Made by a program: the position numbers and the translations under genes. A stretch of 64,000 nt of DNA from an uncultured virus (IMG/VR IMGVR_UViG_3300044946_000014). Taxonomy: Duplodnaviria; Heunggongvirae; Uroviricota; Caudoviricetes. The stretch lies in IMG/VR virus record IMGVR_UViG_3300044946_000014; one strand, 5' to 3'. The notes beneath the pieces were generated by a model. It ran no database searches and had not been told where the DNA came from. It worked only from the letters and a program-made list of their open reading frames with translations. This document shows, piece by piece, positions 1 to 64,000 of this stretch (within the stretch, counting starts at the first letter, position 1; every line of letters begins with the position of its first letter).

Positions 1-332
1 ATCACATCGTGCGCGGCATAGACAAGGACGCTGGCACGTTCCAGCGCTTCGAGGGTAATGGCGAAGTCTACGCGGCCGACGACGGGCGCGTGCTCGGCTA
101 TTGCAAGGCGTCCGAGTACTGCGGCAACCGCTGGACGAAGGTCGTGCTCACGATCGCGCATCTCGATCACATTCCGGAGCACTGCGACGACGACAACCTG
201 AAGGCACTCTGCCAGCGCTGCCACCTCGCCTATGACGCAGAGCACCACCGCGCAAACGCAGCCGCGACGCGCCGGGCGCGAAAGGCGATCGGCGATCTGT
301 TCGAAATATCCAGCGCAGGAGAAGGCCAATGA
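1..332 (+). CDS. HNH-like endonuclease (5' end probably outside window)
   Basis: VVLTIAHLDH...NLKALCQRCH HNH/Zn motif; frame is open back to the window start. Confidence 0.7.
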   Translation, partial: HIVRGIDKDAGTFQRFEGNGEVYAADDGRVLGYCKASEYCGNRWTKVVLTIAHLDHIPEHCDDDNLKALCQRCHLAYDAEHHRANAAATRRARKAIGDLFEISSAGEGQ

Positions 333-601
333 CTGAACCGATTCTGACGCGCGAGGAAATGAAAGCCATTTACTCGCAGCACTTCGCCAATCCATACGAC
401 TTGCTTCCTGATCATGCGCAAGCGTTCGCTGCTGCCATCGAAGCCGCCGTGCTGGAGAAGGTTTGCGGGGAGCCGGTGAAATGGCAAGCCCGCATTCCTG
501 GAAGCACATGGTTCGACGTAAAGCCTGATCTGATCGATCGAATGCGTGACGAAGGCGCGGACGTGCGACCCCTCTACGACCTCCACCGGAGCAAGCCATG
601 A
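329..601 (+). CDS. phage hypothetical protein
   Basis: ATGA overlap with neighbours, GGAG RBS, early-operon context. Confidence 0.6.
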   Translation: MTEPILTREEMKAIYSQHFANPYDLLPDHAQAFAAAIEAAVLEKVCGEPVKWQARIPGSTWFDVKPDLIDRMRDEGADVRPLYDLHRSKP

Positions 602-837
602 GCCGGTGCCTGTTGCACAAAACGAAGCTTGAGCCGTTCAAGACGTGGATGACGGAAGCAGGGATTGAGCATCGCCCCGGACGCGGAGATTTCCAAATCT
701 TGCAGATCAAGACGAAAAACGGCCAATGGCAATGTGTGTTCGACCGCATCGAGGCACCCGAGCACTACACCGTTGCATGGCCGCTTGAGCCTATCGTGCG
801 GCGATTCATTCGGGCCAACAAGGAGAGCAAGCCATGA
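598..837 (+). CDS. phage hypothetical protein
   Basis: translationally coupled ORF (ATGA overlaps). Confidence 0.6.
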   Translation: MSRCLLHKTKLEPFKTWMTEAGIEHRPGRGDFQILQIKTKNGQWQCVFDRIEAPEHYTVAWPLEPIVRRFIRANKESKP

Positions 838-1142
838 AGATCACCGATGACATGCTGACGGAGGTTGAGCCGATCGTCGCGCAATGGATTCGCGAGCGCG
901 GTACCTGCATGGATGGAGCAAGCTACGCGGCTGCGCTTGAACTGGCTGCCTACGTTGCTGGCCGCCGCACGACGCCCGACAGGGATTCGATTATCGAGGA
1001 ATGCGCGAAGGTGATGGACGACCGCGCCACCGAGATCGAGGCGAATGGAAACCTCACGAGCATGACGATGGGGCGGATTTACCGGGCCGAGGCGGAGCGT
1101 ATCCGCGCCCTCAAGACCGCCCCCAATGGAGAGAGGAAGTGA
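834..1142 (+). CDS. phage hypothetical protein
   Basis: coupled ORF with AGGAG RBS. Confidence 0.6.
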   Translation: MKITDDMLTEVEPIVAQWIRERGTCMDGASYAAALELAAYVAGRRTTPDRDSIIEECAKVMDDRATEIEANGNLTSMTMGRIYRAEAERIRALKTAPNGERK

Positions 1143-1477
1143 TCAAGACAACCGGTGCCGAATGGAAAGCGTTCAACAACGACAACGCATATTGGGCTGA
1201 GTTCTACATGGAAGACGAGGAAATCGCTGTAAATGGCGATCCCGTCGATCCGTACACCTTCGAGGCCGACTCACTGGCTGACACTGACAAGGTGACGATA
1301 AATGGCGGTTGGGTTGCAGACCAAGCCAACGGATCAGACAAGGCATACAATCTCGATACGTTTTTCAGTAGATGGCGCAAACAACAGACAACCGAGTATC
1401 TGAGCGTCGAAGTGCCGAAAGAAAAGGCTGATGCGGTGCGAGAGGCAATCAAGGCCGCAGGAGGTAAGGTCAAGTGA
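1139..1477 (+). CDS. phage hypothetical protein
   Basis: GTG start after GAGG, overlapping upstream stop (GTGA). Confidence 0.6.
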   Translation: MIKTTGAEWKAFNNDNAYWAEFYMEDEEIAVNGDPVDPYTFEADSLADTDKVTINGGWVADQANGSDKAYNLDTFFSRWRKQQTTEYLSVEVPKEKADAVREAIKAAGGKVK

Positions 1478-2007
1478 TCGACATCGAGAAGATGAAAGCG
1501 CTGGCGAAGAAGTTCAGGATCGTAAGCGGTCATGTTGGACAATTCCGCAGGCACATGCTCGATGACTACCGCGAAGCCGCCACTGCCATCGATACCCTCC
1601 TATCCGAACTCGAACAAAACCGGATCGACCAGTTGGAGGCTCAGGGTGCGTTCGAGGAACTGGACCGCGAGAACAACGGTCTTCGAGCGGCTCGGATCGC
1701 CTACGCCAGCGAGTTCGAACCAGATTCAGAAGGACTGCCCAATGTCGGCAACATCCACGCGAACATCCGCAAGCTAAAGGCCGAACTCGAAGCCCGAGAA
1801 GCGGATCGGCGACGGTTCGAGTTTCTTGCAGATCGATACAGATGGGCTGGCGTCCATATCGATTTTGAGAAAGACAGCCATTATCGGCAGCACCGTGTCA
1901 CATGGCACCAAGGCGACGGATGGTGGCACGCGGCAGGACAATCGGTGGAAGAGGCTATCGACGCCGCCATCGACCTCGCGCAACGACAAGAAGGGGAAGA
2001 GCAGTGA
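1474..2007 (+). CDS. Ead/Ea22-like phage early protein
   Basis: MIDIEKMKALAK start and coiled-coil body typical of this mosaic family. Confidence 0.5.
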   Translation: MIDIEKMKALAKKFRIVSGHVGQFRRHMLDDYREAATAIDTLLSELEQNRIDQLEAQGAFEELDRENNGLRAARIAYASEFEPDSEGLPNVGNIHANIRKLKAELEAREADRRRFEFLADRYRWAGVHIDFEKDSHYRQHRVTWHQGDGWWHAAGQSVEEAIDAAIDLAQRQEGEEQ

Positions 2008-2237
2008 GCCGATACCCATACACCGAAGCATGCGATTTCATTCGGCAATTTGGTGGTACATACGATGCCGATGTCGGATGCGTGCTGCCGTCACTTTCAC
2101 GATCCGATGCTAGCCAAATCCGGCAGGCGATTGCCAAAGCGATCGGTATGGACGACGAGGAACTGGCGAAGAAGATCGCGGACTACGCGCGCATCCAGGA
2201 AGGTCACATCCTTGCTAGTGAGGGAGAACAGAAATGA
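2004..2237 (+). CDS. phage hypothetical protein
   Basis: GTGA-coupled ORF. Confidence 0.55.
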   Translation: MSRYPYTEACDFIRQFGGTYDADVGCVLPSLSRSDASQIRQAIAKAIGMDDEELAKKIADYARIQEGHILASEGEQK

Positions 2238-2647
2238 ATGCAAAAGAACTGGCCGCACGTCTTAATGGCACCGACTACCCGCTATATGTCCCGAAGGAAT
2301 TGGCAGCCGAAGCCAAAATTGCTGGCTTGGTCATCGTCTATGGCGCATCGGACGATTTGATGGAGTTCGCTGGGGCGATTGATGACGAGTTAGGCGCCTA
2401 CGACGGGACGACTGCATATCTTGTTCGCACTGGGATATTGCAAAACGATTGCGATAATGATGGTTGCCCGCACTTCGAAAAACTGAAGGCCAACGCCAAA
2501 ACCATCGAGGCGCTTTGGTGCAAGGAAGGCGACTACTCGTGGACTTATCGAACAGCCATCCCGCACGAGACATTTGAGATCACCGAGGACGGTGGCCCAT
2601 ATTGCCGTGGCATCGTATTTGCTCTGGCCGATGTCGATGGAGTTTGA
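2234..2647 (+). CDS. conserved phage hypothetical protein
   Basis: GLVIVYGASDDLMEF...YCRGIVF motif; coupled start with GGAG RBS. Confidence 0.65.
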   Translation: MNAKELAARLNGTDYPLYVPKELAAEAKIAGLVIVYGASDDLMEFAGAIDDELGAYDGTTAYLVRTGILQNDCDNDGCPHFEKLKANAKTIEALWCKEGDYSWTYRTAIPHETFEITEDGGPYCRGIVFALADVDGV

Positions 2648-2862
2648 ATGCACCACACGTTTCAAAGAATCCTAGCAATCAGCCGCATGGAGTTTGGTAT
2701 GCCGGTAAATGAAGAGTGTCGGCACGGCGTAAAATGGTCGTGCTACTGCGCCCAATGCGAATTCGCGCTGGCGCTTGAAACGGAGGTGCGCCATGGGCGC
2801 GAAGTCGATGAGGCGCGGAAAGTGATTGAGGAAGCGCAGAAGAGGGAGTGGGAGGCGAGCAA

Positions 2863-3372
2863 GTGAATGCAATTATCAGCCCATGTGGCAACTACCGATA
2901 CCGTCTCGATCGCGAGGTGCCTAAACGAGACAGCGTGCACGAACCGCTCGTATTCGCGTACTTTGGCGTGAATCCGTCAACCGCTGACGCGACGCTTGAC
3001 GATGCTACGGTGCGTAAATGGACAGGGTTCACGGCGCGCAATGGCGGCACACGTTTCATCGTAGGAAATGCATTCGCTTACCGTGCCACAGATGTGCGTG
3101 CGTTGCATGCCGCTGGAAATCCGATCGGCGAGGAAAACAATCGCTATCTAACCGAGATTATTGCCGAAGCAAACATTCTTGTGCCGTGCTGGGGTGATCG
3201 TAGCAAACTGCCATCACATCTACGCAGCCGCCTTGATGCAGTCGCAGAAATGTTGACTAAGTCCGGGAAGCTCGTGCTGACATTTGGCTTAACGAAGGGC
3301 GGCGATCCAAAGCATCCGTTGATGCTCAGTTATGAGACACGATTGGTCTCATGGCAAACGAGAGCGGCATGA
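2863..3372 (+). CDS. DUF1643 family protein
   Basis: YRYRLDR, GVNPSTADA..DDAT, N.FAYRAT, PKHPL motifs. Confidence 0.85.
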   Translation: MNAIISPCGNYRYRLDREVPKRDSVHEPLVFAYFGVNPSTADATLDDATVRKWTGFTARNGGTRFIVGNAFAYRATDVRALHAAGNPIGEENNRYLTEIIAEANILVPCWGDRSKLPSHLRSRLDAVAEMLTKSGKLVLTFGLTKGGDPKHPLMLSYETRLVSWQTRAA

Positions 3373-3429
3373 AACATGCGGCAAAGACCGCATAAACAAG
3401 TTCTCGGGGTGATTCTTTGCGAGGACAGG

Positions 3430-3771
3430 ATGGATCTGCGTAACGGGAAAAGAGTCAGTGCCAAAGATGCTGCTGCGATCCTCGGCGTATCATATGCTAA
3501 CATCAGCAGGATTGATCGATCATGTGAGATCATTCAGCGCTTCAAGCTCGGTCACAAAACTTTCGTCTACGATCTCGATTCGCTCTACAGATATCTAGCA
3601 TCATGCCAATCGAAACCATTACCAAAGGTGGACGTAGGCGCTACCGATGGACGTTCGAACGCGTCATCGAAGATCAGCGTATCCGCAAAACCAAACTCCT
3701 CCCTGCGGGAATTTCTGCGGCAGACGCGGACAAACTTGGCCGTCAATGGGATGCCGAAACCTACGCGATAG
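3430..3771 (+). CDS. xis: excisionase-like HTH protein
   Basis: VSAKDAAAILGVS winged-HTH directly upstream of, and overlapping, the integrase. Confidence 0.6.
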   Translation: MDLRNGKRVSAKDAAAILGVSYANISRIDRSCEIIQRFKLGHKTFVYDLDSLYRYLASCQSKPLPKVDVGATDGRSNASSKISVSAKPNSSLREFLRQTRTNLAVNGMPKPTR

Positions 3772-4598
3772 CGACTGGGTTAAAGAAGAGGACGATTACG
3801 ATCGGAGAATGCGTTCGGATTCATTTCGCTGACGAAGGTGCGCGCTGGAAGGATATTAATTCGCGCTCTCAAGTCATGGAGAAGTACGCGCCAGAATATG
3901 AGAATCAGGATGCCATGGATGGGCTATACGCATGGTCTATCCAGTTCACAGGCTATTTGCGCGCGAGTGTTGATCGTGACGGAAAACAAAAACGGCCGCT
4001 AGCCGACAAATCGATCAGCAATATCCTCGGTTATATTCGTGCTGCGATCAAATATGCCCACAAGAAGGGCAAAGTCGAACATGATGAAACCAGTCGCATG
4101 GCGATTCCAAAATTCGACAACGAGCGGCATATTTACGAAGGGCGACGTACGATGCTGAAGATCGCCAAGGCGAGCCCATATCGGGAAGTGCGTGCCGCGA
4201 TCCGGGTCGCCTTTTATTCAGGTATGCGCCTGAGTGAGATTCTTCGCGCTAATGTCATGGCCAAGGGGTTCGATTTGGGAACCACGAAGAACGGTCGGCC
4301 ACGTATCGTACCAATCCATCCAAAAATCGCCGTGATTGCCAGGTGCGTCCGGTTCACGATCAAACCATATCAACTCAAAGATCAATGGGTATTGGCTCGC
4401 AAAAAAGCAGGTTATCCAGAACTGCGCTTCCACGATTTGCGGCACAGCGCAGCATCAGAAATGATCAACGCAGGCGTTGATCTGTACACTGTCGGCGGCG
4501 TTCTTGGACACAAGACACCCGCCTCAACGCGACGCTATGCGCATCTCGTGACGGACCGCTTGGCGGATGCGGTGAACAAGATCGGAAAGGGTGAGTAG
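3603..4598 (+). CDS. int: tyrosine recombinase / phage integrase
   Basis: SGMRLSEI (R), TKNG (K), FHDLRHS (HxxR), LGH, RRYAH catalytic motifs. Confidence 0.95.
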   Translation: MPIETITKGGRRRYRWTFERVIEDQRIRKTKLLPAGISAADADKLGRQWDAETYAIATGLKKRTITIGECVRIHFADEGARWKDINSRSQVMEKYAPEYENQDAMDGLYAWSIQFTGYLRASVDRDGKQKRPLADKSISNILGYIRAAIKYAHKKGKVEHDETSRMAIPKFDNERHIYEGRRTMLKIAKASPYREVRAAIRVAFYSGMRLSEILRANVMAKGFDLGTTKNGRPRIVPIHPKIAVIARCVRFTIKPYQLKDQWVLARKKAGYPELRFHDLRHSAASEMINAGVDLYTVGGVLGHKTPASTRRYAHLVTDRLADAVNKIGKGE

Positions 4599-4632
4599 GG
4601 TGTGGGAAAAGTTGGCGTAGCACCTCGGGGTA

Positions 4633-4648
4633 CTGTCAGCATATACAG
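4633..4648. promoter_or_regulatory. LexA (SOS) box
   Basis: CTGT-CAGCATAT-ACAG matches CTGT-N8-ACAG exactly. Confidence 0.6.
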
Positions 4649-4722
4649 CATTGACAATCGACCGCATCCGCGTCTGGGCGCGGCAACCAAGTTTGTCAAC
4701 TGAGTTTACATACAGTAGTATG

Positions 4723-4789
4723 GGGCTTCAAACCCGGTTGGGGGTGTCAGACACTCCCGGGTCGGTTCGACTCCGGCTGCCTTCCGCCA
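4723..4789 (+). other. attP core = 3' two-thirds of tRNA-Sec (selC)
   Basis: GGGC-TTCAAA-CCC anticodon loop with TCA, long variable arm GGGGGTGTCAGACACTCCC, GGTTCGACTCC T-arm, ends GCCTTCCGCCA; 5' half absent; 125 bp after int. Confidence 0.9.
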
Positions 4790-4920
4790 TAAGGGTTTCT
4801 AGCGATTTTGGCACTCCGAGCAGAGCGCTCGTTTCGTTCAGGGTGTGGGTTTTTCTGACCGCTCCCGAAAAACTTCGAGCGCGGTTGTATCCTACAGTTA
4901 TCACAAAACCAGATTCCAAA

Positions 4921-5238
4921 ATGGAACTCAAAGAACTACAGGCCCAGCTCAGGGAAGTGAACATCCAGATCGCCGAGGCGCGGTCGCAGGAACGGCGGGC
5001 ATGGCTCGCGACGGTCAAGGAACAGGTTCAGGCGCTCGGCATCAGCCAAGACGAATTGCTCCGCGCAGCAGGCTTCCTGAAGATCCACAAACGCGCCGCA
5101 GCGAAGTACTACGATCCGTCATCGGGGAAATCATGGTCAGGCAAAGGCCCGCGCCCGAAGTGGCTGGAGGGCAAGAACCTGGATGACTATCTGATTGATC
5201 GCCAGCCTAAGGCTTGGTGGCCGGGAGAAGAGGGATGA
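4921..5238 (+). CDS. H-NS family nucleoid-associated protein
   Basis: N-terminal coiled coil plus KYYDPSSGKSWSGKGPRPKWL H-NS DNA-binding signature. Confidence 0.9.
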   Translation: MELKELQAQLREVNIQIAEARSQERRAWLATVKEQVQALGISQDELLRAAGFLKIHKRAAAKYYDPSSGKSWSGKGPRPKWLEGKNLDDYLIDRQPKAWWPGEEG

Positions 5239-5411
5239 ATGTGGGAGAGTTGCGTGAAATCATCAAGGATCTTCCGGACGATATGACGATCTTGACCTAT
5301 GACTATGGTTGGTTACAGGAAGAGTTTGCCGGTGCGGAAATGATTATCGGTGGCGATCCGCGCCACGAAGGAAGAACTGAAGCTGGGAAACAATATCTGC
5401 TGATCTATTGA
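5235..5411 (+). CDS. small hypothetical protein
   Basis: ATGA-coupled to H-NS gene; MNVGELREIIKDLPDDM start common in phage small ORFs. Confidence 0.55.
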   Translation: MNVGELREIIKDLPDDMTILTYDYGWLQEEFAGAEMIIGGDPRHEGRTEAGKQYLLIY

Positions 5412-5679
5412 CGCGCAGCCACAATCGGCTGGCTAGGAGGCGGGATGAAAATTAGACAGTTCAAGCATCGCGCGAGACGGCCTGATTTCAGAATGATGCA
5501 GATTGGCAAAACCAAATATATTGAAATGAAAAGTTATTCGGCAGTAGATCGATTCTTTTCGACAGATGCCGAAGAAACAAAGCGAGCAGAAGAATTCTTC
5601 AGTATCAGTACCTAAATCAGGGATGGCAGTACTTGGGAGAAGGATTTGACGCGCAGCGCAAGGCTGGCTAGAGAGGGGT

Positions 5680-5991
5680 GTGATGGACGAACCAACCATC
5701 CAACAAGTGATCGACGGATTCCGCCATGGGCCGTTGCTAGGAAGCATTGATGATCGCGCCGCAGGTATAGCGAGCTATCTATCACGCGGAAAAACATCCG
5801 TAATCGTAGATCGCATAGAAGGCACGGTCGCTCACTTCATACAACATACGATATTAGAAGATCCAATGTTCCACTTTCGAGGCGGGATGGGGGACTTCTA
5901 CAGATACGAAACAACTAGGTTTGAAGTTGAGATGGCTTCGCATAGCGCGGGCCAGAAAGAGGGGTGCGGCGACACAAGCAAGGGCTTGTAA
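5680..5991 (+). CDS. hypothetical protein
   Basis: GAGG RBS, ORF in att-proximal accessory region. Confidence 0.4.
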   Translation: MMDEPTIQQVIDGFRHGPLLGSIDDRAAGIASYLSRGKTSVIVDRIEGTVAHFIQHTILEDPMFHFRGGMGDFYRYETTRFEVEMASHSAGQKEGCGDTSKGL

Positions 5992-6079
5992 TCGCCGGGT
6001 ACAACAGATGTTTTGTAGTCCATTGTCCATGGACACGGGACATGCTGAAAATGAAATTTTTATAATGTCAAGTGTCTAA

Positions 6080-6661
6080 TCAGCGAAGTGCAGCAATAAC
6101 TCGCGCGATGGCGTGATCCTTCACGTTTGGGATGGGCATTGAAGACTTGCCGATATGCGTCAGCAATCCGGCATGTTGCCAGTCCAAAGGTAGACTCGGA
6201 ACTATATCGAGTCCATTCCAGTACAGATGCAGCGGCACTTTCGCGAGCAACGTGCGGAAGTTAGCGTCAGGACTGATGCGCGGCGGCTCGAATCCGAATA
6301 CGGCGACTGGTGGATTGCCCGAGACGGTCATAGCGGCGGCAGCTACGACAGCGATAGCAGCCCCGAGACTATGCCCTACGAGCGTTACAGGCTTCCCGTC
6401 GATCGCGGCAAGCACTGGCGTCGAAATAGCCTGCCAAGCCTGCCAGAATCCCCTATGGCACTTCCCGATGCCCGGAACCACCGTCGGGCCGATGTCGATG
6501 TCCGCACCGACGCAATCTGCGTTATCTGTGCCAGGAAAGGCAATCACCAATCCATCCGCCGTATGCCGCACGATGGCCCGAGAAGCGCTATCCGGATCGC
6601 CAATGTCAGGCTTTGCGGAATACGCCTCTTGGGCCAAGAGGGCGTAAGCGTGCGCGTTCAT
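6080..6661 (-). CDS. lipase class 3 family (alpha/beta hydrolase)
   Basis: IAFPGT, HRGF, GHSLG nucleophile elbow, DIVP, C-terminal His. Confidence 0.9.
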   Translation of the reverse strand: MNAHAYALLAQEAYSAKPDIGDPDSASRAIVRHTADGLVIAFPGTDNADCVGADIDIGPTVVPGIGKCHRGFWQAWQAISTPVLAAIDGKPVTLVGHSLGAAIAVVAAAAMTVSGNPPVAVFGFEPPRISPDANFRTLLAKVPLHLYWNGLDIVPSLPLDWQHAGLLTHIGKSSMPIPNVKDHAIARVIAALR

Positions 6662-7080
6662 TACAGAGGCGCGCCAGAAAGCGGGGTGGCCGGCGCAAGA
6701 CTGATCGCCATGTTGAAAGCCAACACGGCCGTGTCGATAGCGGCGTTCGCAGCGTTCTTCTTGTCTTGTGCGATGGACGACGAATCGACGAGCGACTTGA
6801 CGAGCGGCAGCGTCGTATTAACGACGGTTTGCAAACTCGCCGCATTGACCGTCGCGCCGGCAGCGCAGACTTCAGCGATGGCTGGCTTCACGGTCTTTTC
6901 CAGCGTATCCGCAGCACCGCCCGTGAAAACACCATCAGCAGTCAAGATGGCGAATTCGCCTTGAGCGGCGCCACAGGCGATCTTCACCTGGTCGGCAAAA
7001 GTGAGGGTGGGTGCAGACGAGCACGCAGAAAGAGCGAGCATGGCAGAGCCTGCCGCAAGCAGCATAGATTTGCGAAACAT
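6661..7080 (-). CDS. lipoprotein
   Basis: signal peptide with LSAC lipobox. Confidence 0.75.
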   Translation of the reverse strand: MFRKSMLLAAGSAMLALSACSSAPTLTFADQVKIACGAAQGEFAILTADGVFTGGAADTLEKTVKPAIAEVCAAGATVNAASLQTVVNTTLPLVKSLVDSSSIAQDKKNAANAAIDTAVLAFNMAISLAPATPLSGAPL

Positions 7081-7089
7081 ATGGAACCT

Positions 7090-7404
7090 TTATGGAGCTA
7101 GTTTGATTGCCGCAGTAGCGGCATTTGAGACGGCGCCAGCGATTGCTGTAGTGGCTTGTGATTGCGCAGTGATTGGGGCGGTGGCCCCTACGCCAGCCTC
7201 GGAGAAGTCCAACGTATAACCGTCCGCCGATTTCTGGACATGAACGGTCACGCTGGCGATGTCTTTACTGTTCGTTATGGTTGCAGCGCAGCACAAGACT
7301 TGCTTTGACGCCTCGTCGTAAAACGGCCGGATGTCGTAAGTCGCTTGGCCAGCGCATGCGCTAAGCAGCCCGAGCACCGGAATGGCGAGCGCGAGGCGGA
7401 TCAT
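7090..7404 (-). CDS. lipoprotein
   Basis: MIRLALAIPVLGLLSAC lipobox. Confidence 0.75.
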   Translation of the reverse strand: MIRLALAIPVLGLLSACAGQATYDIRPFYDEASKQVLCCAATITNSKDIASVTVHVQKSADGYTLDFSEAGVGATAPITAQSQATTAIAGAVSNAATAAIKLAP

Positions 7405-7595
7405 TGCGCGAGCGGCGTCTTGCCAGTATTCGTCACGACGTGATAGAGACCGAGGCCGCCAAGACCGATCTTGATGTTCTCTACGTAATCCGTCGCCGGA
7501 ACCTTGCCTGTATAGACGAGGTATGACCATGCGGCGAAAAGGACGCCGCCGACGAGAAGTTTTTGAGTGTTGGCCGAGATGTTGGTGAGATTCAT
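7401..7595 (-). CDS. putative holin
   Basis: 64 aa, 1-2 hydrophobic helices, lysis-cassette position, AGGAG RBS. Confidence 0.5.
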   Translation of the reverse strand: MNLTNISANTQKLLVGGVLFAAWSYLVYTGKVPATDYVENIKIGLGGLGLYHVVTNTGKTPLAQ

Positions 7596-7603
7596 GCTTT
7601 CTC

Positions 7604-8086
7604 CTAGACTTCGTGATGGATGACTTCGACCGCCGAAAACTTGTAGCCTTCTTTGGCGTACTTCTGAGCGATCCAGAGCGGGAATGGCATCGTGTGAATG
7701 CCTTCATCCTTGGCGACGTGATGAGTCTTGCAAAGAAGCATTCCATTCACCGTCATATCGTCGACAAACTGAACCCAATCGGTGAAATTGGCCCAATCGA
7801 ATGCTTGAATGTGCTTACCCCAGTAGCCAGCCTGAGCATCAAACTTGAACCGCTCCCAATCGATCATTTCGGCGAGCGAGCGCTCGATCGGATGATGGTG
7901 TGCTTCGAGCGGATGGCCAGATTCTTCAGCGGTTGCATTGCAGATGAAGCACCGTCCATCGCGCGCGATCAATTCCTTGCGGGTGCGCGTGAATAGAGCA
8001 GTTGTCTTGCGCTCTTCATGTGACGGAATGTTCACATCGACGGTGAGCGTTTCGTGTTCAGTGTGTGCCTGAGTGGTTTCGGTCAT
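7604..8086 (-). CDS. HNH-fold-like hypothetical protein
   Basis: RCFIC...LEAHH...NGMLLCKTHH pattern. Confidence 0.55.
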   Translation of the reverse strand: MTETTQAHTEHETLTVDVNIPSHEERKTTALFTRTRKELIARDGRCFICNATAEESGHPLEAHHHPIERSLAEMIDWERFKFDAQAGYWGKHIQAFDWANFTDWVQFVDDMTVNGMLLCKTHHVAKDEGIHTMPFPLWIAQKYAKEGYKFSAVEVIHHEV

Positions 8087-8634
8087 GCGATGCCAAGCGC
8101 CTTGCGCGCTGCCGTATAGAGAGCCTGCCGATCAGCTAGGCCATTGAGACCGCCATTGATTCGCTCGGTGAGCGTAGTGAACTGTCCCGAGATGGCGAGG
8201 CCGCTGAGTTTGTTGTTCCACCAGTACCACCCGGCCGACATCGCTGCATGCTCGGGTTGCTCAAGCAGCTCGGGATGATTCAGGAGATCGAGATCAAGGC
8301 CGATAGCAGCCAGTGTGTAGTTCCGGCGCCCCGTAATCTGAATCAAGCCACGGCCTTTATATCGCTCACCATCTCCGGACTGCGTATTTCCTAGGCTCTT
8401 GGCTTTTTGCGACGGCGGCTCATAAAGCTTCTGCGCTGCTGTCGGGCCCCAAATTTCCGCGAGCCATACAAGACCACCGGATTCATGACCGGTCTGCGCT
8501 AAAAAGGCAGCGATATCCCGAGCATCAAGGATATGGAACGTGTCGCATGCAGATTGGATAAAGGGAGCAAAAAGCGTGGCCCGATCCAACGTTGCGCCAG
8601 TCCCGACGGCAACGATCTGAGGGGTGAGATTCAT
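8083..8634 (-). CDS. endolysin, glycoside hydrolase family 19
   Basis: AAFLAQTGHESG, YKGRGLIQITGRRNY, INGGLNGLADR motifs. Confidence 0.93.
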   Translation of the reverse strand: MNLTPQIVAVGTGATLDRATLFAPFIQSACDTFHILDARDIAAFLAQTGHESGGLVWLAEIWGPTAAQKLYEPPSQKAKSLGNTQSGDGERYKGRGLIQITGRRNYTLAAIGLDLDLLNHPELLEQPEHAAMSAGWYWWNNKLSGLAISGQFTTLTERINGGLNGLADRQALYTAARKALGIA

Positions 8635-8960
8635 TCCCGATCCGCCTTGTTTTCGAGTCGACGATCGAACTTTTCGTCCATCGATTCCAGCTTTCTGAAC
8701 ACGGCATCAACAGACGCGCTGAAACGATCAATTGCCTTCTCAAAGGCAGAATTTGGCGTGTAAGTCTCAGCCACGTGTAGGCGGTAGGCATCCAGCGCCT
8801 TCTCTTGTTCCTTCATGCGCTTCTCCTGCGCCTCGAACTTGTCGTCGTGCGCTTCGAACTTCTTGTCTGCTTGACTGATGGCGCGTCTGATCAACCAGCC
8901 AAACGCGCCAACCATAGCAGTAGCAATGCCGCCGACCCCGGCAACGGTCGTGTTGTCCAT
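8631..8960 (-). CDS. membrane-anchored coiled-coil protein (holin/antiholin candidate)
   Basis: single N-terminal TM then charged coiled coil, immediately upstream of endolysin. Confidence 0.55.
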   Translation of the reverse strand: MDNTTVAGVGGIATAMVGAFGWLIRRAISQADKKFEAHDDKFEAQEKRMKEQEKALDAYRLHVAETYTPNSAFEKAIDRFSASVDAVFRKLESMDEKFDRRLENKADRE

Positions 8961-9019
8961 GTGATTCTGGGAAAAAGAAAAGCCGCACGAGGCAGCTAAA
9001 TATTGGACGTTTGAAAATA

Positions 9020-10972
9020 CTATTGCTTGAAGTAATTCAATTGCCCAATCAACGTACTGGTGTTCGAAAAATTACTGTTCGTCAACGCACTGGTTCCACT
9101 TGCGCCTTGCGCATACAGATTCACCGTGGTTCCACCGGGAGCGGCTTCGGCCAGGATTGGGCCAGTAAGAGAGGCCATACCACTTGCACCCATGACCGGG
9201 GATACGCCACCGTAATAAAATCCGCTTGCGGGGCCTGGTTGGATTGGAAGGCCGGTAAGCGTAGCTGCGCCAGTCGAAGAGCCAACGGCAGACAGTGACG
9301 TATAGAACTGTACAGATACCTGCATTCCCTTGATTTCGTATTCACACGAGCGAGTGTTGTACGTTAATCCGGTCGATCCGCCACCGAATGCAACGCCAAT
9401 CGAACACGAGGCCGGTCCCCCGTAGATGCGATTTCCACTAGATGACCCGGTTTCTGTGATGCCGTTGTATCCCAAAACCGTATTGTTACTCTGCGTGATC
9501 GCGTGCAGAATGCTGTTGGTCGTGTTGTTCAGGACAACGGCGTATGAACCGTTATTGTTGTGGTTATAGTCATGGATGTCGGCGTCCACCGTGACGTTGT
9601 TCGAATTCGTGACATACACGGCGTCATCGCCCTTGTCGATGTGAATTCCTCGTGCCGTTACGTAAGTGGCACCATTCAAAAGAAGGCCGTATGTTGTACT
9701 TGAACCGATCCATACGTTCGAAAACTGAATATCGGTGGCCGCCTGTGCGTTCGTCCCTTGTTGAATGAGAATTCCGGGGCCGGATGTCGTATCGCTTAGG
9801 ATGTTGGCAAAATGGCCAAATTGACATGGCGTGGTACTTTGCAAGAACGAATATCCACAAAGAGTCCAGCCATTTACGCCGTTTTCGGCTTCGTCGTTGA
9901 CGAATTTCGACCCGGCAAAATACCTCAACTCATAGCCGATATTCGAAACACCTTGAACGGTCATGTTTGTGACGATCAATGCATTGTTTGGCATCGTGTC
10001 TGATACGTTCGTCGGAACGCCAGCGTACAAGCCATCGTAATTCTGTTGACCTCCTGCCCCATACACTCGGACATTGTCAATGACCGTCTGCCATTGGTCT
10101 TGCATATCAAGCGCATGGTAGCAGCCAGTTAAAAACAGGTCACGGATAGTTCCGCTATTCACATAAGTGAAACTAACACCGTGCGCGCTCGTGTTCGACA
10201 ATCCCGGACATTGAATCCACATGGATTGAACGCCCGTATTGTTATCTACGGCCGAAAGCGTTCCGTTATCAACGATGGCTGGAGCATTTGCAGTTTGTTG
10301 GATAACAGTAGACTGCCGAGATTCTCCGGCTAACACAACGCCACTTTTCCCGGTCAAATTCAACGACGAGCTAATCTTGTAGGTGCCACGCGGAAAATTG
10401 ACTTTTACGCCATTCTGGATGACGGTGGAAACCGTTGCCGCGTAATTGATCGCATTTTGAATGCCAGTCGTGCTATCGGTCGAACCAGTCGCATCAACGC
10501 CTGAGAAATCCAGAACTGAAACAGTATCGCCAAACTTGCTCGTCAGAGCGCGCGCGCCAGAACCGGTTGCGCTGAAAAGATATTGCAAATTCCCTGTCGC
10601 CGCCGTGGCCGTAGCTGCGTTCGTCCCGCCATTCGCAATCGGAACTGTCGAAGATCCTAGGATGCTCGTCAGCGCCGCCGCCTGCGTAGTCGCATTCGTG
10701 CCGCCAGAGGCAAAGCCAATCGGCGACGACAGGCCGCTGATCGTGCCGCCAGTGATCGTCGCGTTTGACGTTGCGATGCTGTTGAGCGTCGTCGTACCAG
10801 TGACCGTAAGCGACGGCACCGTCAACGGCCCGGTAAGCGTCGCGCCAGCCAGCGGAACATAGAGCGCGAATTGGTTATTCAGTTGCGCCGCGGTGAGGAT
10901 CTGGCCTGGCGTGAACTGGGCGAGCGCGGGCAGCGAGATGAGCAGCAAGAGAGCGGCTAGGAGTTTTCGCAT
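9020..10972 (-). CDS. tailspike/depolymerase-like parallel beta-helix protein with N-terminal signal peptide
   Basis: VSVLDF..DATGSTDSTTGIQNAI...FPRGTYKI pectate-lyase-3-like start, Asn/Gly-rich beta-helix; MRKLLAALLLLISLPALA signal sequence. Confidence 0.8.
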   Translation of the reverse strand: MRKLLAALLLLISLPALAQFTPGQILTAAQLNNQFALYVPLAGATLTGPLTVPSLTVTGTTTLNSIATSNATITGGTISGLSSPIGFASGGTNATTQAAALTSILGSSTVPIANGGTNAATATAATGNLQYLFSATGSGARALTSKFGDTVSVLDFSGVDATGSTDSTTGIQNAINYAATVSTVIQNGVKVNFPRGTYKISSSLNLTGKSGVVLAGESRQSTVIQQTANAPAIVDNGTLSAVDNNTGVQSMWIQCPGLSNTSAHGVSFTYVNSGTIRDLFLTGCYHALDMQDQWQTVIDNVRVYGAGGQQNYDGLYAGVPTNVSDTMPNNALIVTNMTVQGVSNIGYELRYFAGSKFVNDEAENGVNGWTLCGYSFLQSTTPCQFGHFANILSDTTSGPGILIQQGTNAQAATDIQFSNVWIGSSTTYGLLLNGATYVTARGIHIDKGDDAVYVTNSNNVTVDADIHDYNHNNNGSYAVVLNNTTNSILHAITQSNNTVLGYNGITETGSSSGNRIYGGPASCSIGVAFGGGSTGLTYNTRSCEYEIKGMQVSVQFYTSLSAVGSSTGAATLTGLPIQPGPASGFYYGGVSPVMGASGMASLTGPILAEAAPGGTTVNLYAQGASGTSALTNSNFSNTSTLIGQLNYFKQ

Positions 10973-11015
10973 GTCAGAAATGAAAAAACCGCCCGGAGGC
11001 GGCTAAATGTTTTGC

Positions 11016-11045
11016 TTGACTTCATAGCCCCGAGGGGGCTACGCT
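11016..11045 (+). promoter_or_regulatory. sigma70-like promoter with overlapping palindromic operator
   Basis: TTGACT-N18-TACGCT; TAGCCCC-GAG-GGGGCTA at 11025-11041. Confidence 0.5.
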
Positions 11046-11141
11046 TAAAGAGTAGGGTAGTGCATCGCGCGCAGCCCGCTACCTCCGAAAGGAAGATCAT
11101 GAAACCCTTATTTCGCGAGTGCGCATTGCGCGCTATCAGGC

Positions 11142-11411
11142 ATGTCCATCCGATACTCTCCGCCATCCACGGAAGATCTCCAGAATCTCAAGGCTCGTCT
11201 TGGCTATACTGGCGAGCAGATGGCCGACCTGTTCGGGCTGGCAGGAAACAATCAATGGCGGAAGTACACAGGTGGTCGCGAGCCGCGTCCGATGGGATTG
11301 GCGATGTTGTTTCTCGCGGGAGCGCTGCTCAATCACAACGCGACTGCGGAACAGATCTTCGAATGGTGCCGAGAAGTGGGCGCTACTGTCGAATTGTTGC
11401 CTCGGGAATGA
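11142..11411 (+). CDS. XRE-like HTH transcriptional regulator (moron)
   Basis: LKARLGYTGEQMADLFGL...QWRKYTGG HTH. Confidence 0.75.
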   Translation: MSIRYSPPSTEDLQNLKARLGYTGEQMADLFGLAGNNQWRKYTGGREPRPMGLAMLFLAGALLNHNATAEQIFEWCREVGATVELLPRE

Positions 11412-12124
11412 AAGCCACAACCGTGTTCGCGCTGATTGTCGGAATGGCGGCTTGTGGCGGTGGAGGCGGCGGCGATTCTGCGCAGACGGTGCCGGTCACA
11501 CAACCTGCTGTCACAAAGCATGTCATTGTGCGCCAATACGGGGATTCGACGACATCCGGACTTACTTATCAGAATGGCGCGTACGTTGTTGCCAAGCAAA
11601 CGTCTGCTGATCGACTATACGTCGATCTTCAAGCACAATTTGGCGGCGCGGTCACTGTTGATGACCAGGGTGTTCCGTCAACATGTGCCGAGAATCTTCT
11701 CAATGGTGACGGCGTGCACGCACCATTCGCGCAAGAAATTCAGACAACGAGCGCACAAATCATAACGTTCAATTTCGGAATGAACGACGGATGGTGGTGT
11801 CATCGAACAGTCGATCAGTACGCAGCCGATATGGGACAACTTATCGATATCGCACGCGCAGCAGGAAAAACCGTAGTTCTCGAAGAACCTAATCCGACGA
11901 CGAGTCCAGACAATTTGAATCTTGACGCATACGTGGCAGCACTACGCAGCGTCGCAGCCGATAAAGCCGTACCGCTTGTCGCTCAATACGACTACATCAA
12001 GACTGTATCTAACTGGCAATCTTTGCTTTCAGACGGAACTCACCCTACCATCGTACTCTACGCGATCAAAGGTGATCGCGAAGCCCAAGTAATTGCGCCG
12101 ATCGTCAGTCAATTGTTGAAGTGA
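11408..12124 (+). CDS. SGNH/GDSL hydrolase lipoprotein (moron)
   Basis: MAAC lipobox, YGDSTT, GMND, DGTHP catalytic blocks; antisense to late operon. Confidence 0.88.
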   Translation: MKATTVFALIVGMAACGGGGGGDSAQTVPVTQPAVTKHVIVRQYGDSTTSGLTYQNGAYVVAKQTSADRLYVDLQAQFGGAVTVDDQGVPSTCAENLLNGDGVHAPFAQEIQTTSAQIITFNFGMNDGWWCHRTVDQYAADMGQLIDIARAAGKTVVLEEPNPTTSPDNLNLDAYVAALRSVAADKAVPLVAQYDYIKTVSNWQSLLSDGTHPTIVLYAIKGDREAQVIAPIVSQLLK

Positions 12125-12580
12125 TCAAACCTGCGGCGCCGAAGGTGCCGCAGGCGCAGTCGGCCACGTTACCGTCACTGGGAATCCGGACTGCTTGGTA
12201 ACGTCGCGGAGGGATTGGCGATAGGTAGTCCACGCCTGGAATTGCGCTGTCGTCAGCGTAGTTGGAATGCCAGTATCGATTTGATCTCGGTGCCGTTGCA
12301 CAACCCAATCGCATTGGTTCATCAATCCGTCTCTTTGCGCTCTTACTTGATCGGCCAATTGAGCAGATGTTGGAGAAGGGGCGGCGATCCATACTGGCAT
12401 ACCGCCCGACCCGACGCCGCGAGTCATGCCTTCGGGGGGAGTTTGGCACGCAAATTTTTGAAAAGTGCTGTCGTCAACTGCAACGCCATCTTGCGGCCAC
12501 GCTCCGCGCGCTTGATAGTCGGATTGATATTTTGTTGCGAAGAAGATATTTAGCGACGGGCTAAAAACATAATTTGACAT
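12125..12580 (-). CDS. tail fibre assembly chaperone
   Basis: VRAQRDGLM...W..YRQSLRDV...FP..VTWPTAP motif; follows fibre gene. Confidence 0.85.
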   Translation of the reverse strand: MSNYVFSPSLNIFFATKYQSDYQARGAWPQDGVAVDDSTFQKFACQTPPEGMTRGVGSGGMPVWIAAPSPTSAQLADQVRAQRDGLMNQCDWVVQRHRDQIDTGIPTTLTTAQFQAWTTYRQSLRDVTKQSGFPVTVTWPTAPAAPSAPQV

Positions 12581-12589
12581 ATTGTCCTC

Positions 12590-13822
12590 TTAGTAACCGA
12601 TGCCAAATGCCGCCACGGCAGCAGTACCCGTATTCACGACACACTGCACCTGCGTCAACGAGGGAGGCGATACGGTCGCCGCATATTGGGTGAGAGGGCC
12701 GGAGGATACCGATACGGAACACCACTCGATTTCAACTGCATTCGGAAATGCAATAGGCCAGCTGGCAAGCGTGCCACCAGTGCCTACAGACCCGATTGTC
12801 ACCCATTGCAAGATGGCGGTTTTTTTAACCCCACCAACTATCATGGGGAATTCGAGATACCCACTTGCTGCCATCGACGCCAGGAATTGCCCCAACTGCA
12901 CTGCATGCCCACTCTGCGTGGCAGGGGCGATTTGCCACGGGTCGATATTGACGTTTGTTCCATCTCCCCGCAGCTCGATTGCTCCAGGCACAAGAGTCAC
13001 AGGAGTGCCGCCACTAATGAGTGCCGACAATACGAACGATCCAGGTACCGTCTGGTTGACGATGTACCACTTCTGCGATGTGGCAGGAAACGTAATTTGA
13101 ACGTTCCCCGTCAGCGTGCCTGTGATGAAGATGATGGGTTTCGCTGACTGAACAGACGTCAGCGTGACGTTTGCATTCGTGACTGCTACCGATGTTGACC
13201 CATAGAACGATCCAGGCAACCAATTGCTGCCGCCCGAGGCCGTGATCGTGGTGCTCGACGCTGTTTGCGACGTGCTGACCGTATAAGTGCCATTTCCACC
13301 CGTCCCAGTACCGAGCGCAAGGATCTGGGTGCCAGAAGTGATTCCGGTGCCGGACAGTACCTGGCCGACCTGCACCGTCCCGGATGCCACAGCAGTGACA
13401 GTAAGTGTCGTGCCGCTAATCGAACCGGTGAATGATGCGGAACCGGCGTCCGGATCGGTCTTATTGTTATCGACCGTGTTGCGCCAGAATCCAGTGCCAT
13501 CGCCACTTTGCAGAACAGCGCCATTGGGATAGCCTCCGATCGCATTTGCATACGTCGCGTTATAGACCGGTTGACCGCCTACTTGCTCCCATTGAATGCC
13601 GGCCGTCACCTGATTCAGCAGGCCGTTCATATCCTGTCCGAACGGCGGAACACCGCCAGCATTGACGGCTAGAAAGGTGAGGGGCGGGAAGCCGTCCGTC
13701 AGACTCGCGGCACCGTTTTGAACACCAATTTGACTTGCGACGGGAATCGGCCGGATATAACCAGCACCGGCGGAATTTGCGAACGGTGCCTGGAAAAAAG
13801 TCGGAACCTGGCTAGCCTGCAT
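12590..13822 (-). CDS. tail fibre protein
   Basis: GFPPLT...[13 protein letters not shown]-terminus, [10 protein letters not shown]-terminal gp53-like ILQW...WPIAFPN. Confidence 0.85.
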
Positions 13823-13908
13823 GTTTGGGAAATCCAAAAGAAAAACCCGCACAAGGCGGGTTTGGGGAATAAGGAGTCGCCAGCCGGCGGCGCAATCGAA
13901 ATATGGGT

Positions 13909-14637
13909 TTAAAACAATCTAGACTCATCAAGAATGAAAGTTGAGTCCAATGTCGGCGCGGGAATCGGGGCAGGAGGTGGATTTACGGTTGAAAACCCAT
14001 AAAAAAAAGCTCCATTATTAAATCCTGCCGCACTCAAACCAGCCTCCGCAAATCCAAAAGTCGGCGGCGATACAACCATGATGCTTGCACCTACTCCGGT
14101 TGGAGGGGAGAAAGCACCAGATTGCGTGAGAATCGCAATCTCGAATGTCTCAAGAGGAAACATGAAGACAAGATTCATCTGCATGTTTCCAGAATCAGTA
14201 ACGAACGCATTTCCCCGATTGGGGAACAACTGCATAAGAATCGTGTTGTATGTTCTGATTGAACAATTTGAGATGTTTGCCAACGCCTTGATGAGAATCA
14301 ATGCGCGGAAAGCATCATCAGACAACGTATAGTTCTGGGTTACCTGAGTTCCTGAGTAGAATGGCCCTTGACCGAATGGTGCAGCCGACGCTGTTCCTGC
14401 TTCTTCAAATCCCAGATCAATCGTCCCTCCCGGAATCTGTAGAACATTCGTCACACCAACAATGCGCCCCCAAACCTGAAGTCCATATCCCTGAGCTGTG
14501 TCTACATTCCAAACCAGATTGTAAAAGGCATCTATATTAGGGGATGGATCTACTGCCGAGTTGAAGCTCGAAATGAGCGACATGAGTGCGGGACTATTGG
14601 CATACTGACTAAGTATGGTTTCCAGATAGTTCTGCAT
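13909..14637 (-). CDS. baseplate protein (DUF2612-like)
   Basis: [31 protein letters not shown] motifs; after baseplate J. Confidence 0.85.
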
Positions 14638-14638
14638 T

Positions 14639-16084
14639 TCACGAGAAGCTCACTGTGATGTTGCTGACGGCACACGTAGGAACTTGATTGATAGCCATCA
14701 GAACTGAATTCTGATTGGCTACACCTACCCCGACTTGTATAGAATAGATCATTGCCCATGGCCCGAGCGCAGCAATGTTTGCATAGAAACGAGACGCGAA
14801 GATCCATGACCCAATGCGTGCACGCGGCCCATTATCGGCGCCCGTGAACGATTGAAGCACTGCATTCTGTACAAGTTGCACCGCGTTTGATGGAACGCTT
14901 GCATTGCTTTGCATCGCCACCAGTAACGCTACCGAAGTGGGCGTTGGCGTTTCATATGTGACGGTATATTGAGGATACGGAGGGCTATACGGATTGGCCG
15001 TAGTGCCCATGTCAATCACTGTTGCGGACGTATTGCCGTTGTAGTTGCATCCAGGGCTCTTTTTCGTCCAGATGGCTTTACAAATATCCTGTGCAGCACC
15101 ACCGTATGCCGCGACATAGAGAGAGTTTTTCACAAGTTGGACGCCACCAGATGCAATGGTCATTGCTTGCGAACCAACGGTTTGGCTTATGTTGATTGCA
15201 TATGTTCCGGTGCCTCCAATACCTGATCCCAGCGCAGTAATCAACGTCCCCTGAGCAATACCCGCTCCAGTCACCATCTGACCGACAGTAATCGCACCAG
15301 GAAGCCCGCTGCCCGTCCAACTAGGATCGGCGGTCGTTACCGTCAGGGTTGCGCCGCTGATCGAGCCAATGACGCTCGCCCCACTGGTAAAACCATTCAC
15401 GTTCTCTGTTGCGTACGCATCCAGAACGTTGGTTACATCGAACACAGCACCTAGTACGGAAGGCAGTGATCCTTGTGCGTTGAGCGCAACAGATTGGGAT
15501 CGTCTATATTCAAAATCGGCACGAGACTCGACATCATTTCCGACGACACCCGATAAGCAAGTGACAGAATCCCAACCGGAAATGGCCTGATAGATCGAAA
15601 CGCCATTTGTCGCAGGTACAGGGATAGGGCCGGTAGTTGTACAGGCGAATGACGTAGTTACCGAACCGCCCGAGGGAATCGTGACAGTATCCGTGCAACT
15701 ATAGATATTACCGGCCGAATCCTGAAGCAGCGCACTGTTTGCAGGAATCAGAACACCAGCCAGACCATTGCACGAAATTTGAAGCACGGTCGGCTGAGCC
15801 GGGTTTCGCTCGATGTAGTAAATTCGACCAATGGCATCTTGCATGCGTCCCGCCGCATAGGCGGGGTCAACACCATTTGCTAGCGCGAGGAACTGATCGT
15901 TTGCATCACCGATGATTGCAGTGTCGGATTGAGCGATCTGCCCTTGAGGCGTGGTTAAGCCGGGATTGACGTTGCCGCCGAAGGCCGTATTGATGTCGGC
16001 TTGGCGACCAGCAAGAATGGCACTTTCTGCGGGCGCAACGAACCCAGTCGTGCCAAACGAGGGAGCTGGAACATTCGTGGTCAT
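14639..16084 (-). CDS. baseplate J/gp47-like wedge protein
   Basis: TPQGQ, GRMQDAIGRIY, G.DVESRADFEYRR motifs. Confidence 0.88.
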   Translation of the reverse strand: MTTNVPAPSFGTTGFVAPAESAILAGRQADINTAFGGNVNPGLTTPQGQIAQSDTAIIGDANDQFLALANGVDPAYAAGRMQDAIGRIYYIERNPAQPTVLQISCNGLAGVLIPANSALLQDSAGNIYSCTDTVTIPSGGSVTTSFACTTTGPIPVPATNGVSIYQAISGWDSVTCLSGVVGNDVESRADFEYRRSQSVALNAQGSLPSVLGAVFDVTNVLDAYATENVNGFTSGASVIGSISGATLTVTTADPSWTGSGLPGAITVGQMVTGAGIAQGTLITALGSGIGGTGTYAINISQTVGSQAMTIASGGVQLVKNSLYVAAYGGAAQDICKAIWTKKSPGCNYNGNTSATVIDMGTTANPYSPPYPQYTVTYETPTPTSVALLVAMQSNASVPSNAVQLVQNAVLQSFTGADNGPRARIGSWIFASRFYANIAALGPWAMIYSIQVGVGVANQNSVLMAINQVPTCAVSNITVSFS

Positions 16085-16133
16085 CGAGAGGGCGCAAAAA
16101 AGCCGCCCTTAGGCGGCTGGTTATTGTCTTGAG

Positions 16134-16487
16134 TTAGAAACTCGCTGCGGTTGTATTTCCACTTGAGTCAGTGACTTGCACTTGGCCTTGCAACTGCCGG
16201 TTATCAACACCAGAAATGAAGACTTGTGCGCTTACAACTCCAGGAACTGTTAACGCGGCGCTGACGAGATCAGATTTGACGAGTGAGAGAGATGGGAAGT
16301 GGCCGAGGATTTCTTGCCAGTATGGGATGCCAATCGTTGTGTCGTACCAGCATTCACCGAGGAACGTTCGACATGCACTGGCAGCATCCTGAGCTAAGCT
16401 GTATGGATTAGATGCGAGAGCAATATTTCCCGAAGAATCTAGCGTCAAGTCCCACGTCCCCGGATCGAGATAGAGCGTGTCTGCCAT
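16134..16487 (-). CDS. baseplate wedge/sheath initiator (gp25-like)
   Basis: WDLTLD..GNIA, FLGECWYDTTIGIPY motif; synteny. Confidence 0.75.
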   Translation of the reverse strand: MADTLYLDPGTWDLTLDSSGNIALASNPYSLAQDAASACRTFLGECWYDTTIGIPYWQEILGHFPSLSLVKSDLVSAALTVPGVVSAQVFISGVDNRQLQGQVQVTDSSGNTTAASF

Positions 16488-16495
16488 TTCATCAC

Positions 16496-17260
16496 TCACT
16501 GAGGCGGCCCACCCAACCCAGAACCGCCCGAGTTGATGTGCTGATGTGTGCTGTCGATCGCGTGACCGTTTGACGTGATCGAACCAATGAATTGCACCGT
16601 GCCAGTAATGATCGAGGCCACACCGCTCGTGATGCTGCCCGTCATCCCGGCAAGCCACGACAGCAAGCCCTGAATGATCACAGCACCGCTGAAATTCGAT
16701 TGCGGCGAGTTGACCGTGAACGATGTAGAAGCATTATGGACAATCTGCGGCGCAGTTAGAGATATCCGGGTCGGAGAAACCATCGAAATGCCGGAACTCG
16801 AAAACGCAATGTACTGATTTGGAGTACCATTTACAATGCCGCCCCAATAGACGGCATCAGCCATATCAAACATGCGCCGGCTGGCTGGGTTTGCCTGCCC
16901 CTTGGATGCTACTGCGCTTGAAATATCTCGATCGGCAAATCCAGCCCAACCGATATCTTCTACCTGAGGATCAAGAATGACAGCATTGCCGCCGCCCTGA
17001 AGCCGAAAGTAGGGACATCGATATATCACGCCGTGCGGCTCGGCGTTTCCAGAGCCATCAATTTGGTTCACAAGAGGCTGAATGTCTACGAATCCAACGG
17101 GAGATACCCCGCCATTGTTCGTAACTCCAATTACCTTGACGATTTGCATCGTCCGCACGCTTGCCAGAATCGACCAAACCATAAAAGTCTGGGCATTGAA
17201 ATCTGAGCCGGATGATGATGGGGTCTGCTGCCCGTTATACCCGTTATTGCTAGCTGGCAT
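16496..17260 (-). CDS. baseplate puncturing spike (Gp138-like)
   Basis: VDIQPLV, DRDIS, C-terminal H.H metal-binding tip (THQH). Confidence 0.85.
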   Translation of the reverse strand: MPASNNGYNGQQTPSSSGSDFNAQTFMVWSILASVRTMQIVKVIGVTNNGGVSPVGFVDIQPLVNQIDGSGNAEPHGVIYRCPYFRLQGGGNAVILDPQVEDIGWAGFADRDISSAVASKGQANPASRRMFDMADAVYWGGIVNGTPNQYIAFSSSGISMVSPTRISLTAPQIVHNASTSFTVNSPQSNFSGAVIIQGLLSWLAGMTGSITSGVASIITGTVQFIGSITSNGHAIDSTHQHINSGGSGLGGPPQ

Positions 17261-18137
17261 TGAAGGGCGATCCTTTGAACGTAGTTTCCCACTGACCGTT
17301 GGGCGTCTCACTCTCTAGATCGTGAAAGACCTCATACATCACGAACTTGCCGTTGGCGAATGGAAGGCTGCTTTGCACTTGGCATTTCCTGCCAATACCG
17401 AGTTGCGGATTGAAGAGGGTCCGCACATACACACCAAGATCGCAGTTCGTCGGATAACCGATCATGCCGCTACCAGGCGAAATTAAAGGTATCGCACCAC
17501 CGCGACTACCACCTTTCGGCCAGATTGCCAATGTGCCGTTCTCTAATGACCAATTAATATTCGCGGCATTGGCGCATGCTTCCATCTGCCGCTTGGGCGA
17601 GCCGGGGAAATATGGCGTTGACAGAATGACTGAGACGCCATTGTTCTCGAACGCGTAGCCATTCTCAGTGGCCAGGTTCTGCATGATGACGGCGGCATCG
17701 GCTGAACCAGGAAAACTCAGGGCCGGCGCCACCTTCAACGCCTCAAACAATCCGGCATGTGCTGTAACATGCAGAGTCGAGTCCGGCATGCCACTCATGT
17801 CTATCTGGCTCAAGGACGTTTGCCCCTGAAAGATGATGCTCATTCCAACCAGATCATCACCAGCCTCGATCACTAACTGGTTGAAGCGAATTGCGACTTG
17901 GCCATTGTCGAGTCTATTGACACTCGAAAGCTGGTTTAGCAGGGATGGCGTGAGACCATGCACGATCACCGATGCTTGGCCCATCGAGGGGGGGGCGGCA
18001 TTGGCGACGGTCGCTTGCACGCGCAAACCAGTGACCGTTACCGTGTCATATTTTCCATCAAACGAATATTGTGTGCCGTTCGTATCTTGACCTAGTTTGA
18101 AGGTCAGATTGATCTTGCGACGAACAAACGACATCAT
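17250..18137 (-). CDS. baseplate hub protein
   Basis: synteny; ISPGSGMIGYP, HDLES..PNGQW motifs. Confidence 0.75.
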   Translation of the reverse strand: MMSFVRRKINLTFKLGQDTNGTQYSFDGKYDTVTVTGLRVQATVANAAPPSMGQASVIVHGLTPSLLNQLSSVNRLDNGQVAIRFNQLVIEAGDDLVGMSIIFQGQTSLSQIDMSGMPDSTLHVTAHAGLFEALKVAPALSFPGSADAAVIMQNLATENGYAFENNGVSVILSTPYFPGSPKRQMEACANAANINWSLENGTLAIWPKGGSRGGAIPLISPGSGMIGYPTNCDLGVYVRTLFNPQLGIGRKCQVQSSLPFANGKFVMYEVFHDLESETPNGQWETTFKGSPFNAS

Positions 18138-18466
18138 CCAACCCCGTTAAGATCCGATTCTTCTAAGTAACAGAACAAATACCGAGTGCCGAGCCCCGGG
18201 CTTGATGGATCGGAACCATTGCTAGGCAGGGTAAAACTCCCCTGAGTATCTAGAAAGCAAAGATCGCCAACGAATCCTAGATAAAGGCTACGCACGATTC
18301 GATTGAGGTTCTGACAGATCACACCATTGAGAAGAGGTGCGCCATTCAAATAAACATCGCAGTAAAATCCGGTGCTCTTTTGATAAAGATTGAACTTGCA
18401 GTTTTGTCCCGCGAGTTGAGCCTCGATTGTTTGAGAATCCGTATCGGCGATCGGGATGATGAGCAT
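18134..18466 (-). CDS. baseplate plug-like protein
   Basis: FVGDLCFLDTQG...GLGTRYLF motif; synteny. Confidence 0.7.
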   Translation of the reverse strand: MLIIPIADTDSQTIEAQLAGQNCKFNLYQKSTGFYCDVYLNGAPLLNGVICQNLNRIVRSLYLGFVGDLCFLDTQGSFTLPSNGSDPSSPGLGTRYLFCYLEESDLNGVG

Positions 18467-19071
18467 TACTGAAATATCACCGTATTTGGGCCAAATAGCG
18501 TGGCCGTTCCGACTGTTGGGCTTTGAGGTTGAACCATGCCGCCCTGTTGCGCATCAGCTCCGCTTGGCTTGGCTGTATTGGTGAACGCAGGCGATGGAGC
18601 AATACGGATTTCGAGAAGCCAAAGATCGACAGTCAGAAGTCCGATCCCATTCGTAGATGTGCGCCGATAATCGTAATGAACGATATTGGCGTTCTGCATA
18701 ATGAGTTCTGGCATCACGACATCGTAAAGCTCCGTTGACTCTGCCATCGAATCGATCGTAGCCAAGAATGCTGCCCGATCAGCGTCAGTCCCACCCTTTG
18801 ACATGCTGATGCGGGCATCAAACGGCATTGTCACCTTGTTATAGCTCTGGAAGGCGCCTGCCTCTTGAGGGTAGTTGGGCAACTGCCAGTCACGCTTGAC
18901 GCTAACGCTCAACACAGAATCTGGGACGATCGAGAAGAATCCATTTTGCCCGATACCCCACTTAGGCCCAGAGAACAGGTTGAACGCAATCTGCGCATCC
19001 GCAACGAGCAACTGAACAGTATTCGCGATGTTGGCAACCTGATTCAACAGGGGGGGGATGCCATTTGCCAT
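18466..19071 (-). CDS. tail tube initiator / baseplate protein
   Basis: YPQEAGAFQSYNKV motif; follows tape measure. Confidence 0.7.
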   Translation of the reverse strand: MANGIPPLLNQVANIANTVQLLVADAQIAFNLFSGPKWGIGQNGFFSIVPDSVLSVSVKRDWQLPNYPQEAGAFQSYNKVTMPFDARISMSKGGTDADRAAFLATIDSMAESTELYDVVMPELIMQNANIVHYDYRRTSTNGIGLLTVDLWLLEIRIAPSPAFTNTAKPSGADAQQGGMVQPQSPTVGTATLFGPNTVIFQ

Positions 19072-21122
19072 CAGATAAGTCCGGTATTTGACTGAACGGT
19101 GAATGCATACTTCTGAACAGCCGGCCCAATATCCTTGGCGATTGCTGTCGCGTCGGCGGCTTGGGTATGGACATTCAGCTGACCGATCTTCACATCGGTT
19201 GTGCTCATAGATCCAGTCTGCGTGTTGCTAGCAGCCGCCATGACACTGCTTCGTGCGCCGTTCGCCAGATCAACACTTGCCATGATCTTTTTGAGCTTTG
19301 CCCCGTATTTCGGATCAGTTGCATAGACGCCTGTGAGAGCATCTGCATATGCGTTAGGATCGTCGCTATGTGCCCGAGCAGCAGCATACGGCTTGCCTGT
19401 GGCTAGCAATCTCGCATGGGCTTCAAATGCATCAGCGAGCGTGTCGAATTTTACAAATTTCTGCATGACTCGCACTTTCTGACCGTTGATAAATTCATCG
19501 GTCATTGCTTCGACAAACGGCTGACCCGGCTTTGCCTTGATACCGAACGGATTGTTGCTACCCTCCGGCATCGACTTACCGCGATTGCTCTCAAGCGCCC
19601 ATTGCGCGAACGTTATGCCAGCTGGAACTCCGTACTTTGCTTCCGCCTGCTTCGCTGCTTGGAGGACATCGGCGAGCGCAGATTGACCGGTGCCGGCTGA
19701 AACTGTAGATGAGCGTGCCCCATTCGCTGGAGGTGCTCCAGTACCGCTTTCGCTTGGAGCTGCCGCAGCAGCTTCGTGCTTTCCAGTGATGGCATCCCAT
19801 ACCGCACGAGCCCGATCTTTGACCCATTCAAAGGCAGATACAAATGCCGTCTTGAATGCCGCGAGGATGGCTGGCCCGAGATTTTTGATGAGGCCAATCC
19901 AGTCAGTGAAATATTTCCCAAGATCACCGACAAGAGCAATCCATGCCTTACGGATATCATCACCGCTACCGGTGAATAGAGCCACGACCAATTTGAGCAA
20001 ATCGGTGACGCTCGATACCCAATCGACAAAAACCCTTTTCAAAGAATCAAATACTGGCGTTACGACACCAGATATCGATGCCCATTTATCAGAAAAAAAT
20101 TGCCAAAATCCGCCGAATGCGGACTGCCCACCGTCGATCCATGTTTTCCAGTCATCGTAGAGCAGGGCGATCATAGCGATCGCGATGCCGATGCCAGCGG
20201 ACAATGCGGCCATCCCTGCCAAGGGCGCAGCCAATACAACTGCGAATGCCGTTACGGCTGCTGCGAGGCCATAGAATGCCGCCTCTACCATCGGGCGATG
20301 CGTTTCCGCCCATTCGGAGAACTTGAGGAGCGCGGCGCTAAGTTGCTGGATATACGGCGACAGCGATGTAAGGATCTTACGACCAAGATCCGTCGATGCT
20401 TGTTCGAGCGAACGCCATGCGGCCTGCAACTGCATTGCCGACTTGGCATCTTCTTCGTTCGTATGACCGATCTTTTCTTGCTCGGCCAAAAGCGCTTGAA
20501 CGGCTTGCCGACCTTGCATCAGGACATTGATCGTTCCTTCATCAAAGCCCATCCCGGCACCGAGCGCTTGCGCGCGCGCCGCATCCATATGGCTGAATGC
20601 ATCCGACGCCATCAACAGACGTTCGCTTGAGCTGGTCGCCTTGTCGAAATACTTCGACACATTGATGCCAGCCATCGCGAGGCTTTGCAGAACCTGCGCG
20701 CCAGGTGTTCCGGTCAGCGCAATTTGCTGCATCTGGGACGAAATGTTGCGTAGCGTCCCAGTGATGCCGGAAGCCGAACCACCGGCGCGTTCGGCAACTC
20801 CCTGCCAAGCCGAAAGCGCTTCAGTAGATAGTCCGATATTCTTGGCGACACGGCCGACTGCCGCATCGGCCGCCACCACGTCCGATACAAACGACGACAA
20901 TCCTTTGCCGGCCGTAAAGACCGCAAATAACCCCACAACCTGGTTCTTGATCTGCGAGAAGAACTGGGCCGCCTGTTTTCCTTTGGCTTCCAGTTCTTTC
21001 GCCGTGCGATCAGCCTGATCGCTCGTCTTCTTGAGCGCTTCGGATGCGTCCTTTTGACCTTTCGTCAGACCAGACGCATCGATCCCAAGAGCGACAACGA
21101 GACTGTCAATCAATGTCGCCAT
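19071..21122 (-). CDS. tape measure protein with C-terminal glucosaminidase (GH73/FlgJ-like) domain
   Basis: Ala-rich helical body; AQWALES..G, NNPFGIKA, YATDPKY motifs. Confidence 0.88.
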   Translation of the reverse strand: MATLIDSLVVALGIDASGLTKGQKDASEALKKTSDQADRTAKELEAKGKQAAQFFSQIKNQVVGLFAVFTAGKGLSSFVSDVVAADAAVGRVAKNIGLSTEALSAWQGVAERAGGSASGITGTLRNISSQMQQIALTGTPGAQVLQSLAMAGINVSKYFDKATSSSERLLMASDAFSHMDAARAQALGAGMGFDEGTINVLMQGRQAVQALLAEQEKIGHTNEEDAKSAMQLQAAWRSLEQASTDLGRKILTSLSPYIQQLSAALLKFSEWAETHRPMVEAAFYGLAAAVTAFAVVLAAPLAGMAALSAGIGIAIAMIALLYDDWKTWIDGGQSAFGGFWQFFSDKWASISGVVTPVFDSLKRVFVDWVSSVTDLLKLVVALFTGSGDDIRKAWIALVGDLGKYFTDWIGLIKNLGPAILAAFKTAFVSAFEWVKDRARAVWDAITGKHEAAAAAPSESGTGAPPANGARSSTVSAGTGQSALADVLQAAKQAEAKYGVPAGITFAQWALESNRGKSMPEGSNNPFGIKAKPGQPFVEAMTDEFINGQKVRVMQKFVKFDTLADAFEAHARLLATGKPYAAARAHSDDPNAYADALTGVYATDPKYGAKLKKIMASVDLANGARSSVMAAASNTQTGSMSTTDVKIGQLNVHTQAADATAIAKDIGPAVQKYAFTVQSNTGLI

Positions 21123-21124
21123 GG

Positions 21125-21313
21125 CTACTCTTCAGATTGGGATGCAAGACGCTTGTTGTGTGCATCTACGGCCATGATTTCGAGCAGGTCGTAGATATCT
21201 TCCATGCCGAGAACCGTTTCTATCTCGGCCATTGTGGCCATCCTGGCCGAGATTACGGCCCCGATGATTGGTGGGACATTGACATAGTCCGCGTATTCCC
21301 GCCCGTCACCCAA
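21125..21313 (-). CDS. tail assembly chaperone C-terminal extension (frameshift product)
   Basis: reached by a -1 shift at T-TTT-TTT (21346-21352) in the upstream gene. Confidence 0.7.
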   Translation of the reverse strand: MGDGREYADYVNVPPIIGAVISARMATMAEIETVLGMEDIYDLLEIMAVDAHNKRLASQSEE

Positions 21314-21327
21314 ATCAAGATGAATAT

Positions 21328-21747
21328 TTAGCGGGCGACGGGCGTAAAAAAATTGAGGTGGAGCGCGAACAACTCCTTGCGAAGAAGAAGGCGTGTTTGT
21401 ACCTCCTCGATGTCGTCCTCGATCAATGGCCCGACTCCACCGAAGCCACGTTTGATGGCCGGCTTCGTAGGATCGGGTACATATGAAACCATTGCGAACA
21501 TCTCATCAAGCAAAGGTTCTGCGTCCTCATAACGGAGCCCAGAGAACGCCTTGATACCCAATCGCGCCACGCCAGCCAACCCAGCCGACGCAATATCATC
21601 AGGAACTTCAACGCCAGATTTCGCCAATGCGAGCAAAGCACGAAATGCCCACTTTTCGGCTTGCGAAGGAGGCATTTCAGTGATAGTGAACATTTTCCCC
21701 TGATCGCGTCCTTCAGCTTCGACGATGACCGTGTTCGTCTTTCTCAT
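21328..21747 (-). CDS. tail assembly chaperone
   Basis: between tube and tape measure; GRDQGKMF, DDIEEVQT.L.LR motifs. Confidence 0.8.
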   Translation of the reverse strand: MRKTNTVIVEAEGRDQGKMFTITEMPPSQAEKWAFRALLALAKSGVEVPDDIASAGLAGVARLGIKAFSGLRYEDAEPLLDEMFAMVSYVPDPTKPAIKRGFGGVGPLIEDDIEEVQTRLLLRKELFALHLNFFTPVAR

Positions 21748-22177
21748 GCTGTCGGCGCTCCAATGACCACGTTCCACTTGATCTGAAACTTGCGAGGCTG
21801 AAGAACTTTCTTGGCTTCAGCAAACGGAGTGAAGTTCGTCAGAACGCCCCGCGTGAGTGTGTATGACTTTTTGACTGCGGGTTGGATGACCGTGCCAAAG
21901 GCAAAGTAAGCATCCTGTGCAGCCTCTTCGGCGGCATACCATGCCTCAAAGAAATCATTCGATGCGCTATCTGCCTGAAGCGTGACACTCATCGTTTTGA
22001 TTTGCGGAATCCAACCAGCGGAAAGCTTGCCGTCCGCCCCCATCTTGACTTCCTTGTTCTCGACGGCCTCCATCGAGTACATGTCGTCTTCAGCAAAACC
22101 TTGCAGTTGTTGCGGGGTCGTATAAAGGCCCGCGACGCCAATAAGCAGAACGCTATTGGCGGAAGTGATAGATGCCA

Positions 22178-22178
<1 letters not shown>
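21744..22178 (-). CDS. tail tube protein
   Basis: SITSANS, LQGFAEDD, MGADGKLSAG; follows sheath. Confidence 0.8.
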
Positions 22179-23932
<1,754 letters not shown>

Positions 23933-23979
23933 TCATGGCGGGCTATCAGAAACAAAATCCGGCGCAATGGCCGGGAGTT

Positions 23980-24705
23980 TTAGGCGGGATATTGCGATTG
24001 AACGTCGATAGAAGACGACTTCAATTGGTCGGCGAATTGTTGCGGAACATTGAGTGTCGGATTGCATTGCATCACAACATCTACAACCCATCTTTCCTCG
24101 ACCTGCTGTTCTGCATTGGTGAACGGAACTTGATTGGGCTCGCTTGCATAAAGCGGACTGACGTCAAAACCTGTTGCGGCGAATGTCTGTGACGCGTAAT
24201 CGTCGAAGAAGAGAGTCGTGATAATTTGCGCGTTATCTCCGGATGCTGGCCCATGAATGTCTAACTGAACCGTCACTTTCGTGGGCTGCATAACACCCTT
24301 CACCCCGGCTGCCATAATTTCGCTGGCGACATTCTGGGATGGGCTGACGGTATAAGTGCCAACTCCTCCTGTCCCCGTACCCAATCCAGTGATAGTGGTC
24401 GAAGTAACGACGCCAGTTCCGAACACCGTATTCCCGACTGCTATCTGTCCAAGCTGAACGGCGGTGACAGTCAACGTCGATCCTGAGATAGATCCCGTAA
24501 AGGCGCAGTCTTGATAGAGGTCGATGTTTGTCTCAAGACGGCCGCGCAGGATCGGCGTCATTGTGATGAAGTTCGGTCCGGCAGGCTCAGGAACTCGGTT
24601 GTCTTGGCCTCGCACAATCTCCGTGCCAGATGACATCACCGCGAGAAGAAAAGACCGTAGTGCAGTGAGCGTCTGGACTTCGGAGAGAGAAAGACTGACG
24701 CTCAT
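23980..24705 (-). CDS. neck / tail terminator protein
   Basis: [24 protein letters not shown]; synteny. Confidence 0.7.
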
Positions 24706-25089
24706 TTAGCTTCCGTTCTGAAGCGTGACGCAAAATTTTGTCCAACCCGCGGTGGAGTACCAATCCTCAAATTCGAAGACCAATAGCCAGACAGATCCAT
24801 CCGGAAGCGTGACGAGATCGCCACCTTCTTGCTTGGATCGAACCACTGCATCCCACTCGCCATTGGCGTACATCGCACGGCGTTGGCCCGTCAAATTCAG
24901 GCCACTGACTTGCATCAGATCCGTGTACTGAAGCGGCTGCATTTGAACTTGAACCGGAACCGGGGACGAATATGCCGGAACGCGCGAACCATCGCTGTTT
25001 GTCGTATAGCCCTGCGATTGCTGGACAGTAGCCGTAATCCACGGGTTCACCGCAGCGATGTATGGGCCAACAATTCCAGACAGGTTCAT
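24706..25089 (-). CDS. head-closure / head-tail adaptor protein
   Basis: MNLSGIV...AVNP, GGDLVT; synteny. Confidence 0.65.
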   Translation of the reverse strand: MNLSGIVGPYIAAVNPWITATVQQSQGYTTNSDGSRVPAYSSPVPVQVQMQPLQYTDLMQVSGLNLTGQRRAMYANGEWDAVVRSKQEGGDLVTLPDGSVWLLVFEFEDWYSTAGWTKFCVTLQNGS

Positions 25090-25090
25090 T

Positions 25091-25720
25091 TCAGTTGTTG
25101 AACGCTACATCGAACAGTTGGCCGAGCACATCATTTGCCGCACCAGTAGTCGAACTTGCGCCAGTTACGGTGATGTTGATGACGCCGCTTTCCGTAGCGG
25201 TCAATGCAACCGGCGCAGCCGTGCCAAGATGTGTCGCACCTGTGACTACTTCGGCGTTCGTCGCAAGTTGGGTATTCGAACCTGAGGCACCATACTTCGA
25301 GACCTGGACGCTGGCATTCCAGCCCCCTGCGTTCGTTGTCACGACACCCGAATCGGCGATCAACGTGCCGCCAGCAACTGCCGCACCGACCGTCTGAGTC
25401 GTCGTGCCCCACCAGAGCTTGACGCGCTTGTTGTTACCGTTTGCGGCAAACTTCCCTGCGGCCTGAATCGTCACCTGGCGGCCAGCGGTATCAAGTGCAG
25501 AAGCGGGAAGGGCATATGTGAAAAGCACATCGTCGGTCGTGTCGGCGCCATTGCCTTGACCAGCTGCGCTGACCTGAACACTGGCATTGCCGCCAGTATG
25601 CACGAAACCCGGCGTGGCTGCGGAACCGCCTTGCACTGCCTGCGATGAAAGTTGATTGCCGGAGGTGTCAAACGGCAACTGCACATCGCCAACCTGAGAA
25701 CTAAAAACACTGAGCTTCAT
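25091..25720 (-). CDS. putative virion structural protein
   Basis: Gly/Ala/Thr-rich beta protein inside the head-tail block. Confidence 0.55.
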   Translation of the reverse strand: MKLSVFSSQVGDVQLPFDTSGNQLSSQAVQGGSAATPGFVHTGGNASVQVSAAGQGNGADTTDDVLFTYALPASALDTAGRQVTIQAAGKFAANGNNKRVKLWWGTTTQTVGAAVAGGTLIADSGVVTTNAGGWNASVQVSKYGASGSNTQLATNAEVVTGATHLGTAAPVALTATESGVINITVTGASSTTGAANDVLGQLFDVAFNN

Positions 25721-25731
25721 TCCGGATCTTC

Positions 25732-26310
25732 CTATTCATTCACTTCGAAATCGACGCTATTAAGCATGGTGCTTTTGTCGATCAGGGGTTTGTCAAAGCC
25801 TTTCTTCCGTACAGTAGATTTCGCGTTTGGCGGATCGTTGAATTCTCGGATTGAGGCTTGCAATTGTTCGCCGACATGCTTTCCTAATCGACCCAGTGCG
25901 AGAGCAGAGTCGTAATCGGCGTCCTTAATGATCTTTCCTAGATCAGCGCCCCATTCACCTTTGTGATCCTGGATCATGCCGCGAAAGAAAGGTCGAGCAG
26001 GAATGGTGACAGTGTAAGAATCAACATGGTGCAGAGTCTGAAAGTTAGATTCAGACTCCTTGACGAAGCGGCCGCTTTTCGCGAACTCACCAGTTTTTTT
26101 CACCTGCCGATTCACGGCGACTTCATGTTCTGGAACGGTAATCGTGCCGCCATATTCGTTCGTGGCAGCAACTTGAGCGACGTGCATTCCATCGGGATAG
26201 GTTGCATCTTCAAGGAAGCCGACTCGAACCGTATTGGCTTTGCCGGCTTTCTCTGCAATTTCTCGAAGTTTGGCCGTGAGCTTGTCACCGCCCTTGAAGT
26301 TGACGCCCAT
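25732..26310 (-). CDS. neck/tail completion protein
   Basis: VRVGFLE.ATYPDG, IPARPFFR, KGFDKPLID motifs. Confidence 0.75.
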   Translation of the reverse strand: MGVNFKGGDKLTAKLREIAEKAGKANTVRVGFLEDATYPDGMHVAQVAATNEYGGTITVPEHEVAVNRQVKKTGEFAKSGRFVKESESNFQTLHHVDSYTVTIPARPFFRGMIQDHKGEWGADLGKIIKDADYDSALALGRLGKHVGEQLQASIREFNDPPNAKSTVRKKGFDKPLIDKSTMLNSVDFEVNE

Positions 26311-26774
26311 TAGAATCTCCGGAACCGAAAATTAAACGGATTCACGATCGGCACGGGCCCGCGGACATACAACATCGATCGATACTTAGTCGTGGCCTGC
26401 CAAAAGGCTGCCCCATACTTCGTTTGAGCAAACCATGCAGCCGTACCTGGCACCTGAAAATCCGTTTGCACTGAAACACTGCCCTGCGTCGCATTGCTGA
26501 TCCGACCGACGAGAGGCGAGGACGGTTGGCCATTCAACGGCGCATTGAGCGCAGCGATGTGGGCCGTCACCATATTCAGCAGCAGTTCGCGCTCGCCACC
26601 TTGGCTGGTATCGGTGATCAGGCTGGTTGGCGTGTTATCGCAATACAGCTGAGCTTCATTGAAGTACAACTGCGCAGTTTGCGATGTGACCGATGCGGCA
26701 AGTTCTGGATACCTTGCACTCCAGTCGGCATATGAGAAGGTGACAACGCCACCTGAAGTGCAAGGAGTGCTCAT
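26310..26774 (-). CDS. head-tail connector (DUF4054-like)
   Basis: [22 protein letters not shown] motifs. Confidence 0.8.
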
Positions 26775-27274
26775 GACGGACGATTCATGCGTTCCGATTC
26801 CTGCACGCCGCGCGGCAGATTCTTCGGATCAAGACGTTCAATGTTGGATTTGACTTCCGCCATATCCGTCGCCTTCAAGGTTACGCTTCGTGCCTCCGTG
26901 TGCGCGAAAATCATCTCGTTTTTGATGTAGTCCGAATTTTTATTCTGTTCGTACCACTCATCCCAAAATGCCTTGGGCACGTCATGGGTAATCGCAAATC
27001 CGCCTACGATCTGTTGGTGCGGCCCTTGATTCTGCGCCCAAGAATTGCCTTGGATGACGATTGGCTTTGCCGTGAGGCGTTCTTGATATTGTTTGAACGT
27101 CCGATAGCCCCCACCCATGACCGGCTCACTCATCTCGTTGAGATCATAGAGCTTCAGGATGATGTCGAAAGGGGCTTTGCTCGCAACCGTAACGGTTGCG
27201 TTCGAGGTCGATGCCTCGTTGTTCTTCTTCAAATGAAGCGTGGATTCTTGCGTTGCCATGTGACCGCCTATCAA
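26771..27274 (-). CDS. phage hypothetical protein after major capsid
   Basis: [16 protein letters not shown] motif; synteny. Confidence 0.65.
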
Positions 27275-27363
27275 AAATGACCGAAAGAAAAAGGCCCGCG
27301 CGTCAAGCCGGTACGGTCAGGCCGGCCGAGAGTGCGACTCCTGGCGCGCGGGGTACTGCTCGG

Positions 27364-28464
27364 TTAGATGCCGATCGTCGATTCGATGGCAAACGGCTGG
27401 CGAAGGATGAAACCATTCACGCCTTGGCTCAGCTTTTGTTTATACGACGACAGATCGCGAATGACCGGGCCAGCGCGCAGCTTGGAGTTAAAGCTGCAAT
27501 AGCCCGACTTCTGGCCGCCAGCATCCGGGCAATAGATCTGCATCATTTCGCCCAGCGCATTGCCTTGCGGGTTTTGCGCCGTAAGCGCGCCATACTGGAT
27601 GGCGGTCTTGATTTCCATGTTCGGGAAGTTCTTCTTCAGCAGATCCGACACGTTCACGTTGAACGAGTTGGTTGCAGTAAGAGCACCTTCACGAGCAGGC
27701 GACAGCGCGAGCACCAGTTTCGACTTGGTGTTGATGCGGCCAGCCGACTGGTTGATCAGTTGGATCACGCCAGCCTGGATATCTGCGAAGATTTCGTTCG
27801 CAGTTGCAGCGACGATCGAGCCGTTCATCCAGGCCGTGCCACCCCATGCCTTCGGTGCCGGCGTAAGAGCTGCCGGAAGCGACGGATCGGTGAGGGCGCC
27901 ATAGTTGGGAAGACCAGCAATGCCGCGGAAGTATGCGAGGTTCTGGAACTTGTTCAGACCGTCAATTGCCGCTTCTTTTTGCTCTGCGACAAAGCCGATT
28001 TTTGCGAGGCCAGCGCGCTCAATTTCAAGCTCGCCGTATTCACACACCGTCTGATACAGATACGGTTGACGTTCCGGAAAGTTCGTGTTGATGCCAGCAC
28101 GGCCGTTGTTGTTGTAGTCGCCGTAGCTCGAAACTTCATACGTGCGTTCCACAACCGGGAAGATCAGCGCCGTGCTGGTGAAGTCGCCTTTCTGTTCTTC
28201 ACCGAAGATTTCCGCAGCCTCATTCGGCGCGGTCAGGATGCGAAGAACATCCGGGTCTGTGAAGTATGTGAGATAAGCCGGAATGCCCGAGTTCGGCACC
28301 GTGACGAGCGCAGGTTGCGCGTCCATCGCGAGGCTAAGATCGCGCTTCCATTCCGGACGGCAAAATACTTGCGCCTCCGGGAAATCGATCCCCCAAACGC
28401 GGCGATGATAGTCCATCGCAGCACGTTGTTCTTGGAGGGCCATGTCATACGGCTGTTTGGCCAT
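27364..28464 (-). CDS. major capsid protein (DUF2184-like)
   Basis: AMDAQP.L.T.PNSGIPA, YGELEIERA; size and position after decoration gene. Confidence 0.85.
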   Translation of the reverse strand: MAKQPYDMALQEQRAAMDYHRRVWGIDFPEAQVFCRPEWKRDLSLAMDAQPALVTVPNSGIPAYLTYFTDPDVLRILTAPNEAAEIFGEEQKGDFTSTALIFPVVERTYEVSSYGDYNNNGRAGINTNFPERQPYLYQTVCEYGELEIERAGLAKIGFVAEQKEAAIDGLNKFQNLAYFRGIAGLPNYGALTDPSLPAALTPAPKAWGGTAWMNGSIVAATANEIFADIQAGVIQLINQSAGRINTKSKLVLALSPAREGALTATNSFNVNVSDLLKKNFPNMEIKTAIQYGALTAQNPQGNALGEMMQIYCPDAGGQKSGYCSFNSKLRAGPVIRDLSSYKQKLSQGVNGFILRQPFAIESTIGI

Positions 28465-28530
28465 GGTAGTAAATTCCTTGTGCAATAAAAAAGGCCCCCG
28501 AAGGAGCCTTGATGCGAACGATTGATAGGG

Positions 28531-29448
28531 TTAGGCGCTTACTACCGGCCACGTGGTGATCTTGACGAGTTCGCCGGGAGCGCCCGACGAAGCGGCCGTC
28601 CAGTTCGGCAGGAGGGTGCCAGATGCGACCGTGATCGTTTCCGACGAGATCGTCTGACCGATGCTCACGACATACGTGCCGTTACCGCCAGTGCCCGTAC
28701 CGAATGCGATGATCGAGTTACCGGCAGTGATGCCAGTGCCCGAAATTGCATCGCCGAGTGCGAGCGTGCCCGACGAAACTGCGGTCACGGTCATCAGGCC
28801 ATACGAGCCCGTAATCGTGGTGCTGGCAACCGTCTGTGCGGCGCCGCTGACCTGATACGTACCAATGCCGCCAGCCGTTCCCGTAAGTTGCGAGAGGATT
28901 TGCGTGCCAGATGCAACGCCGGTGCCGCTGATCGCTTCACCGATGTTCATTTGGCCGGTCGTGACGACTGTGACAGTAAGCGTAGTGCCTGAGATCGAAC
29001 CCGTCACGACGTCCGTCGCGATCGAGCCGGTAACCGAGGCGCCAGTCCAGTTCGAGCCGAATTGCACTGCGCCGGTCGAGTTGTTGACGTAGATCGATTG
29101 GCCCTTCGAGGACGTCGAAGCACCTGCGTTCTTCGCCCAGAAGCCGCCAGCACTGAACAGCGTCATCGCATAACCGGCCGGCAGCAGAAGCGTGTCATCC
29201 GCCAGGAATGCAGTGATGATGCCTTGCTGGTTACGATGAACGAAACCATCCGGCACGCCCGAACCGTAGTTGTTCACGGTGCGGCCATCTGCCGGATTGA
29301 CCCAGGCGAACGAACCGACAGCTACGCCGTTCGGGCCGGCGACGAGCGCGCCTTGACCGGCATTGACCGTCGCGCGCGGGTTGGAATCGCAGAAGTCACC
29401 GAGTACCGCCGGTGCCGCCTGCACATTGACTTGAGTGGGAAAACCCAT
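28531..29448 (-). CDS. head decoration / cement protein
   Basis: [17 protein letters not shown]...NPRA start; between scaffold/protease and MCP. Confidence 0.75.
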
Positions 29449-29475
29449 GAATTGCTCCTGAATGTGGGGATGGCG

Positions 29476-31945
<2,470 letters not shown>

Positions 31946-31946
31946 G

Positions 31947-32783
31947 TCAGTCGTTTAAGCCTGGGATGATTGATTTGCTCGTGCAGCGGCAGTTGATCGC
32001 TTGACCTGGCAGCACCCATTCGCCGTCCAGATACATACCTTTGTTGATGTCGAACTTCTTGCCGTTAGCGGCAACGTGAGAGGGGCGCGGCTCTTTGCCG
32101 GCATGGCTGTGCATCCAGATCGCCTCGGTGATGCCTAGCTCATTCTGGCGCGTGCGGTTGATGACCGCAGTCATCTTATTGGCCTGATCACGACTTATCA
32201 GAGAGGCGCGACGTTTCGTGACGTCATAGCGCTCGGTCAATTCTTTGGTTAGCGTCTCTAGATCGCGCCCGTTTTGCATCGAGCGCATGACGATGCCTTC
32301 GACCTGCGTGAGATGCTCGGAAGCGATGCTTTTGATGAGACCAACATTCTCGCCGATCGCAGCCTGCATGGCGTTGTTCACGTCAGCCGTTGTGCGGAAC
32401 TGGACGGTAAAGCCAGCCTTCTTGAGAACCTCACGCAACTGGAGATCGGTCGCGCCGGCGGCTCGATCAACGAAATACTTCGCCAGATCCTCTGCGCCCT
32501 TGTCGAACGCCTTCAGCCAACGCCGTGACATGCGGTGCATGGCCCGACGCATCGCGTTAGCAGGGCTGCCGTCTCGGAACGATTCCCACCCAGCATCCTG
32601 CGCCAAGGACGGCGGCGGATTTGCTCTATACTGAGCCTGGATGAAGTAAATAAGGGAGCGATGCATCATTTCGATCCATCGCTGAAGCTGCTTGTTGTAA
32701 GCCGCCTCTACGCCCGCATTAGTCCTGACCGGCTGGAGCGTGATGTCCCTGCCGGTCGGAGAAACGAGTTTAGGAGAGGGCAT
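31947..32783 (-). CDS. head morphogenesis protein (MuF/SPP1 gp7 family)
   Basis: RRASLISRDQ, WMHS, RPSH, PGQAINCRC motifs. Confidence 0.9.
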   Translation of the reverse strand: MPSPKLVSPTGRDITLQPVRTNAGVEAAYNKQLQRWIEMMHRSLIYFIQAQYRANPPPSLAQDAGWESFRDGSPANAMRRAMHRMSRRWLKAFDKGAEDLAKYFVDRAAGATDLQLREVLKKAGFTVQFRTTADVNNAMQAAIGENVGLIKSIASEHLTQVEGIVMRSMQNGRDLETLTKELTERYDVTKRRASLISRDQANKMTAVINRTRQNELGITEAIWMHSHAGKEPRPSHVAANGKKFDINKGMYLDGEWVLPGQAINCRCTSKSIIPGLND

Positions 32784-33030
32784 GAAGCAGGAAATCCCTG
32801 TCGATTACGTGGGCTACGACCACGAAGAAGCGCAGCGCGTAGTGGTATATGTCGGGCCGAACGACGAATATTCGGCGCGCTTCAACCTGTCTGATTTGCT
32901 TGATATCGAACTGGATATGTTCGAACTGAAGAACGGGCTTATCGACAGCGCTGGTAAGCCGCGATTTGATGCGATGGAGTTGGAACTAACCGAGATGGTG
33001 CGAAGGATTCGGGCGATCAGATATGGCTAA
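32782..33030 (+). CDS. small acidic hypothetical protein, antisense to head operon
   Basis: AGGAG RBS then ATG; fills the gap between portal and MuF. Confidence 0.55.
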   Translation: MKQEIPVDYVGYDHEEAQRVVVYVGPNDEYSARFNLSDLLDIELDMFELKNGLIDSAGKPRFDAMELELTEMVRRIRAIRYG

Positions 33031-33206
33031 ATGCTCCGCGCTCCGCACATGTTTTCATAGACAACTGGCAGCAGCATTTTTGGCAGGTTGTCCAACTGAA
33101 GCGATCAAACACTCCGGGCATAGGTTTTTTGCACGCGCATGATTGACGTTGCTTGCGGATTGCCGCTTGCCCGAACATGTCTGCAACAACTTCCTCAACA
33201 TCTAAT

Positions 33207-34796
33207 TCAGGCTGTTTGAGCGGCATCTTCTTCCTCTTCTTCGCCCTTCGGCTGCTGCATCCCGCTCAATCCCTCGGCATGCTTGAGAGGACCAACTTCG
33301 GGTTCAGGCACCACCGGCAACGGCGCATTGATATCCAGCCCGTGATACGGCGATTCCTCGTCCCCAGCGATACGAATGCGTGAATCGTCCGGCATGATCA
33401 CGCCGGCACCGATCAGCATTGCGTCCGTTTCCGCGTCGGTCTTGCGATTCAATGCTCGCTGTTCTTCGCTCATCGTCCGCATCGGCACCCATTCGAAGCC
33501 GATTTCCGGATCGATCTCGCCGAACTTAGAAAGCTGAACGATGTTCAACACCTTCGAGACGAACGGCGTGTAGATTTCTTGATTCGCCGATACCGTATCC
33601 TGGAAGACCTCGATCTCACCTTCAGACGTGGCGTTCAGGCCGCTAGGCGTGATGCCCGTCAGGTAGACCAGCGGAAGGCCAGTAGGGGCACACATCTGCT
33701 CCTGGGATTGGGCCTGAAGCTTATCTAAGCCGCCGAGGGGCGCCGAGATGTTGTCAAACTCTTCGGTTTCTTTATTGATGGCGTTGACGCCATGATTGTC
33801 CCGACCAAGATTGAACAACTGCATGCGGTTGTAAAACTCTTGCGCGCCACTGGCGCTCAGCATGCGGCTCATATCCGTCTTCAGCGTCCAGACCGTGAAG
33901 GCATGGATCAGGTCGGATACGGATTGACGCGTGCGGAGCCAGTTTTCCACATACGGCTTGACCATCTGCGACAGCGACAGGCCGGCGAATGCGTAGGCCG
34001 GCTTCAGGATGTCCGGAACCCTGCGCGACACAATGGTCATCAGGCGGCTGGAGTGAATCTCCTTGCCCATGACGAACCATGTCGTCGGCTTATAGAACGT
34101 CGGGTCTAGCGGGTCATTCGCGTTGTATCGGTTAGGGTATGACCAGATCGGCTCGATGATCGTAAGGCGTTTGATGGAGTTCAGCCCAACTTTCGAGGCC
34201 GATTCCGTCAGCTCTGTCTTCAGCTCATCAGGATCAAGCTGATCCGATTCCATGCCCATGTCGATGAAGATCTGCGAGCGCCCGAATAGGCCGTCTTGCT
34301 GGATGGCTTCACGAAAGACCGCCTGCACGTTCAACCGGCGAAACTCCGCCTCGATCTCTTTGATCTTGTCGGCTTTCTTCTCTTCGCCGGTTGCCCTGAT
34401 CTTGATCCACTTGCGCGTCATTTCGCGCGCATAGACCTCGGCAGGACGCCGGAACTCAGGGATCTGCGCCCATTGGGCCAAGATCGTGAATCCCGGAAAT
34501 GCATATCCCTCTTCAAATGCCGCGTTGATATTGCCAATGGCGCCGAAGGCATCGACTTCGTTGAAGCCCGCATCCATCGCGAGCTTCTTACCCGTAGTAC
34601 CAGTCGGCAGCACGCCTTTAGGCGGCTCATAAGGCTTGAAATGCTCGGGTTGGAGCGGCTTCTTGGTAGCTGGCTTCGCGCGCATCGCCAGCAAGTGATC
34701 GACCGTTACATGGAACGACTCCGCAGCCTTCGCCGGCACTTGGGCGGGCGCTTGGCGCGTCGCCATCAGTGCTTTTTTGCGTTGTCTGCGGGTCAT
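33207..34796 (-). CDS. portal protein (DUF1073-like)
   Basis: follows TerL; IHSSRL, GITPSGLNATSEGE motifs. Confidence 0.88.
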   Translation of the reverse strand: MTRRQRKKALMATRQAPAQVPAKAAESFHVTVDHLLAMRAKPATKKPLQPEHFKPYEPPKGVLPTGTTGKKLAMDAGFNEVDAFGAIGNINAAFEEGYAFPGFTILAQWAQIPEFRRPAEVYAREMTRKWIKIRATGEEKKADKIKEIEAEFRRLNVQAVFREAIQQDGLFGRSQIFIDMGMESDQLDPDELKTELTESASKVGLNSIKRLTIIEPIWSYPNRYNANDPLDPTFYKPTTWFVMGKEIHSSRLMTIVSRRVPDILKPAYAFAGLSLSQMVKPYVENWLRTRQSVSDLIHAFTVWTLKTDMSRMLSASGAQEFYNRMQLFNLGRDNHGVNAINKETEEFDNISAPLGGLDKLQAQSQEQMCAPTGLPLVYLTGITPSGLNATSEGEIEVFQDTVSANQEIYTPFVSKVLNIVQLSKFGEIDPEIGFEWVPMRTMSEEQRALNRKTDAETDAMLIGAGVIMPDDSRIRIAGDEESPYHGLDINAPLPVVPEPEVGPLKHAEGLSGMQQPKGEEEEEDAAQTA

Positions 34797-36232
34797 CGAG
34801 TTCGGCCTAGCTGGGAGAGTTGCTTTAACGTGTCTGAAGTGATGGCGAGCGGCACAACGCCAGGCGCAAACGCCATGATCAATGCATCGGCCAGGTTAGG
34901 TGAGGGGACAGGGCCGCCTTCGCGATTCGCCTTGGCGAGATCTTTCTTGCTTTCGACCTTGACCTTGCCGTTGTTATCGTAATCGCGCTTTGGAGTAGCG
35001 AGCTCGTCAATGAGCTGGTCGAGATTCGGCGTATCGCTACAAATACTGATCAGTTGATCGTCGGGAAGCTTTTCGCCCTTACGAACCGCGTTGTAAGTAT
35101 TGCGGAATCGATCCGCGACCATCCACCACGCCTGAGCCTTGAGGTTCAGGAACATATCCTTGTTCTTGACCTTTGGCTGATATTCGCGCTCCGGCTCAAA
35201 AACTGCGGCGCCTGCGTTGAACTTCTCATACTGGATGCGCCCGTCGATGATCGTGTCGTTTAACTCACCGAACTTAGCACCGGCACTAGCGCCCACGCCG
35301 ATAGAATCGTATGTCACCGTCGCGCATCGCTCGCGTGCCACGTTCCAGACGCGAGTGCATGACTTCAGTAGCTCGTCCTCGCCGGCCTTCCAGAGATCCG
35401 TCCACGAGACAACGGAACCGTGCGCATAGACATTGGCGCACTTGTCCGCGCCCGAATCTGCCACGTCGAAACCAAGCCGCTTACGTCCGGATGCCTCGAA
35501 GCCGAGCGCCTTGTCCGCATCGATCGCAGCCATGATCCACGACCGCTTGATGATCGAGCTATCGTCGTCGTCCTTCGGCACACCCAGATAGATGTGTGCG
35601 AATTCGTCCTCGTCCTCGTCCTTCGCCGCTTGAATGACGGCAAGCATCGTTTCCGATAGAAACGAATTCTCATCGTAGTTGATGCGCCGGACGAGCGTGC
35701 CAGGCGGGGGATTGACGACGAACCGCTTGTAGACAAAATCCGTAGCGAGCCGCGGATTGAAGATGATCCAGACCTGCGATCCTTGCTTACGAATCGTCGC
35801 CTCAAGGATCTTCCACTGTGCTTCGGTTAGGTTGTGGCCTTCCTCGATCCAGAGGACGTCAATACCTTCGAGCGACTTGATTTCATCGAGCGAGCGCCAC
35901 AACCCGTAGAACAGGAATTCCGCCCCAGTCTTGCGCCCGATGATCTTGTTGTCGAGCACGCGGAATTGGCTGTTTAAGCCAAACCGGTCAATCTGGTGCT
36001 TGAGAAGGGTGTAGACCGATTCCTCGATCTTGTTCTGGAACTGACGAACGCAGAGGAAGCGCAGTCTGGCATTGCTCGCCAGATAGACCGCCATCCCGGC
36101 AGCATCCCACGACTTCGAGGATGCCCGTCCCCCATAGAGGACGCGGTTCCGTACCGGTCGATCATTGACGGTCTTGGCCTGCCAGAAGTCCCGCAAACAT
36201 GGGTTCAGCGTCGGTCGGCTAGTTTGCTCCAT
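34793..36232 (-). CDS. terL: terminase large subunit (PBSX family)
   Basis: YGGRASSKS Walker A, WIEEG Walker B, FNP, DVAD and SPNLADA nuclease motifs. Confidence 0.95.
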   Translation of the reverse strand: MEQTSRPTLNPCLRDFWQAKTVNDRPVRNRVLYGGRASSKSWDAAGMAVYLASNARLRFLCVRQFQNKIEESVYTLLKHQIDRFGLNSQFRVLDNKIIGRKTGAEFLFYGLWRSLDEIKSLEGIDVLWIEEGHNLTEAQWKILEATIRKQGSQVWIIFNPRLATDFVYKRFVVNPPPGTLVRRINYDENSFLSETMLAVIQAAKDEDEDEFAHIYLGVPKDDDDSSIIKRSWIMAAIDADKALGFEASGRKRLGFDVADSGADKCANVYAHGSVVSWTDLWKAGEDELLKSCTRVWNVARERCATVTYDSIGVGASAGAKFGELNDTIIDGRIQYEKFNAGAAVFEPEREYQPKVKNKDMFLNLKAQAWWMVADRFRNTYNAVRKGEKLPDDQLISICSDTPNLDQLIDELATPKRDYDNNGKVKVESKKDLAKANREGGPVPSPNLADALIMAFAPGVVPLAITSDTLKQLSQLGRTR

Positions 36233-36836
36233 AGAAGTGGTCGAGGCTCGTCGGTACGTCTTCGCCGCCGCCGTCCTCGCCGATCTTCAGCCCGTAAGCC
36301 TCGCGCTCCAACCCGATCAGGTTCTTCAGCGTCTCGGCGAGCTTCTTCATGCCATCAATACGGCCAGGCGTCGAGATGATCTTCTGGTATAGATCGTTCA
36401 GTCGATCCACACCCTTATCGTCTTCGCGGCGCAGCAATTCGCCGAGTTGCTCGAATAGTTCGAGATTGCCGGTCTGCTGCTCAAGCTCGCCAAGGAGTGC
36501 CATCGCGAGCGTTCGAGAACGGCTGATGTCCTTCCGATGGGCGAGGCGAATCGAGGCGATCACCTCGGCGTTGGCCTCAACGATCAGGCGATCGGAAACT
36601 TTGGTTTCCGCGGCAACCTGACTGGCAACTTCGCGGCTGGCAACCAGCGCGTCAGCCTTTGCCTGTATGCGTTTGCCGAGATCGCGCTCCCATTTCGGTT
36701 CTTTATTCGCCCGCTTTTGAATCGCAGTGTGCGAGATGCCGTGGGCGGCTGCAATTTCCCGTACCGACAACAGGCCGGCCCGGTAGTCAGCTTCGATGCG
36801 TTCCCAGTCCGGCGCGGCCTTCTTTTGCTGCGCCAT
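36219..36836 (-). CDS. terS: terminase small subunit
   Basis: PDWERIEADYRAGLLSVREIA HTH; directly upstream of TerL. Confidence 0.85.
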   Translation of the reverse strand: MAQQKKAAPDWERIEADYRAGLLSVREIAAAHGISHTAIQKRANKEPKWERDLGKRIQAKADALVASREVASQVAAETKVSDRLIVEANAEVIASIRLAHRKDISRSRTLAMALLGELEQQTGNLELFEQLGELLRREDDKGVDRLNDLYQKIISTPGRIDGMKKLAETLKNLIGLEREAYGLKIGEDGGGEDVPTSLDHFYGAN

Positions 36837-36924
36837 AGTTTCTCAAGAATAAGTGCCGGTTTCCCGGCGTGCAGCGTTGCGCTGCGTGTGCCCCGTGACG
36901 CCTGAGCAGGCGAGGCGGCGGTGA

Positions 36925-37206
36925 TCAGTTTGGTTTGATCCGGAATTCCCAGAGATCGCGCTTACGTTTCTGGTCGGCAATCATTTTCTCGGCTTCTGCC
37001 GTAGTTCGATAACTGCCCCACCGGCGCCATTCGCGATCAAAAATGACCATTGCAGGATCGAGTTTAGCAACCCATTCTTCAGTCGTTCGATACTCGACGA
37101 CAATCGGCTTATTCTTCTTCCCGCCCTTTTGCGCCGGCCGCTGCTCAATGATGCCTTCCCGAGCCGCCTTGGCTCGATTGCAGTCTTCGCGATAGGAGGT
37201 GCTCAT
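36925..37206 (-). CDS. hypothetical protein
   Basis: ORF coupled to an upstream small ORF (37203-37373). Confidence 0.5.
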   Translation of the reverse strand: MSTSYREDCNRAKAAREGIIEQRPAQKGGKKNKPIVVEYRTTEEWVAKLDPAMVIFDREWRRWGSYRTTAEAEKMIADQKRKRDLWEFRIKPN

Positions 37207-37374
37207 TTTGCCTGAAGTGACTGTACGTATTCGGGACGAACCGTGATTTCATCGCCGTCTCGCTTGATCGTGATGAATTCCGGTTTGCCGGTAGTCATCC
37301 AAGACCGAAGTTGGCGTTCGGCTTCGGGATCCGACAGGAGGGCGCGAATGCGATCAGAAAAGGCGACTTGCATG

Positions 37375-37674
37375 TCAACAAATGACTCCCGGTTGGCTAG
37401 TCACGCCGAAGCAGTACGCCTCAAAAGGCCCTTTGGGGATTGACCAAACCTCTCCGATCTTCTTGCGGAGATCATCAAGCGTTTTCTCCGCATCCTTTGC
37501 GTCGATTTCGACCTTCACCGTGGTCTTGGTTTCACCAACTGGCGGCGTTACCTTCTTGAACACGAGGTCAAGGTGCTCTTTGATGGATTTCCATTGAGCG
37601 GGACAGGGCGTTTGTCCTTGTGTCAGCTCGACGAAACCTTGGAGCCAGTAGCAGAAGTCGCGTTCAGTCATCAT
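37375..37674 (-). CDS. conserved phage hypothetical protein
   Basis: FCYWLQGFVEL...IKEHLDLVF motif; coupled start. Confidence 0.65.
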   Translation of the reverse strand: MMTERDFCYWLQGFVELTQGQTPCPAQWKSIKEHLDLVFKKVTPPVGETKTTVKVEIDAKDAEKTLDDLRKKIGEVWSIPKGPFEAYCFGVTSQPGVIC

Positions 37675-38891
37675 GCCGCCAAAAGTTCGTTAGGTTGCCG
37701 TTCATAGAACCGGCCGCCAATCATCGCGTGCCCGTGAGAGCAGTCAATGTATTCAAATTGCGTGCGCTTCGTATGCGTATCAACGTGGCAAAGCAGGAAG
37801 CCATTCGACCACTTCTCGCCGGCACAATATGAAGCCTGGCGGATATGCCCGGCTCCGAGTTGGTGCCACTCATACGGCCCGAACTGCGGCGAGTAGTGGT
37901 TCCAGACCAGATGCTTGTGGTGATGGCCGTTCGCACCTGGGTAGCCCATATTGCGGCCTTCCGGGAAATGGTGGAACAGCAGCGCATCCCACAACAGCAC
38001 GTAGTTCTTCGCCAATTCCTTCTTGATGTCTGCCTCATTGAAGGCTGACAGATCCATCCGGGCGACGTAGTTGACTTCGTACTTCGTCAGGCCGAGAAGA
38101 TCAGGGACAGTCATCCCGTGCAGATCGGCCAGCACGACCATCAAGGCCGGCGTCGCCTCGGTCATGTGCCGCAACAGCCGGAACTCGTGGTTACCTTCCA
38201 CGAAGATGATTTCAGCATCCGGCGCGGCTTGGCGCAGTTCGGCGAGGAATTGGTGCACCCATTTCAGGCGTCCCAGCACATCAAACTGCCGCGGATCTTG
38301 CGTGTACTTGCCGAACTCGGTCAGGTCGAAGATGTCGCCATTCAGGACGATCTTCTCGGGTTGCGCCCGTTGAGCCGTTTCGATGAACAGGCGCCGATAG
38401 AATGGATCGCAGAGTTTGTCGTGAATATCCGACCCGACAAGGCAAGATTGCCAGCGTTGCGCATTGGGGCGAAGGTATTTCCCTTCCCACTGCTGCTTCT
38501 CGACGTTCGTGCGCCGCTGGTTGTCTTTACTGGCATGCTTCGCGATCGCGCGCTCCATCCCATGCGCATGACGCGAAAGGATGATGCCTGCTTGGCGTTT
38601 GAACTCAAGGAACGTGCCGAAATGCCGGTTCCACGTCGATTCGGAGATGTCCGAATGCACGCGGAAGTAGTTGCGTGTGATGACTTTGGTATCGTCGATC
38701 TTCGCAATGCGCTGAAGTTCGGCGATACAATCGTCTGCCGTCCATTCCGGCTGGAACTTACGTTGATCCTCGGAAAGAGGGATGGCGCCACGGAGACGGC
38801 CGCGAACCGTGGCCTCCGGAATATCCAGCGCTCGGGCGGCGGCACGAATGCTCCCATGCTCCCGTACGGCTTTCAGTAAGTCGTCGGACAT
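37671..38891 (-). CDS. calcineurin-like metallophosphoesterase with N-terminal HTH
   Basis: SDIHD, LNGDIFD, EGNHE, GHHH motifs. Confidence 0.85.
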   Translation of the reverse strand: MSDDLLKAVREHGSIRAAARALDIPEATVRGRLRGAIPLSEDQRKFQPEWTADDCIAELQRIAKIDDTKVITRNYFRVHSDISESTWNRHFGTFLEFKRQAGIILSRHAHGMERAIAKHASKDNQRRTNVEKQQWEGKYLRPNAQRWQSCLVGSDIHDKLCDPFYRRLFIETAQRAQPEKIVLNGDIFDLTEFGKYTQDPRQFDVLGRLKWVHQFLAELRQAAPDAEIIFVEGNHEFRLLRHMTEATPALMVVLADLHGMTVPDLLGLTKYEVNYVARMDLSAFNEADIKKELAKNYVLLWDALLFHHFPEGRNMGYPGANGHHHKHLVWNHYSPQFGPYEWHQLGAGHIRQASYCAGEKWSNGFLLCHVDTHTKRTQFEYIDCSHGHAMIGGRFYERQPNELLAA

Positions 38892-38900
38892 GGTTGATCC

Positions 38901-39275
38901 TTATGTGATTCGTTCCAGAAAAACGGGCATCGCCTCTTTTACCAACCAGCCGATGGTGTAAGCGAATGCTTCGTTATCACCGCCATTCTCGACTGGCACG
39001 CCTACGTCATCAAGGACGAAAAATGTCGCATGTGCCAGCTCATGGATAAACGTGTCGGCCGTGCCGTCGAATACGCCAATAGCGTATAGCCTGCCTTCTG
39101 CTTCACTGTAATACTTCGTCGCGAGGCCCTTGCAGGGCTCCATCTCGGATTCGTCACCGTATGCCGCAGCGAGCGATTCCCACTCGTCCATTGTTCGGCA
39201 CAATGCAAGCTTGCCGCCGAATATCGGGATCGGAAAGATCGGAATCTCGTAGAACCGTTCTTTCCGCGATGACAT
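38901..39275 (-). CDS. small HExxH metallopeptidase-like protein
   Basis: IHELAH ... EAFAY. Confidence 0.6.
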   Translation of the reverse strand: MSSRKERFYEIPIFPIPIFGGKLALCRTMDEWESLAAAYGDESEMEPCKGLATKYYSEAEGRLYAIGVFDGTADTFIHELAHATFFVLDDVGVPVENGGDNEAFAYTIGWLVKEAMPVFLERIT

Positions 39276-39365
39276 GGCGATGCTCGATAAAAAGGAGGCT
39301 ACTTTCTCGCGACCGCGTGACCCGCAGGTGGCTATCGCCAGGCGCGTCGCTTATTTCGCCTTCAC

Positions 39366-39440
39366 GACTGCCGGCTGGATTCGAACCAGCGACCATCGAT
39401 TTATCGATTCGGTGCTCTACCAGACTGAGCTACGGCATGC
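39366..39440 (-). pseudogene. degenerate tRNA (Ile-GAT-like)
   Basis: canonical D arm TAGCTCAGTCTGGTAGAGC and T arm GCTGGTTCGAATCCAGC; broken anticodon stem, bulged acceptor, no CCA. Confidence 0.6.
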
Positions 39441-39746
39441 GTGAAGAGGCTGGCTTCGCACCAGCTCGCCGGCTTGCGTACCGGCGCTTTCCACATTGAA
39501 GGCGCCGTGTTTGCCTCGCCACGGTCATTTAATGTAGGGCGCGCAATCCCATCACCTTCACGGCTGATAATTCAGGGCTGACTTCACCCATACAGCTAAC
39601 ATTTCAGAATCATCATGCGTGAAAGCGCCGCGTTTCGTGCGGCAGACGGCTGCATGCAACAACCAGTTCATGCAACACCGGTGGGCAACTACATGGTGGC
39701 ACCATGCCGTGACTGACAGTAACAAGCTTTCGAGCGCCCTAATTAT

Positions 39747-39823
39747 TGGTGCTTCCGGCACGGACTCGAACCCACAACCCGCTCCTTACAGGGGAGCCGC
39801 TCTACCTATTGAGCTACGGAAGC
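39747..39823 (-). tRNA. tRNA-Thr(TGT), atypical (C33, bulged T stem)
   Basis: GCTTCCG/CGGAAGC acceptor + ACCA; anticodon arm GCTCC-CCTGTAA-GGAGC. Confidence 0.75.
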
Positions 39824-39829
39824 GAAAGG

Positions 39830-39903
39830 CTGCCAGAACTGGATTCGAACCAGTGCATAACCTGATTAACAGTCAGGTGCCTTACCAACTTGGCTATCTG
39901 GCA
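39830..39903 (-). tRNA. tRNA-Asn(GTT)
   Basis: TGCCAGA/TCTGGCA acceptor, G discriminator, CCTGA-CTGTTAA-TCAGG, ACTGG-TTCGAAT-CCAGT. Confidence 0.9.
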
Positions 39904-41108
39904 ATAATCGGTGCGCGTTACGGATCGCGCGTCCGCCTCAGACCTGGAGGATCTTTTCCATATTGCGATCGCGCGCGATATGTTCTTTCAGGCGTTCGGC
40001 AATTCCCTCAAGGCGATCAACGACGAAACCTTTGCTCGGCCTGCAATCGCCTTCCATAGAGCCAGCGGCTCCATAAGAATCCGAGATTCGAGACAAACGG
40101 TCATGCAATTCGCTCTGAACGCCGGCAGCCTCATCAAGCAACAGGCCGATTTCACGAAGCAAACGCGGAACAATGCGCTCTTCATCTTCGCAATTTGCGG
40201 GCATGCATCCTTTTTCACTGTCGCGCATCGATATCTCCCTGTAGAAGCACCAAATTGATGCGCGTGACGGGTTCGCGCGCTGGCCCTATCTTTGCCAGCC
40301 GGTTTCTTCCTGCGATGTCGGAATTATCCAAGATGGCAGGGCACTTCGTTCATTGTTACGATAACGTCGGAATTACGCTTTCGGCAGCCTATCGGCGCGC
40401 GGATGAATGTCGCCAAACAATCCAGTACCTTCCATCTCAATCTCCCGTTTTCGAAAACTCAGCCGCCGCGCTATCAAAAAATCGCGACCAGAGCCAAGCC
40501 GCCCGAGCGGCTTCGTTCAGCCAGTATGCAATGATCTGATTCGGCATATTTCCGCCAGAATATTAGCGTTTTCGCGCCTGATTTAGCAGAATACTGCAGA
40601 TGTACACTTTTTGACGATGTTCATCTTTCGTGAACGCTCAATGCCGAGTGAACAGCGTCTGTGCCGCGATCTCCGGCGCAATGCCGTTTGCATATAACGT
40701 CAGCAGCCGATCAACCTCGGTGTCCGCCCAGCGATACGGCAGTTCGATCATCCCGGATGCGTTCGCGTAGATCGCGCACTCCAGCGCCCAGTTACTTACG
40801 GCTTCGGTGTTCACGGCGCAGCATCCCTTTAGCAATCACGAAGCAGCAGAACACAACTAGCATCGCGATCCCGATCAATACCTTGCTGGATGGATGCATA
40901 GCGCCTCCGCTAATCTTGCTCAGGCTTATCAAATAACGCTTCTGCGGCTTTTCGGGCGTCGCTCCAAGTCTCCGCCTCGCTGCGATCCATTCGGACGCGC
41001 TTGGTGGCTTCTCGGCGCTCTCGCGATTGCTTCGCCTCAAGGATCGCGAGGGGATCGCGATACATGTGGGAAGGCAGAGCAGTGGAACGCATGGCGAGCG
41101 AGAAAAAC

Positions 41109-41134
41109 AAAAAGCCACCGGGTTAGGGTGGCTC
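41109..41134 (-). terminator. intrinsic terminator (tR'-like)
   Basis: GAGCCACC-CTAACCC-GGTGGCTT followed by T-run on minus strand. Confidence 0.7.
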
Positions 41135-41276
41135 ATTGGGAAATTTTAAAGACGACTATCCCCTCAGAGGGATATCGCCTTGTATGTCAACCGCTAGGCT
41201 TGTTCCAGCATTTACACGGCAACTACCGCGCATTGATGTCCGGGGCCTTATATCGGTTATGTAGTATGGCATAAAC

Positions 41277-41305
41277 ACTATACAACAGATTTTTCGGGTT
41301 TACAA
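41277..41305 (-). promoter_or_regulatory. late promoter (pR'-like)
   Basis: TTGTAA-N17-TATAGT downstream of the Q-like gene and ~140 nt upstream of a terminator. Confidence 0.7.
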
Positions 41306-41883
41306 GAAATATTTCGGGGCGCGTATCCATTGTTTTCCACCATGTCCGGCCAGTATCTGTTCGACTTAGAGCAATTCTCGTCGCCAGGAATCACCTGAAG
41401 ATTTGCCTCACAATGAAATCCGAACACTAGGCGCTCACCCCGAAATGGCCCAATTTTCGCCTTTGGCCCAAGCAGTGGCACCATATGGTCAACATGGTGC
41501 GGCTTGCCGGTCAGACGGGTCAGCCGCTCGGCCTCTGCATAGAACTCGGCGATCTTCCGCTGATTCGCCCATGGTGGGGTAGCCCTGATAATCGCCGCTT
41601 GACGCTCCTTCCCCTGCTCGCGAAGCTTTTCAAGCATCCGCTCGAAGCTGTATTCAGCCTGCCAATCCGCCACTAGTTCGACGTTTTCTTCCCACCACTT
41701 CTTGTCCCGATCCCGCGCTTCACGAGAGAAACGAATGCCGCGCTCATAGATCTCGAACTCTTCATCGCAGTCGCAGCAGCAATCACTTCTCCCATTCTCC
41801 CAACTTGAAACTCGGGGCTTGAAGCTTTCCGCCATCAGCATATGCTGGCACATGGCGCATCGATACAAGGCTTCTTTCGCCAT
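41278..41883 (-). CDS. HNH endonuclease
   Basis: ATPPWA, HHVDHMVPL, GFHCEANLQVI...NCSKSN; N-terminal Cys cluster. Confidence 0.85.
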   Translation of the reverse strand: MAKEALYRCAMCQHMLMAESFKPRVSSWENGRSDCCCDCDEEFEIYERGIRFSREARDRDKKWWEENVELVADWQAEYSFERMLEKLREQGKERQAAIIRATPPWANQRKIAEFYAEAERLTRLTGKPHHVDHMVPLLGPKAKIGPFRGERLVFGFHCEANLQVIPGDENCSKSNRYWPDMVENNGYAPRNISCKPEKSVV

Positions 41884-41886
41884 AGC

Positions 41887-42396
41887 TTAGTCTGACAGCA
41901 ACGCGTTGACTTTGCCGCAGAGATCTGAAGTAGCCCGTGACAGGCACTCAGAAATCTTGTCGAAATTCCGCTGGTGCTTATCCCATACCTCTACGGGGAT
42001 GCCTGACACCAAAGCCCGCTCATGATCTTCCCACTTTTTCATTCCAGTTCCGCCGCACTTCGGACATGAAACTCCGATGCCGTTCGACTGAACAAACACG
42101 CCCGACCCACGGCAATGCGGATCGGCGTCAATGATCCATTCCTTGATGGCCACCTTAGCTAGCTTTCTTGCGTAGCCGGGCATTACTCTTAGCTTCTTCG
42201 CGCCCTCCTTTGCCAAGATACCCAACGCTTTCTGATATGCCGCCGCATCATTGCAATACTTCGCGCGGAAGAGGGCAGAGCCTAGCGAATCCGACATTCC
42301 TACCGCAGTCAATCTATCGATGGCGCGCTCGAAATCTTGTTCCCATGCCAAGCTTTTCGATTCAAATGCGCCGACAATCTTTTCCCGTACCGACAT
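41887..42396 (-). CDS. Q-like late antiterminator
   Basis: zinc-finger HCRGSG...CPKCGGTG; last gene of nin region before pR'. Confidence 0.65.
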   Translation of the reverse strand: MSVREKIVGAFESKSLAWEQDFERAIDRLTAVGMSDSLGSALFRAKYCNDAAAYQKALGILAKEGAKKLRVMPGYARKLAKVAIKEWIIDADPHCRGSGVFVQSNGIGVSCPKCGGTGMKKWEDHERALVSGIPVEVWDKHQRNFDKISECLSRATSDLCGKVNALLSD

Positions 42397-42484
42397 TTGC
42401 TCGCGCTCCAAGACGTGAGCCCCGATCAACTAGCGATCTCGTGTCGCTTAGCAGTGCTATTTTATCATGTGAATCAATGGATTG

Positions 42485-42808
42485 CTATGAATAGAGGGCC
42501 TTGTTTGCGATATCGCGAGCTTCCTCGATTTCATCCCAATCCCCGCCGACCATCTTATTTTCGATGGCGGCGATTTTTTGTAATGCCACGTGCAGTTTCG
42601 CCGCCTCTTCTTCCTCCGCCCGAAACATCTCCCCGTTCGCGTGAGCGAGTAGCTTGGCGGCTTGGAGGTCTTCGCGGAGTTGGCGAACCTCTCCGATAAG
42701 TGACAAAGCTATCTCAGGATCCATCTGGACGAAAAATTTGATTCGATGCCCCGGAATGTCTGTTTGTGCCGCCTTCGCCAGCCTCTCCAGTTCTTCGATG
42801 TCGATCAT
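42485..42808 (-). CDS. Ead/Ea22-like protein
   Basis: MIDIEELERLAKAA...DPEIALSLI; AGGAG RBS. Confidence 0.55.
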   Translation of the reverse strand: MIDIEELERLAKAAQTDIPGHRIKFFVQMDPEIALSLIGEVRQLREDLQAAKLLAHANGEMFRAEEEEAAKLHVALQKIAAIENKMVGGDWDEIEEARDIANKALYS

Positions 42809-42887
42809 ACTTTCTCCTTTTTGCGGCGCAGCTTCATGACTGCATGCAAAATCAAAAACGGCAGGATGATGAGCAACGCGTGCGTTT

Positions 42888-43304
42888 TCATGAATCTCCA
42901 TTTTCTTCGTTAGGGGCGGGCGGCAGGGGCATCCAGTGGGTCGGGTTGGGAATCTCAGAGACAGAGACTCCCCTTCCATCCGGTTCACGAAACGGCGTAT
43001 CCAGCACCCATTGGCTGGCCATGTAACTCCATCCACCGCGCCAAGGGCCATCAACAAAGATCCCTAAGGCCGGAACCCATAACTGGATCTTACGATCCTT
43101 CGGCGCAGTCTCGATCGGCTGCCATGACTCCCTGACAAGCGCGGAGCAGCGGGCGGATTCGAGTTTCTCGCGGAGATCAACGATTTCGTTCCAAAGGCGC
43201 CGGAAGCGATAAGTCACCAGCGTCCCGATGTTCCACTCGCACTCGTTCGCACGGATGAGTTCCGGCGTTTCCGAGGAAACGTGCTCGTTGTAGCGGTCAT
43301 TCAT
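42888..43304 (-). CDS. DUF551-like protein
   Basis: WQPIETAPKD...PTHWMPLPPAP. Confidence 0.75.
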   Translation of the reverse strand: MNDRYNEHVSSETPELIRANECEWNIGTLVTYRFRRLWNEIVDLREKLESARCSALVRESWQPIETAPKDRKIQLWVPALGIFVDGPWRGGWSYMASQWVLDTPFREPDGRGVSVSEIPNPTHWMPLPPAPNEENGDS

Positions 43305-43734
43305 GATTCGCCTCTTGCTGTTGTGCGATGACTCCATCAATTGCAGCATAAAACTCTTCCTGCTTCGGACATGCACCGGTCACTCGTAGTTTTAGAGATG
43401 CCTCGCCCATATAGACATCGGTCTGCATGAAGAGCGTATAGAGGCTGCGATATTTTTCGGCGTCCCGCTTCCATCCTTCGACCTCCGCATCCGACCATGC
43501 ATGGGAATCGCCAATCTCCTTCGGATCGACTGGCAACAAATCATTCGCTTTCTGTCGTGCTTCCGGTGCTCCATGGGCTCCGTCTGCAAATGCATCACGT
43601 AATCGCGCGGATGCGCCCACAGCGCCGGCGAGCTGGAAGGCGACTACACATAGCGCCTGATAGCGCTCACGCTCAGCACGAAGCAGGGCGAGGCGGCCGG
43701 ATAGTTGGCGGATTGTGTTGGCTAGGGCGCTCAT
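43297..43734 (-). CDS. hypothetical protein
   Basis: coupled ORF in nin region. Confidence 0.5.
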   Translation of the reverse strand: MSALANTIRQLSGRLALLRAERERYQALCVVAFQLAGAVGASARLRDAFADGAHGAPEARQKANDLLPVDPKEIGDSHAWSDAEVEGWKRDAEKYRSLYTLFMQTDVYMGEASLKLRVTGACPKQEEFYAAIDGVIAQQQEANHE

Positions 43735-44474
43735 TTCACCTCCAGTTCGATCCATTCACCGGCCTCGACATATTGCAAACATGTGGCGAGATCGAAATTC
43801 CATGTCTCGCGCGCAAATCCGCTTTCCGAAACAATATATGACGATCCATCATTATCGACCTGAACGTATTCAGTTTCGTCTAGAAAACCATCCACGTGAC
43901 GGAAACGACGGCAGTGTGGTGCACCTTTGATAAAACGCTTGATCCAGTTAATCATTTCGTCTCCACGAAAACTGCCTTGAACCCCTGCGCCGCCGCCCAT
44001 GCCTCAGCAGTTCCCGCAGAACCAAAGAGCTTAGGCTCGTCTTCCCACATGCAGAAGAACCAGCGCCTGCGGCCGAAGCGGCGGAATTCGATGGTGTTTT
44101 TCATAAGCTCCTTGCTCAATTCATCAGACCGCATACGAGCCACTTCAGACATACCGTCGCGTAGTTCCGAGAATAAGCGCCGTTTCTTGGCCATCATTCA
44201 TCTCCGAAAGCCGCCGCGCGGGCATGGATTGGTCACGCGGCCTCCGCATCGTTAGGCAATTCGACAACATCGAGCCACTGCTCTCGGATTCCGCCGGCGT
44301 CGAAGTAATGTCTACGGCCTTCCTTGGGAAACTCGACAAGCGGAATGGGATTATTGGTCATCGATCGCATATGTCCACGCACAATACCAATTCGTCCGCA
44401 CACGCGCCTCTGAAAATCAATACGGAAGGACTCGATCTCACTGTCTTTGATTTTCACTTTTGCACCTTTCGGAA

Positions 44475-44915
44475 TCATTTTATTTCCTCCAATTCAGTTT
44501 GTTCCAGTCCCATCTCTCGACGCGTCTGCGCCAACAGTTCTGCCTCAGTCCCGTACCGTCGCTCGAATTCCGCCGGCCCCGCATGAAACGCCACACCCCA
44601 GCCGCCGAGGCGGTGATGTGCGACGCAAAGTGGGATCGTGTCGCGATTGCTTGATCGCTGGCCGGCACCAGCCAGGTATCGCACGTGATGCACTTCTGCC
44701 GGCGATCCATCGAAGCCGAGATTGCGGCAGACGATGCAGCAAAGGCCCGCGACGATTCCCATATGCTCGCGTTCCGCTTTAGTTTTCGACTTCACTCGCG
44801 CCTTGATCGCAGTCTTGCGCGCGGGCTTGGTGCCTTCGGGCAGAGGTGCTGACTTACGCGACCAGATACCGCGAGCCATCGGAGCTTTACGCGGGCCGAA
44901 ACCGGAGCGCTTCAC
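44475..44915 (-). CDS. Ref/DUF968-like HNH recombination nuclease
   Basis: CCIVC...AEVHH...IPLCVAHHR...FERRYGTE. Confidence 0.8.
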   Translation of the reverse strand: MKRSGFGPRKAPMARGIWSRKSAPLPEGTKPARKTAIKARVKSKTKAEREHMGIVAGLCCIVCRNLGFDGSPAEVHHVRYLAGAGQRSSNRDTIPLCVAHHRLGGWGVAFHAGPAEFERRYGTEAELLAQTRREMGLEQTELEEIK

Positions 44916-45182
44916 GATTCTCTCCATGCTTCCAAAGCAGCGCATATAAAGAAATACGCAGCAAGAACAAAGGCGACCCCATCGTTCAAATGGGGCGATG
45001 CCATGACCCAGCCCAATATCACATAGGGGTAGGCTTTTTTCATTTCGCCATCCACCCAAGATAGAAGCCGACCATAGGAGCCGTCCAGATCGCGAGAAAC
45101 TTCCATCCGCGCGAATGGTGTTGAAGCCAGCTCGGATACAGCAACGCGATGCTGATGAATGAGAGTATGCAGATGCCATCCT

Positions 45183-45677
45183 TCACAATTCACCTCCAAA
45201 CGCAGCGGGCAACGTGGCATGAATTCCGATGTCTTTGCTCCACTGGATAAAATCCTGAGGGCTGATATCCGACAAACTCTCGACATCGAATACTCTGTAA
45301 ATCTCGTTCTTGATCTCATCGACGCGTTCTTCTGGGGATAGTATCGTGCTGGGACAAAGTGCTGCCCGTACCTTCGGGTTATGCCACCAGCCAGACTTGT
45401 AGAGCACCGCATAGTGCTTGCCGTGATCATCTACCTTGGCCACGTTATTTCCCATGGCCGTGGTATCGCGCTGCACCGGCTGTTCGTCGTCACCGATCTC
45501 GACGAGCACCGCCGCAACGCGATGCCCTGCGATCTTGCCGCTCTTGCACTTAAGATGGCGAAATGCCTCCAGATCCTCCGGCGTGATCCAGAATTTGACC
45601 CATGCACCATTGGCAGACGATTCGCCCCAATTCATGAGCTGCATCTCGCCATTGAAGATGGTTGGAACGTCGCTCAT
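45183..45677 (-). CDS. hypothetical protein
   Basis: coupled ORF; AVLVEIGDDEQP motif. Confidence 0.55.
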   Translation of the reverse strand: MSDVPTIFNGEMQLMNWGESSANGAWVKFWITPEDLEAFRHLKCKSGKIAGHRVAAVLVEIGDDEQPVQRDTTAMGNNVAKVDDHGKHYAVLYKSGWWHNPKVRAALCPSTILSPEERVDEIKNEIYRVFDVESLSDISPQDFIQWSKDIGIHATLPAAFGGEL

Positions 45678-46082
45678 GCCGCTTCCTCCAATGCCCGTCC
45701 AATGATCTCGATTCCCTCTGCCACATCTTCATCACTGACACCCAGATAGGTTGACCGAAGCATTTCAGTCAATGTGCCAGCCTCGCGATGTTCACGAAGA
45801 TCTTCGTAGATCAGATCGGGATGGTTGCCATATTCGCAGTGCCATAACGAAAACATTCCGTTGGCATTGTCAAACGCGTACCAGTTCGAGGTGCTCCATC
45901 GAGCGTAACTCATACCTTCCTCCCCACACACTCAGCCAGCGAGAGTTCTTCGGGCCTCTCGGCCATGTCCTTCAGCTCGGTTGCGAGTGCCGCAGCCTTC
46001 GGGTTGTTCAGAAAACCCTTCGCTGACGCTTCCGCGATGGCGTGCGTCGTGTTGCTGATGCGGACGATCAGTTCGGCGGTGT

Positions 46083-46394
46083 TCATGCTTGCTCCGTTTT
46101 GATGGCACAGGAACGAAAATCCTCGCTGCCCGTCTCGATGTGTTCGAGGTTCCCACGCCTATTGGTCTTGAACTTGCCTTTCGGCAGAAACACTCGGTCG
46201 AACTCACCATGCCACTTTCCGCACTCGGTAGGCGATCCATCCGCGAATCGCGTAGGCATGCATGCGCTACAAAGTTCCATACCGCGACGATTTTCGATGC
46301 CGGCCCAGTCGAACCACCTCGGCGGCGTTCCTGGTTGCATGCCCAGCGCCGTATTCTCGCAGCATCCGCAGTAATCGCATTGGTAGAGGCTCAT
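46083..46394 (-). CDS. Cys-rich hypothetical protein
   Basis: MSLYQCDYCGCCENTA, LCSAC, GKWHGEF. Confidence 0.6.
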   Translation of the reverse strand: MSLYQCDYCGCCENTALGMQPGTPPRWFDWAGIENRRGMELCSACMPTRFADGSPTECGKWHGEFDRVFLPKGKFKTNRRGNLEHIETGSEDFRSCAIKTEQA

Positions 46395-46612
46395 CGTTGT
46401 TCCTTTCTTCTCAAGTTCGCAAACAGTCTCCTGATTCCATATGATTTAAGGAAGGAGACTGCTGTAAAAATCCCCGTCAAGCTGATGTTGTCGATCAGAT
46501 TCACGCGCATCCCGTAATGGGGGAGGACGATATAATTCGTGACCATGCTCAGAACGCATCCAGCGATAGCGCTCGTGGCCGCTTCGATCATCGAGACTCG
46601 ACGGGACTGCAT
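46391..46612 (-). CDS. small membrane protein
   Basis: MQSRRVSMIEA...YGIRRLF, two hydrophobic helices. Confidence 0.65.
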   Translation of the reverse strand: MQSRRVSMIEAATSAIAGCVLSMVTNYIVLPHYGMRVNLIDNISLTGIFTAVSFLKSYGIRRLFANLRRKEQR

Positions 46613-46614
46613 TG

Positions 46615-47115
46615 CTAGACTGCCTCCGCGTTGCTCTTTGCGATCAGGCGTGCGTCGTCCTCGCGGGAGGCGTGTTCGGCGAGGCCCGTATCAGCGATGG
46701 TGTAGTGATGCGGATTTCGGTCGGCGTATTGCTCGCGAATCTTCGGCATCAACGCTTCGAAGTCGGCGCGTACCCTTGCGAGTTCGCCATGAAGACTAGG
46801 TGGCCGATCATCGATCAACTTTCCCGAATGCTTGGCATCGAGAAGAATGCCGATGCAGGCGAGGGCATTCGCCAGGTGCGGCGTTCCGTCAGCCGGATCA
46901 AGCTCTTCGCCTTCCCACCATGCATCCATATGGCGATCAAGCGCAGCTCGATATACCGATGCGCGAGCGCCCGCAGCCCGGTAGTTCCACGCGCCATATT
47001 TCACGTTCCCGAGGTAATGGGCGATGGCCTGATATGCCTTGACAATCGGCGAAACAAGGTGATTTGGCAGCTTGTTTGTCGCGATGGCGTCCTTAGGATT
47101 GGTCGGCTTCGTCAT
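46615..47115 (-). CDS. dATP/dGTP diphosphohydrolase-domain protein (DUF5664-like)
   Basis: TNPKD...KLP.HL, GNVKYGAWNYR, RHMDAW.EGEELDP.DG.PHLANA. Confidence 0.8.
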   Translation of the reverse strand: MTKPTNPKDAIATNKLPNHLVSPIVKAYQAIAHYLGNVKYGAWNYRAAGARASVYRAALDRHMDAWWEGEELDPADGTPHLANALACIGILLDAKHSGKLIDDRPPSLHGELARVRADFEALMPKIREQYADRNPHHYTIADTGLAEHASREDDARLIAKSNAEAV

Positions 47116-47423
47116 GCCGCCACCTTTTCCACGATATCCGCCGCATGCAGCACGACAAGCCCATACTTCCGTGCAGTGATGTATTCCATCTGCGCGCCGT
47201 TCGAAAAGATCCAGCCGGGAAGCAGGGCGATTGCATGGCACGATTTCACGGCCGGCAAGTCGATCAGCATGCACTCCATCCAGTCGGCATCCTCGGCTGG
47301 ATTCAGTTCCCAAGGGTTCACCACGTCATAGCCGAGGGATCGCAGACGAGCAGTTTCGGACTCGAACAAAGGACGGTTCCCGTGCGGGATGTCAGTGATC
47401 GGGCCTGACAGATATACTTTCAT
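47112..47423 (-). CDS. DUF4406 nucleoside 2-deoxyribosyltransferase-like protein
   Basis: VYLSGPIT, VVNP, LPGW..SNGAQME. Confidence 0.85.
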   Translation of the reverse strand: MKVYLSGPITDIPHGNRPLFESETARLRSLGYDVVNPWELNPAEDADWMECMLIDLPAVKSCHAIALLPGWIFSNGAQMEYITARKYGLVVLHAADIVEKVAA

Positions 47424-47647
47424 GCTGCCTCCCGTTTATCCGTCAGCCCCGCAAGATAATCAAGACTGACGCCAAAGAATCGAGCAAATTCAAGAAGCGA
47501 CCAATATGCTGGGGTACGCAATCCGCGCTCCAACATCGAGACGCCTTGAGGATGAAGGCGACATTTTTCCGCCAATGCCGTTTGGCTCAATTTCCGCTCT
47601 TTGCGAAGCTCACGTAAGCGCGTATTGAATGTTGGATCATGGCTCAT
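47420..47647 (-). CDS. XRE family HTH regulator
   Basis: RLRELRKERKLSQTALA...ERGLRTP...VSLDYL. Confidence 0.88.
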   Translation of the reverse strand: MSHDPTFNTRLRELRKERKLSQTALAEKCRLHPQGVSMLERGLRTPAYWSLLEFARFFGVSLDYLAGLTDKREAA

Positions 47648-48012
47648 TTCGTCACCTGGCTAATAAGAGAGGCAAAGTGATTGGTCTGGCGCCCAGCTCG
47701 CCTGACCTTGATCAATGCCTTGTTGTTTTGGTAATAGCGAGCGTTCGTGGCCTTACGGTTCTGCACAAACGGCTCGGCGTCCGGCCGATTGCCAATCGCA
47801 TAGATACCCGCCGCAAGCCCAGCGATGCCCGTTTGCGGCCTCCAGTCCTTTACGTAGAAGTGCTTCTTCTTTCCTGAGCGTGAAGTACTGATACACGAAC
47901 CAATCGTCTTAACTGGCTTTCCAAGTTCTTCCGCCAGTTCCCGAGCCGTCATCGGCCCGTATTCCCTGATTGCGCGCTTGATCGCGTCGCGCGTAGTTGG
48001 TTTGGTTGGCAT
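47644..48012 (-). CDS. winged-HTH protein
   Basis: GPMTARELAEELG. Confidence 0.6.
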   Translation of the reverse strand: MPTKPTTRDAIKRAIREYGPMTARELAEELGKPVKTIGSCISTSRSGKKKHFYVKDWRPQTGIAGLAAGIYAIGNRPDAEPFVQNRKATNARYYQNNKALIKVRRAGRQTNHFASLISQVTK

Positions 48013-48491
48013 TACGCAGCCTCCCGATGTTTCCAATACTCACGCTCCACCACGGCAAGCGCAGCATTCATCTCGCCAATCGTGATGATCTTCAGTTGCT
48101 CGATCCACGTCGTGATGGCCTGCTCAACGGTCGAACGATCCACACCCGACACGAACGCCAGCTTTCCTGTCTCGTGATACGCCGGCACCATACGGCGCAT
48201 CGCTTCGTGTGCGGCATCGAACAGATCGCGCGCTTCGGGGCCGAGGCCGGCGCGAGCTAGCAACCAGCCGTGATTCAAGCAATTGGCGACCACATCCCAT
48301 TGATCCTTCGTGCCATGCCCGCGCGTAACAGCATCCAGAGCGGTGAGGGCGGCCATCTCGAACTCATCGGAGAAGTCCTCGGTGACTGCCTGCTTCATGA
48401 TCCGATTGCGCTCGATGGTCATCAGGCATGAGTGCAGCCTCACTGGCTTCGGTCGATATGCCTTACGCGATTTCTTGCTTGCTGCCATCAC
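48012..48491 (-). CDS. hypothetical protein
   Basis: coupled ORF, RKAYRPKPV basic N-terminus. Confidence 0.55.
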   Translation of the reverse strand: MMAASKKSRKAYRPKPVRLHSCLMTIERNRIMKQAVTEDFSDEFEMAALTALDAVTRGHGTKDQWDVVANCLNHGWLLARAGLGPEARDLFDAAHEAMRRMVPAYHETGKLAFVSGVDRSTVEQAITTWIEQLKIITIGEMNAALAVVEREYWKHREAA

Positions 48492-48898
48492 ACACCTCCT
48501 AACGTTGCCGCCATTTCACGCGCATGCGCCGCCCAAACATCAATCGATCCTTCAAGCGTCCATTCGTAACCAGGCCAATCACCGCCCGCGTCGTCCACCA
48601 ATCCGGCAGATGGCCAAACTGCGCGCCACTCGTCTCGATCCTTACGGAAGAACAGAACCGGCACGCGTTGCTCGGCCTTTGCCTGCTTAACCGCCTGATC
48701 CCACCAACCGGCGATTTCAGCGCGCGTCGCCGTCGCATGTCGCTTCACTTCCGGCGTGAAATGGGGAATGCCTTCGAGGTCGGCCTCTCCGTCGAGCTGG
48801 CGCACCTTGCGCTTCACATCCCAGCCGGTCAGGTCGCGCACGATGGCTGCGATCTCCCTTTCACCGACCTTTCCCTTCGTCCGAGACTTCATTCCCAT
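48488..48898 (-). CDS. PD-(D/E)XK Holliday junction resolvase-like
   Basis: SRTKGKVGERE, ADL, EVKR, WDQA motifs. Confidence 0.8.
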   Translation of the reverse strand: MGMKSRTKGKVGEREIAAIVRDLTGWDVKRKVRQLDGEADLEGIPHFTPEVKRHATATRAEIAGWWDQAVKQAKAEQRVPVLFFRKDRDEWRAVWPSAGLVDDAGGDWPGYEWTLEGSIDVWAAHAREMAATLGGV

Positions 48899-49111
48899 CT
48901 TTCACTCCGTAAGTACTGCTTAGTTCGTTGGGTGGATTGCTTGGCGTTTATTCGCCTTCTTACTTCGCCGCCCACCTATCGCATGTCTGGCCGCCCACTA
49001 CGAACATCCAGACCGGGCGATGCTTACAATTCCGCAAGCCAACGCGATAGTGCGATTCGTTGCCCGGATTCTTGGTCGCGTGTCGGCAGGTGCGACATTG
49101 GCGAACAGCGC

Positions 49112-49852
49112 TCACGCTTCTTTCCCTGTCGCATTGAAAATCGCTTGCCGCGCGATGCTCAACTTATTGAACGGAACTTTCCCGGTCTTCTTTTCCTCTT
49201 CAACAATGCTCAGTGCCCAGCCGATGTTGGCGCCACCCGGAGCCCGCTTGAATGCTGCCGATGCCCCAAGCTCTTGCAGCCTCTGCGCGCCATACTCGCG
49301 GGTCGATACTGCTGCACCTGGTGCGGCCAAGGCTGCAACTCGCTCAGGCACCGGCAGAACCGCGCCTTCCAATACCACCTTCAGCGCTGACTCAAAACGC
49401 GGCTTGATGCTTGAAAACGTCTGGCTGATCATGTCGAATTCACCAACCTTGACAGCCGCCCAATAGATCGCCGGATTACTCCATACGTCTTTGCCGTGCT
49501 GTCGCTTACGCATCTGTTCGATAGCCTCGTAGATTGCGGCATCGACGTTGATCTGTGGCTTGCATGCCTTCATGAATTCGGTGATGGAAGGCGGCCAATC
49601 GTACGATTTGCGGCAGACCTTCAGCCCTTCGGAAATCATCTGAGGCGTCAAACCTTCTTCATCGAATGCCTCAGACCAAGAATCCCGCCAGTTCGCCACC
49701 GCTTGCTCGTTAGCAAATGCGGCTCGCCAACGATTCGGATACGCGCCGTCGAAGCGATTGAACAAATGGTCCATGAGCGAGATTCCGAGCTTCGGATGCT
49801 GCTCAAGCCAGAGGCTTTGCTTAAACGTCGATGTAGTCGTCGGGGCGTTCAT
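49112..49852 (-). CDS. replication protein P-like
   Basis: downstream of initiator; WPPSITEF...C motif. Confidence 0.7.
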   Translation of the reverse strand: MNAPTTTSTFKQSLWLEQHPKLGISLMDHLFNRFDGAYPNRWRAAFANEQAVANWRDSWSEAFDEEGLTPQMISEGLKVCRKSYDWPPSITEFMKACKPQINVDAAIYEAIEQMRKRQHGKDVWSNPAIYWAAVKVGEFDMISQTFSSIKPRFESALKVVLEGAVLPVPERVAALAAPGAAVSTREYGAQRLQELGASAAFKRAPGGANIGWALSIVEEEKKTGKVPFNKLSIARQAIFNATGKEA

Positions 49853-50582
49853 GGTCGGTTACTCGATCTTTGTTCACGTATGCAACGGGGTCGAATTTTC
49901 GATTTCCTCCCGATGCTTGGACATTTCCTTTGCCAGTCAACCAAGAGGCATCAAACCCACCCCATCCACGTGTACAACAAAGGCGTATCACGGCGTCCAT
50001 CGTCATCTCGGCTTTTATCGCTTCAGCCTGTACGCCGGCAAGAGCGGTTTCCGTAGGCTTCAGTCGCTTGCCTTTACGAAGGTCTAGCCAGTCCCTTGCG
50101 ACTTTCGGGTCAACACCCGCAGATTCGAGATGCGCCTGCGCATCGAATCGCGAAGCGTGCTGCGTTTTAGGTTTTACTTCTTCTCTATTCTTCTCTTCTC
50201 TATTCTTCTCTAGGCCGTTACCGTCACGTTTCTGTAACGTTACATCGCCGTTACCTTCCATAAGTCTTTGTTTTTCACGAAATTTTGCAACGCGGCCAGC
50301 GCTCGAATCACTTTTCTTCTGGCGATCACTCCACGCGTTGATGACGACCTCGCCAGATTCGTTCAAAACAACAAGTTCACGCTGTAACAACTCATGTAAC
50401 GTTACTGAAGCGTTACGGCGAAGAGCCCAATCAATGCTCTGTTGAGTGAGTTTCGTATTGCCATCGGCCTCCGCAGTGGTCGCAACCATCAGCAATTCCA
50501 TCCACGTGCGGAATTGCGCGTCCGAGAGAGTTCCGACCTTCGGGTCATTCAGCATCTCACCGTAAAGACGACACCATTCCAT
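49821..50582 (-). CDS. replication initiator (O-like) with internal origin repeats
   Basis: WCRLYGEMLNDPKV, RVAKFRE; GTTAC/GTAAC and TTCTCT repeats at ~50175-50260. Confidence 0.75.
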   Translation of the reverse strand: MEWCRLYGEMLNDPKVGTLSDAQFRTWMELLMVATTAEADGNTKLTQQSIDWALRRNASVTLHELLQRELVVLNESGEVVINAWSDRQKKSDSSAGRVAKFREKQRLMEGNGDVTLQKRDGNGLEKNREEKNREEVKPKTQHASRFDAQAHLESAGVDPKVARDWLDLRKGKRLKPTETALAGVQAEAIKAEMTMDAVIRLCCTRGWGGFDASWLTGKGNVQASGGNRKFDPVAYVNKDRVTDHERPDDYIDV

Positions 50583-50872
50583 CAACGTTCCTTGCTTGTT
50601 CTCAATCGTTTCGCAGCAAAAGTTCACACTGAATTCCAACGAATCGAATCCCCTGTTTCTTCGCCTGCTTCCAAATCTTGTTCGGTGACAGGTTAGCGAC
50701 GTGAGCCAGACGCTTCATGCACTCGTTGACGCCGCCGGCCGGGTAGTGCTCGCGCAGGACGCGAAGCTCGCCGGTCGTCCAGTGGTGGTAAGGGCGTGTC
50801 ATACAAACACCCATGCGCCACCGAACATGAGCCGAATCATGGCGAGTGCCCAGAAGTCGATCAGAAAGTCGA

Positions 50873-51250
50873 TCATGCTGTCAGTCCTGCCTGCTTAAGC
50901 AATTCCACAAACTGCGGACCGAAAGCCTGAAGGGCCTCCATCGCCGCTACCTTTTTGCTGCTTTTATCGCCGACGTACTTCTCGACGAGGTAATAGATCG
51001 GCGTCAAATCGCCGGTCTTATCGAGATACTTCTCCAACGAATCGACGGAGAAATGGCGCGACATATCGTCCGAAAGTTGGACGCTCAAATTGCTCGGCGC
51101 CTGGTCAAGGTCGATTGCTATTCGCTTAAGACCTCGCTGATAGACGCCCGTCGCCACGCAGTCTCGAAGACTTGCGTAACGGTCCACGAGCCCTGGCTCG
51201 AAGTCCAAAACAAGTTGCCCTTCCTTGGGCCTGATAAGCGCCGATTTCAT
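50873..51250 (-). CDS. CII-like regulatory protein
   Basis: LKRIAIDLDQAPSNLSVQL HTH; position between cro and replication genes. Confidence 0.65.
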   Translation of the reverse strand: MKSALIRPKEGQLVLDFEPGLVDRYASLRDCVATGVYQRGLKRIAIDLDQAPSNLSVQLSDDMSRHFSVDSLEKYLDKTGDLTPIYYLVEKYVGDKSSKKVAAMEALQAFGPQFVELLKQAGLTA

Positions 51251-51485
51251 TTGTTATCGCCCCTATTCACCAGTTATCAATGTTCTTGATGAAAAATGAC
51301 GCCATCGACGCCACTATCACTTTAAGACTACTTACAGCATGAACAGCTTTCACGGCCCGCTAGAAGCAAACCGTACTTTCATAAAAAAGAGCGAGATCCT
51401 CTTCGCTCAAAACATCGCACATCGGGGTGTTGTGCGACGCCACAACTTGGTGCGAGTCGTCGTTGCCGACGCGCTCGCGGATTCA

Positions 51486-52454
51486 TCAAATTCCCGCGAT
51501 CAACATCTTTGCTTCACGGATCCGTTTCTCGCATTCTTGAAGATAAGCGGTGCGGGCTTCTTGCTCCGTCGCGAAGTTGCCAATTCGAGTCGATCCGACC
51601 ATCACCTGATACGGTCGCAGAGTACATTTCTTGTTATACGTCCAGCCTCGACCATGCCCGAGCCTCGACTTCCTATTCGGATTGGCTTTAGCCTTGGCTG
51701 CACGTATATGGCCCGGAGTCTTGATATATCCATCTTTCACGTTCTGACTCTGCGTGCAGATATAGACGTTGCCAACCGAATACGAACCATTGTCGCCCTT
51801 ACGGGCCATAACATAGCCATTGCCACGGCCTCTCTCTTCCCACTTGCCAGACTTCTGCCAAACTGCCCACCACTGCGGGAAAGTCAGAGAAAATTCAATG
51901 TTCCGAAAGGTGCTATTCTTCCTGTGCTGAACGTAAGCCTTAGTAGCTTTGTTGGATGTCAATCGAACGCCAACCCCAAGAAGAGTCTCAAGAGAGGAAT
52001 AAATGCATCCGTAGACGCGGAGGCATTGCTCATCTCGGCGAGCGATGATGCGTGTAGAGCGCGCAACCTTTCGGGCCGCCGAATTGATAGCGATGCCGCC
52101 ATCGAGTCGCGTAATACCACGAGCGGAAATTATTTGGCGGACACGTTCTCGCGTTACACCGTGGATCTCGCCAATTTTCTTGAGGCTCAATCCGGCAGAA
52201 TATGCGTCAATCATTTGCTGTGCGCGGGATTCCGATGTAAGCGACTTTGGCTGGATGCGCTTTCGCTTTGCGCCAGCAGCACGAGCGGCATTGTAGATAG
52301 TCACGACATGTACGCCGTACTTTTCCGCGATTTGACTGGTCGGAATGCCCTTATTCCAATCTTCCGCGAACATGTCAAACGTCAAAATCTTTCGCGCCTT
52401 ACGGGCATTCTGATCGCAGTCGCGGCAATTTGCGGGGACGGTCGTGTAGGCCAT
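51486..52454 (-). CDS. HNH-type homing endonuclease with HTH/sigma70-r4 and AP2-like domains
   Basis: GVTRERVRQI; FSLTFPQWW..W...MARKGD.GSYSVGNV.I....QN; IGNFATEQEARTAY. Confidence 0.7.
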   Translation of the reverse strand: MAYTTVPANCRDCDQNARKARKILTFDMFAEDWNKGIPTSQIAEKYGVHVVTIYNAARAAGAKRKRIQPKSLTSESRAQQMIDAYSAGLSLKKIGEIHGVTRERVRQIISARGITRLDGGIAINSAARKVARSTRIIARRDEQCLRVYGCIYSSLETLLGVGVRLTSNKATKAYVQHRKNSTFRNIEFSLTFPQWWAVWQKSGKWEERGRGNGYVMARKGDNGSYSVGNVYICTQSQNVKDGYIKTPGHIRAAKAKANPNRKSRLGHGRGWTYNKKCTLRPYQVMVGSTRIGNFATEQEARTAYLQECEKRIREAKMLIAGI

Positions 52455-52742
52455 TTAAGCCACCGTTCGGGATTGTTTGACCTTGCGGCTGGACGTGCCC
52501 GCCGACTCTTGCACATCATCGCTGGCGACGATGTTCTCTATGCCGTTACCCCATATATCGGGGCGCAACTCTGCCAGCGTAAAACGCGAATCCTGTCTGA
52601 CAATTTCTTTGCAGAGTTCTGTGCCGGGACGCCGGGCGCCACGAGCGCAGTGGTACAGATAGTCATGATTGACCTCCAAAGACTGAGCGAACGCCTCACG
52701 ATCTGGGCGTTTCGTCTGCTTGAAGTAAGTCTTGAGGTCCAT
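52455..52742 (-). CDS. cro: Cro/YdaS-like repressor
   Basis: short HTH ending ELRPDIW, divergent from CI-like gene. Confidence 0.8.
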   Translation of the reverse strand: MDLKTYFKQTKRPDREAFAQSLEVNHDYLYHCARGARRPGTELCKEIVRQDSRFTLAELRPDIWGNGIENIVASDDVQESAGTSSRKVKQSRTVA

Positions 52743-52776
52743 GCCGCCATCCAAAGGTCTGCGTATGGGATCAGTA

Positions 52777-52793
52777 TAGACCAAAAAGGACTA
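52777..52793. promoter_or_regulatory. OR operator
   Basis: TAGACC-AAAAA-GGACTA near-palindrome overlapping TATACT (-10) on minus strand; matches OL site. Confidence 0.7.
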
Positions 52794-52849
52794 TTGCATA
52801 GGACTTTTTGCGCGTTTATCAAATTGATCTGCGTTGGTAGGGTTGAGTC

Positions 52850-53347
52850 ATGAAAACGTGCCGACAAATACGCTACGAAAACGCGCGAACACTCATCGTC
52901 AAGGATGGCCCTGCGAACTTCGCCAGGAAGATTTCGAGCGCTACCGAAGACGTTATGACGCCCCAGCAAGTCAATTCTTGGGGCGGCCCCAATCCGCGAC
53001 GAGGGATTGGCGATGACATTGCGAGGCGCATCGAGCGAGCATATGAGAAGGAAGAAGGATGGCTTGACCATGAGTGGATCGGCGCTGGCGAAACGCAGAA
53101 CAAAGGCCAAAATCGGGCTCTGAGTAACGAAGCAAAAAGTTTGATTGTGTGTGTCGAGCGTCTGGATGTCCTTGGCGACTTGGCTAGGAAAACATTCACC
53201 TACCATACGGGTTTGCTCTTACTTTCTTTGGCTTCTGCTGAGTTGCAGACTGGCGCAGTGCGGTCCCAAATGTTGGAAGAGATAGAGCGTCTGCTGGGTC
53301 CGACACAAACGGATTCCACGGGGGCATCAAATGAACGAAAGAGCTAA
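52850..53347 (+). CDS. CI-like immunity repressor (no recognisable S24 peptidase domain)
   Basis: IRYENAR.L, RGIGDDIARRIE...GWLD HTH; divergent from cro. Confidence 0.75.
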   Translation: MKTCRQIRYENARTLIVKDGPANFARKISSATEDVMTPQQVNSWGGPNPRRGIGDDIARRIERAYEKEEGWLDHEWIGAGETQNKGQNRALSNEAKSLIVCVERLDVLGDLARKTFTYHTGLLLLSLASAELQTGAVRSQMLEEIERLLGPTQTDSTGASNERKS

Positions 53348-53504
53348 CGGCGCCATTATTGATCTAGCGCAATACCGGCAGCGAATCTTGCAACAACAGC
53401 AACGGAGCGAGCTGCATCGAGATATCTCGGATGCGCTCCTTGATACAATTTCCTATCACATCCTGATGGCCGCCCGAGCCATCGCGGCCTCCAAGACCAA
53501 GTAA
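53331..53504 (+). CDS. small protein co-transcribed with repressor
   Basis: 57-aa ORF MNERANGAIIDLAQYRQR..., overlapping the CI end, followed by terminator. Confidence 0.5.
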   Translation: MNERANGAIIDLAQYRQRILQQQQRSELHRDISDALLDTISYHILMAARAIAASKTK

Positions 53505-53523
53505 GCATCTCCAGTTAAATATA

Positions 53524-53548
53524 GAGCCCGCTTCGCGCGGGCTTTTTC
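53524..53548 (+). terminator. intrinsic terminator
   Basis: AGCCCGC-TTCGC-GCGGGCT-TTTT. Confidence 0.8.
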
Positions 53549-53623
53549 ACGTGCTCAAGATGCATGACTATCGGCATGAAGTGTTCGATTAAAAACAATT
53601 ATGCTGATGATGGGGCAAAAAGG

Positions 53624-53652
53624 TTTGCAAATAGACCAATAAGGTCTAAGAT
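53624..53652 (+). promoter_or_regulatory. pL promoter with OL operator
   Basis: TTGCAA...TAAGAT with perfect palindrome TAGACC-AATAA-GGTCTA (53632-53648) in the spacer. Confidence 0.75.
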
Positions 53653-53713
53653 TCATTCCAAGGCAGTACACGACGTCACGACAGACGAACAACGCAATCG
53701 AAGGGGCAACGAC

Positions 53714-53947
53714 GTGAACGCAGAGACCGAAGCAATCGATACGGACAGCGTCCCGGCCGGCATGGTCGAGGTCAGCGAAGAGAAGTTTTTTGCCGTCATG
53801 GGACCGCGTGACGTGCATCCACGCGCGAAGCCTGATCGCAGCGTTTGGGAAATGCCGAATCGCACGGTGCTCGGCCACTCGATGCCGGGATACCTGGCAC
53901 CGACTGGAAAGCCGAAGCTCTTCTTTCTGACGGCCAGTCTCGCCTAA
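53714..53947 (+). CDS. hypothetical protein, first gene of pL operon
   Basis: AAGGGG RBS + GTG. Confidence 0.55.
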   Translation: MNAETEAIDTDSVPAGMVEVSEEKFFAVMGPRDVHPRAKPDRSVWEMPNRTVLGHSMPGYLAPTGKPKLFFLTASLA

Positions 53948-53975
53948 CAACCGCTCCCGCTACAGGAGAAAGACC

Positions 53976-54077
53976 ATGCGCATTGATCTCGATCTCTATC
54001 GCGAACTGCGAGCCGAGGGATGGGCCGCCCAAGCAGCGATCTTTTATGCGCGTCGCGCCGGCCGTTGGCTTGCCTGA
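53976..54077 (+). CDS. 33-aa peptide MRIDLDLYRELRAEGW...
   Basis: AGGAG RBS within repeated junction motif. Confidence 0.55.
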   Translation: MRIDLDLYRELRAEGWAAQAAIFYARRAGRWLA

Positions 54078-54104
54078 CCAACCGCGCCTGCTAGGAGAAA
54101 GACC

Positions 54105-54311
54105 ATGGCACACCAAACGATGAGTGGGCGCTCTGCGCAGGCTCAAATCGACCTCGCGACTGAACGCTATTCCCATCTGCTGATGGAGGACGAGTGGACG
54201 CTCGAATATGCACATCAAGTCCTAGCGCATATCGACGCGCACCACATCGATCTATTTGAGGTGGCCGGACTTGCGAAAGCGATCGCGTGCTTTCAATGCG
54301 CCGCTGACTGA
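54105..54311 (+). CDS. hypothetical protein
   Basis: AGGAG RBS within repeated junction motif. Confidence 0.55.
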   Translation: MAHQTMSGRSAQAQIDLATERYSHLLMEDEWTLEYAHQVLAHIDAHHIDLFEVAGLAKAIACFQCAAD

Positions 54312-54339
54312 CCAACCGCGCCCGCTACGGCGGGAAAAA

Positions 54340-54410
54340 GATCGAAACGCCTAGAGGAAGCGGCAACACACGGCTAGGTGTCTACGCGTGATGCGCGTAC
54401 TGACGAGATC
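54340..54410 (+). ncRNA. hammerhead ribozyme, type II topology
   Basis: GATC-GAAA-[CGCCTAG..CTAGGTG]-TC-[TACGCG-TGATG-CGCGTA]-CTGACGA-GATC; all core nucleotides present. Confidence 0.85.
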
Positions 54411-54477
54411 GTAATAGCGCCAACGGGCGCGCCGTTCTGGTGACAGCGGGCGGGTTCTTTAAAAATCGACGGTTTTG

Positions 54478-55492
54478 ATCCGGGACGCGCAAGCGAGCAA
54501 CCGGGCGTTGTGCTCATGGTGCACACGAGATAGCGCTAGGACAGGCAACCATTTCCCGAAAGGGACACCGAACAAAGCAACCGCTGGTGTAGAAAGCGGA
54601 GCGCCCGCGATAGTCGCGTGACCAGGTGAGTCATGATGGCGTCACGGAAGGCGTGCGGCCCGGGAATACAGACCGGCGCCGCACGTAAAGCAGTTCTTCT
54701 GAGAAGGCCGCTGAACTCCCTACGCGGCCGAGTAATCGCGAAACCGATCCACCTTAATGCCCAGCCCCTCGTGGCGGGTTGGTGCAGTAGATTAGCCGAA
54801 GGCCGCTGTATAGCAACAGCGCCTTCTCAGAAGGATTGCGGTAGAGCAGCGTGTGCATCCACACCGCGAAAGCGGGTTGCATGAACGGGAGAAGGTGGAT
54901 AGGCCCGTTTCTCCAGGCTGGCACGGAGACTTTGTCGGAACGGCGTACCGCAAGAAGCCAGTTAGCTCCGCCCGATTGACCGCCGTAAGCGGTCGCCCGG
55001 TAAGCGCATTCGTTGAGTGTGCTTACCGGGACTGGATGACTTTGCGGAGGTTCAAGACGGTCCCCATAAATGTCCACGAATCTCCAAAGTTGGCGACTCA
55101 ATAGCCTGGCAGCCCGGAAAGACGGCCCTCAGCAGTGCTGAGGCGAGACGATTGCCGCGGAAGCGGTGCAGGCACTGTCCGGGAGCCAGCCTTAAGAACA
55201 ATCGTCTCGACCTGAGCATTGCAAGCAGCTTGAGTGGATGGTGCTATGCGGCTCCTAGCGAGCTGGTGACGTGCGCTGGCAGACATGGAAACGGCGATGC
55301 TTAGGCATTTAGGTCCGCCCATAGCCGATCGGAAACACAGGCCGATCCATAGCGTCATCCACTGAAGCTGTTTCAAGGCACCCCACCCAAGCAACCCGCA
55401 GACATTGACGATTGGGCCTCGTCAACCATACCCCATGCTTAGGGATGAGACTCCAAAACCGCTGCCTGATGCGGAATCTGCCGGTTGCTTGG
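54478..55492 (+). ncRNA. array of structured non-coding RNA units
   Basis: no credible ORF; multiple 15-26 bp closing stems and GNRA hairpins. Confidence 0.6.
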
Positions 55493-55529
55493 CTGGACTG
55501 CTTTTTCTGTCACTAATTTAGGACTCCAT

Positions 55530-55637
55530 ATGCTTTGGGGAATTGTTGTGACACTCATCGCTGCGTTTGCTCTGTTCTTGTGGGCACTTCGCAGCGGCTT
55601 CAAGATCATCGAGAGAGATGATCATCATCGGCATTAA
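55530..55637 (+). CDS. 35-aa membrane peptide
   Basis: AGGA RBS; MLWGIVVTLIAAFALFLWALRSGF... Confidence 0.5.
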   Translation: MLWGIVVTLIAAFALFLWALRSGFKIIERDDHHRH

Positions 55638-55649
55638 CTAGGAGCAATC

Positions 55650-56012
55650 ATGCAGATTCAGCTTCCCCCGCTCACTGACGGCGAGATTTATCTCTGCGGC
55701 TTCGTCGACAAGAATGGCGACGTCACTCACACGATCCTGCTGCCGGGTGACAACGATCCTGCGACATGGCAGGAACAGATGAACTGGGCCAAGAGCATCG
55801 GTGGTGATTTGCCGACGCGCGCCGAGCTCGTGATCGCCTACGAACAGCATCGCGACCTGTTCGAGAAGGCTGCGTACTGGTCCAACACGCCGGACGACGC
55901 CCCCGACTATGCCGGCTGGGCTTGGTGTCAGGGCTTCGGCCACGGTAGCCAGAACTGTGACGGCCGCTACTTTCAGTTCCGTGCCCGGGCCGTTCGCAGA
56001 TTGTCGATTTAA
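55650..56012 (+). CDS. DGR target protein 1 (DUF1566/C-type-lectin-like fold) with C-terminal VR
   Basis: LPTRAEL, YWS, WAW.Q.F..G.Q......FRARAVRR; VR 55912-55999. Confidence 0.88.
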   Translation: MQIQLPPLTDGEIYLCGFVDKNGDVTHTILLPGDNDPATWQEQMNWAKSIGGDLPTRAELVIAYEQHRDLFEKAAYWSNTPDDAPDYAGWAWCQGFGHGSQNCDGRYFQFRARAVRRLSI

Positions 56013-56041
56013 CCCTTCATCCATTTTCAACGGAGAAAGCA

Positions 56042-56506
56042 ATGACGATGACGCTTGAAGCAATCGAAGCCGAGCACGTGCGCATCGGCGCGATGATCGA
56101 AGAATTCAAGAAGCAGCCGAGAGCAACCGAGTACCATGTCGACGCCGTCACCATCCCGCTCGCGGCAGGTGAGCGCATCGCCGGCCAGATTCTTCTCGAA
56201 GACGGATCGTTGAGCCACTACCTGATTCTCCTGCCGGGGGAGGCCGAAGATCTGGATTGGGAGGCGGCGAAGGCATGGGCCGCCGAACGTGGCGGCGAAC
56301 TGCCGACGCGACGGGAGCAATCGCTTCTGTTCGCCAATCTGAAGCCTGAGTTCGAGCCGACTTGGTACTGGTCCGGCGAACGTCACGAATCGAACTCCGG
56401 CTGGGCTTGGTTTCAGTACTTCACCAGCGGTACCCAGTACTCTACCGGCCACGACAATCAGTTCCGTGCCCGGGCCGTTCGCAGGTTCATTCCTTCAATT
56501 TTTTAG
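56042..56506 (+). CDS. DGR target protein 2 (DUF1566/C-type-lectin-like fold) with C-terminal VR
   Basis: LPTRREQ, WYWS, WAW.Q.F..G.Q......FRARAVRR; VR 56397-56484. Confidence 0.88.
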   Translation: MTMTLEAIEAEHVRIGAMIEEFKKQPRATEYHVDAVTIPLAAGERIAGQILLEDGSLSHYLILLPGEAEDLDWEAAKAWAAERGGELPTRREQSLLFANLKPEFEPTWYWSGERHESNSGWAWFQYFTSGTQYSTGHDNQFRARAVRRFIPSIF

Positions 56507-56518
56507 TCATTCATCCCC

Positions 56519-56728
56519 ATGGCGCTTCATACCGAGCTCGACATATATCGAGATGCGTGTGACTTGTTTGCCGCGATCGCGAATGCCGTCGCGAACATGC
56601 GAAAGGACTTCAAGCCATTGATCGGTCAGGAGCTTTTGAGAGAAAGCACGCGAATCACGATCTACATCTTCCGCGCGAATGCGGCCACCGACAAGGCGCC
56701 GCATCTGATGAAGAGCGCACATCCATGA
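56519..56728 (+). pseudogene. avd: truncated Avd (four-helix bundle DGR accessory protein)
   Basis: LHTELDIYRDACDL...KDFKPLIGQEL....IFRAN resembles Avd helices 1-2; ends at 69 aa. Confidence 0.75.
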
Positions 56729-57324
56729 ATCCAAACGGCAACATCAAACACGGTCATCACGGATCGCGAACGTACCAGCGTTGGAAGTCCATGCGCCAGC
56801 GCACCAATCCGGGCCGGAGCGCGCATCACGCGAAGTATTACGACGGAGTGACATGCTGTGAACGGTGGGCAGATTTCGAAGCATTCCTCGCTGATATGGG
56901 CGAATGTCCCGCCGAGCATACACTTGATCGTTTCCCGAATGCGAATGGTAATTATGAACCGGGAAACTGCCGCTGGGCGACGATGGCCGAGCAGAACGCC
57001 AATCGCTCTAACTGCCACATGATCACACGCGATGGCGTGACGAAAACAGCAACGGAATGGGCGAAAGCACTTGGATTGCGACCAGTCACAGTCATCGCCC
57101 GTTTGCAGCGCGGCTGGGATCATGAGCGTGTACTGTCTGAGGCACCGGGAACGACTGGTGGCTGCTCATATCCAGAGATTGATCTGACATTTCGCGGACA
57201 GACCAAACCTCTCGTTGCATGGGCGCGCGAGATTGGAATGACGCCCAATGCATTTCGAATGAGATTGCGGCTCGGCTGGTCAGTCGAGCGCGCACTCACG
57301 CAACCACTTAAGGCGCGCGGCTAA
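56725..57324 (+). CDS. HNH-like endonuclease with duplicated C-terminal HTH
   Basis: W.SMRQR, CERW..FEAFLADMG, TLDR...NGNYEPGNCRWAT..EQ.ANR; two G.TK....WA..LG....RL..GW..ER.L repeats. Confidence 0.85.
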   Translation: MNPNGNIKHGHHGSRTYQRWKSMRQRTNPGRSAHHAKYYDGVTCCERWADFEAFLADMGECPAEHTLDRFPNANGNYEPGNCRWATMAEQNANRSNCHMITRDGVTKTATEWAKALGLRPVTVIARLQRGWDHERVLSEAPGTTGGCSYPEIDLTFRGQTKPLVAWAREIGMTPNAFRMRLRLGWSVERALTQPLKARG

Positions 57325-57448
57325 GGGAGTTCGACATATTTCCTACGCGCATATCTGCCAAATATTACTGGAGGAAATGCCGTGGAAGTCTTTCTGATTC
57401 TGCTCATTTGGATACTCGTGCTTCTCGCGCTTCTTATGGGCCGGTGAC

Positions 57449-57739
57449 ATGAGCACTCTATCCGAAACAATGCGCGGCGTTGAGTATCGGGACGCGCGCA
57501 TGCAAGCGCAGGCCGAACGCGATTCGCAGCGTTTCGACGCCGGCCACGAGCTTGGCATGGCCGAGGCCGAACACGAGATTGCTGGCTTTGCGAAGAAGTT
57601 CAAGTTTGATCCGAACGAGCCAATGGATGCCCGCTGCCGTCGTTTCGTGGCCGAGTTCATCGATAGCTGCGATTGCTGCTATGACGAACTGGCGAAGGCA
57701 GTTGCTGAGGCGACGGGAGTGTTTAACGGAGAGGTGTGA
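57449..57739 (+). CDS. hypothetical protein
   Basis: ORF in pL operon. Confidence 0.5.
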   Translation: MSTLSETMRGVEYRDARMQAQAERDSQRFDAGHELGMAEAEHEIAGFAKKFKFDPNEPMDARCRRFVAEFIDSCDCCYDELAKAVAEATGVFNGEV

Positions 57740-57740
57740 G

Positions 57741-58163
57741 ATGGCACAGATCGGGCACGAAGAAGGTGAACAATGCGGCCGCGACGGTTGCGATGGGCGC
57801 ATTGAATACACGAAGCCGGAAAACTGCTCTTGCCACATTTCGGCGCCATGCAGCGCGTGCACCAATACCTACCTGCATTGCCCCAATTGTGGATGGGAGG
57901 CGCAAGAGCAACTGTTCAACGATTACATCGTGACGGTCAACACGAAGAGCCATGTGTACGAAGCATGGCGTCCTCGGCCGCTCGATCCGACGAAGGTCGA
58001 CTGGCACAGCAAATCGCATTCGTCGTGCTCAATGATTAAGGAAGGCGTCTATCCAGACGGCGCAACGCGCGATGACGTGCGCAAGATTGTCGACGGAACG
58101 TTCGGCGGTCACTTCGAATATTTTGGTGGCGGAAAGTTCAAATTCATAGCGTACACGGATTGA
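57741..58163 (+). CDS. Cys-rich hypothetical protein
   Basis: GAGG RBS; CGRDGC, CSCHISAPCSAC, CPNCG. Confidence 0.6.
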   Translation: MAQIGHEEGEQCGRDGCDGRIEYTKPENCSCHISAPCSACTNTYLHCPNCGWEAQEQLFNDYIVTVNTKSHVYEAWRPRPLDPTKVDWHSKSHSSCSMIKEGVYPDGATRDDVRKIVDGTFGGHFEYFGGGKFKFIAYTD

Positions 58164-58171
58164 GGTGAATC

Positions 58172-58381
58172 ATGGACTGGAACCGAGGCGATCTCGAATT
58201 GAACGACGGGATGCTTTACTCGAACGGTCGATTTCTCGGCACGTTCTCTTGCTGGGCCGCCGGCAAGGAAGCAATCGGGATCATGAAAGAAGGGCGGCAG
58301 GTTTGCACTGCTCGCGATACACACACGATGTCAGAGGAAGACATCGATCTGATGCTGGCCATTAATTATGACGAGAGGTGA
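58172..58381 (+). CDS. hypothetical protein
   Basis: GAGGTGAATCATG start context. Confidence 0.55.
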   Translation: MDWNRGDLELNDGMLYSNGRFLGTFSCWAAGKEAIGIMKEGRQVCTARDTHTMSEEDIDLMLAINYDER

Positions 58382-58384
58382 ATC

Positions 58385-58666
58385 ATGGCACTCACTCCCG
58401 AAAAGCGCAAAGCTTTGAAACTGGCACGCAGAATAATAGAAGATAATAAATCTTATTTTATTTGCATTGCTCTTGATAATGTGGAATCAGATTATCCTGG
58501 TCTGACGCAGGCATGCTTTAGCCTCAGAAGTTACATAGCAAAAAAACTCGGATCACATCATACGCTTGATTCGTGGTCAAAGTCGAAGGCTAGACGCGGG
58601 TCGATTACGGTAAAACAGGGGCGCGCATTACGTTTGGCATGGATCGACTGGATGCTCGGAGACTAA
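58385..58666 (+). CDS. hypothetical protein
   Basis: same GAGGTGAATCATG start context; AT-richer; ends RLAWIDWML. Confidence 0.55.
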   Translation: MALTPEKRKALKLARRIIEDNKSYFICIALDNVESDYPGLTQACFSLRSYIAKKLGSHHTLDSWSKSKARRGSITVKQGRALRLAWIDWMLGD

Positions 58667-58849
58667 CGTGCGCCCCACCAAAGCCCTACATCGCGCGGCG
58701 ACTGCGAGTCTGGACGGCCATTTGCGTTTCTTAGTAACGATTCGCGGCGTCACGCAAGTAATGACGCTTCCCGAACTCGCCTGCTGCAACGAAGCCCGCG
58801 TGCAATGTGCTTTGTTCTGCGGGCATGTTGTTAATCCGAGGGGGTGAGA

Positions 58850-59605
58850 ATGAGCAAAGACAAGAGTATTGAAGTTATGACGGGTGAGCATCGCAATCGG
58901 ATTATTCGCCTACATAACGCACTGGAAGGCGCAGAAAATATTGGCGAAGCAATGGCGGGACGCTATGCCGAATCACTGCGTGTCCTGCTCGATGCATGTT
59001 CAGTCGAGCAGCACGAAGCAGCGCCGACTGGATACTGCGAGCGTGCTGGCGGTTGCGTGTGCGGCGGCGACTTGCCGCGAGTCCGCGAAGGTTGTTCAGA
59101 GTGGGTGTCGACTAAACCGCAGCACGAAGCCGCGCGGTCTGAGAAGCGATATAACGGCAGGACAGCGGCAGATTTGCGAGAAATATGTTCAACGCGTCCT
59201 GCGCGCTACCCTGCCGCTCATCATGACTTTGACAAAACCATCCTTGCGTTGCTGGATGACATCGAGCAACCCACACCATCCGCCCCGCTCGAAGGCACGG
59301 GCAATGGGGCGGAGACGTGCAAGACGTGCGGCGGTTCGCGCGTGGTGAACGACGGCGAAATCACGGGCTCTGGCGGCGTCGAATTCGAGAATGGCCCGAT
59401 CAGATGCGTCAAGGACTGTCCGGATTGCACATACCGCGCCCCTCGCACTGAGGTGGCGGGAGCGGTGCCGAGCACCGATCAAATTCACGCGATTGGTGCG
59501 CTTGTGTCGCTTGGCGAAGCAATGGGACACGAAATTATCACCAAGCACGCACGCGATTTTTTGGCTGCTTGCGCGAGAGATAAAAATGGACATCAGCAAA
59601 CTTAG
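58850..59605 (+). CDS. mosaic phage early protein
   Basis: QHEAA linkers separating Cys-rich segments. Confidence 0.55.
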   Translation: MSKDKSIEVMTGEHRNRIIRLHNALEGAENIGEAMAGRYAESLRVLLDACSVEQHEAAPTGYCERAGGCVCGGDLPRVREGCSEWVSTKPQHEAARSEKRYNGRTAADLREICSTRPARYPAAHHDFDKTILALLDDIEQPTPSAPLEGTGNGAETCKTCGGSRVVNDGEITGSGGVEFENGPIRCVKDCPDCTYRAPRTEVAGAVPSTDQIHAIGALVSLGEAMGHEIITKHARDFLAACARDKNGHQQT

Positions 59606-59908
59606 ACGGGCCTATGAAATCGCTCGCAACGCTGGCGATAAACAGGCCATGGATTTGATCGCCCAGGCCATCAGCTACGCCGTCTCCGGCTATGTCGAAT
59701 ACGCGGAACCGGTCTACAACAAGTATGTGAAGGAGGTGCCATGAAAGAGGAAAGCCATGAGGAAATTTTCGCTCGTCTCGACAAGGCGCGCGCAATCATG
59801 ACCGATTTCAGAGACTGGATTCGCGGCGAGCAACGCAAGCGCGACGATGCGGCGTTCAGGGCATTCATGGCGAAGATCCAGACGCCGGTCAAATAACATG
59901 GTGCTTAG

Positions 59909-60049
59909 GGCTTTGTAGGGATGGGAATGCGCGGGCTGACGCGCGTAAGTCAGGAGAACGCTTCGTTCGCTTCCTGCCCCGTCTTAAAGGTGACGGTCGA
60001 GCGAGTACGAAATGCCGGAGATCAGCACCGGCCCCATCCCCACAAAGCC
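59909..60049 (+). ncRNA. tRNA-shaped structured RNA candidate
   Basis: long closing stem, D-arm-like GCGCG-GGCTGA-CGCGC, T-arm-like GCCGG-AGATCAGCA-CCGGC. Confidence 0.55.
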
Positions 60050-60074
60050 GTGAGGACTACTACTGGAGAACGCC

Positions 60075-60365
60075 ATGGCAACAATGAGCAAACTGAAACC
60101 TGGCGATGTGCTCTATGACGTGCATCGAACGAAGATGGGCAATACGACGGCGAGCACGATGGGATGTTGGATCGTGCGCGTTATCGAAGTGCACGGGACA
60201 TACATCATCGCCTCATGGAATGGTAATCCACCGCGTCGCATGTTTGAGCACAGCATCAAGAAGCTTCGCGTCAACAAGCCAGTATTCGTCAAATCCGGTT
60301 TCGGTAAGCGTCTCGCAACTTGCGACGAAATAAAGGCCATGAAAGCCGAAAAGGAAGGGCCATGA
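60075..60365 (+). CDS. hypothetical protein
   Basis: GGAG RBS; KLKPGDVLYDV...KMGNT...ASWNGN. Confidence 0.6.
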   Translation: MATMSKLKPGDVLYDVHRTKMGNTTASTMGCWIVRVIEVHGTYIIASWNGNPPRRMFEHSIKKLRVNKPVFVKSGFGKRLATCDEIKAMKAEKEGP

Positions 60366-61332
60366 ACGGATTCTGGGTTCGCTTCTACGCCGCGCTCGTC
60401 GCAAACCTGATCGTCGGATCGTTCTGCGCGTACCAGGCGATTCGATACGTTGAACTGTACGCGCTGGGGCAGTGATGGACAGAGAAGCGTGGAACAGCCG
60501 CCAGATGACGACGCGCGTGCTGGATCGGTGCGACGAATGCGGGAACCTGAAGGACGACGTGAAGACGCGTGAATATTTCACAGGCTATGCCTTGGGCCGT
60601 CGATGCGACGCAAAGATAACGAGTTGCACTGCTTGTTTCGAACTCGTGAAGCAGAAGCAGGCGGCTGAGTATTCGTGACTTGGATGCTAGGAGAGCGAGA
60701 TGATTGCAAAGAATACCGATATCAAAAACTGGGACACGGGTCTGAGCGATGCTGAACGTCGCGACGCTCTCTACGAGTTCCAACGATTCAAGCAGATCGA
60801 GGCGCTCGGGACGCGGTATCTGGCGCATCGCGACAATGCGCCGAAGCGCGGTTCCTATAATCCGCGGACGGGAGCGCCGGCATGAAAAAGCTTGATCGCT
60901 GGGCGGCAAAGCATCGGATTCTGGTGTCCGCCATCGCCACTGCGATCGTGTTCGGCTGCTTGTATGCGGCCAACCAGATCGATCGGGCTAACACTGCCGA
61001 GATTCGTATGCAGATGATGGCGTCGAGGAATTGGACATGAACATCGCAACCATGAACCGGCGAGAACTTCTGGCGCAAATCAACCAAGCATCGAACGCTC
61101 GTAGACGCTACGAACTCGCAGACGGCAACCGCTGGCACGACGAGAAGCATGCGAGGGAAGCAGTTGGGGCGGAACTGGATGCGCTGGTGGCCGAGTGGCA
61201 TCGGCGCAACCTCGAATAGGTGTCGCATGACTGACGACGACGATTCATTCTGGCAGGCGCAGCAAGAACAGGAACAGCAGGAGCAAGAGGCCGCTGAGGC
61301 GCTGTATTGCTTCGAACATTTGGGAGCGAAAA

Positions 61333-62262
61333 ATGCAAATCCGCAAAGCACAACGGAAAAAATCGAAACTGAGGCTCGGAATCGCCGCGCCGAGCGGCGC
61401 GGGCAAGACGTTCTCCGCTCTGCTTTTGGCCTTCGGGATCGGCGGGAAGGTGGGCGTGATTGACACTGAACATGGGTCGGCAGATCTGTACGAAGACCTT
61501 GGCGAATTCGATGTGATCAACATCGAGGCCCCGTACACGATTCAAAAGTACCGCGACGCCATCAGCATGTTCGAGAAGGCCGAATACGACATCATCATCA
61601 TTGATAGCCTGTCTCATGGGTGGGCTGGCGACGGCGGTCTGCTAGACAAACAGGGCAAGCTCGCCGACCGCGGCACGAATAGCTTCGCAGCCTGGCGCAC
61701 GATCACACCCGAGCACAACGGGCTTGTGGAAGCCATGCTGACGAGCCCGTGCCACATCATCGCCACCATGCGCGCCAAACAGGAATACGTGCTGGAAACG
61801 AACGAGCGCGGCAAGCAGACGCCGAAGAAGGTTGGTCTTGCTCCGGTGCAGCGCGAGGGCATGGAATACGAATTCACGGTGATGCTGGATATCGATATGA
61901 ACCATATTGCTAGCACCAGCAAAGACCGCACGCGGCTTTTCGACGGACAACTGTTCAAGATTGACCGCGCGCACGGCGAATCACTCCGCAACTGGCTGGA
62001 AAACGGCGTAGATCAAGTGCAAAAAGTTTCGGCAACGGAGCGCGACGAAATGCTTGATCTGATGTCGGCGGCAGGACTGTCGGCGCAGCGGTTCTGCGAA
62101 AAATTCGAGATCGCAAGCGCCGCAGACTTGCCACGCGACAAGCTGGGCGAGGCGAAAGAGGCAATCGAATCTTTCCGCGCCGCACGCGATGCGGCTCGGG
62201 CTGCAAAGACGGCTATCCAACAAGATCAGCAACAAGACCAATTCGAAGACATCCCGCACTGA
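61333..62262 (+). CDS. Sak4-like AAA ATPase (single-strand annealing recombinase)
   Basis: APSGAGKT Walker A, IDTE, IIDSLSH Walker B, EYEF, SKDRT. Confidence 0.88.
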   Translation: MQIRKAQRKKSKLRLGIAAPSGAGKTFSALLLAFGIGGKVGVIDTEHGSADLYEDLGEFDVINIEAPYTIQKYRDAISMFEKAEYDIIIIDSLSHGWAGDGGLLDKQGKLADRGTNSFAAWRTITPEHNGLVEAMLTSPCHIIATMRAKQEYVLETNERGKQTPKKVGLAPVQREGMEYEFTVMLDIDMNHIASTSKDRTRLFDGQLFKIDRAHGESLRNWLENGVDQVQKVSATERDEMLDLMSAAGLSAQRFCEKFEIASAADLPRDKLGEAKEAIESFRAARDAARAAKTAIQQDQQQDQFEDIPH

Positions 62263-62269
62263 GGAATTC

Positions 62270-63049
62270 ATGGCAAACATTTTTCTCGATCTCGAAACGG
62301 TGCCGAGCCAAGATTCCGCCGTCCTCGAAGCGATTCGAGCCGATCTGCGCGAGAACTTCAAGGCTCCCTCCACGCTGACAAAGGAAAAGGCATGCGCCGA
62401 ACTGGGTATGATCGATCCGGACAAGATCAAGTACACGTCGAAGGATAAGGCGCTAGAGATGTGGGTCGAGCGCTTCCGCGACGAGAAGCTCGAAGAAACG
62501 GCGCAGGAGGAATTGCATAAAACCAGTTTTGATGGCGGCAACGGGCATATCGCCGTTTTCGGGCTAGCGATTGACGACGGCGACGTGCATTCATTTGCGA
62601 CGATGGATGCGGCTGGCGGGTTCGATATCAGTACTGAGTGCGCCATTGTCCGCGAGGCGTTCGATTCAATCTCGCATGCATTCGACCCATCCCGTGACAC
62701 ACGGCCCGTCTTCATCGGTCACAACATCACTGGCTTCGATCTGCGTTTTTTGTTTCAGCGTGCCGTCGTGCTGGGCATCAAGCCGCCGAGCATCATCCCT
62801 TTCAACGCCCGTCCGTGGGATGCGCACGTCTTCGACACGATGATCGCGTGGGCCGGCCTTGGCAACCGCGTGTCGCTCGACAATCTCTGCAAAGCATTGA
62901 GGATTGAAGGGAAGGGCGGTATCAGCGGTGCTGACGTCTGGCCGATGATCAAGGAAGGACGCATCGCGGAAGTGGCCGACTACTGCAAGCACGACGTCGA
63001 TATCACACGCGAGGCGTTTTATCGGCTCAGCTTCCAACAAGCCGCCTAA
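62270..63049 (+). CDS. PolB-like 3'-5' exonuclease (DEDD)
   Basis: FLDLET, GHNITGFDL, YCKHDV exo I-III motifs. Confidence 0.88.
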   Translation: MANIFLDLETVPSQDSAVLEAIRADLRENFKAPSTLTKEKACAELGMIDPDKIKYTSKDKALEMWVERFRDEKLEETAQEELHKTSFDGGNGHIAVFGLAIDDGDVHSFATMDAAGGFDISTECAIVREAFDSISHAFDPSRDTRPVFIGHNITGFDLRFLFQRAVVLGIKPPSIIPFNARPWDAHVFDTMIAWAGLGNRVSLDNLCKALRIEGKGGISGADVWPMIKEGRIAEVADYCKHDVDITREAFYRLSFQQAA

Positions 63050-63212
63050 TCTTCCCTCCACGCACCACCCACCCATACAGGAATAGGCCGACATAAGGGC
63101 GGCGTTTCTCCGAAGGGTGGAGTGGTGCGCCTATTTCCCCGTGGTGATTTGGCCCGCTGGTATAGGGGCCGATTTTTTGCCATTGATGCTGTTCTACTGA
63201 TTGAGGATGACG

Positions 63213-64000
63213 ATGACCCTCCGATTTGGATCGGTTTGCAGCGGTATTGAGGCGGCGAGCTGCGCCTGGCATCCGCTCGGCTTGCGCGCTGCATTCGTGA
63301 GCGAGATAGAACCGTTCCCGTCCGCTGTGCTGGCGCATCACTACCCGACCGTGCCGAACCTCGGCGACATGACCAAATTCAAGGAATGGCCCCATGCAGC
63401 TATTGATCTTCTCGTCGGCGGAACTCCCTGCCAAAGCTTTAGCGTCGCCGGACTTCGAAAGGGACTGGCTGACCCGCGTGGCAACCTCATGCTCACCTAT
63501 CTTGCCATTGCTGAGCGCTACGCTCCCCGCTGGCTGGTCTGGGAAAACGTCCCCGGTGTGCTGTCGTCCAACGGCGGACGGGATTTTGGTGCCTTCCTCG
63601 GGACGCTGGCGCAGCTCGGGTATGGGTTCGCATACCGGGTTCTTGACGCTCAGTTCTTCGGAGTGGCCCAGCGACGCCGTCGTGTGTTCGTTGTCGGACA
63701 TCTTGGAGACTGGCGACGTGCCGCAGCGGTACTTTTTGAGCGCGAAAGCCTGCTCGGGAATCCTGCGCCGAGCCGCGAAACGGGGAAAGGAATTGCCCCC
63801 ACCCTTAGCGCGCGCACTAAAGGCGGTGGCGGACTCGGAACCGACTTCGACTGTGACGGCGGCTTGATTGCTGGAGCCCTCTGCGCTGACTCGCACCCCG
63901 GTTCGTACAGTGGACAAGACGCCTATACCGGGCGCCTTGTCGCGCACGCACTCTGCGGCGAAGGATTCGACGCAAGCGAAGATGGCACGGGACGAGGCAC
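63213..64000 (+). CDS. DNA cytosine-5 methyltransferase (alpha chain; runs off window)
   Basis: FGSVCSGIEA motif I, SEIE, GD, GGTPCQSFS motif IV, WENVPG motif VI, QRRRRVF motif VIII. Confidence 0.92.
   Translation, partial: MTLRFGSVCSGIEAASCAWHPLGLRAAFVSEIEPFPSAVLAHHYPTVPNLGDMTKFKEWPHAAIDLLVGGTPCQSFSVAGLRKGLADPRGNLMLTYLAIAERYAPRWLVWENVPGVLSSNGGRDFGAFLGTLAQLGYGFAYRVLDAQFFGVAQRRRRVFVVGHLGDWRRAAAVLFERESLLGNPAPSRETGKGIAPTLSARTKGGGGLGTDFDCDGGLIAGALCADSHPGSYSGQDAYTGRLVAHALCGEGFDASEDGTGRG
63394..63867 (+). CDS. alternative-frame beta polypeptide of the C5 methyltransferase
   Basis: 157-aa +1-frame ORF nested in the MTase ending SLSDILE...RYFLSAKACSGILRRA.KRGK.LP..L..AL. Confidence 0.7.
   Translation: MQLLIFSSAELPAKALASPDFERDWLTRVATSCSPILPLLSATLPAGWSGKTSPVCCRPTADGILVPSSGRWRSSGMGSHTGFLTLSSSEWPSDAVVCSLSDILETGDVPQRYFLSAKACSGILRRAAKRGKELPPPLARALKAVADSEPTSTVTAA

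Follow-up and report, generated by a model that had tools for sequence, protein, structure and literature searches.

The window, a 64,000-nt stretch of DNA from an uncultured virus, is a lambdoid prophage of Burkholderia type, carrying integrase, terminase, portal, tail and lysis genes and three tRNAs, with O- and P-like replication genes on the - strand. Within its immunity region a cro-like gene on the - strand (52455-52784) faces a cI-like gene on the + strand (52850-53347). The latter is followed by a 57-aa ORF and then by a terminator hairpin with a T run (53525-53543, + strand). Beyond the terminator lies a putative early-left promoter, pL (53625-53652, + strand), which is sigma-70-like (TTGCAA, a 16-nt spacer, TAAGAT) and encloses an operator-like palindrome (53631-53648) that recurs at 52776-52793 and 52798-52810 in the gap between the cro- and cI-like genes. 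The promoter is termed putative because a consensus promoter scan reported no site at this position. The related locus L004 is 97% identical to the window from 51100 to 53675 and divergent beyond.

Three small genes follow on the + strand (53714-53947, 53977-54078 and 54105-54311), each with a Shine-Dalgarno-like sequence, after a repeated junction motif; none of the three has a PHROG or Pfam match. Gene layout, ribosome-binding sites and the arrangement of promoter and operators point to transcription of the + strand, from which we infer an early transcript running rightward through the small genes. The junction motif, found at 53944-53978, 54074-54104 and 54306-54334, consists of a stop codon and then CAACCGC-N-CC-GCUAC; two copies continue into AGGAGAAAGACC-AUG and one into the hammerhead described below. 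The first copy recurs with 95-100% identity over ~39 nt in L005, L008, L006 and L009, where the flanks are otherwise unrelated. The - strand also carries an HTH gene of 322 aa (51486-52454; Pfam HTH_23, phrog_16521) with its own terminator at 51389-51408. A 504-aa ORF on the + strand (51339-52853), first taken as part of the cI operon, gave no family matches and is probably spurious, being overlapped by this - strand HTH gene with its own terminator.

A hammerhead motif on the + strand starts 28 nt past the stop codon of the third small gene, which places it ~720 nt into the pL-like early transcript, counted from the operator-covered putative promoter, where protein-coding genes give way to non-coding sequence. 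Directly 5' of stem II is an A at position -1 (54339), a hallmark of the subclass treated below and an A in 7/7 sequences of the window's lineage. The 3'-side strand of stem II, GAUC (54340-54343, with C54343 as 11.1), leads into the core GAAA (54344-54347; G12 A13 A14 A15.1), unchanged in every homologue. The stem III hairpin (54347-54381) pairs ACGCCUAG (54347-54354) with CUAGGUGU (54374-54381) in 8 bp, one G.U included, around a 19-nt loop (54355-54373). GUC occupies 54380-54382, C54382 being H17, and hammerhead numbering places the predicted scissile bond between C17 and U1.1 (54382-54383). Stem-loop I, 17 nt long (54383-54399), pairs UACGCG (54383-54388) with CGCGUA (54394-54399) in 6 bp plus one U.G pair, with the loop UGAUG. 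The core CUGACGA (54400-54406; C3 U4 G5 A6 N7 G8 A9) then joins the 5'-side strand of stem II, GAUC (54407-54410, with G54407 as 10.1), the partner of 54340-54343.

Stems II, I and III thus comprise 4, 6(+1) and 8 bp around the core, and the core-closing pairs are all standard (10.1-11.1 G-C, 1.1-2.1 U-A, 15.1-16.1 A-U), with no mispair beside the core. Every core feature in the Methods list of PMC3088659 is found, at 54344-47, 54381-82 and 54400-06. Stems I and III are loop-capped and stem II is open, as in type II topology, and the same order of elements is present in every homologue. When the 71 nt are folded in isolation, the minimum-free-energy structure is exactly the predicted three-way junction, with a fold energy that is ordinary against shuffles (z = -0.52). 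In a 181-nt context the minimum-free-energy structure is without stem II, and folding of the ribozyme would therefore need to be co-transcriptional. A type II descriptor demanding the core with stem III of at least 4 bp, stem I of at least 4 bp and stem II of at least 3 bp matches once on both strands of the 64-kb window and in 0/300 dinucleotide-preserving shuffles of it. Three CUGANGA words occur in 50-60 kb, and a hammerhead is built around only one.

BLAST against 50,697 phage records found the ribozyme only in Burkholderia phage BcepC6B, at 83.5% identity over 85 nt; the matches are two records of one phage, with no feature annotated at the site. An exact pattern for the lineage matched 7 IMG/VR contigs, one of them BcepC6B, giving together with the window 6 distinct sequences, and returned 0 matches in species-representative genomes. 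Looser patterns found at least 120 loci each in species-representative genomes and metagenome contigs; the descriptor fitted 3 of the 240 matches listed, none of them of the lineage. When 150 genomes from a single family were searched with model R1, 13 of them had matches; among the alignments listed the hammerhead core is present only in L257, the next nine being without GAAA or CUGA. BLAST of 54330-55650 against 397 genomes recovered single modules in 4 and covered the ribozyme in none, and plasmids searched for a homologue gave no match. The literature searched yielded nothing joining a hammerhead with BcepC6B, or a hammerhead with a diversity-generating retroelement (DGR) relevant to this site.

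Within the lineage, conservation begins exactly at A54339, upstream of which the 5' flanks are unalignable; the ribozyme is a discrete conserved module amid unrelated flanks. The core varies only at N7 (C or U) and at H17 (C or A). In the 6 distinct sequences every pair cell holds a standard pair (114/114), and compensatory change is found for both capped stems: five pairs change on both sides, two in stem III (UA to GC/GU, AU to GC) and three in stem I. The covariation score is 0.277 against 0.111±0.028 for shuffles, 0/500 of which reach it, and every slid register collapses. RNAalifold, run on the lineage alignment without guidance, gives the same three helices. Stem II (GAUC/GAUC) is constant throughout the lineage and therefore uninformative for covariation. 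The more distant relatives L257 and Bcep176 retain the fold.

In BcepC6B the ribozyme occupies the interval between gp42 and gp41 and follows the cI-like gp44 on the same strand, and at 5/6 other distinct loci a gene of a repressor family is found ~0.75-1.2 kb upstream on the same strand. L005 and L008 carry the same ribozyme between lectin-fold genes of a DGR with full Avd and RT-15 RNA, and in BcepC6B, L006 and L257 it stands 25-50 nt ahead of an ordinary gene.

A wider subclass becomes visible when only the core and stem II are fixed. Using the pattern GAUC-GAAAC ... GUH ... CUGANGA-GAUC, the IMG/VR search found at least 125 loci, several with 2-4 copies, and 115 distinct hammerheads among the matches listed. 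Features that the pattern left free are strongly shared among these listed matches: A at -1 in 115/115, a stem-loop I of 17 nt in 109/115 and, within the 17-nt stem-loops, U at loop I position 1 in 109/109 and A at position 3 in 86/109. An A-rich 3' tail is a further subclass feature outside the pattern. The window copy has the -1 A, the 17-nt stem-loop I, the loop I U and A and the A-rich tail. Taking as operational definition of the subclass a -1 A, a 4-bp GAUC stem II, a 17-nt stem-loop I with loop U1 and a significant score with a model from other lineages, the window copy shows all four. The model in question, R2, was built from 26 equal-length subclass members, none from the window's lineage, in which 416/416 pair cells are paired and 10/16 pairs covary. 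It scores the window site at 55.4 bits (E=2.7e-12) and the relatives L257, BcepC6B and Bcep176 at 53.3, 48.3 and 35.9 bits. A second hammerhead in the window was sought with R2 and none was found, the next match having 13.8 bits.

Among 75 subclass members from the matches listed, 51 have a ribosome-binding site with start codon and ORF no more than 60 nt downstream (opposite-strand control, 0/75) and 45 follow an open frame within 80 nt. For prophage hammerheads Perreault et al. proposed a part in processing polycistronic RNA (PMC3088659), and positions between open frames and gene starts fit this. A role as intercistronic spacer does not transfer directly to the window copy, since no gene starts within 60 nt downstream of it.

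At gathering thresholds for Rfam families the whole window yields three tRNAs and no ribozyme. The first-pass annotation had pointed to the Rfam hammerhead models, and in a permissive scan of 53800-56500 RF02276 (Hammerhead_II) does align at the right place, end to end (model positions 1-66) over 54340-54417, but at 19.8 bits (E=0.93), under the cut-off of 37. At the gathering score Rfam reports no hammerhead in 20 loci each holding at least one subclass hammerhead, nor, at E<=1, any hammerhead match in the 7 loci of the window's lineage. The model's coverage, then, accounts for the low RF02276 score. With the type II model blind in 20 GAUC-stem-II loci, routine annotation will leave such sites unlabelled, a point of practical relevance.

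The window copy departs from the type II consensus in the pseudoknot. In the consensus of Perreault et al., loop I pairs with the 3' tail that follows stem II in a pseudoknot of at least 4 bp, described as critical (PMC3088659). Such a pairing was considered for the window lineage and rejected: loop I has 5 nt and the complementarity is not conserved in 7 sequences (judged by eye in two alignments). The tail of L009, shorter by 4 nt, likewise counts against it. According to the same source only ~40% of hammerheads use the pseudoknot (PMC3088659), so its absence does not bar membership of the class. The invariant -1 A and loop I U suggest, from sequence conservation, a different contact between stem I and stem II, a tertiary contact that would serve fast cleavage. 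Such a contact might resemble those formed between loops in type I and III hammerheads.

Compared with the RF02276 consensus, then, the window copy has the same catalytic core, with stems I and III capped and stem II open, and differs in its 4-bp stem II (GAUC), 5-nt loop I, 19-nt loop III and inability to form the pseudoknot. The closest characterized relative, and the only homologue with a measured cleavage rate, is the intergenic hammerhead of Bcep176 (L411 2667-2741), which aligns with the window lineage over its whole length. This ribozyme, as described in PMC3088659, has an A6C core change and cleaves in vitro with a kobs of <0.1 per min. Both have type II topology, 17 nt in stem-loop I and the same hairpin immediately following stem II. 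The long stem III loop of Bcep176, related to that of the window copy, runs from GAGGAAG to ACGGC, and its loop I, UUAUG, is identical to that of L004 and L005. Where Bcep176 has A6C and a G.U pair in stem II, the window copy keeps the canonical A6 and pairs all four positions of stem II in Watson-Crick fashion. The Bcep176 copy follows gp32 and faces a convergent gene.

Type II hammerheads of prophages are already well known, and the window copy is an ordinary addition to them. Clustered prophage hammerheads have been described in A. tumefaciens and A. caulinodans (PMC3088659); like these and like the GAUC subclass, the window copy lies inside a phage operon on the coding strand, and unlike the clustered ones it is single, with two conserved hairpins and ~1.1 kb of folded, ORF-poor RNA downstream. 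In Desulfovibrio vulgaris, three type II hammerheads near phage-like genes cleave in cells, as detected by cyPhyRNA-seq, and yield 2',3'-cyclic phosphate and 5'-OH ends in vivo (PMC8782182). The window copy resembles them in type and in its phage-gene setting, its own cleavage being predicted from sequence. The GAUC-subclass motif gave no string match in the supplement of PMC8782182, in which sequences may be broken by spaces.

Conservation extends past the ribozyme into a 3' tail on the + strand (54411-54465), made up of GUAAUA, a hairpin GCGCC-AACG-GGCGC (54417-54430) and a second G+C-rich hairpin. This tail is conserved together with the ribozyme in L003, L004, L005, L008 and L009; its first hairpin occurs in Bcep176 as well, and in L004 flipped pairs preserve it. 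Ribozyme and 55-nt tail travel as a 128-nt module among Burkholderia-type phages, typically ~1 kb downstream of a repressor gene.

The tail opens an ORF-poor mosaic of structured RNA modules on the + strand, ~1.1 kb long (54411-55505), which would form the 3' cleavage product. No convincing genes were found in it, the ORFs tried giving no PHROG or Pfam match, and the modules have no Rfam match in the permissive scan of 53800-56500. Modules at 54652-54839, 54938-55076, 55107-55204 and 55375-55522 recur separately in other Burkholderia/Ralstonia phages. The stretch 54650-54845 folds at -100 kcal/mol against -68.7±4.5 for shuffles (z = -6.9), and sliding-fold minima also occur at 54960-55099, 55100-55239 and 55380-55519. 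Ahead of the lectin-fold genes, the ~1.1-kb stretch ends in a hairpin that resembles a terminator and is followed by a T run (55481-55505, + strand). Three RNA runs contain 7-10% of sampled words, with contigs of relatives over 54416-54839 and other modules; these contigs carry no end information, and DNA carry-over is possible, so that they do not bear on cleavage.

Several further details of the modules can be noted. The stretch 54650-54845 is 92.5% identical to L004 and contains a covarying 5' hairpin and a ~19-bp long-range helix enclosing ~115 nt; this long, nearly perfect helix, as modelled, is a possible RNase III site. Single recurrences of 54938-55076, 55107-55204, 55234-55377 and 55375-55522 are found in phage Mica, Ralstonia phage UAM5, L003, L009, L005 and L008, and single downstream modules also occur in four genomes, G102 (twice), G244, G329 and G357. 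Several of the recurring modules coincide with folding minima, and module 55375-55522 closes with the terminator-like hairpin. Just ahead of the first lectin-fold gene, an ORF of 35 codons at 55530-55637, which has a Shine-Dalgarno-like sequence, encodes a hydrophobic peptide; an RNA-library contig of a relative spans this ORF and continues into a similar gene start.

Two lectin-fold ORFs follow on the + strand (55650-56012 and 56042-56506), their 3' ends bearing a 91-nt repeat (55912-56002 and 56397-56487, 81% identical) of the kind expected for a variable repeat. The DGR region as a whole spans 55650-57324 and includes an Avd-like ORF of 69 aa, against 123 aa in L005, with an HNH endonuclease gene directly after it. 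No third (template) copy of the repeat is present in the window, and no reverse-transcriptase Pfam match was found among the window ORFs searched (all of at least 170 aa and selected smaller ones). A DGR is defined by a reverse transcriptase, a template repeat, Avd and a variable repeat at the 3' end of a target gene; that of the window looks incomplete, there being no template repeat, no reverse transcriptase and no full Avd. The first-pass annotation had described a downstream RNA array and a DGR-target mRNA. The array holds good as a series of conserved, strongly folding, ORF-poor modules; a single continuous DGR-target mRNA is not assured, because the terminator-like hairpin at 55481-55505 separates the array from the lectin-fold genes. 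At L005, a full-length Avd gene is directly followed by an RT-15 RNA (RF03018, 161.7 bits; 209-399, - strand of the locus), and this position ties the orphan 'RT motif' to a DGR of lectin-fold targets.

Taken on its sequence and conservation, the element at 54340-54410 (+) is a real hammerhead ribozyme of type II, adding one more member to a well-known family of phage ribozymes. The first-pass annotation had located the core GAAA, GUC and CUGACGA, stem III, stem I TACGCG/CGCGTA and the open stem II GATC/GATC, all of them exact to the base and at the places claimed. Its assignment to type II, with a predicted cut after C54382 on the + strand, is upheld by the full core, the covariation of stems I and III, the class-model score and a homologue, Bcep176, that cleaves. 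The pL setting it proposed agrees with the cI/cro pair, the terminator at 53525-53543, the operator-like palindrome that the promoter shares with the cI/cro gap, and the three small genes with good ribosome-binding sites.

We consider it very probable that this hammerhead self-cleaves within the + strand early-left (pL-like) transcript of the lambdoid prophage. Self-cleavage chemistry is established for the hammerhead family. Transcription from the putative pL would carry RNA through the three small genes into the ribozyme, the three-way junction could fold once position 54410 is transcribed, and a co-transcriptional internal transesterification would then occur between C54382 and U54383. The upstream product would be the small-gene RNA, with the stem III hairpin and a 2',3'-cyclic phosphate at its 3' end; the downstream product would open with a 5'-hydroxyl right where the stem I hairpin starts, and the predicted fold of this product does have the stem I hairpin at its 5' end. 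Such a cut would uncouple the fate of the small-gene mRNA, in stability and translation, from that of the ~1.1-kb folded RNA and any read-through. For the window site, transcription from pL on the + strand, cleavage in vivo and effects on RNA stability are what we infer from this arrangement. Synthetic ribozyme insulators placed in 5' leaders work on the principle that self-cleavage gives a hairpin-capped 5'-OH end independent of upstream sequence. Those are engineered parts, whereas the window element is a natural phage element with the same predicted working principle.

The loop of stem III allows another reading, in which the hammerhead cuts slowly or conditionally, loop III or the flanking hairpins bind a protein or an RNA, and the element is a regulated switch, or chiefly a 3'-end and stability element of the small-gene mRNA, instead of a site of constitutive processing. 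Loop III varies at only 3/19 positions in the lineage while the surrounding stems covary, and it is partly retained in Bcep176, where both ends are kept. It is dispensable for the fold, because the minimal relative L257, from which the long loop is missing, folds with a loop of 4 nt. The Bcep176 homologue is slow and ends a block of genes facing a convergent one, the canonical tertiary pseudoknot cannot form in the window copy, and regulated cleavage is among the proposals of Perreault et al. for phage hammerheads (PMC3088659). A pairing partner for loop III was sought in the window, and its complements occur there at chance level (49 matches vs 53.8 expected). The core of the window copy is fully canonical, unlike that of Bcep176, and the invariant -1 A and loop I U1 suggest a tertiary contact for fast cleavage. 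On balance slow or conditional cutting appears unlikely.

It is far less probable that the site is a decayed or inactive relic, kept only through recent acquisition in a mosaic module and without present function. The lineage is indeed small and shallow (6 distinct sequences with 91% mean column identity) and its stem II never varies, as such a history would allow; against this, the module has been kept while its flanks became unalignable, all changes within stems are compensatory (0/114 cells unpaired), the fold persists in the more distant L257 and Bcep176 and the same constraints hold across the 115 distinct subclass sequences among the matches listed. Chance resemblance to a hammerhead, or a DNA-level element such as two GATC sites with no role as RNA, would accommodate the sub-threshold Rfam score and unremarkable fold energy and can practically be set aside in view of the 0/300 shuffles with the motif, the strand-specific RNA covariation and an independent model at E=2.7e-12.

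What novelty there is might reside less in the ribozyme itself than in its conserved loop III and in the folded RNA modules that the cut would release. As a speculative extension, which we hold only tentatively, the hammerhead of this prophage group could, instead of serving as an intercistronic spacer, mature the 5' end of a ~1.1-kb non-coding RNA (54383 to ~55505) transcribed from pL, with loop III as a binding site that tunes the timing of the cut. If true, this would be a ribozyme-matured phage non-coding RNA, from a terminator-ended locus of exchangeable folded RNA modules in the immunity-proximal early region, beside lectin genes of DGR type.

Two minor observations arose from the wider searches. 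A repeat of ~55-80 nt with an invariant hairpin gave weak matches to model R1 at L258, L259, L260, L270, L271, L274 and L276 (genomes G054, G100 and G113), with up to 8 copies in one genome of ~2 Mb; it was rejected as a hammerhead, as AUGACG replaces CUGANGA and the core is missing, and is a different repeat. In some subclass members, at the IMG/VR loci L285, L302, L326, L287 and L321, the tail after stem II, AUCAG or GUCAG, is complementary to the core CUGAY. This pairing, which the window copy is without, could make an alternative hairpin that hides the core.

What the first reader, a model, noticed from the sequence alone, without database searches (positions are those of the whole stretch)
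54478..55492. Tandem array of stem-closed RNA cassettes between the hammerhead and the DGR targets
Seen: about 1.2 kb with no credible ORF, built from units in which a long imperfect stem encloses a different multi-hairpin payload. Units: 54690-54839 (GCAGTTCTTCTGAGAAGGCCGCTG / CAGCGCCTTCTCAGAAGGATTGC); 55132-55222 (GCAGTGCTGAGGCGAGACGATTG / CAATCGTCTCGACCTGAGCATTGC); 55223-55373 (AAGCAGCTTGAGTGGATGGTGCTATG / CATAGCGTCATCCACTGAAGCTGTTT); 55387-55492 (CCAAGCAACCCGCAGA / TCTGCCGGTTGCTTGG); plus a 16-bp hairpin at 54996-55030 and GAAA/GCAA tetraloop hairpins. Three stems have a single G-G or C-C mismatch 8-10 bp in, and two units abut with zero spacing. G-U pairs suggest selection at RNA level on the + strand. 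Inference: a polycistronic sRNA array released by RNase III-type cleavage, delivering several distinct early RNAs (decoys, antitoxin mimics, sponges or antitermination elements). I know of no named family for the whole.
Basis: partly seen in the sequence, partly recalled or inferred. Interest (0 to 1): 0.8.

Follow-up and report, generated by a model that had tools for sequence, protein, structure and literature searches.

The report
Modular stem-closed RNA cassette array in phage
A 1.2-kb gene-free stretch of this phage is a string of separately folding RNA modules, each held shut by a long stem; other phages carry the same modules and stems singly or reshuffled, and what they do is unknown.

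Summary
Window 54312-55530 has no ORF with a family match. On the + strand it folds into units closed by stems of 16-26 pairs (z -4.7 to -6.7, 0 of 200 shuffles each).

Comparison shows a modular array, not chance and probably not one giant RNA.
- Each module recurs in non-coding DNA of other phages, alone or in other combinations.
- Closing stems covary while their contents stay fixed (U2: 9 compensated pairs).
- The U3 content sits on at least five unrelated stems of 21-28 pairs.
- RNA-library contigs of relatives keep the U2 and U3 stems but carry other contents.
- One module (54970-55131) is a strongly conserved pseudoknot found from Acidobacteriota to Enterobacterales.
- A fifth cassette (59909-60049) belongs to a tRNA-like kissing-loop family with at least 120 viral contigs.

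None of these matches Rfam 15. No reverse transcriptase lies in the window, and 4 of 5 carrier records have none, so this is not a UG27-type templating array.

A probable type II hammerhead heads the array. RNase III release and any decoy function remain untested inference.

The parts
54340..54417 (+). Probable type II hammerhead ribozyme. Predicted cut after GUC, between 54382 and 54383.
   Evidence: Rfam Hammerhead_II scores 19.8 bits, E 0.52, which is below the gathering score of 37. The core CUGACGA / GAAA / GUC is intact. It is 83.5% identical to an intergenic stretch of Burkholderia phage BcepC6B, and stems I and III change in a compensating way.
54451..54620 (+). Module U0: an A/U-rich start followed by several short hairpins. 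It is the part most conserved among related arrays.
   Evidence: 83.5% identical to L019 424-589 and 79.7% to L045. A three-sequence consensus fold of 54440-54692 gives 69 pairs, 9 of them compensated. The single-sequence z-score is only -0.2.
54621..54689 (+). Two hairpins between U0 and U1.
   Evidence: z -4.0 with 0 of 200 shuffles as good. The second hairpin is kept in L045.
54690..54839 (+). Cassette U1: a 23-pair closing stem (2 G-U pairs, one bulged C) around a multi-hairpin content of about 100 nt.
   Evidence: z -6.3; stem listed. L045 carries a look-alike stem (GCAGUU... / ...AAUUGC) around a different content of about 140 nt. RNA-library contigs of relatives match up to exactly 54839 and then diverge.
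54840..54969 (+). Stretch without a closing stem; weakly structured.
   Evidence: z -0.5. Only 54938-54989 matches L019, at 75%. One RNA-library contig covers 54782-54974.
54970..55131 (+). Pseudoknot module: a GUAA hairpin, the 16-pair hairpin 54996-55030, the pseudoknot core 55028-55085, and a GAAA-type hairpin near 55111-55126.
   Evidence: z -4.1. Sixteen distinct homologues show 31 invariant columns of 65. Pseudoknot helix P1 is 98.8% paired, 3 of its 5 pairs are compensated, and 0 of 500 shuffles reach its covariation score. It stands alone between two genes in L025.
55132..55222 (+). Cassette U2: a 22-pair closing stem (G.G mismatch after 8 pairs, bulged A after 11) around an invariant content of about 45 nt.
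   Evidence: z -6.7. In four homologues, 26 pairs are predicted and 9 are compensated, all in the closing stem, while the content does not vary.
55223..55373 (+). Cassette U3: a 25-pair closing stem (G.G mismatch after 9 pairs, 3 G-U pairs) around a content of about 100 nt.
   Evidence: z -4.7. The content is 85-95% identical in 12 viral loci. Stems of 21-28 pairs close 8 of 9 distinct copies, with at least five unrelated stem sequences. RNA-library contigs keep the stem with 56 or 124 other letters inside.
55387..55492 (+). Cassette U4: a 15-pair closing stem (C.C mismatch after 10 pairs) around three hairpins. A weak terminator-like site follows.
   Evidence: z -4.8 on the + strand and -4.9 on the minus strand. 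No homologue was found. Terminator-like site at 55481-55496 plus a T-run.
59909..60049 (+). Fifth, solitary cassette 4.4 kb downstream: a 17-pair stem (A.C mismatch after 8 pairs) around a tRNA-like kissing-loop module.
   Evidence: z -3.6 on the + strand and -6.2 on the minus strand. It is the same module as L019 1125-1277, with compensated hairpin changes. At least 120 viral contigs carry the 3' hairpin.

Best explanation
The gap 54312-55530 is transcribed with the flanking + strand genes as a non-coding array of independently folding RNA modules.

A type II hammerhead at its head probably cuts the array off the upstream message at 54382|54383. That would leave a 5'-hydroxyl end on the array.

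Each cassette then has two parts. One is a long closing stem ('stalk') of 16-26 pairs, usually with one mismatch 8-10 pairs above its base. The other is a structured content ('payload') that belongs to its own RNA family. Stalks and payloads are interchangeable parts. Selection keeps a long stalk whatever its sequence, and keeps each payload's sequence whatever its stalk.

Shown here:
- the folds exist;
- they are conserved at the RNA level;
- the modules are autonomous;
- parts are shuffled between phages;
- the modules point the same way as neighbouring genes;
- there is no tie to a reverse transcriptase.

Inferred, not shown:
- the stalks insulate neighbouring folds and act as processing stalks for a double-strand-specific nuclease such as host RNase III, which would free each payload as a small RNA of 60-130 nt;
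- the payloads act in trans on proteins, with one family imitating tRNA.
For: - Folding beats shuffles for U1 to U4 and for two more stretches.
- The + strand folds better overall: -516.8 against -484.1 kcal/mol.
- Pieces of the array match non-coding DNA of three different phages separately.
- L019 has a syntenic 1.37-kb gap with three collinear shared blocks among unshared ones. L045 has a shorter array of about 770 nt.
- Modules occur alone between genes: the pseudoknot in L025 and U2 in L020.
- U2 stalks covary at 9 pairs around an invariant payload, and L019 keeps the G.G mismatch and the bulged A.
- The U3 payload sits on at least five unrelated stalks of 21-28 pairs.
- UAM5 and Mica share one stalk around different payloads.
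- RNA-library contigs of relatives break or swap exactly at cassette borders.
- The pseudoknot helix covaries.
- Neighbouring genes lie on the module's strand. For the kissing-loop family this is 83 against 11 downstream and 50 against 10 upstream. For the pseudoknot it is 12 against 2 upstream.
- No terminator-like site lies on the + strand between 54311 and 55480, and there is no sigma-70-like promoter in 52800-56100.
Against: - No RNA ends, strand or abundance were measured. The RNA-library evidence is unstranded contigs, which may include DNA carry-over.
- U4 folds as well on the minus strand, and cassette 5 folds better there.
- U1's payload and all of U4 have no homologue, so they carry no covariation support.
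- U0 and 54840-54969 are not better than shuffles.
- The hammerhead scores below Rfam's gathering score, and the related arrays L019 and L045 lack it.
- Nothing ties the stalks to RNase III except their length and central irregularity.
- The mismatch position is not uniform in relatives: it lies after 5, 8, 10 or 13 pairs, and some stalks have none.
Confidence: 0.6

Rival explanations
1. It is one large ornate RNA, in the manner of GOLLD or ROOL. The 'cassettes' would be peripheral domains of a single functional molecule of about 1.1 kb that stays intact.
For: - The modules are contiguous; two abut with no spacer.
- The region is rich in GNRA-type loops.
- The whole-region fold also predicts long-range helices.
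- Kilobase-sized folded RNAs are published for phages and prophages (PMC12286853, abstract seen).
- Earlier notes of this scan describe similar kilobase regions.
Against: - Modules occur alone in short intergenic gaps.
- Related arrays differ in length (about 770, 1219 and 1370 nt) and in content.
- Payloads are swapped inside retained stalks.
- No core is shared by all carriers.
- There is no Rfam match to GOLLD or ROOL.
Confidence: 0.15
2. It is a cis-acting intercistronic processing and stability region. The hammerhead and the long stems would only cut and protect the flanking messages, like the RNase III sites between T7 early genes, and the contents would have no function of their own.
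For: - It lies inside a same-strand gene string, with no predicted promoter or strong terminator of its own.
- Hammerheads flanking genes in prophages were proposed to process long transcripts (PMC3088659, passages seen).
- The pseudoknot module tends to follow a same-strand gene: 12 against 2.
Against: - Payload sequences are far more conserved than a spacer needs. The pseudoknot module has 31 invariant columns across phages of distant hosts. The U2 payload is invariant in 4 of 4 copies. The U3 payload is 85-95% identical on unrelated stalks.
- 1.2 kb is much more than a processing site needs.
Confidence: 0.12
3. It is a DNA-level element: inverted repeats acting as recombination or replication sites, or miniature transposons. 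On this view the RNA fold is incidental.
For: - Stalks and payloads recombine freely and stalk sequences recur between families, as would be expected if the stalks were recombination sites.
- U4 and cassette 5 fold at least as well on the minus strand.
- A replication-initiator-like gene lies 4 kb upstream.
Against: - The stalks hold 6 G-U pairs on the + strand against 1 A.C.
- The pseudoknot and a loop-loop complementarity make sense only for a single strand.
- The strand bias relative to neighbouring genes is strong: 83 against 11.
- The cassette ends do not fit the integron attC end motifs. Those motifs are recalled, and the comparison was made by eye.
- There are no iterons.
Confidence: 0.06
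4. It is a template array for a reverse transcriptase, like the UG27 arrays of about 150-nt stem-based ncRNA units in prophages, or like retron or DGR template RNAs.
For: - The look is similar: a variable array of units of about 90-150 nt, each with a basal hairpin, with unit gain and loss between relatives (bioRxiv 10.64898/2026.09.22.753630, abstract and section 9 read).
- DGR target genes and an Avd-like ORF lie just downstream.
Against: - None of the 52 ORFs scanned with Pfam, 8 of them rescanned at a lax threshold, matches a reverse transcriptase, and there are no PADLOC matches.
- Only 1 of 5 carrier records has an RVT_1 match. The four without one include UAM5, whose full 59,830-bp record was searched, and two proviruses rated 100% complete.
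- The units here differ from one another, whereas UG27 units share one architecture.
- No template repeat for the DGR variable regions exists in the window.
Confidence: 0.04

Closest known systems
UG27 reverse-transcriptase ncRNA arrays of prophages (bioRxiv 10.64898/2026.09.22.753630; abstract and section 9 read)
   Same: A phage-borne array of variable length, made of stem-based ncRNA units of about 150 nt. Units are gained and lost between close relatives, and sequence differs between units.
   Different: UG27 arrays sit beside a reverse transcriptase and two accessory genes, and they template cDNA. Their units share one architecture. Here no reverse transcriptase is in the window or in 4 of 5 carrier records. 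The units also belong to different families mounted on interchangeable stalks.
Processing stalks cut by RNase III: the stems that enclose 16S and 23S rRNA in rrn transcripts, and the T7 early-region RNase III sites (recalled textbook knowledge; no call)
   Same: Long helices formed by sequences flanking a structured RNA, of about two helical turns and often with an internal irregularity, lying inside a polycistronic transcript.
   Different: No cleavage was shown here. T7 sites are simple hairpins between genes and enclose no payload. rrn stalks enclose rRNA.
Hammerhead ribozymes flanking genes in prophages (Perreault et al. 2011, PMC3088659; passages read)
   Same: A type II hammerhead in a phage intergenic region, proposed to cut long phage transcripts. 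A Burkholderia phage example (Bcep176) is mentioned in that paper.
   Different: Here a single, sub-threshold hammerhead heads a non-coding array and does not flank a gene. Related arrays lack it.
GOLLD and ROOL large ornate RNAs of phages and prophages (PMC12286853; abstract seen)
   Same: Kilobase-scale, highly structured non-coding RNA in phages, with function unknown. The cassette-5 family lies beside tRNA genes in two loci; that GOLLD and ROOL lie near tRNA genes is recalled.
   Different: There is no Rfam match. There is no shared core. Modules occur singly and are reshuffled.
Phage tRNA gene clusters and tRNA-like RNAs such as the tmRNA tRNA-like domain (recalled)
   Same: In many relatives the cassette-5 family has a 7-pair closing stem followed by ACC, a hairpin placed directly before the 3' strand, and a 5' hairpin whose loop is complementary to that hairpin's loop. 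It lies next to true tRNA genes in 2 of 13 loci checked.
   Different: ARAGORN calls none of them tRNA or tmRNA. The loops lack the D- and T-loop consensus. The middle is a variable insert of 45-185 nt. The copy in this window has a 17-pair stalk and no CCA.

Membership tests
Hammerhead ribozyme, type II (Rfam RF02276) | Score at or above Rfam's gathering threshold | tested here: not met
   19.8 bits against a gathering score of 37, E 0.52. The shortfall goes with a 22-nt loop insertion.
Hammerhead ribozyme, type II (Rfam RF02276) | Catalytic core (CUGANGA, GAAA, cleavage triplet NUH) framed by three helices, with stem II open | tested here: met
   CUGACGA, GAAA and GUC|U are present with stems I, II and III. 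The BcepC6B homologue keeps the core with compensated stem changes. Self-cleavage was not assayed.
UG27-type reverse-transcriptase ncRNA array | Adjacent UG27 reverse transcriptase with its two accessory genes | tested here: not met
   No RVT match among the 52 ORFs scanned in the window, 8 of them rescanned at a lax threshold. No PADLOC match. Only 1 of 5 carrier records has RVT_1.
UG27-type reverse-transcriptase ncRNA array | All units share one secondary-structure architecture (main hairpin with an asymmetric internal loop, plus a pseudoknot) | tested here: inconclusive
   Units here fold differently from one another. The published covariance model was not available for scoring (bioRxiv supplements are closed).
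GOLLD / ROOL large ornate RNAs | Match to the Rfam covariance models | tested here: not met
   No match at the gathering threshold over the window, nor at E up to 10 over 54200-55700.
RNase III processing site | Helix of about two turns (20 pairs or more), which may carry an internal irregularity | tested here: met
   The stalks have 23, 22 and 25 pairs in U1 to U3 and 15 in U4. This feature is necessary but not specific.
RNase III processing site | Staggered double-strand cleavage in vivo or in vitro that depends on rnc | not testable with these tools
   The only RNA data are unstranded contigs, which cannot show ends.
Integron attC cassette array | Cassette ends carrying the conserved inverse core and core sites, with an integron integrase nearby | tested here: not met
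   Cassette ends read GCAG... / ...YUGC. They do not fit the attC end motifs as I recall them, on either strand. The only integrase-family gene is the phage integrase 50 kb away.
tRNA / tmRNA (for cassette 5 and its family) | Recognised by a tRNA/tmRNA finder; cloverleaf with D- and T-loop consensus | tested here: not met
   ARAGORN finds nothing at 59909-60049 and none of the modules in 13 loci. An acceptor-like 7-8-pair stem followed by ACC occurs in 18 of 40 short-stem relatives.
CRISPR or toxin-antitoxin RNA repeat arrays | Near-identical direct repeats at regular spacing | tested here: not met
   There are no direct-repeat families within 54312-55530 beyond chance-level two-copy matches.

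The most novel reading that the evidence does not exclude
Phages of Burkholderiales and other hosts may share a 'stalk-and-payload' RNA display system. A small set of interchangeable double-stranded stalks would present a library of unrelated structured RNAs: a near-invariant pseudoknot that could be a new ribozyme or ligand binder, a tRNA mimic, and others. Cassettes would be shuffled between phages like protein morons and released by a double-strand nuclease to act on host or defence proteins. That would be a reverse-transcriptase-independent, RNA-only accessory gene system that has not been described.
Probability: 0.3. Interest if true: 0.85.

Novelty: new variant of a known kind. Interest (0 to 1): 0.66.

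Why it matters
Phage genomes are still read almost wholly through their proteins. This looks like a reusable RNA architecture: long stalks that can be exchanged, carrying contents that belong to several widespread but uncatalogued RNA families.

One content is a pseudoknot kept nearly letter for letter in phages or prophages of hosts from Acidobacteriota to Enterobacterales. Another is a tRNA look-alike present in at least 120 viral contigs.

If the cassettes are released and act in trans, they would be RNA counterparts of phage accessory genes, and they would give several new structured RNA classes to test. The stalk design might also serve as a natural scaffold for expressing folded RNAs in bacteria.

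If the region is only a processing region, it is still an unusually elaborate one.

Tried and rejected
- **Rfam.** The gathering scan of the window and E-value scans of 54200-55700, 54965-55130, 59880-60080 and ten loci gave only the sub-threshold hammerhead and chance-level matches.
- **Own genome.** The window's assembly is not held. The nearest virus record, G001, has no match.
- **Neighbouring proteins as anchors.** Fourteen loci with the downstream DUF1566-like gene have coding sequence upstream, not this array. The 68-aa upstream ORF gave one locus with no match to the array.
- **Metagenome scan.** A U0 pattern returned only L019's contig again and one new 1.3-kb contig.
- **Genome-contig scan.** Six of 14 hits lacked the full pseudoknot motif. 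My own estimate of chance hits for 18 fixed bases in 596 Gb is about 17.
- **Promoter inside the array.** None was predicted, and a by-eye candidate at U0 is not conserved.
- **Stalk arms as guides to targets elsewhere in the phage.** There were 4 shared 11-mers against about 3.4 expected by chance.
- **DGR template repeat in the gap.** None is present.
- **Literature.** Six searches found no description of these modules. The motif-string search returned unrelated primer-type matches among its 10 listed papers.
- **Depth and holes in the RNA-library contigs.** These are not used as evidence of expression level or of absence.
- **My first register for the pseudoknot helix.** It was off by one column and was corrected.
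Full report
**Setting**

The window is a temperate tailed phage. It carries an integrase, terminase, portal and tail genes, and three tRNA genes. Its nearest DNA matches are Burkholderia and Ralstonia phages.

The finding lies in a string of + strand genes, in this order:
- a 504-aa ORF, a repressor-like ORF and small ORFs ending at 54311;
- the gap 54312-55530;
- a 35-aa ORF;
- two Lcl_C/DUF1566-like genes;
- a short Avd-like ORF and an HNH gene.

G+C content rises to 0.58-0.62 across the gap.

Yes. All quoted stems are at the stated coordinates.

| Stretch | Coordinates | z, + strand | z, minus strand |
|---|---|---|---|
| U1 | 54690-54839 | -6.3 | -4.4 |
| U2 | 55132-55222 | -6.7 | -4.1 |
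| U3 | 55223-55373 | -4.7 | -3.1 |
| U4 | 55387-55492 | -4.8 | -4.9 |
| Pseudoknot module | 54970-55131 | -4.1 | -1.4 |
| Two hairpins | 54621-54689 | -4.0 | -1.7 |
| Hammerhead | 54336-54422 | +0.6 | -0.5 |
| U0 | 54451-54620 | -0.2 | +0.9 |
| Unclosed stretch | 54840-54969 | -0.5 | -0.2 |

All values come from 200 dinucleotide shuffles. For the six stretches with z of -4.0 or lower on the + strand, no shuffle folded as well. The last three rows are no better than shuffles.

- The whole region folds to -516.8 kcal/mol on the + strand and -484.1 on the minus strand.
- A lax stem finder that tolerates many G-U pairs lists about 50 long 'stems' per strand in the 64 kb, so that count is not evidence. 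Of the four + strand stems with at least 20 Watson-Crick pairs, three are U1 to U3.
- The mismatches are as described: G.G after 8 and 9 pairs in U2 and U3, and C.C after 10 pairs in U4.
- ORFs of 48-115 aa overlap the region on both strands. None of the 8 matches PHROGs or Pfam.

**It is not in the catalogue**

Rfam 15 finds only a sub-threshold type II hammerhead at 54340-54417, at 19.8 bits, E 0.52, against a gathering score of 37.
- Its core is intact, and it predicts a cut at 54382|54383.
- An intergenic stretch of phage BcepC6B is 83.5% identical, with compensated changes in stems I and III.

Closer Rfam scans of single modules and of ten related loci gave chance-level matches only.

**The pieces are separate, conserved modules**

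blastn against phage records matched three different parts of the gap to non-coding DNA of three different phages:
- the hammerhead to BcepC6B;
- 54973-55080 to Burkholderia phage Mica, just after its integrase gene;
- 55107-55204 to Ralstonia phage UAM5.

Related arrays differ in size and content.
- Viral contig L019 has a syntenic 1.37-kb gap before a DUF1566-like gene. Three collinear blocks match the window (54451-54618 at 83.5%, 54938-54989, and 55136-55223 at 91%), and unshared sequence lies between them.
- Metagenome contig L045 has a shorter array of about 770 nt. It shares U0 and the following hairpin. It also has a cassette whose stalk resembles U1's (GCAGUU... / ...AAUUGC, mismatch after 10 pairs) but whose content differs.
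- A three-sequence fold of U0 plus the hairpins gives 69 pairs, 9 of them compensated.

**Stalks and payloads evolve separately**

- **U2.** In four homologues (window, L019, L020, UAM5) the 45-nt content is invariant apart from one covarying pair of positions and the tetraloop. The closing stem differs at 9 pairs with compensation. L019 keeps the G.G mismatch and the bulged A at the same places.
- **U3.** The content is 85-95% identical in 12 viral loci. Eight of 9 distinct copies are closed by stems of 21-28 pairs, and the stems fall into at least five unrelated sequences. The ninth copy, L170, has a shorter stem.
- **Same stalk, different payload.** UAM5's U2 cassette and a Mica cassette share the same stalk arms around different contents.
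- **Relatives in RNA libraries.** Contigs from three root samples of one study and one seawater sample show relatives with the following features:
  - the U3 stalk is kept, with 56 or 124 other letters in place of about 110;
  - the match ends exactly at the end of U1 (54839);
  - the 5' arm of the U2 stalk is followed by another content.
- **Shared outer stalk sequence.** The outer parts of the U1, U2 and U3 stalks are alike (GCAG...CUGAG / CUCAG...AUUGC). The G.G mismatch sits in the same UGA-opposite-UGA context in U2, U3 and L019's U2.
- **Abutting cassettes elsewhere.** They recur in other phages with a similar junction (...UGC|AAGC...; L131, L168, L175).

**The pseudoknot module (54970-55131)**

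Sixteen distinct copies were collected: the window, Mica, six further viral contigs and eight genome contigs. The genome contigs are from Acidobacteriaceae, Acidiferrales, Aquaspirillum, Herbaspirillum (two), Caballeronia, Mixta and Pectobacterium.
- They share 31 invariant columns of 65.
- A 5-pair helix crosses a second, covarying helix. It is 98.8% paired, 3 of its 5 pairs change on both sides, and 0 of 500 shuffles reach its covariation score.
- In L025 the module stands alone between two same-strand genes.
- Six of the 14 genome-contig hits lacked the full motif and are taken as chance.

**A fifth cassette and its family**

At 59909-60049, between two + strand ORFs, a 17-pair stalk (A.C mismatch after 8 pairs) encloses a module. 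Its first hairpin loop (GGCUGA) is complementary to its last hairpin loop (GAUCAGC).
- The same module lies in L019's array, with compensated hairpin changes.
- Of 112 distinct copies, 99 show the 5' hairpin. Forty-nine have closing stems of 6-8 pairs and 40 have stems of 13-25 pairs. Of the 40 with 7- or 8-pair stems, 18 are followed by ACC, as in a tRNA acceptor end.
- ARAGORN calls none of them tRNA or tmRNA, but true tRNA genes abut the module in 2 of 13 loci checked.
- The cassette in this window folds better on the minus strand (z -6.2 against -3.6). I keep the + strand because of the family's orientation.

**Strand and transcription**

- The stalks hold 6 G-U pairs against 1 A.C on the + strand.
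- For the kissing-loop family, the flanking gene picked by third-position G+C lies on the module's strand in 83 against 11 cases downstream and 50 against 10 upstream, out of 110 copies. The remaining flanks were too short or too weak to call.
- For the pseudoknot module the figures are 12 against 2 upstream and 8 against 6 downstream. For U3 they are 4 against 1 and 3 against 2. For U2 they are 3 against 0 on both sides.
- No sigma-70-like promoter is predicted in 52800-56100. The only + strand terminator-like sites are weak ones at 55481-55496 and 55524-55540.
- Presence in RNA libraries is compatible with transcription but does not prove it.

**Comparison with what is known**

The closest published analogue is a September 2026 preprint on UG27 reverse-transcriptase systems of prophages. 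Their long intergenic regions hold variable arrays of stem-based ncRNA units of about 150 nt that template cDNA (abstract and section 9 read). That mechanism does not fit here.
- No reverse transcriptase is found among the 52 window ORFs scanned, 8 of them rescanned at a lax threshold, and there is no PADLOC match.
- Only 1 of 5 carrier records has an RVT_1 match. The four without one include UAM5, whose full 59,830-bp record was searched, and two proviruses rated 100% complete.
- The one record with a match is L019's contig, where the reverse transcriptase lies about 7 kb away and is probably the DGR enzyme.
- The units here differ from one another.

GOLLD and ROOL, integron attC arrays, CRISPR-like repeats and retron RNAs fail their defining tests (see the membership table). 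The stalks resemble RNase III processing stalks in length and in having a central irregularity. That is a resemblance, not a test.

**Most likely working**

Shown:
- an array of autonomous, conserved, RNA-level modules on interchangeable long stalks, oriented with its operon.

Inferred:
- the hammerhead frees the array from the upstream message;
- the stalks insulate neighbouring folds and are cut by a double-strand-specific nuclease to release the payloads;
- the payloads act in trans, and one family imitates tRNA.

I put 0.6 on the shown core together with the stalk-scaffold reading. I put about 0.35 on RNase III release specifically. I put 0.15 or less on any particular function such as a decoy against defence systems.

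**Earlier notes of this scan**

It describes a widespread uncatalogued element in a prophage's folded kilobase, and says its swappable-cassette reading failed there. I did not see that sequence. Here the swap evidence rests on my own.
- Another note (e1-737849) reported a C4-like leader ahead of a DGR island. No C4 or sRNA-Xcc1 match exists here.

**Limits**

- U1's content and U4 have no homologues.
- There are no RNA ends, strandedness or abundance data.
- bioRxiv supplements are closed, so the UG27 model could not be applied.

Noticed in passing
window 55650-56728: The DGR looks incomplete. Two Lcl_C/DUF1566-like target genes carry 81%-identical 91-nt variable-region-like repeats (55912-56002 and 56397-56487). 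A short 69-aa Avd-like ORF follows. No template repeat and no reverse transcriptase were found anywhere in the 64-kb window.
   Followed up: partly
window 59909-60049; loci L047-L138: The kissing-loop, tRNA-like module family is very common in viral contigs: at least 120 at exact 20-mer level. It has either a 7-pair acceptor-like stem followed by ACC or a long stalk of 13-25 pairs. It lies next to tRNA genes or tRNA 3' fragments in several loci, and it is absent from Rfam 15.
   Followed up: partly
window 50221-50418: A 23-pair inverted repeat with only one G-U pair, containing GTAACGTTAC palindromes, lies within or beside the replication-initiator-like gene (49821-50639, minus strand). It may be an origin of replication.
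   Followed up: no
window 54071-54093 and 54305-54327: A 23-nt direct repeat (91% identical) brackets the 68-aa ORF 54105-54311. The second copy also matches L003, L013 and L014. The small ORF may be an inserted unit.
   Followed up: no
window 55530-55637: A 35-aa hydrophobic ORF lies directly after the array. A relative in an RNA library keeps it (contig over 55522-55637 with 11 differences), and L019 has small ORFs at the same place.
   Followed up: no
L002 (phage Mica) 2936-3541; L001 (phage UAM5) 2806-3285: Both cultivated phages carry 0.5-0.6-kb non-coding stretches that hold several of these modules. Mica has the pseudoknot, a stalked cassette and an annotated pseudo-tRNA. UAM5 has U2 and the 3' hairpin of the kissing-loop module. 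Both could serve as experimental models.
   Followed up: partly
alignment A6 columns 13 and 52 (window 55039 and 55078): In the pseudoknot module an A/G position covaries with a G/C position. A goes with G in 11 of 16 copies and G goes with C in 4 of 16. The remaining copy, L042, has A with A. This hints at a further tertiary contact.
   Followed up: no

Follow-up and report, generated by a model that had tools for sequence, protein, structure and literature searches.

The window analysed here is a 64,000-nt stretch of a contig of an uncultured virus (IMG/VR IMGVR_UViG_3300044946_000014). PHROG annotation, which covered 93 ORFs of the window, places two small paralogous genes (T1 and T2), a truncated accessory variability determinant gene (avd') and an HNH endonuclease gene in a row on the plus strand, with small ORFs on both sides. 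The features referred to below are as follows.

Window start, plus strand: HNH gene cut by the window start, 90% identical to gp41 of Burkholderia phage Magia
3603-4598, plus strand: integrase gene
9020-13852, minus strand: fibre genes; the replication, terminase, head, sheath, baseplate and endolysin genes are also on the minus strand
52455-52784, minus strand: second repressor-like gene
52850-53347, plus strand: repressor gene heading the early operon
55637-56615, plus strand: mosaic block with 72-85% nucleotide identity to the T1-T2-avd 5' part of Magia-like cassettes and with unrelated flanks
55650-56012, plus strand: T1, encoding a stand-alone DGR target of 120 aa with a C-type-lectin fold (DUF1566/Lcl_C-like)
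55912-55999, plus strand: VR1, variable repeat at the 3' end of T1, including a 26-nt invariant GC-rich tail (55974-55999)
56042-56506, plus strand: T2, encoding a paralogous target of 154 aa that opens with an amphipathic helix (residues 5-23), behind which lies a C-type-lectin-fold domain
56397-56484, plus strand: VR2, variable repeat at the 3' end of T2, with the identical invariant tail (56459-56484)
56519-56728, plus strand: avd', 3'-truncated, 69 codons, with Avd homology stopping at 56709 (codon 63/64)
56725-57324, plus strand: HNH endonuclease gene, occupying the place of the remaining avd, the template repeat (TR) and the reverse transcriptase gene (RT) in relatives; its ATG overlaps the avd' stop
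From 61333, plus strand: Sak4-like ATPase gene
From 62189, plus strand: exonuclease gene
63201 to the window end, plus strand: C5 methyltransferase gene

The ORF list confirms the sizes that a first-pass annotation of this DNA had assigned to both targets. Pairwise alignment and a repeat finder independently identified 55912-56002 and 56397-56487 as the sole long direct repeat of the region. VR1 and VR2 agree at 72 of their 88 positions and disagree at 16. The differences are spread over 11 codons (T1 residues 93, 95, 97, 98, 100, 102, 103, 104, 106, 107 and 108) and fall on codon position 1 or 2 in every case, leaving 29/29 third positions identical, just as the first-pass annotation had described. 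The chance of 16 random differences all missing third positions is approximately 7.6e-4. The invariant tail reported behind the variable stretch is likewise present: both repeats close with the same GC-rich 26-nt segment (the IMH region), CAGTTCCGTGCCCGGGCCGTTCGCAG, found in exactly two copies in the window at up to 3 mismatches, where 100 shuffles gave an expectation of 0. Upstream of the repeat, the DNA of T1 and T2 is only 55.6% identical (144/259 aligned columns). The perfect match at the non-variable repeat positions is therefore not a matter of ordinary paralogy, and the repeat must have been homogenised by something besides common descent. Paralogues can also become alike through gene conversion, and changes can gather at codon positions 1-2 where binding residues are under positive selection, so that the pair of repeats, taken by itself, could be read as having arisen with no DGR ever involved.

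The relatives of the locus speak for a DGR. A distant blastn search with 55400-57400 returned six phage records that cover the window from approximately 55632/55641 to 56552 at 76-82.5% identity. Two of them are accessions of Burkholderia phage Magia, one each belongs to vB_E192a and vB_PL1, and the other two, both of 47,902 bp, are named for Hujiaoplasma and Shewanella. Magia (NC_070954), vB_E192a and vB_PL1 share both target genes with the window (79% and 83% amino acid identity between T1 and Magia gp47 and between T2 and gp46, respectively), as well as the gene order and the position and length of the VRs; at the DNA level, Magia is 82% identical to window positions 55641-56552. The order T1-T2-avd-TR-RT is intact in Magia and vB_E192a. 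In the Magia record, gp47 (120 aa) is annotated as 'lectin fold domain protein; potential DGR target, contains IMH-like region', gp46 (154 aa) as hypothetical, gp45 (118 aa) as 'Avd protein of DGR' and gp44 as 'Reverse transcriptase'. The Magia TR (L001:6402-6491) is a third, AAC-rich copy of the repeat between avd and RT. The VRs of Magia and vB_E192a depart from their TR at TR adenines only, and gp46 proves to have a VR as well, with 11/11 differences at TR adenines.

All 16 differences between VR1 and VR2 fall on adenines of the Magia and vB_E192a TRs (26 A in 88 nt; hypergeometric P=3.7e-11). With these two TRs as a proxy, the window thus displays VRs at the 3' ends of its targets with changes confined to template adenines. 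Twenty-seven further loci, obtained from a T2 search of IMG/VR and a T1 search of species genomes, bring the comparison set to L001-L029; L030-L049 are the set found with avd'. RT is present in 26/29 loci of the former and 14/20 of the latter (40/49 in total) and is 74-94% identical to the Magia RT. Across 25 TR-bearing loci with 53 VRs, 608 TR-VR differences are located at adenines and 7 at non-adenines; this tally leaves out L025 (TR copy under the A-count threshold), L021, L026 and L027 (no TR), L030-L049 and a few VRs below the 72% scan threshold. Several loci have a third T1-like target farther upstream. Gene conversion with selection predicts neither the coincidence of 16/16 variable positions with the TR adenines of homologous intact DGRs nor the adenine bias that runs through the family, and the avd stub adjoining the targets is foreign to it; we consider this explanation barely conceivable. 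The adenine-specific mutagenesis of two genes from one template, proposed from the sequence alone, is borne out by homologous loci that possess avd-TR-RT, the very relatives that the first-pass annotation had suggested looking for. Its reconstructed template (TGG TAT CAG AAC TTC AAC AAC GG. AAC CAG AAC ...) is close to real TRs, such as that of L009. The call of DGR mutagenesis from sequence proved right despite the absence of the template from the window.

The template itself was not that of the known relatives. VR1 and VR2 are identical at 72/72 non-variable positions, but over the 91-nt repeat only 51/64 non-A positions match the Magia TR, which indicates that both VRs were written by a TR of their own lineage. 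Judged from the repeats, this missing template would have read roughly GCC GGC TGG GCT TGG TAT CAG AAC TTC AAC AAC GGT AAC CAG AAC TAT AAC GGC CAC AAC AAT CAG, with the invariant tail behind it. An exact search with the window-specific VR tail gave 0 matches in IMG/VR and 0 in metagenome contigs, although the window's own record possibly lies outside the searched set. The nearest genome record (23.4 kb) matches neither the cassette nor either end of the window. The TR of L030, the locus with the nearest avd, was considered as the source template and rejected, being unlike the window VRs.

The title of 'DGR' that the first-pass annotation gave to the locus does not hold for the window as it stands. 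A tblastn search with the 362-aa Magia RT found no RT in the 64,000 bases (best E 5.3). The repeat-copy scan of the 64-kb window returned the two known copies and no TR, there being no third copy of the tail at up to 3 mismatches, and no third T1/T2-like gene was found in the window. The avd-like gene said to follow the targets has real Avd homology, but is only a 69-aa stub. It matches phrog_3206 ('Avd protein of DGR', E=1.8e-8, profile positions 10-76 of 154) and corresponds to residues 1-63 of the 118-aa Magia Avd at 48% identity (tblastn). The closest avd is the full-length gene of L030, with 81% amino acid identity to avd'; the DNA homology between the two stops at ...CATCTGAT. The reading frame closes six unrelated codons past the end of homology, so that 63 of the ~118 residues of an intact Avd remain. 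The HNH gene starts 15 nt past this same point and matches phrog_3377 (HNH endonuclease, E=1.7e-45) with residues 8-197 on profile positions 6-191 of 196. At the DNA level it weakly resembles HNH genes from phages of Ralstonia and Burkholderia.

Alignments of the mosaic block begin at 55636-55669 and finish at 56489-56615 (blastn against phages and against the 29 loci). Compared with the Magia group, avd' shows 43-49% identity, with dS saturated at 1.3-1.9. In place of the full 118-aa Avd, the TR and the RT of Magia, there is here an avd stub that belongs to another lineage than T1 and T2, with the HNH gene behind it. This difference in lineage makes the history of the cassette mosaic, and a history of a single deletion may be too simple. 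Disrupted cassettes also occur among the relatives. RT is missing from L021, L026 and L027 in the set L001-L029, of which L027 stops at the contig end. In L021, avd is cut at approximately codon 54; in L026, an HNH gene of a different family (phrog_6254) begins right behind T2, the C-terminus of which is altered; L036 retains a full avd with neither TR nor RT within 4.8 kb. The loss junctions differ among loci, which implies independent events. The window adds one more independent case in which the DGR engine was lost, here to an HNH gene, with the diversified targets intact.

The locus is a decayed member of a known, already annotated DGR family. The sequence of events that would account for it begins with an ancestor in which the DGR reverse transcriptase, together with Avd, copied the transcript of a single TR and misread its adenines. 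The resulting cDNA would have replaced the 3' ends of the adjacent paralogues T1 and T2, making 11 codons of the C-type-lectin-fold surface hypervariable. Loss of TR, RT and the 3' half of avd from the locus, where the HNH endonuclease gene now stands, would have come later. The reading that we prefer, with a probability of roughly 0.78, is that the early-left operon of this phage, a temperate one of the myovirus type from a soil metagenome, contains a DGR remnant, its engine lost and its targets frozen. With the engine gone from the locus, T1 and T2 are most likely fixed at one variant each. The order of events, the absence of the engine from the whole genome and the continued function of the proteins are what we infer from these comparisons.

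The absence of any divergence at the 72 non-variable positions of the VRs means either that the loss was recent or that a template persists somewhere. In the latter case the DGR could still be active, with a complete avd-TR-RT acting in trans from the part of the contig beyond the window, from a co-resident prophage or from the host, and with the avd stub as rearrangement debris. The source contig measures 66,761 bp, and 2,761 bp of it lie beyond the 64-kb window. Subtracting ~550 nt for the rest of the methyltransferase gene and 120 nt for that of the HNH gene at the window start leaves ~2.1 kb, just enough for avd-TR-RT, and a homologue of the window-start HNH gene lies directly behind RT in L022 and L028. 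The methyltransferase gene cut at the window end points the other way: its homologue in L023 (L023:8258-9607, 449 aa, 78% identical) comes directly behind RT, not before it. Every RT-bearing locus examined has its engine directly behind T2, where the window has a broken avd; we therefore regard an engine in the remaining ~2.1 kb as quite improbable. A search of the protein database with the Magia RT did not return a protein from a 66,761-bp contig among the best 120 of 5,943 matches, a depth too small to tell against an RT on the window's contig. Supply from elsewhere has precedents, in that targets not adjacent to their DGR are known (stated in the accessible part of Wu 2018, PMC5758913) and two cassettes (L003 and L007) share one IMG/VR contig. 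Other-lineage TRs, however, differ from the window VRs at 13/64 non-A positions, including the 3' tail, so that a foreign TR would overwrite those positions rather than maintain them. Taken together, continued activity appears improbable. In soil metagenome run X1, possibly the source of the window, one 5,282-nt contig spans 55400-57400 with 0 differences and no other contig falls on the VRs; since contigs show presence and not absence, this run does not exclude a TR.

The preferred account of frozen targets raises the question of what the two proteins are. Pfam Lcl_C (PF07603, DUF1566) matches T1 with E=1.4e-5 (25.8 bits) and T2 with E=3.8e-5 (24.4 bits), both below the gathering cut-off of 34.9. 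A protein identical to one of the targets (P0001) carries a precomputed PF07603 label in the protein database, and its relatives are named DUF1566 proteins by their sources. A T1 protein search found 1,789 relatives; among the best 120, nearly all source-named ones are DUF1566 proteins, and the organisms named are mostly Burkholderia and Paraburkholderia, with single occurrences of Trinickia, Ralstonia and Sphingomicrobium. The AF2 model of T1 has a pLDDT of 92.9, and its best solved match is the C-terminal domain of Legionella Lcl (Foldseek top hit 8q4e_A, TM 0.69; VIA Z 13.1 over 111 residues, rmsd 3.3), followed in VIA by the C-terminal domain of Bdellovibrio Bd2740 (Z 12.2) and many C-type lectin domains (Z 9-10.5). 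Known DGR targets are matched too: Mtd (1yu0) with Z 8.4 over 111 residues (rmsd 3.0) and TvpA with Z 8.1. The model of T2 (pLDDT 73.7) consists of helix 5-23 and a lectin-like fold over residues 36-152, with VIA Z 10.1 to the Bd2740 domain and Z 8.4 to Lcl. The C-type-lectin fold claimed for both targets is thus borne out by predicted structures and their Foldseek and VIA matches, and in the models it is this fold that bears the variable residues of T1 and T2.

Outside the variable codons, both proteins are constrained: scaffold dN/dS against seven relatives is 0.08-0.16 for T1 and 0.04-0.21 for T2, from which it follows that they have been under purifying selection. Hydrophobic N-termini and transmembrane segments are lacking from both (the highest Kyte-Doolittle mean over 19 residues is 0.68 for T1 and 1.09 for T2). 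The N-terminal helix of T2 displays heptad spacing, with L5, I8, H12, I15, I19 and F22 in the a/d positions, and an insertion of exactly 7 residues lies within the helix in three relatives (L023, L024 and L026). Judged from the sequences, heptads and insertions hint at a coiled-coil oligomer. A T2 trimer prediction scored 0.24 against a mark of 0.42, which speaks neither for nor against an oligomer.

The position of the genes, which the first-pass annotation had assigned to an early operon some 42 kb away from the fibre gene, stood up to annotation: the operon is headed by the repressor gene, runs on the plus strand and lies 41.8 kb from the fibre gene at 12590-13852. Magia-type cassettes have the same early-region setting, between recombination genes and the integrase gene. 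This placement recurs in 12 diverse related loci (95 ORFs), where genes for recombination functions, repressors, methylases and integrases lie within 6 kb and share the strand of the targets. The reading to which we commit is that T1 and T2 are soluble early-operon binders, now frozen, and they are probably still made as such from the early operon.

Where such binders would act is a matter on which the evidence divides: gene position points to an early or lysogen-expressed soluble protein, while fold relatives and the lectin-like neck point to surface or glycan binding. Use inside the cell, which the first-pass annotation had favoured, we hold only tentatively, at somewhat less than even odds, with gene position as its sole support. 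The proteins could instead act outside the cell, attached to the virion or freed at lysis, where they would bind surface or matrix glycans, like other CLec/DUF1566 proteins, and affect adsorption. To our knowledge, the characterised fold relatives (Mtd, TvpA and Lcl, and likewise Bd2740) all act on a surface, and Lcl and Bd2740 domains are the nearest solved folds of both models. Among the BFVD matches are long fibre-like phage proteins that end in a DUF1566 domain, and the heptad helix of T2 with its 7-residue insertions recalls coiled-coil-necked lectins such as tetranectin, which VIA aligns with the T1 and T2 models at Z 9.8 and Z 5.6, respectively. The lack of a signal peptide is uninformative for T1 and T2, since virion proteins are assembled in the cytoplasm and need none. 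The setting is what tells against a role outside the cell: none of the 12 related loci (95 ORFs) has a tail, head or lysis family as the best match of an ORF within 6 kb, the neighbours are those of the early region, and the window already possesses a conventional receptor-binding set 42 kb away, composed of a Gp53-like_C fibre, a fibre assembly protein, a pectate-lyase-like spike and a GDSL esterase. We regard an extracellular role as possible, though doubtful. A more specific proposal is that the phage DGRs of this family, widespread in Burkholderiaceae, may not tune adsorption at all, and may build a repertoire of tiny soluble lectin-fold binders, produced in early infection or in the lysogen, with defence proteins of the host or rival phages as their targets inside the cell; two 'chosen' specificities would have been kept here after a homing-endonuclease gene removed the engine. 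We offer this as speculation that is unlikely to hold.

The founding DGR of Bordetella phage BPP-1 (mtd-avd-TR-brt) shares with the window the adenine-specific TR-to-VR pattern, codons of the NNC/NNT type, a target with a C-type-lectin fold that has its VR at the 3' end, and an accessory gene for Avd. The BPP-1 target Mtd, described in Benler 2018 (PMC6199706), is large, forms the tip of the tail fibre and has its gene among those of the tail. Unlike BPP-1, the window has two targets, of 120 and 154 aa and with no other domain, set in an early operon, and its engine is missing. The window also resembles category 'd' or CLec2 targets (DUF1566, DUF823, Fib_succ_major; Legionella LdtA), described in Wu 2018, in its weak DUF1566/Lcl_C matches over the VR region. 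The accessible text of that study (PMC5758913) reports that about half of category 'd' consists of short proteins with the DUF1566 domain alone and that two targets occur in 13% of DGRs (50/372). It also describes LdtA as a surface lipoprotein, in which T1 and T2 differ from it, having no hydrophobic N-terminus.

As far as the available excerpts go, phage DGRs were found in temperate phages only, with most targets 'unknown' (Benler 2018), viral targets of DGR clades 1, 4 and 6 are mostly tail proteins (Roux 2021, PMC8144416), and DGR-based immunity has been proposed (Belalov 2023, PMC10053308). The excerpt of the Magia announcement (Microbiol Resour Announc 2021, PMC7883833) mentions 'a potential DGR' with genes 47 and 57 as targets; a full-text literature search returned no study of early-operon lectin-fold targets beyond this announcement. 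The wider question that the window poses is what small early-operon lectin-fold targets bind, and where.

Two scans of the DNA around the operon gave nothing above background: Rfam returned one chance-level match only in 52000-58500, and promoter and terminator sites in 52300-57600 are no commoner than in shuffled sequence. In RNA library X3 from soil, a 626-nt contig of a relative covers 55792-56411 and differs at 69 positions, which is no sign of transcription of the window genes. In soil run X2, 151-nt contigs fall on avd' with 12 differences and on the HNH gene with 4 differences.

The intact T1-T2-avd-TR-RT cassette of Burkholderia phage Magia includes a second diversified gene. The genome note names genes 47 and 57 as the DGR targets (PMC7883833), and gp46, the homologue of T2 (L001:5403-5867 at the Magia locus), is annotated only as 'hypothetical protein', yet gp46 carries a variable repeat at L001:5758-5848, which differs from the template repeat at 11 adenines and nowhere else in 88 nt. 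Hydrophobic residues recur at heptad spacing along the helix within the first 25 residues of T2 (window 56042-56120), and three relatives, L023, L024 and L026 (at 6001-6486), contain an exact 7-residue insertion within this helix. The spacing and the insertion together suggest that the helix may form a coiled-coil neck, comparable to those of collectins or tetranectin.

The two target genes display a GC3 of 0.76 (T1) and 0.72 (T2) over 55650-56506, and the G+C content of their region is 58-60% versus 55% across the window, which fits the idea that the block was acquired from a Burkholderia-type phage of higher G+C. Upstream of T1, a 35-codon ORF (55530-55637, plus strand) encodes a single strongly hydrophobic segment (Kyte-Doolittle 2.44) and stops 12 nt 5' of T1, just beyond the block common to Magia-like cassettes. 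The preceding 1.2 kb (54312-55530) holds no convincing ORF and has no match in Rfam; three pieces of it (54337-54421, 54973-55080 and 55107-55204) share 72-84% identity with unannotated DNA of Burkholderia phages BcepC6B and Mica and Ralstonia phage UAM5. This stretch could be a conserved non-coding element.

The Burkholderia-type cassette seen here is also present, at 76% identity, in OP650936.1 and OK094664.1, titled 'Hujiaoplasma phage zrk29-1' and 'Shewanella phage vB_Sb_QDWS'. Both records are 47,902 bp long, and the equal length and shared cassette raise the question of whether they represent one phage with doubtful host labels. Two complete T1-T2-avd-TR-RT cassettes (L003 and L007) lie ~48 kb apart on a single IMG/VR contig of 96,280 bp, so one cell can hold two such DGRs simultaneously.

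Homing-endonuclease-type genes have colonised the phage heavily: the window contains at least three HNH endonuclease genes, belonging to different PHROG families.

9-332, HNH endonuclease gene
7604-8086, HNH endonuclease gene
56725-57324, HNH endonuclease gene

Weaker, second-rank HNH matches are found at 44475-45179 and 51486-52454. A single module of ~70-85 aa (phrog_21413 / phrog_38233), for which Pfam has no name, is inserted into five distinct structural proteins, namely the fibre, baseplate wedge, sheath, neck-terminator-like protein and minor capsid protein.

12590-13852, minus strand, module-bearing gene
14639-16084, minus strand, module-bearing gene
22178-23905, minus strand, module-bearing gene
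23980-24705, minus strand, module-bearing gene
28531-29448, minus strand, module-bearing gene

The module is also visible in the DNA as a family of 58-nt repeats with four copies. The head maturation protease (29476-31449, minus strand) bears a NUDIX/MutT-like domain at its N-terminus (residues 36-163).
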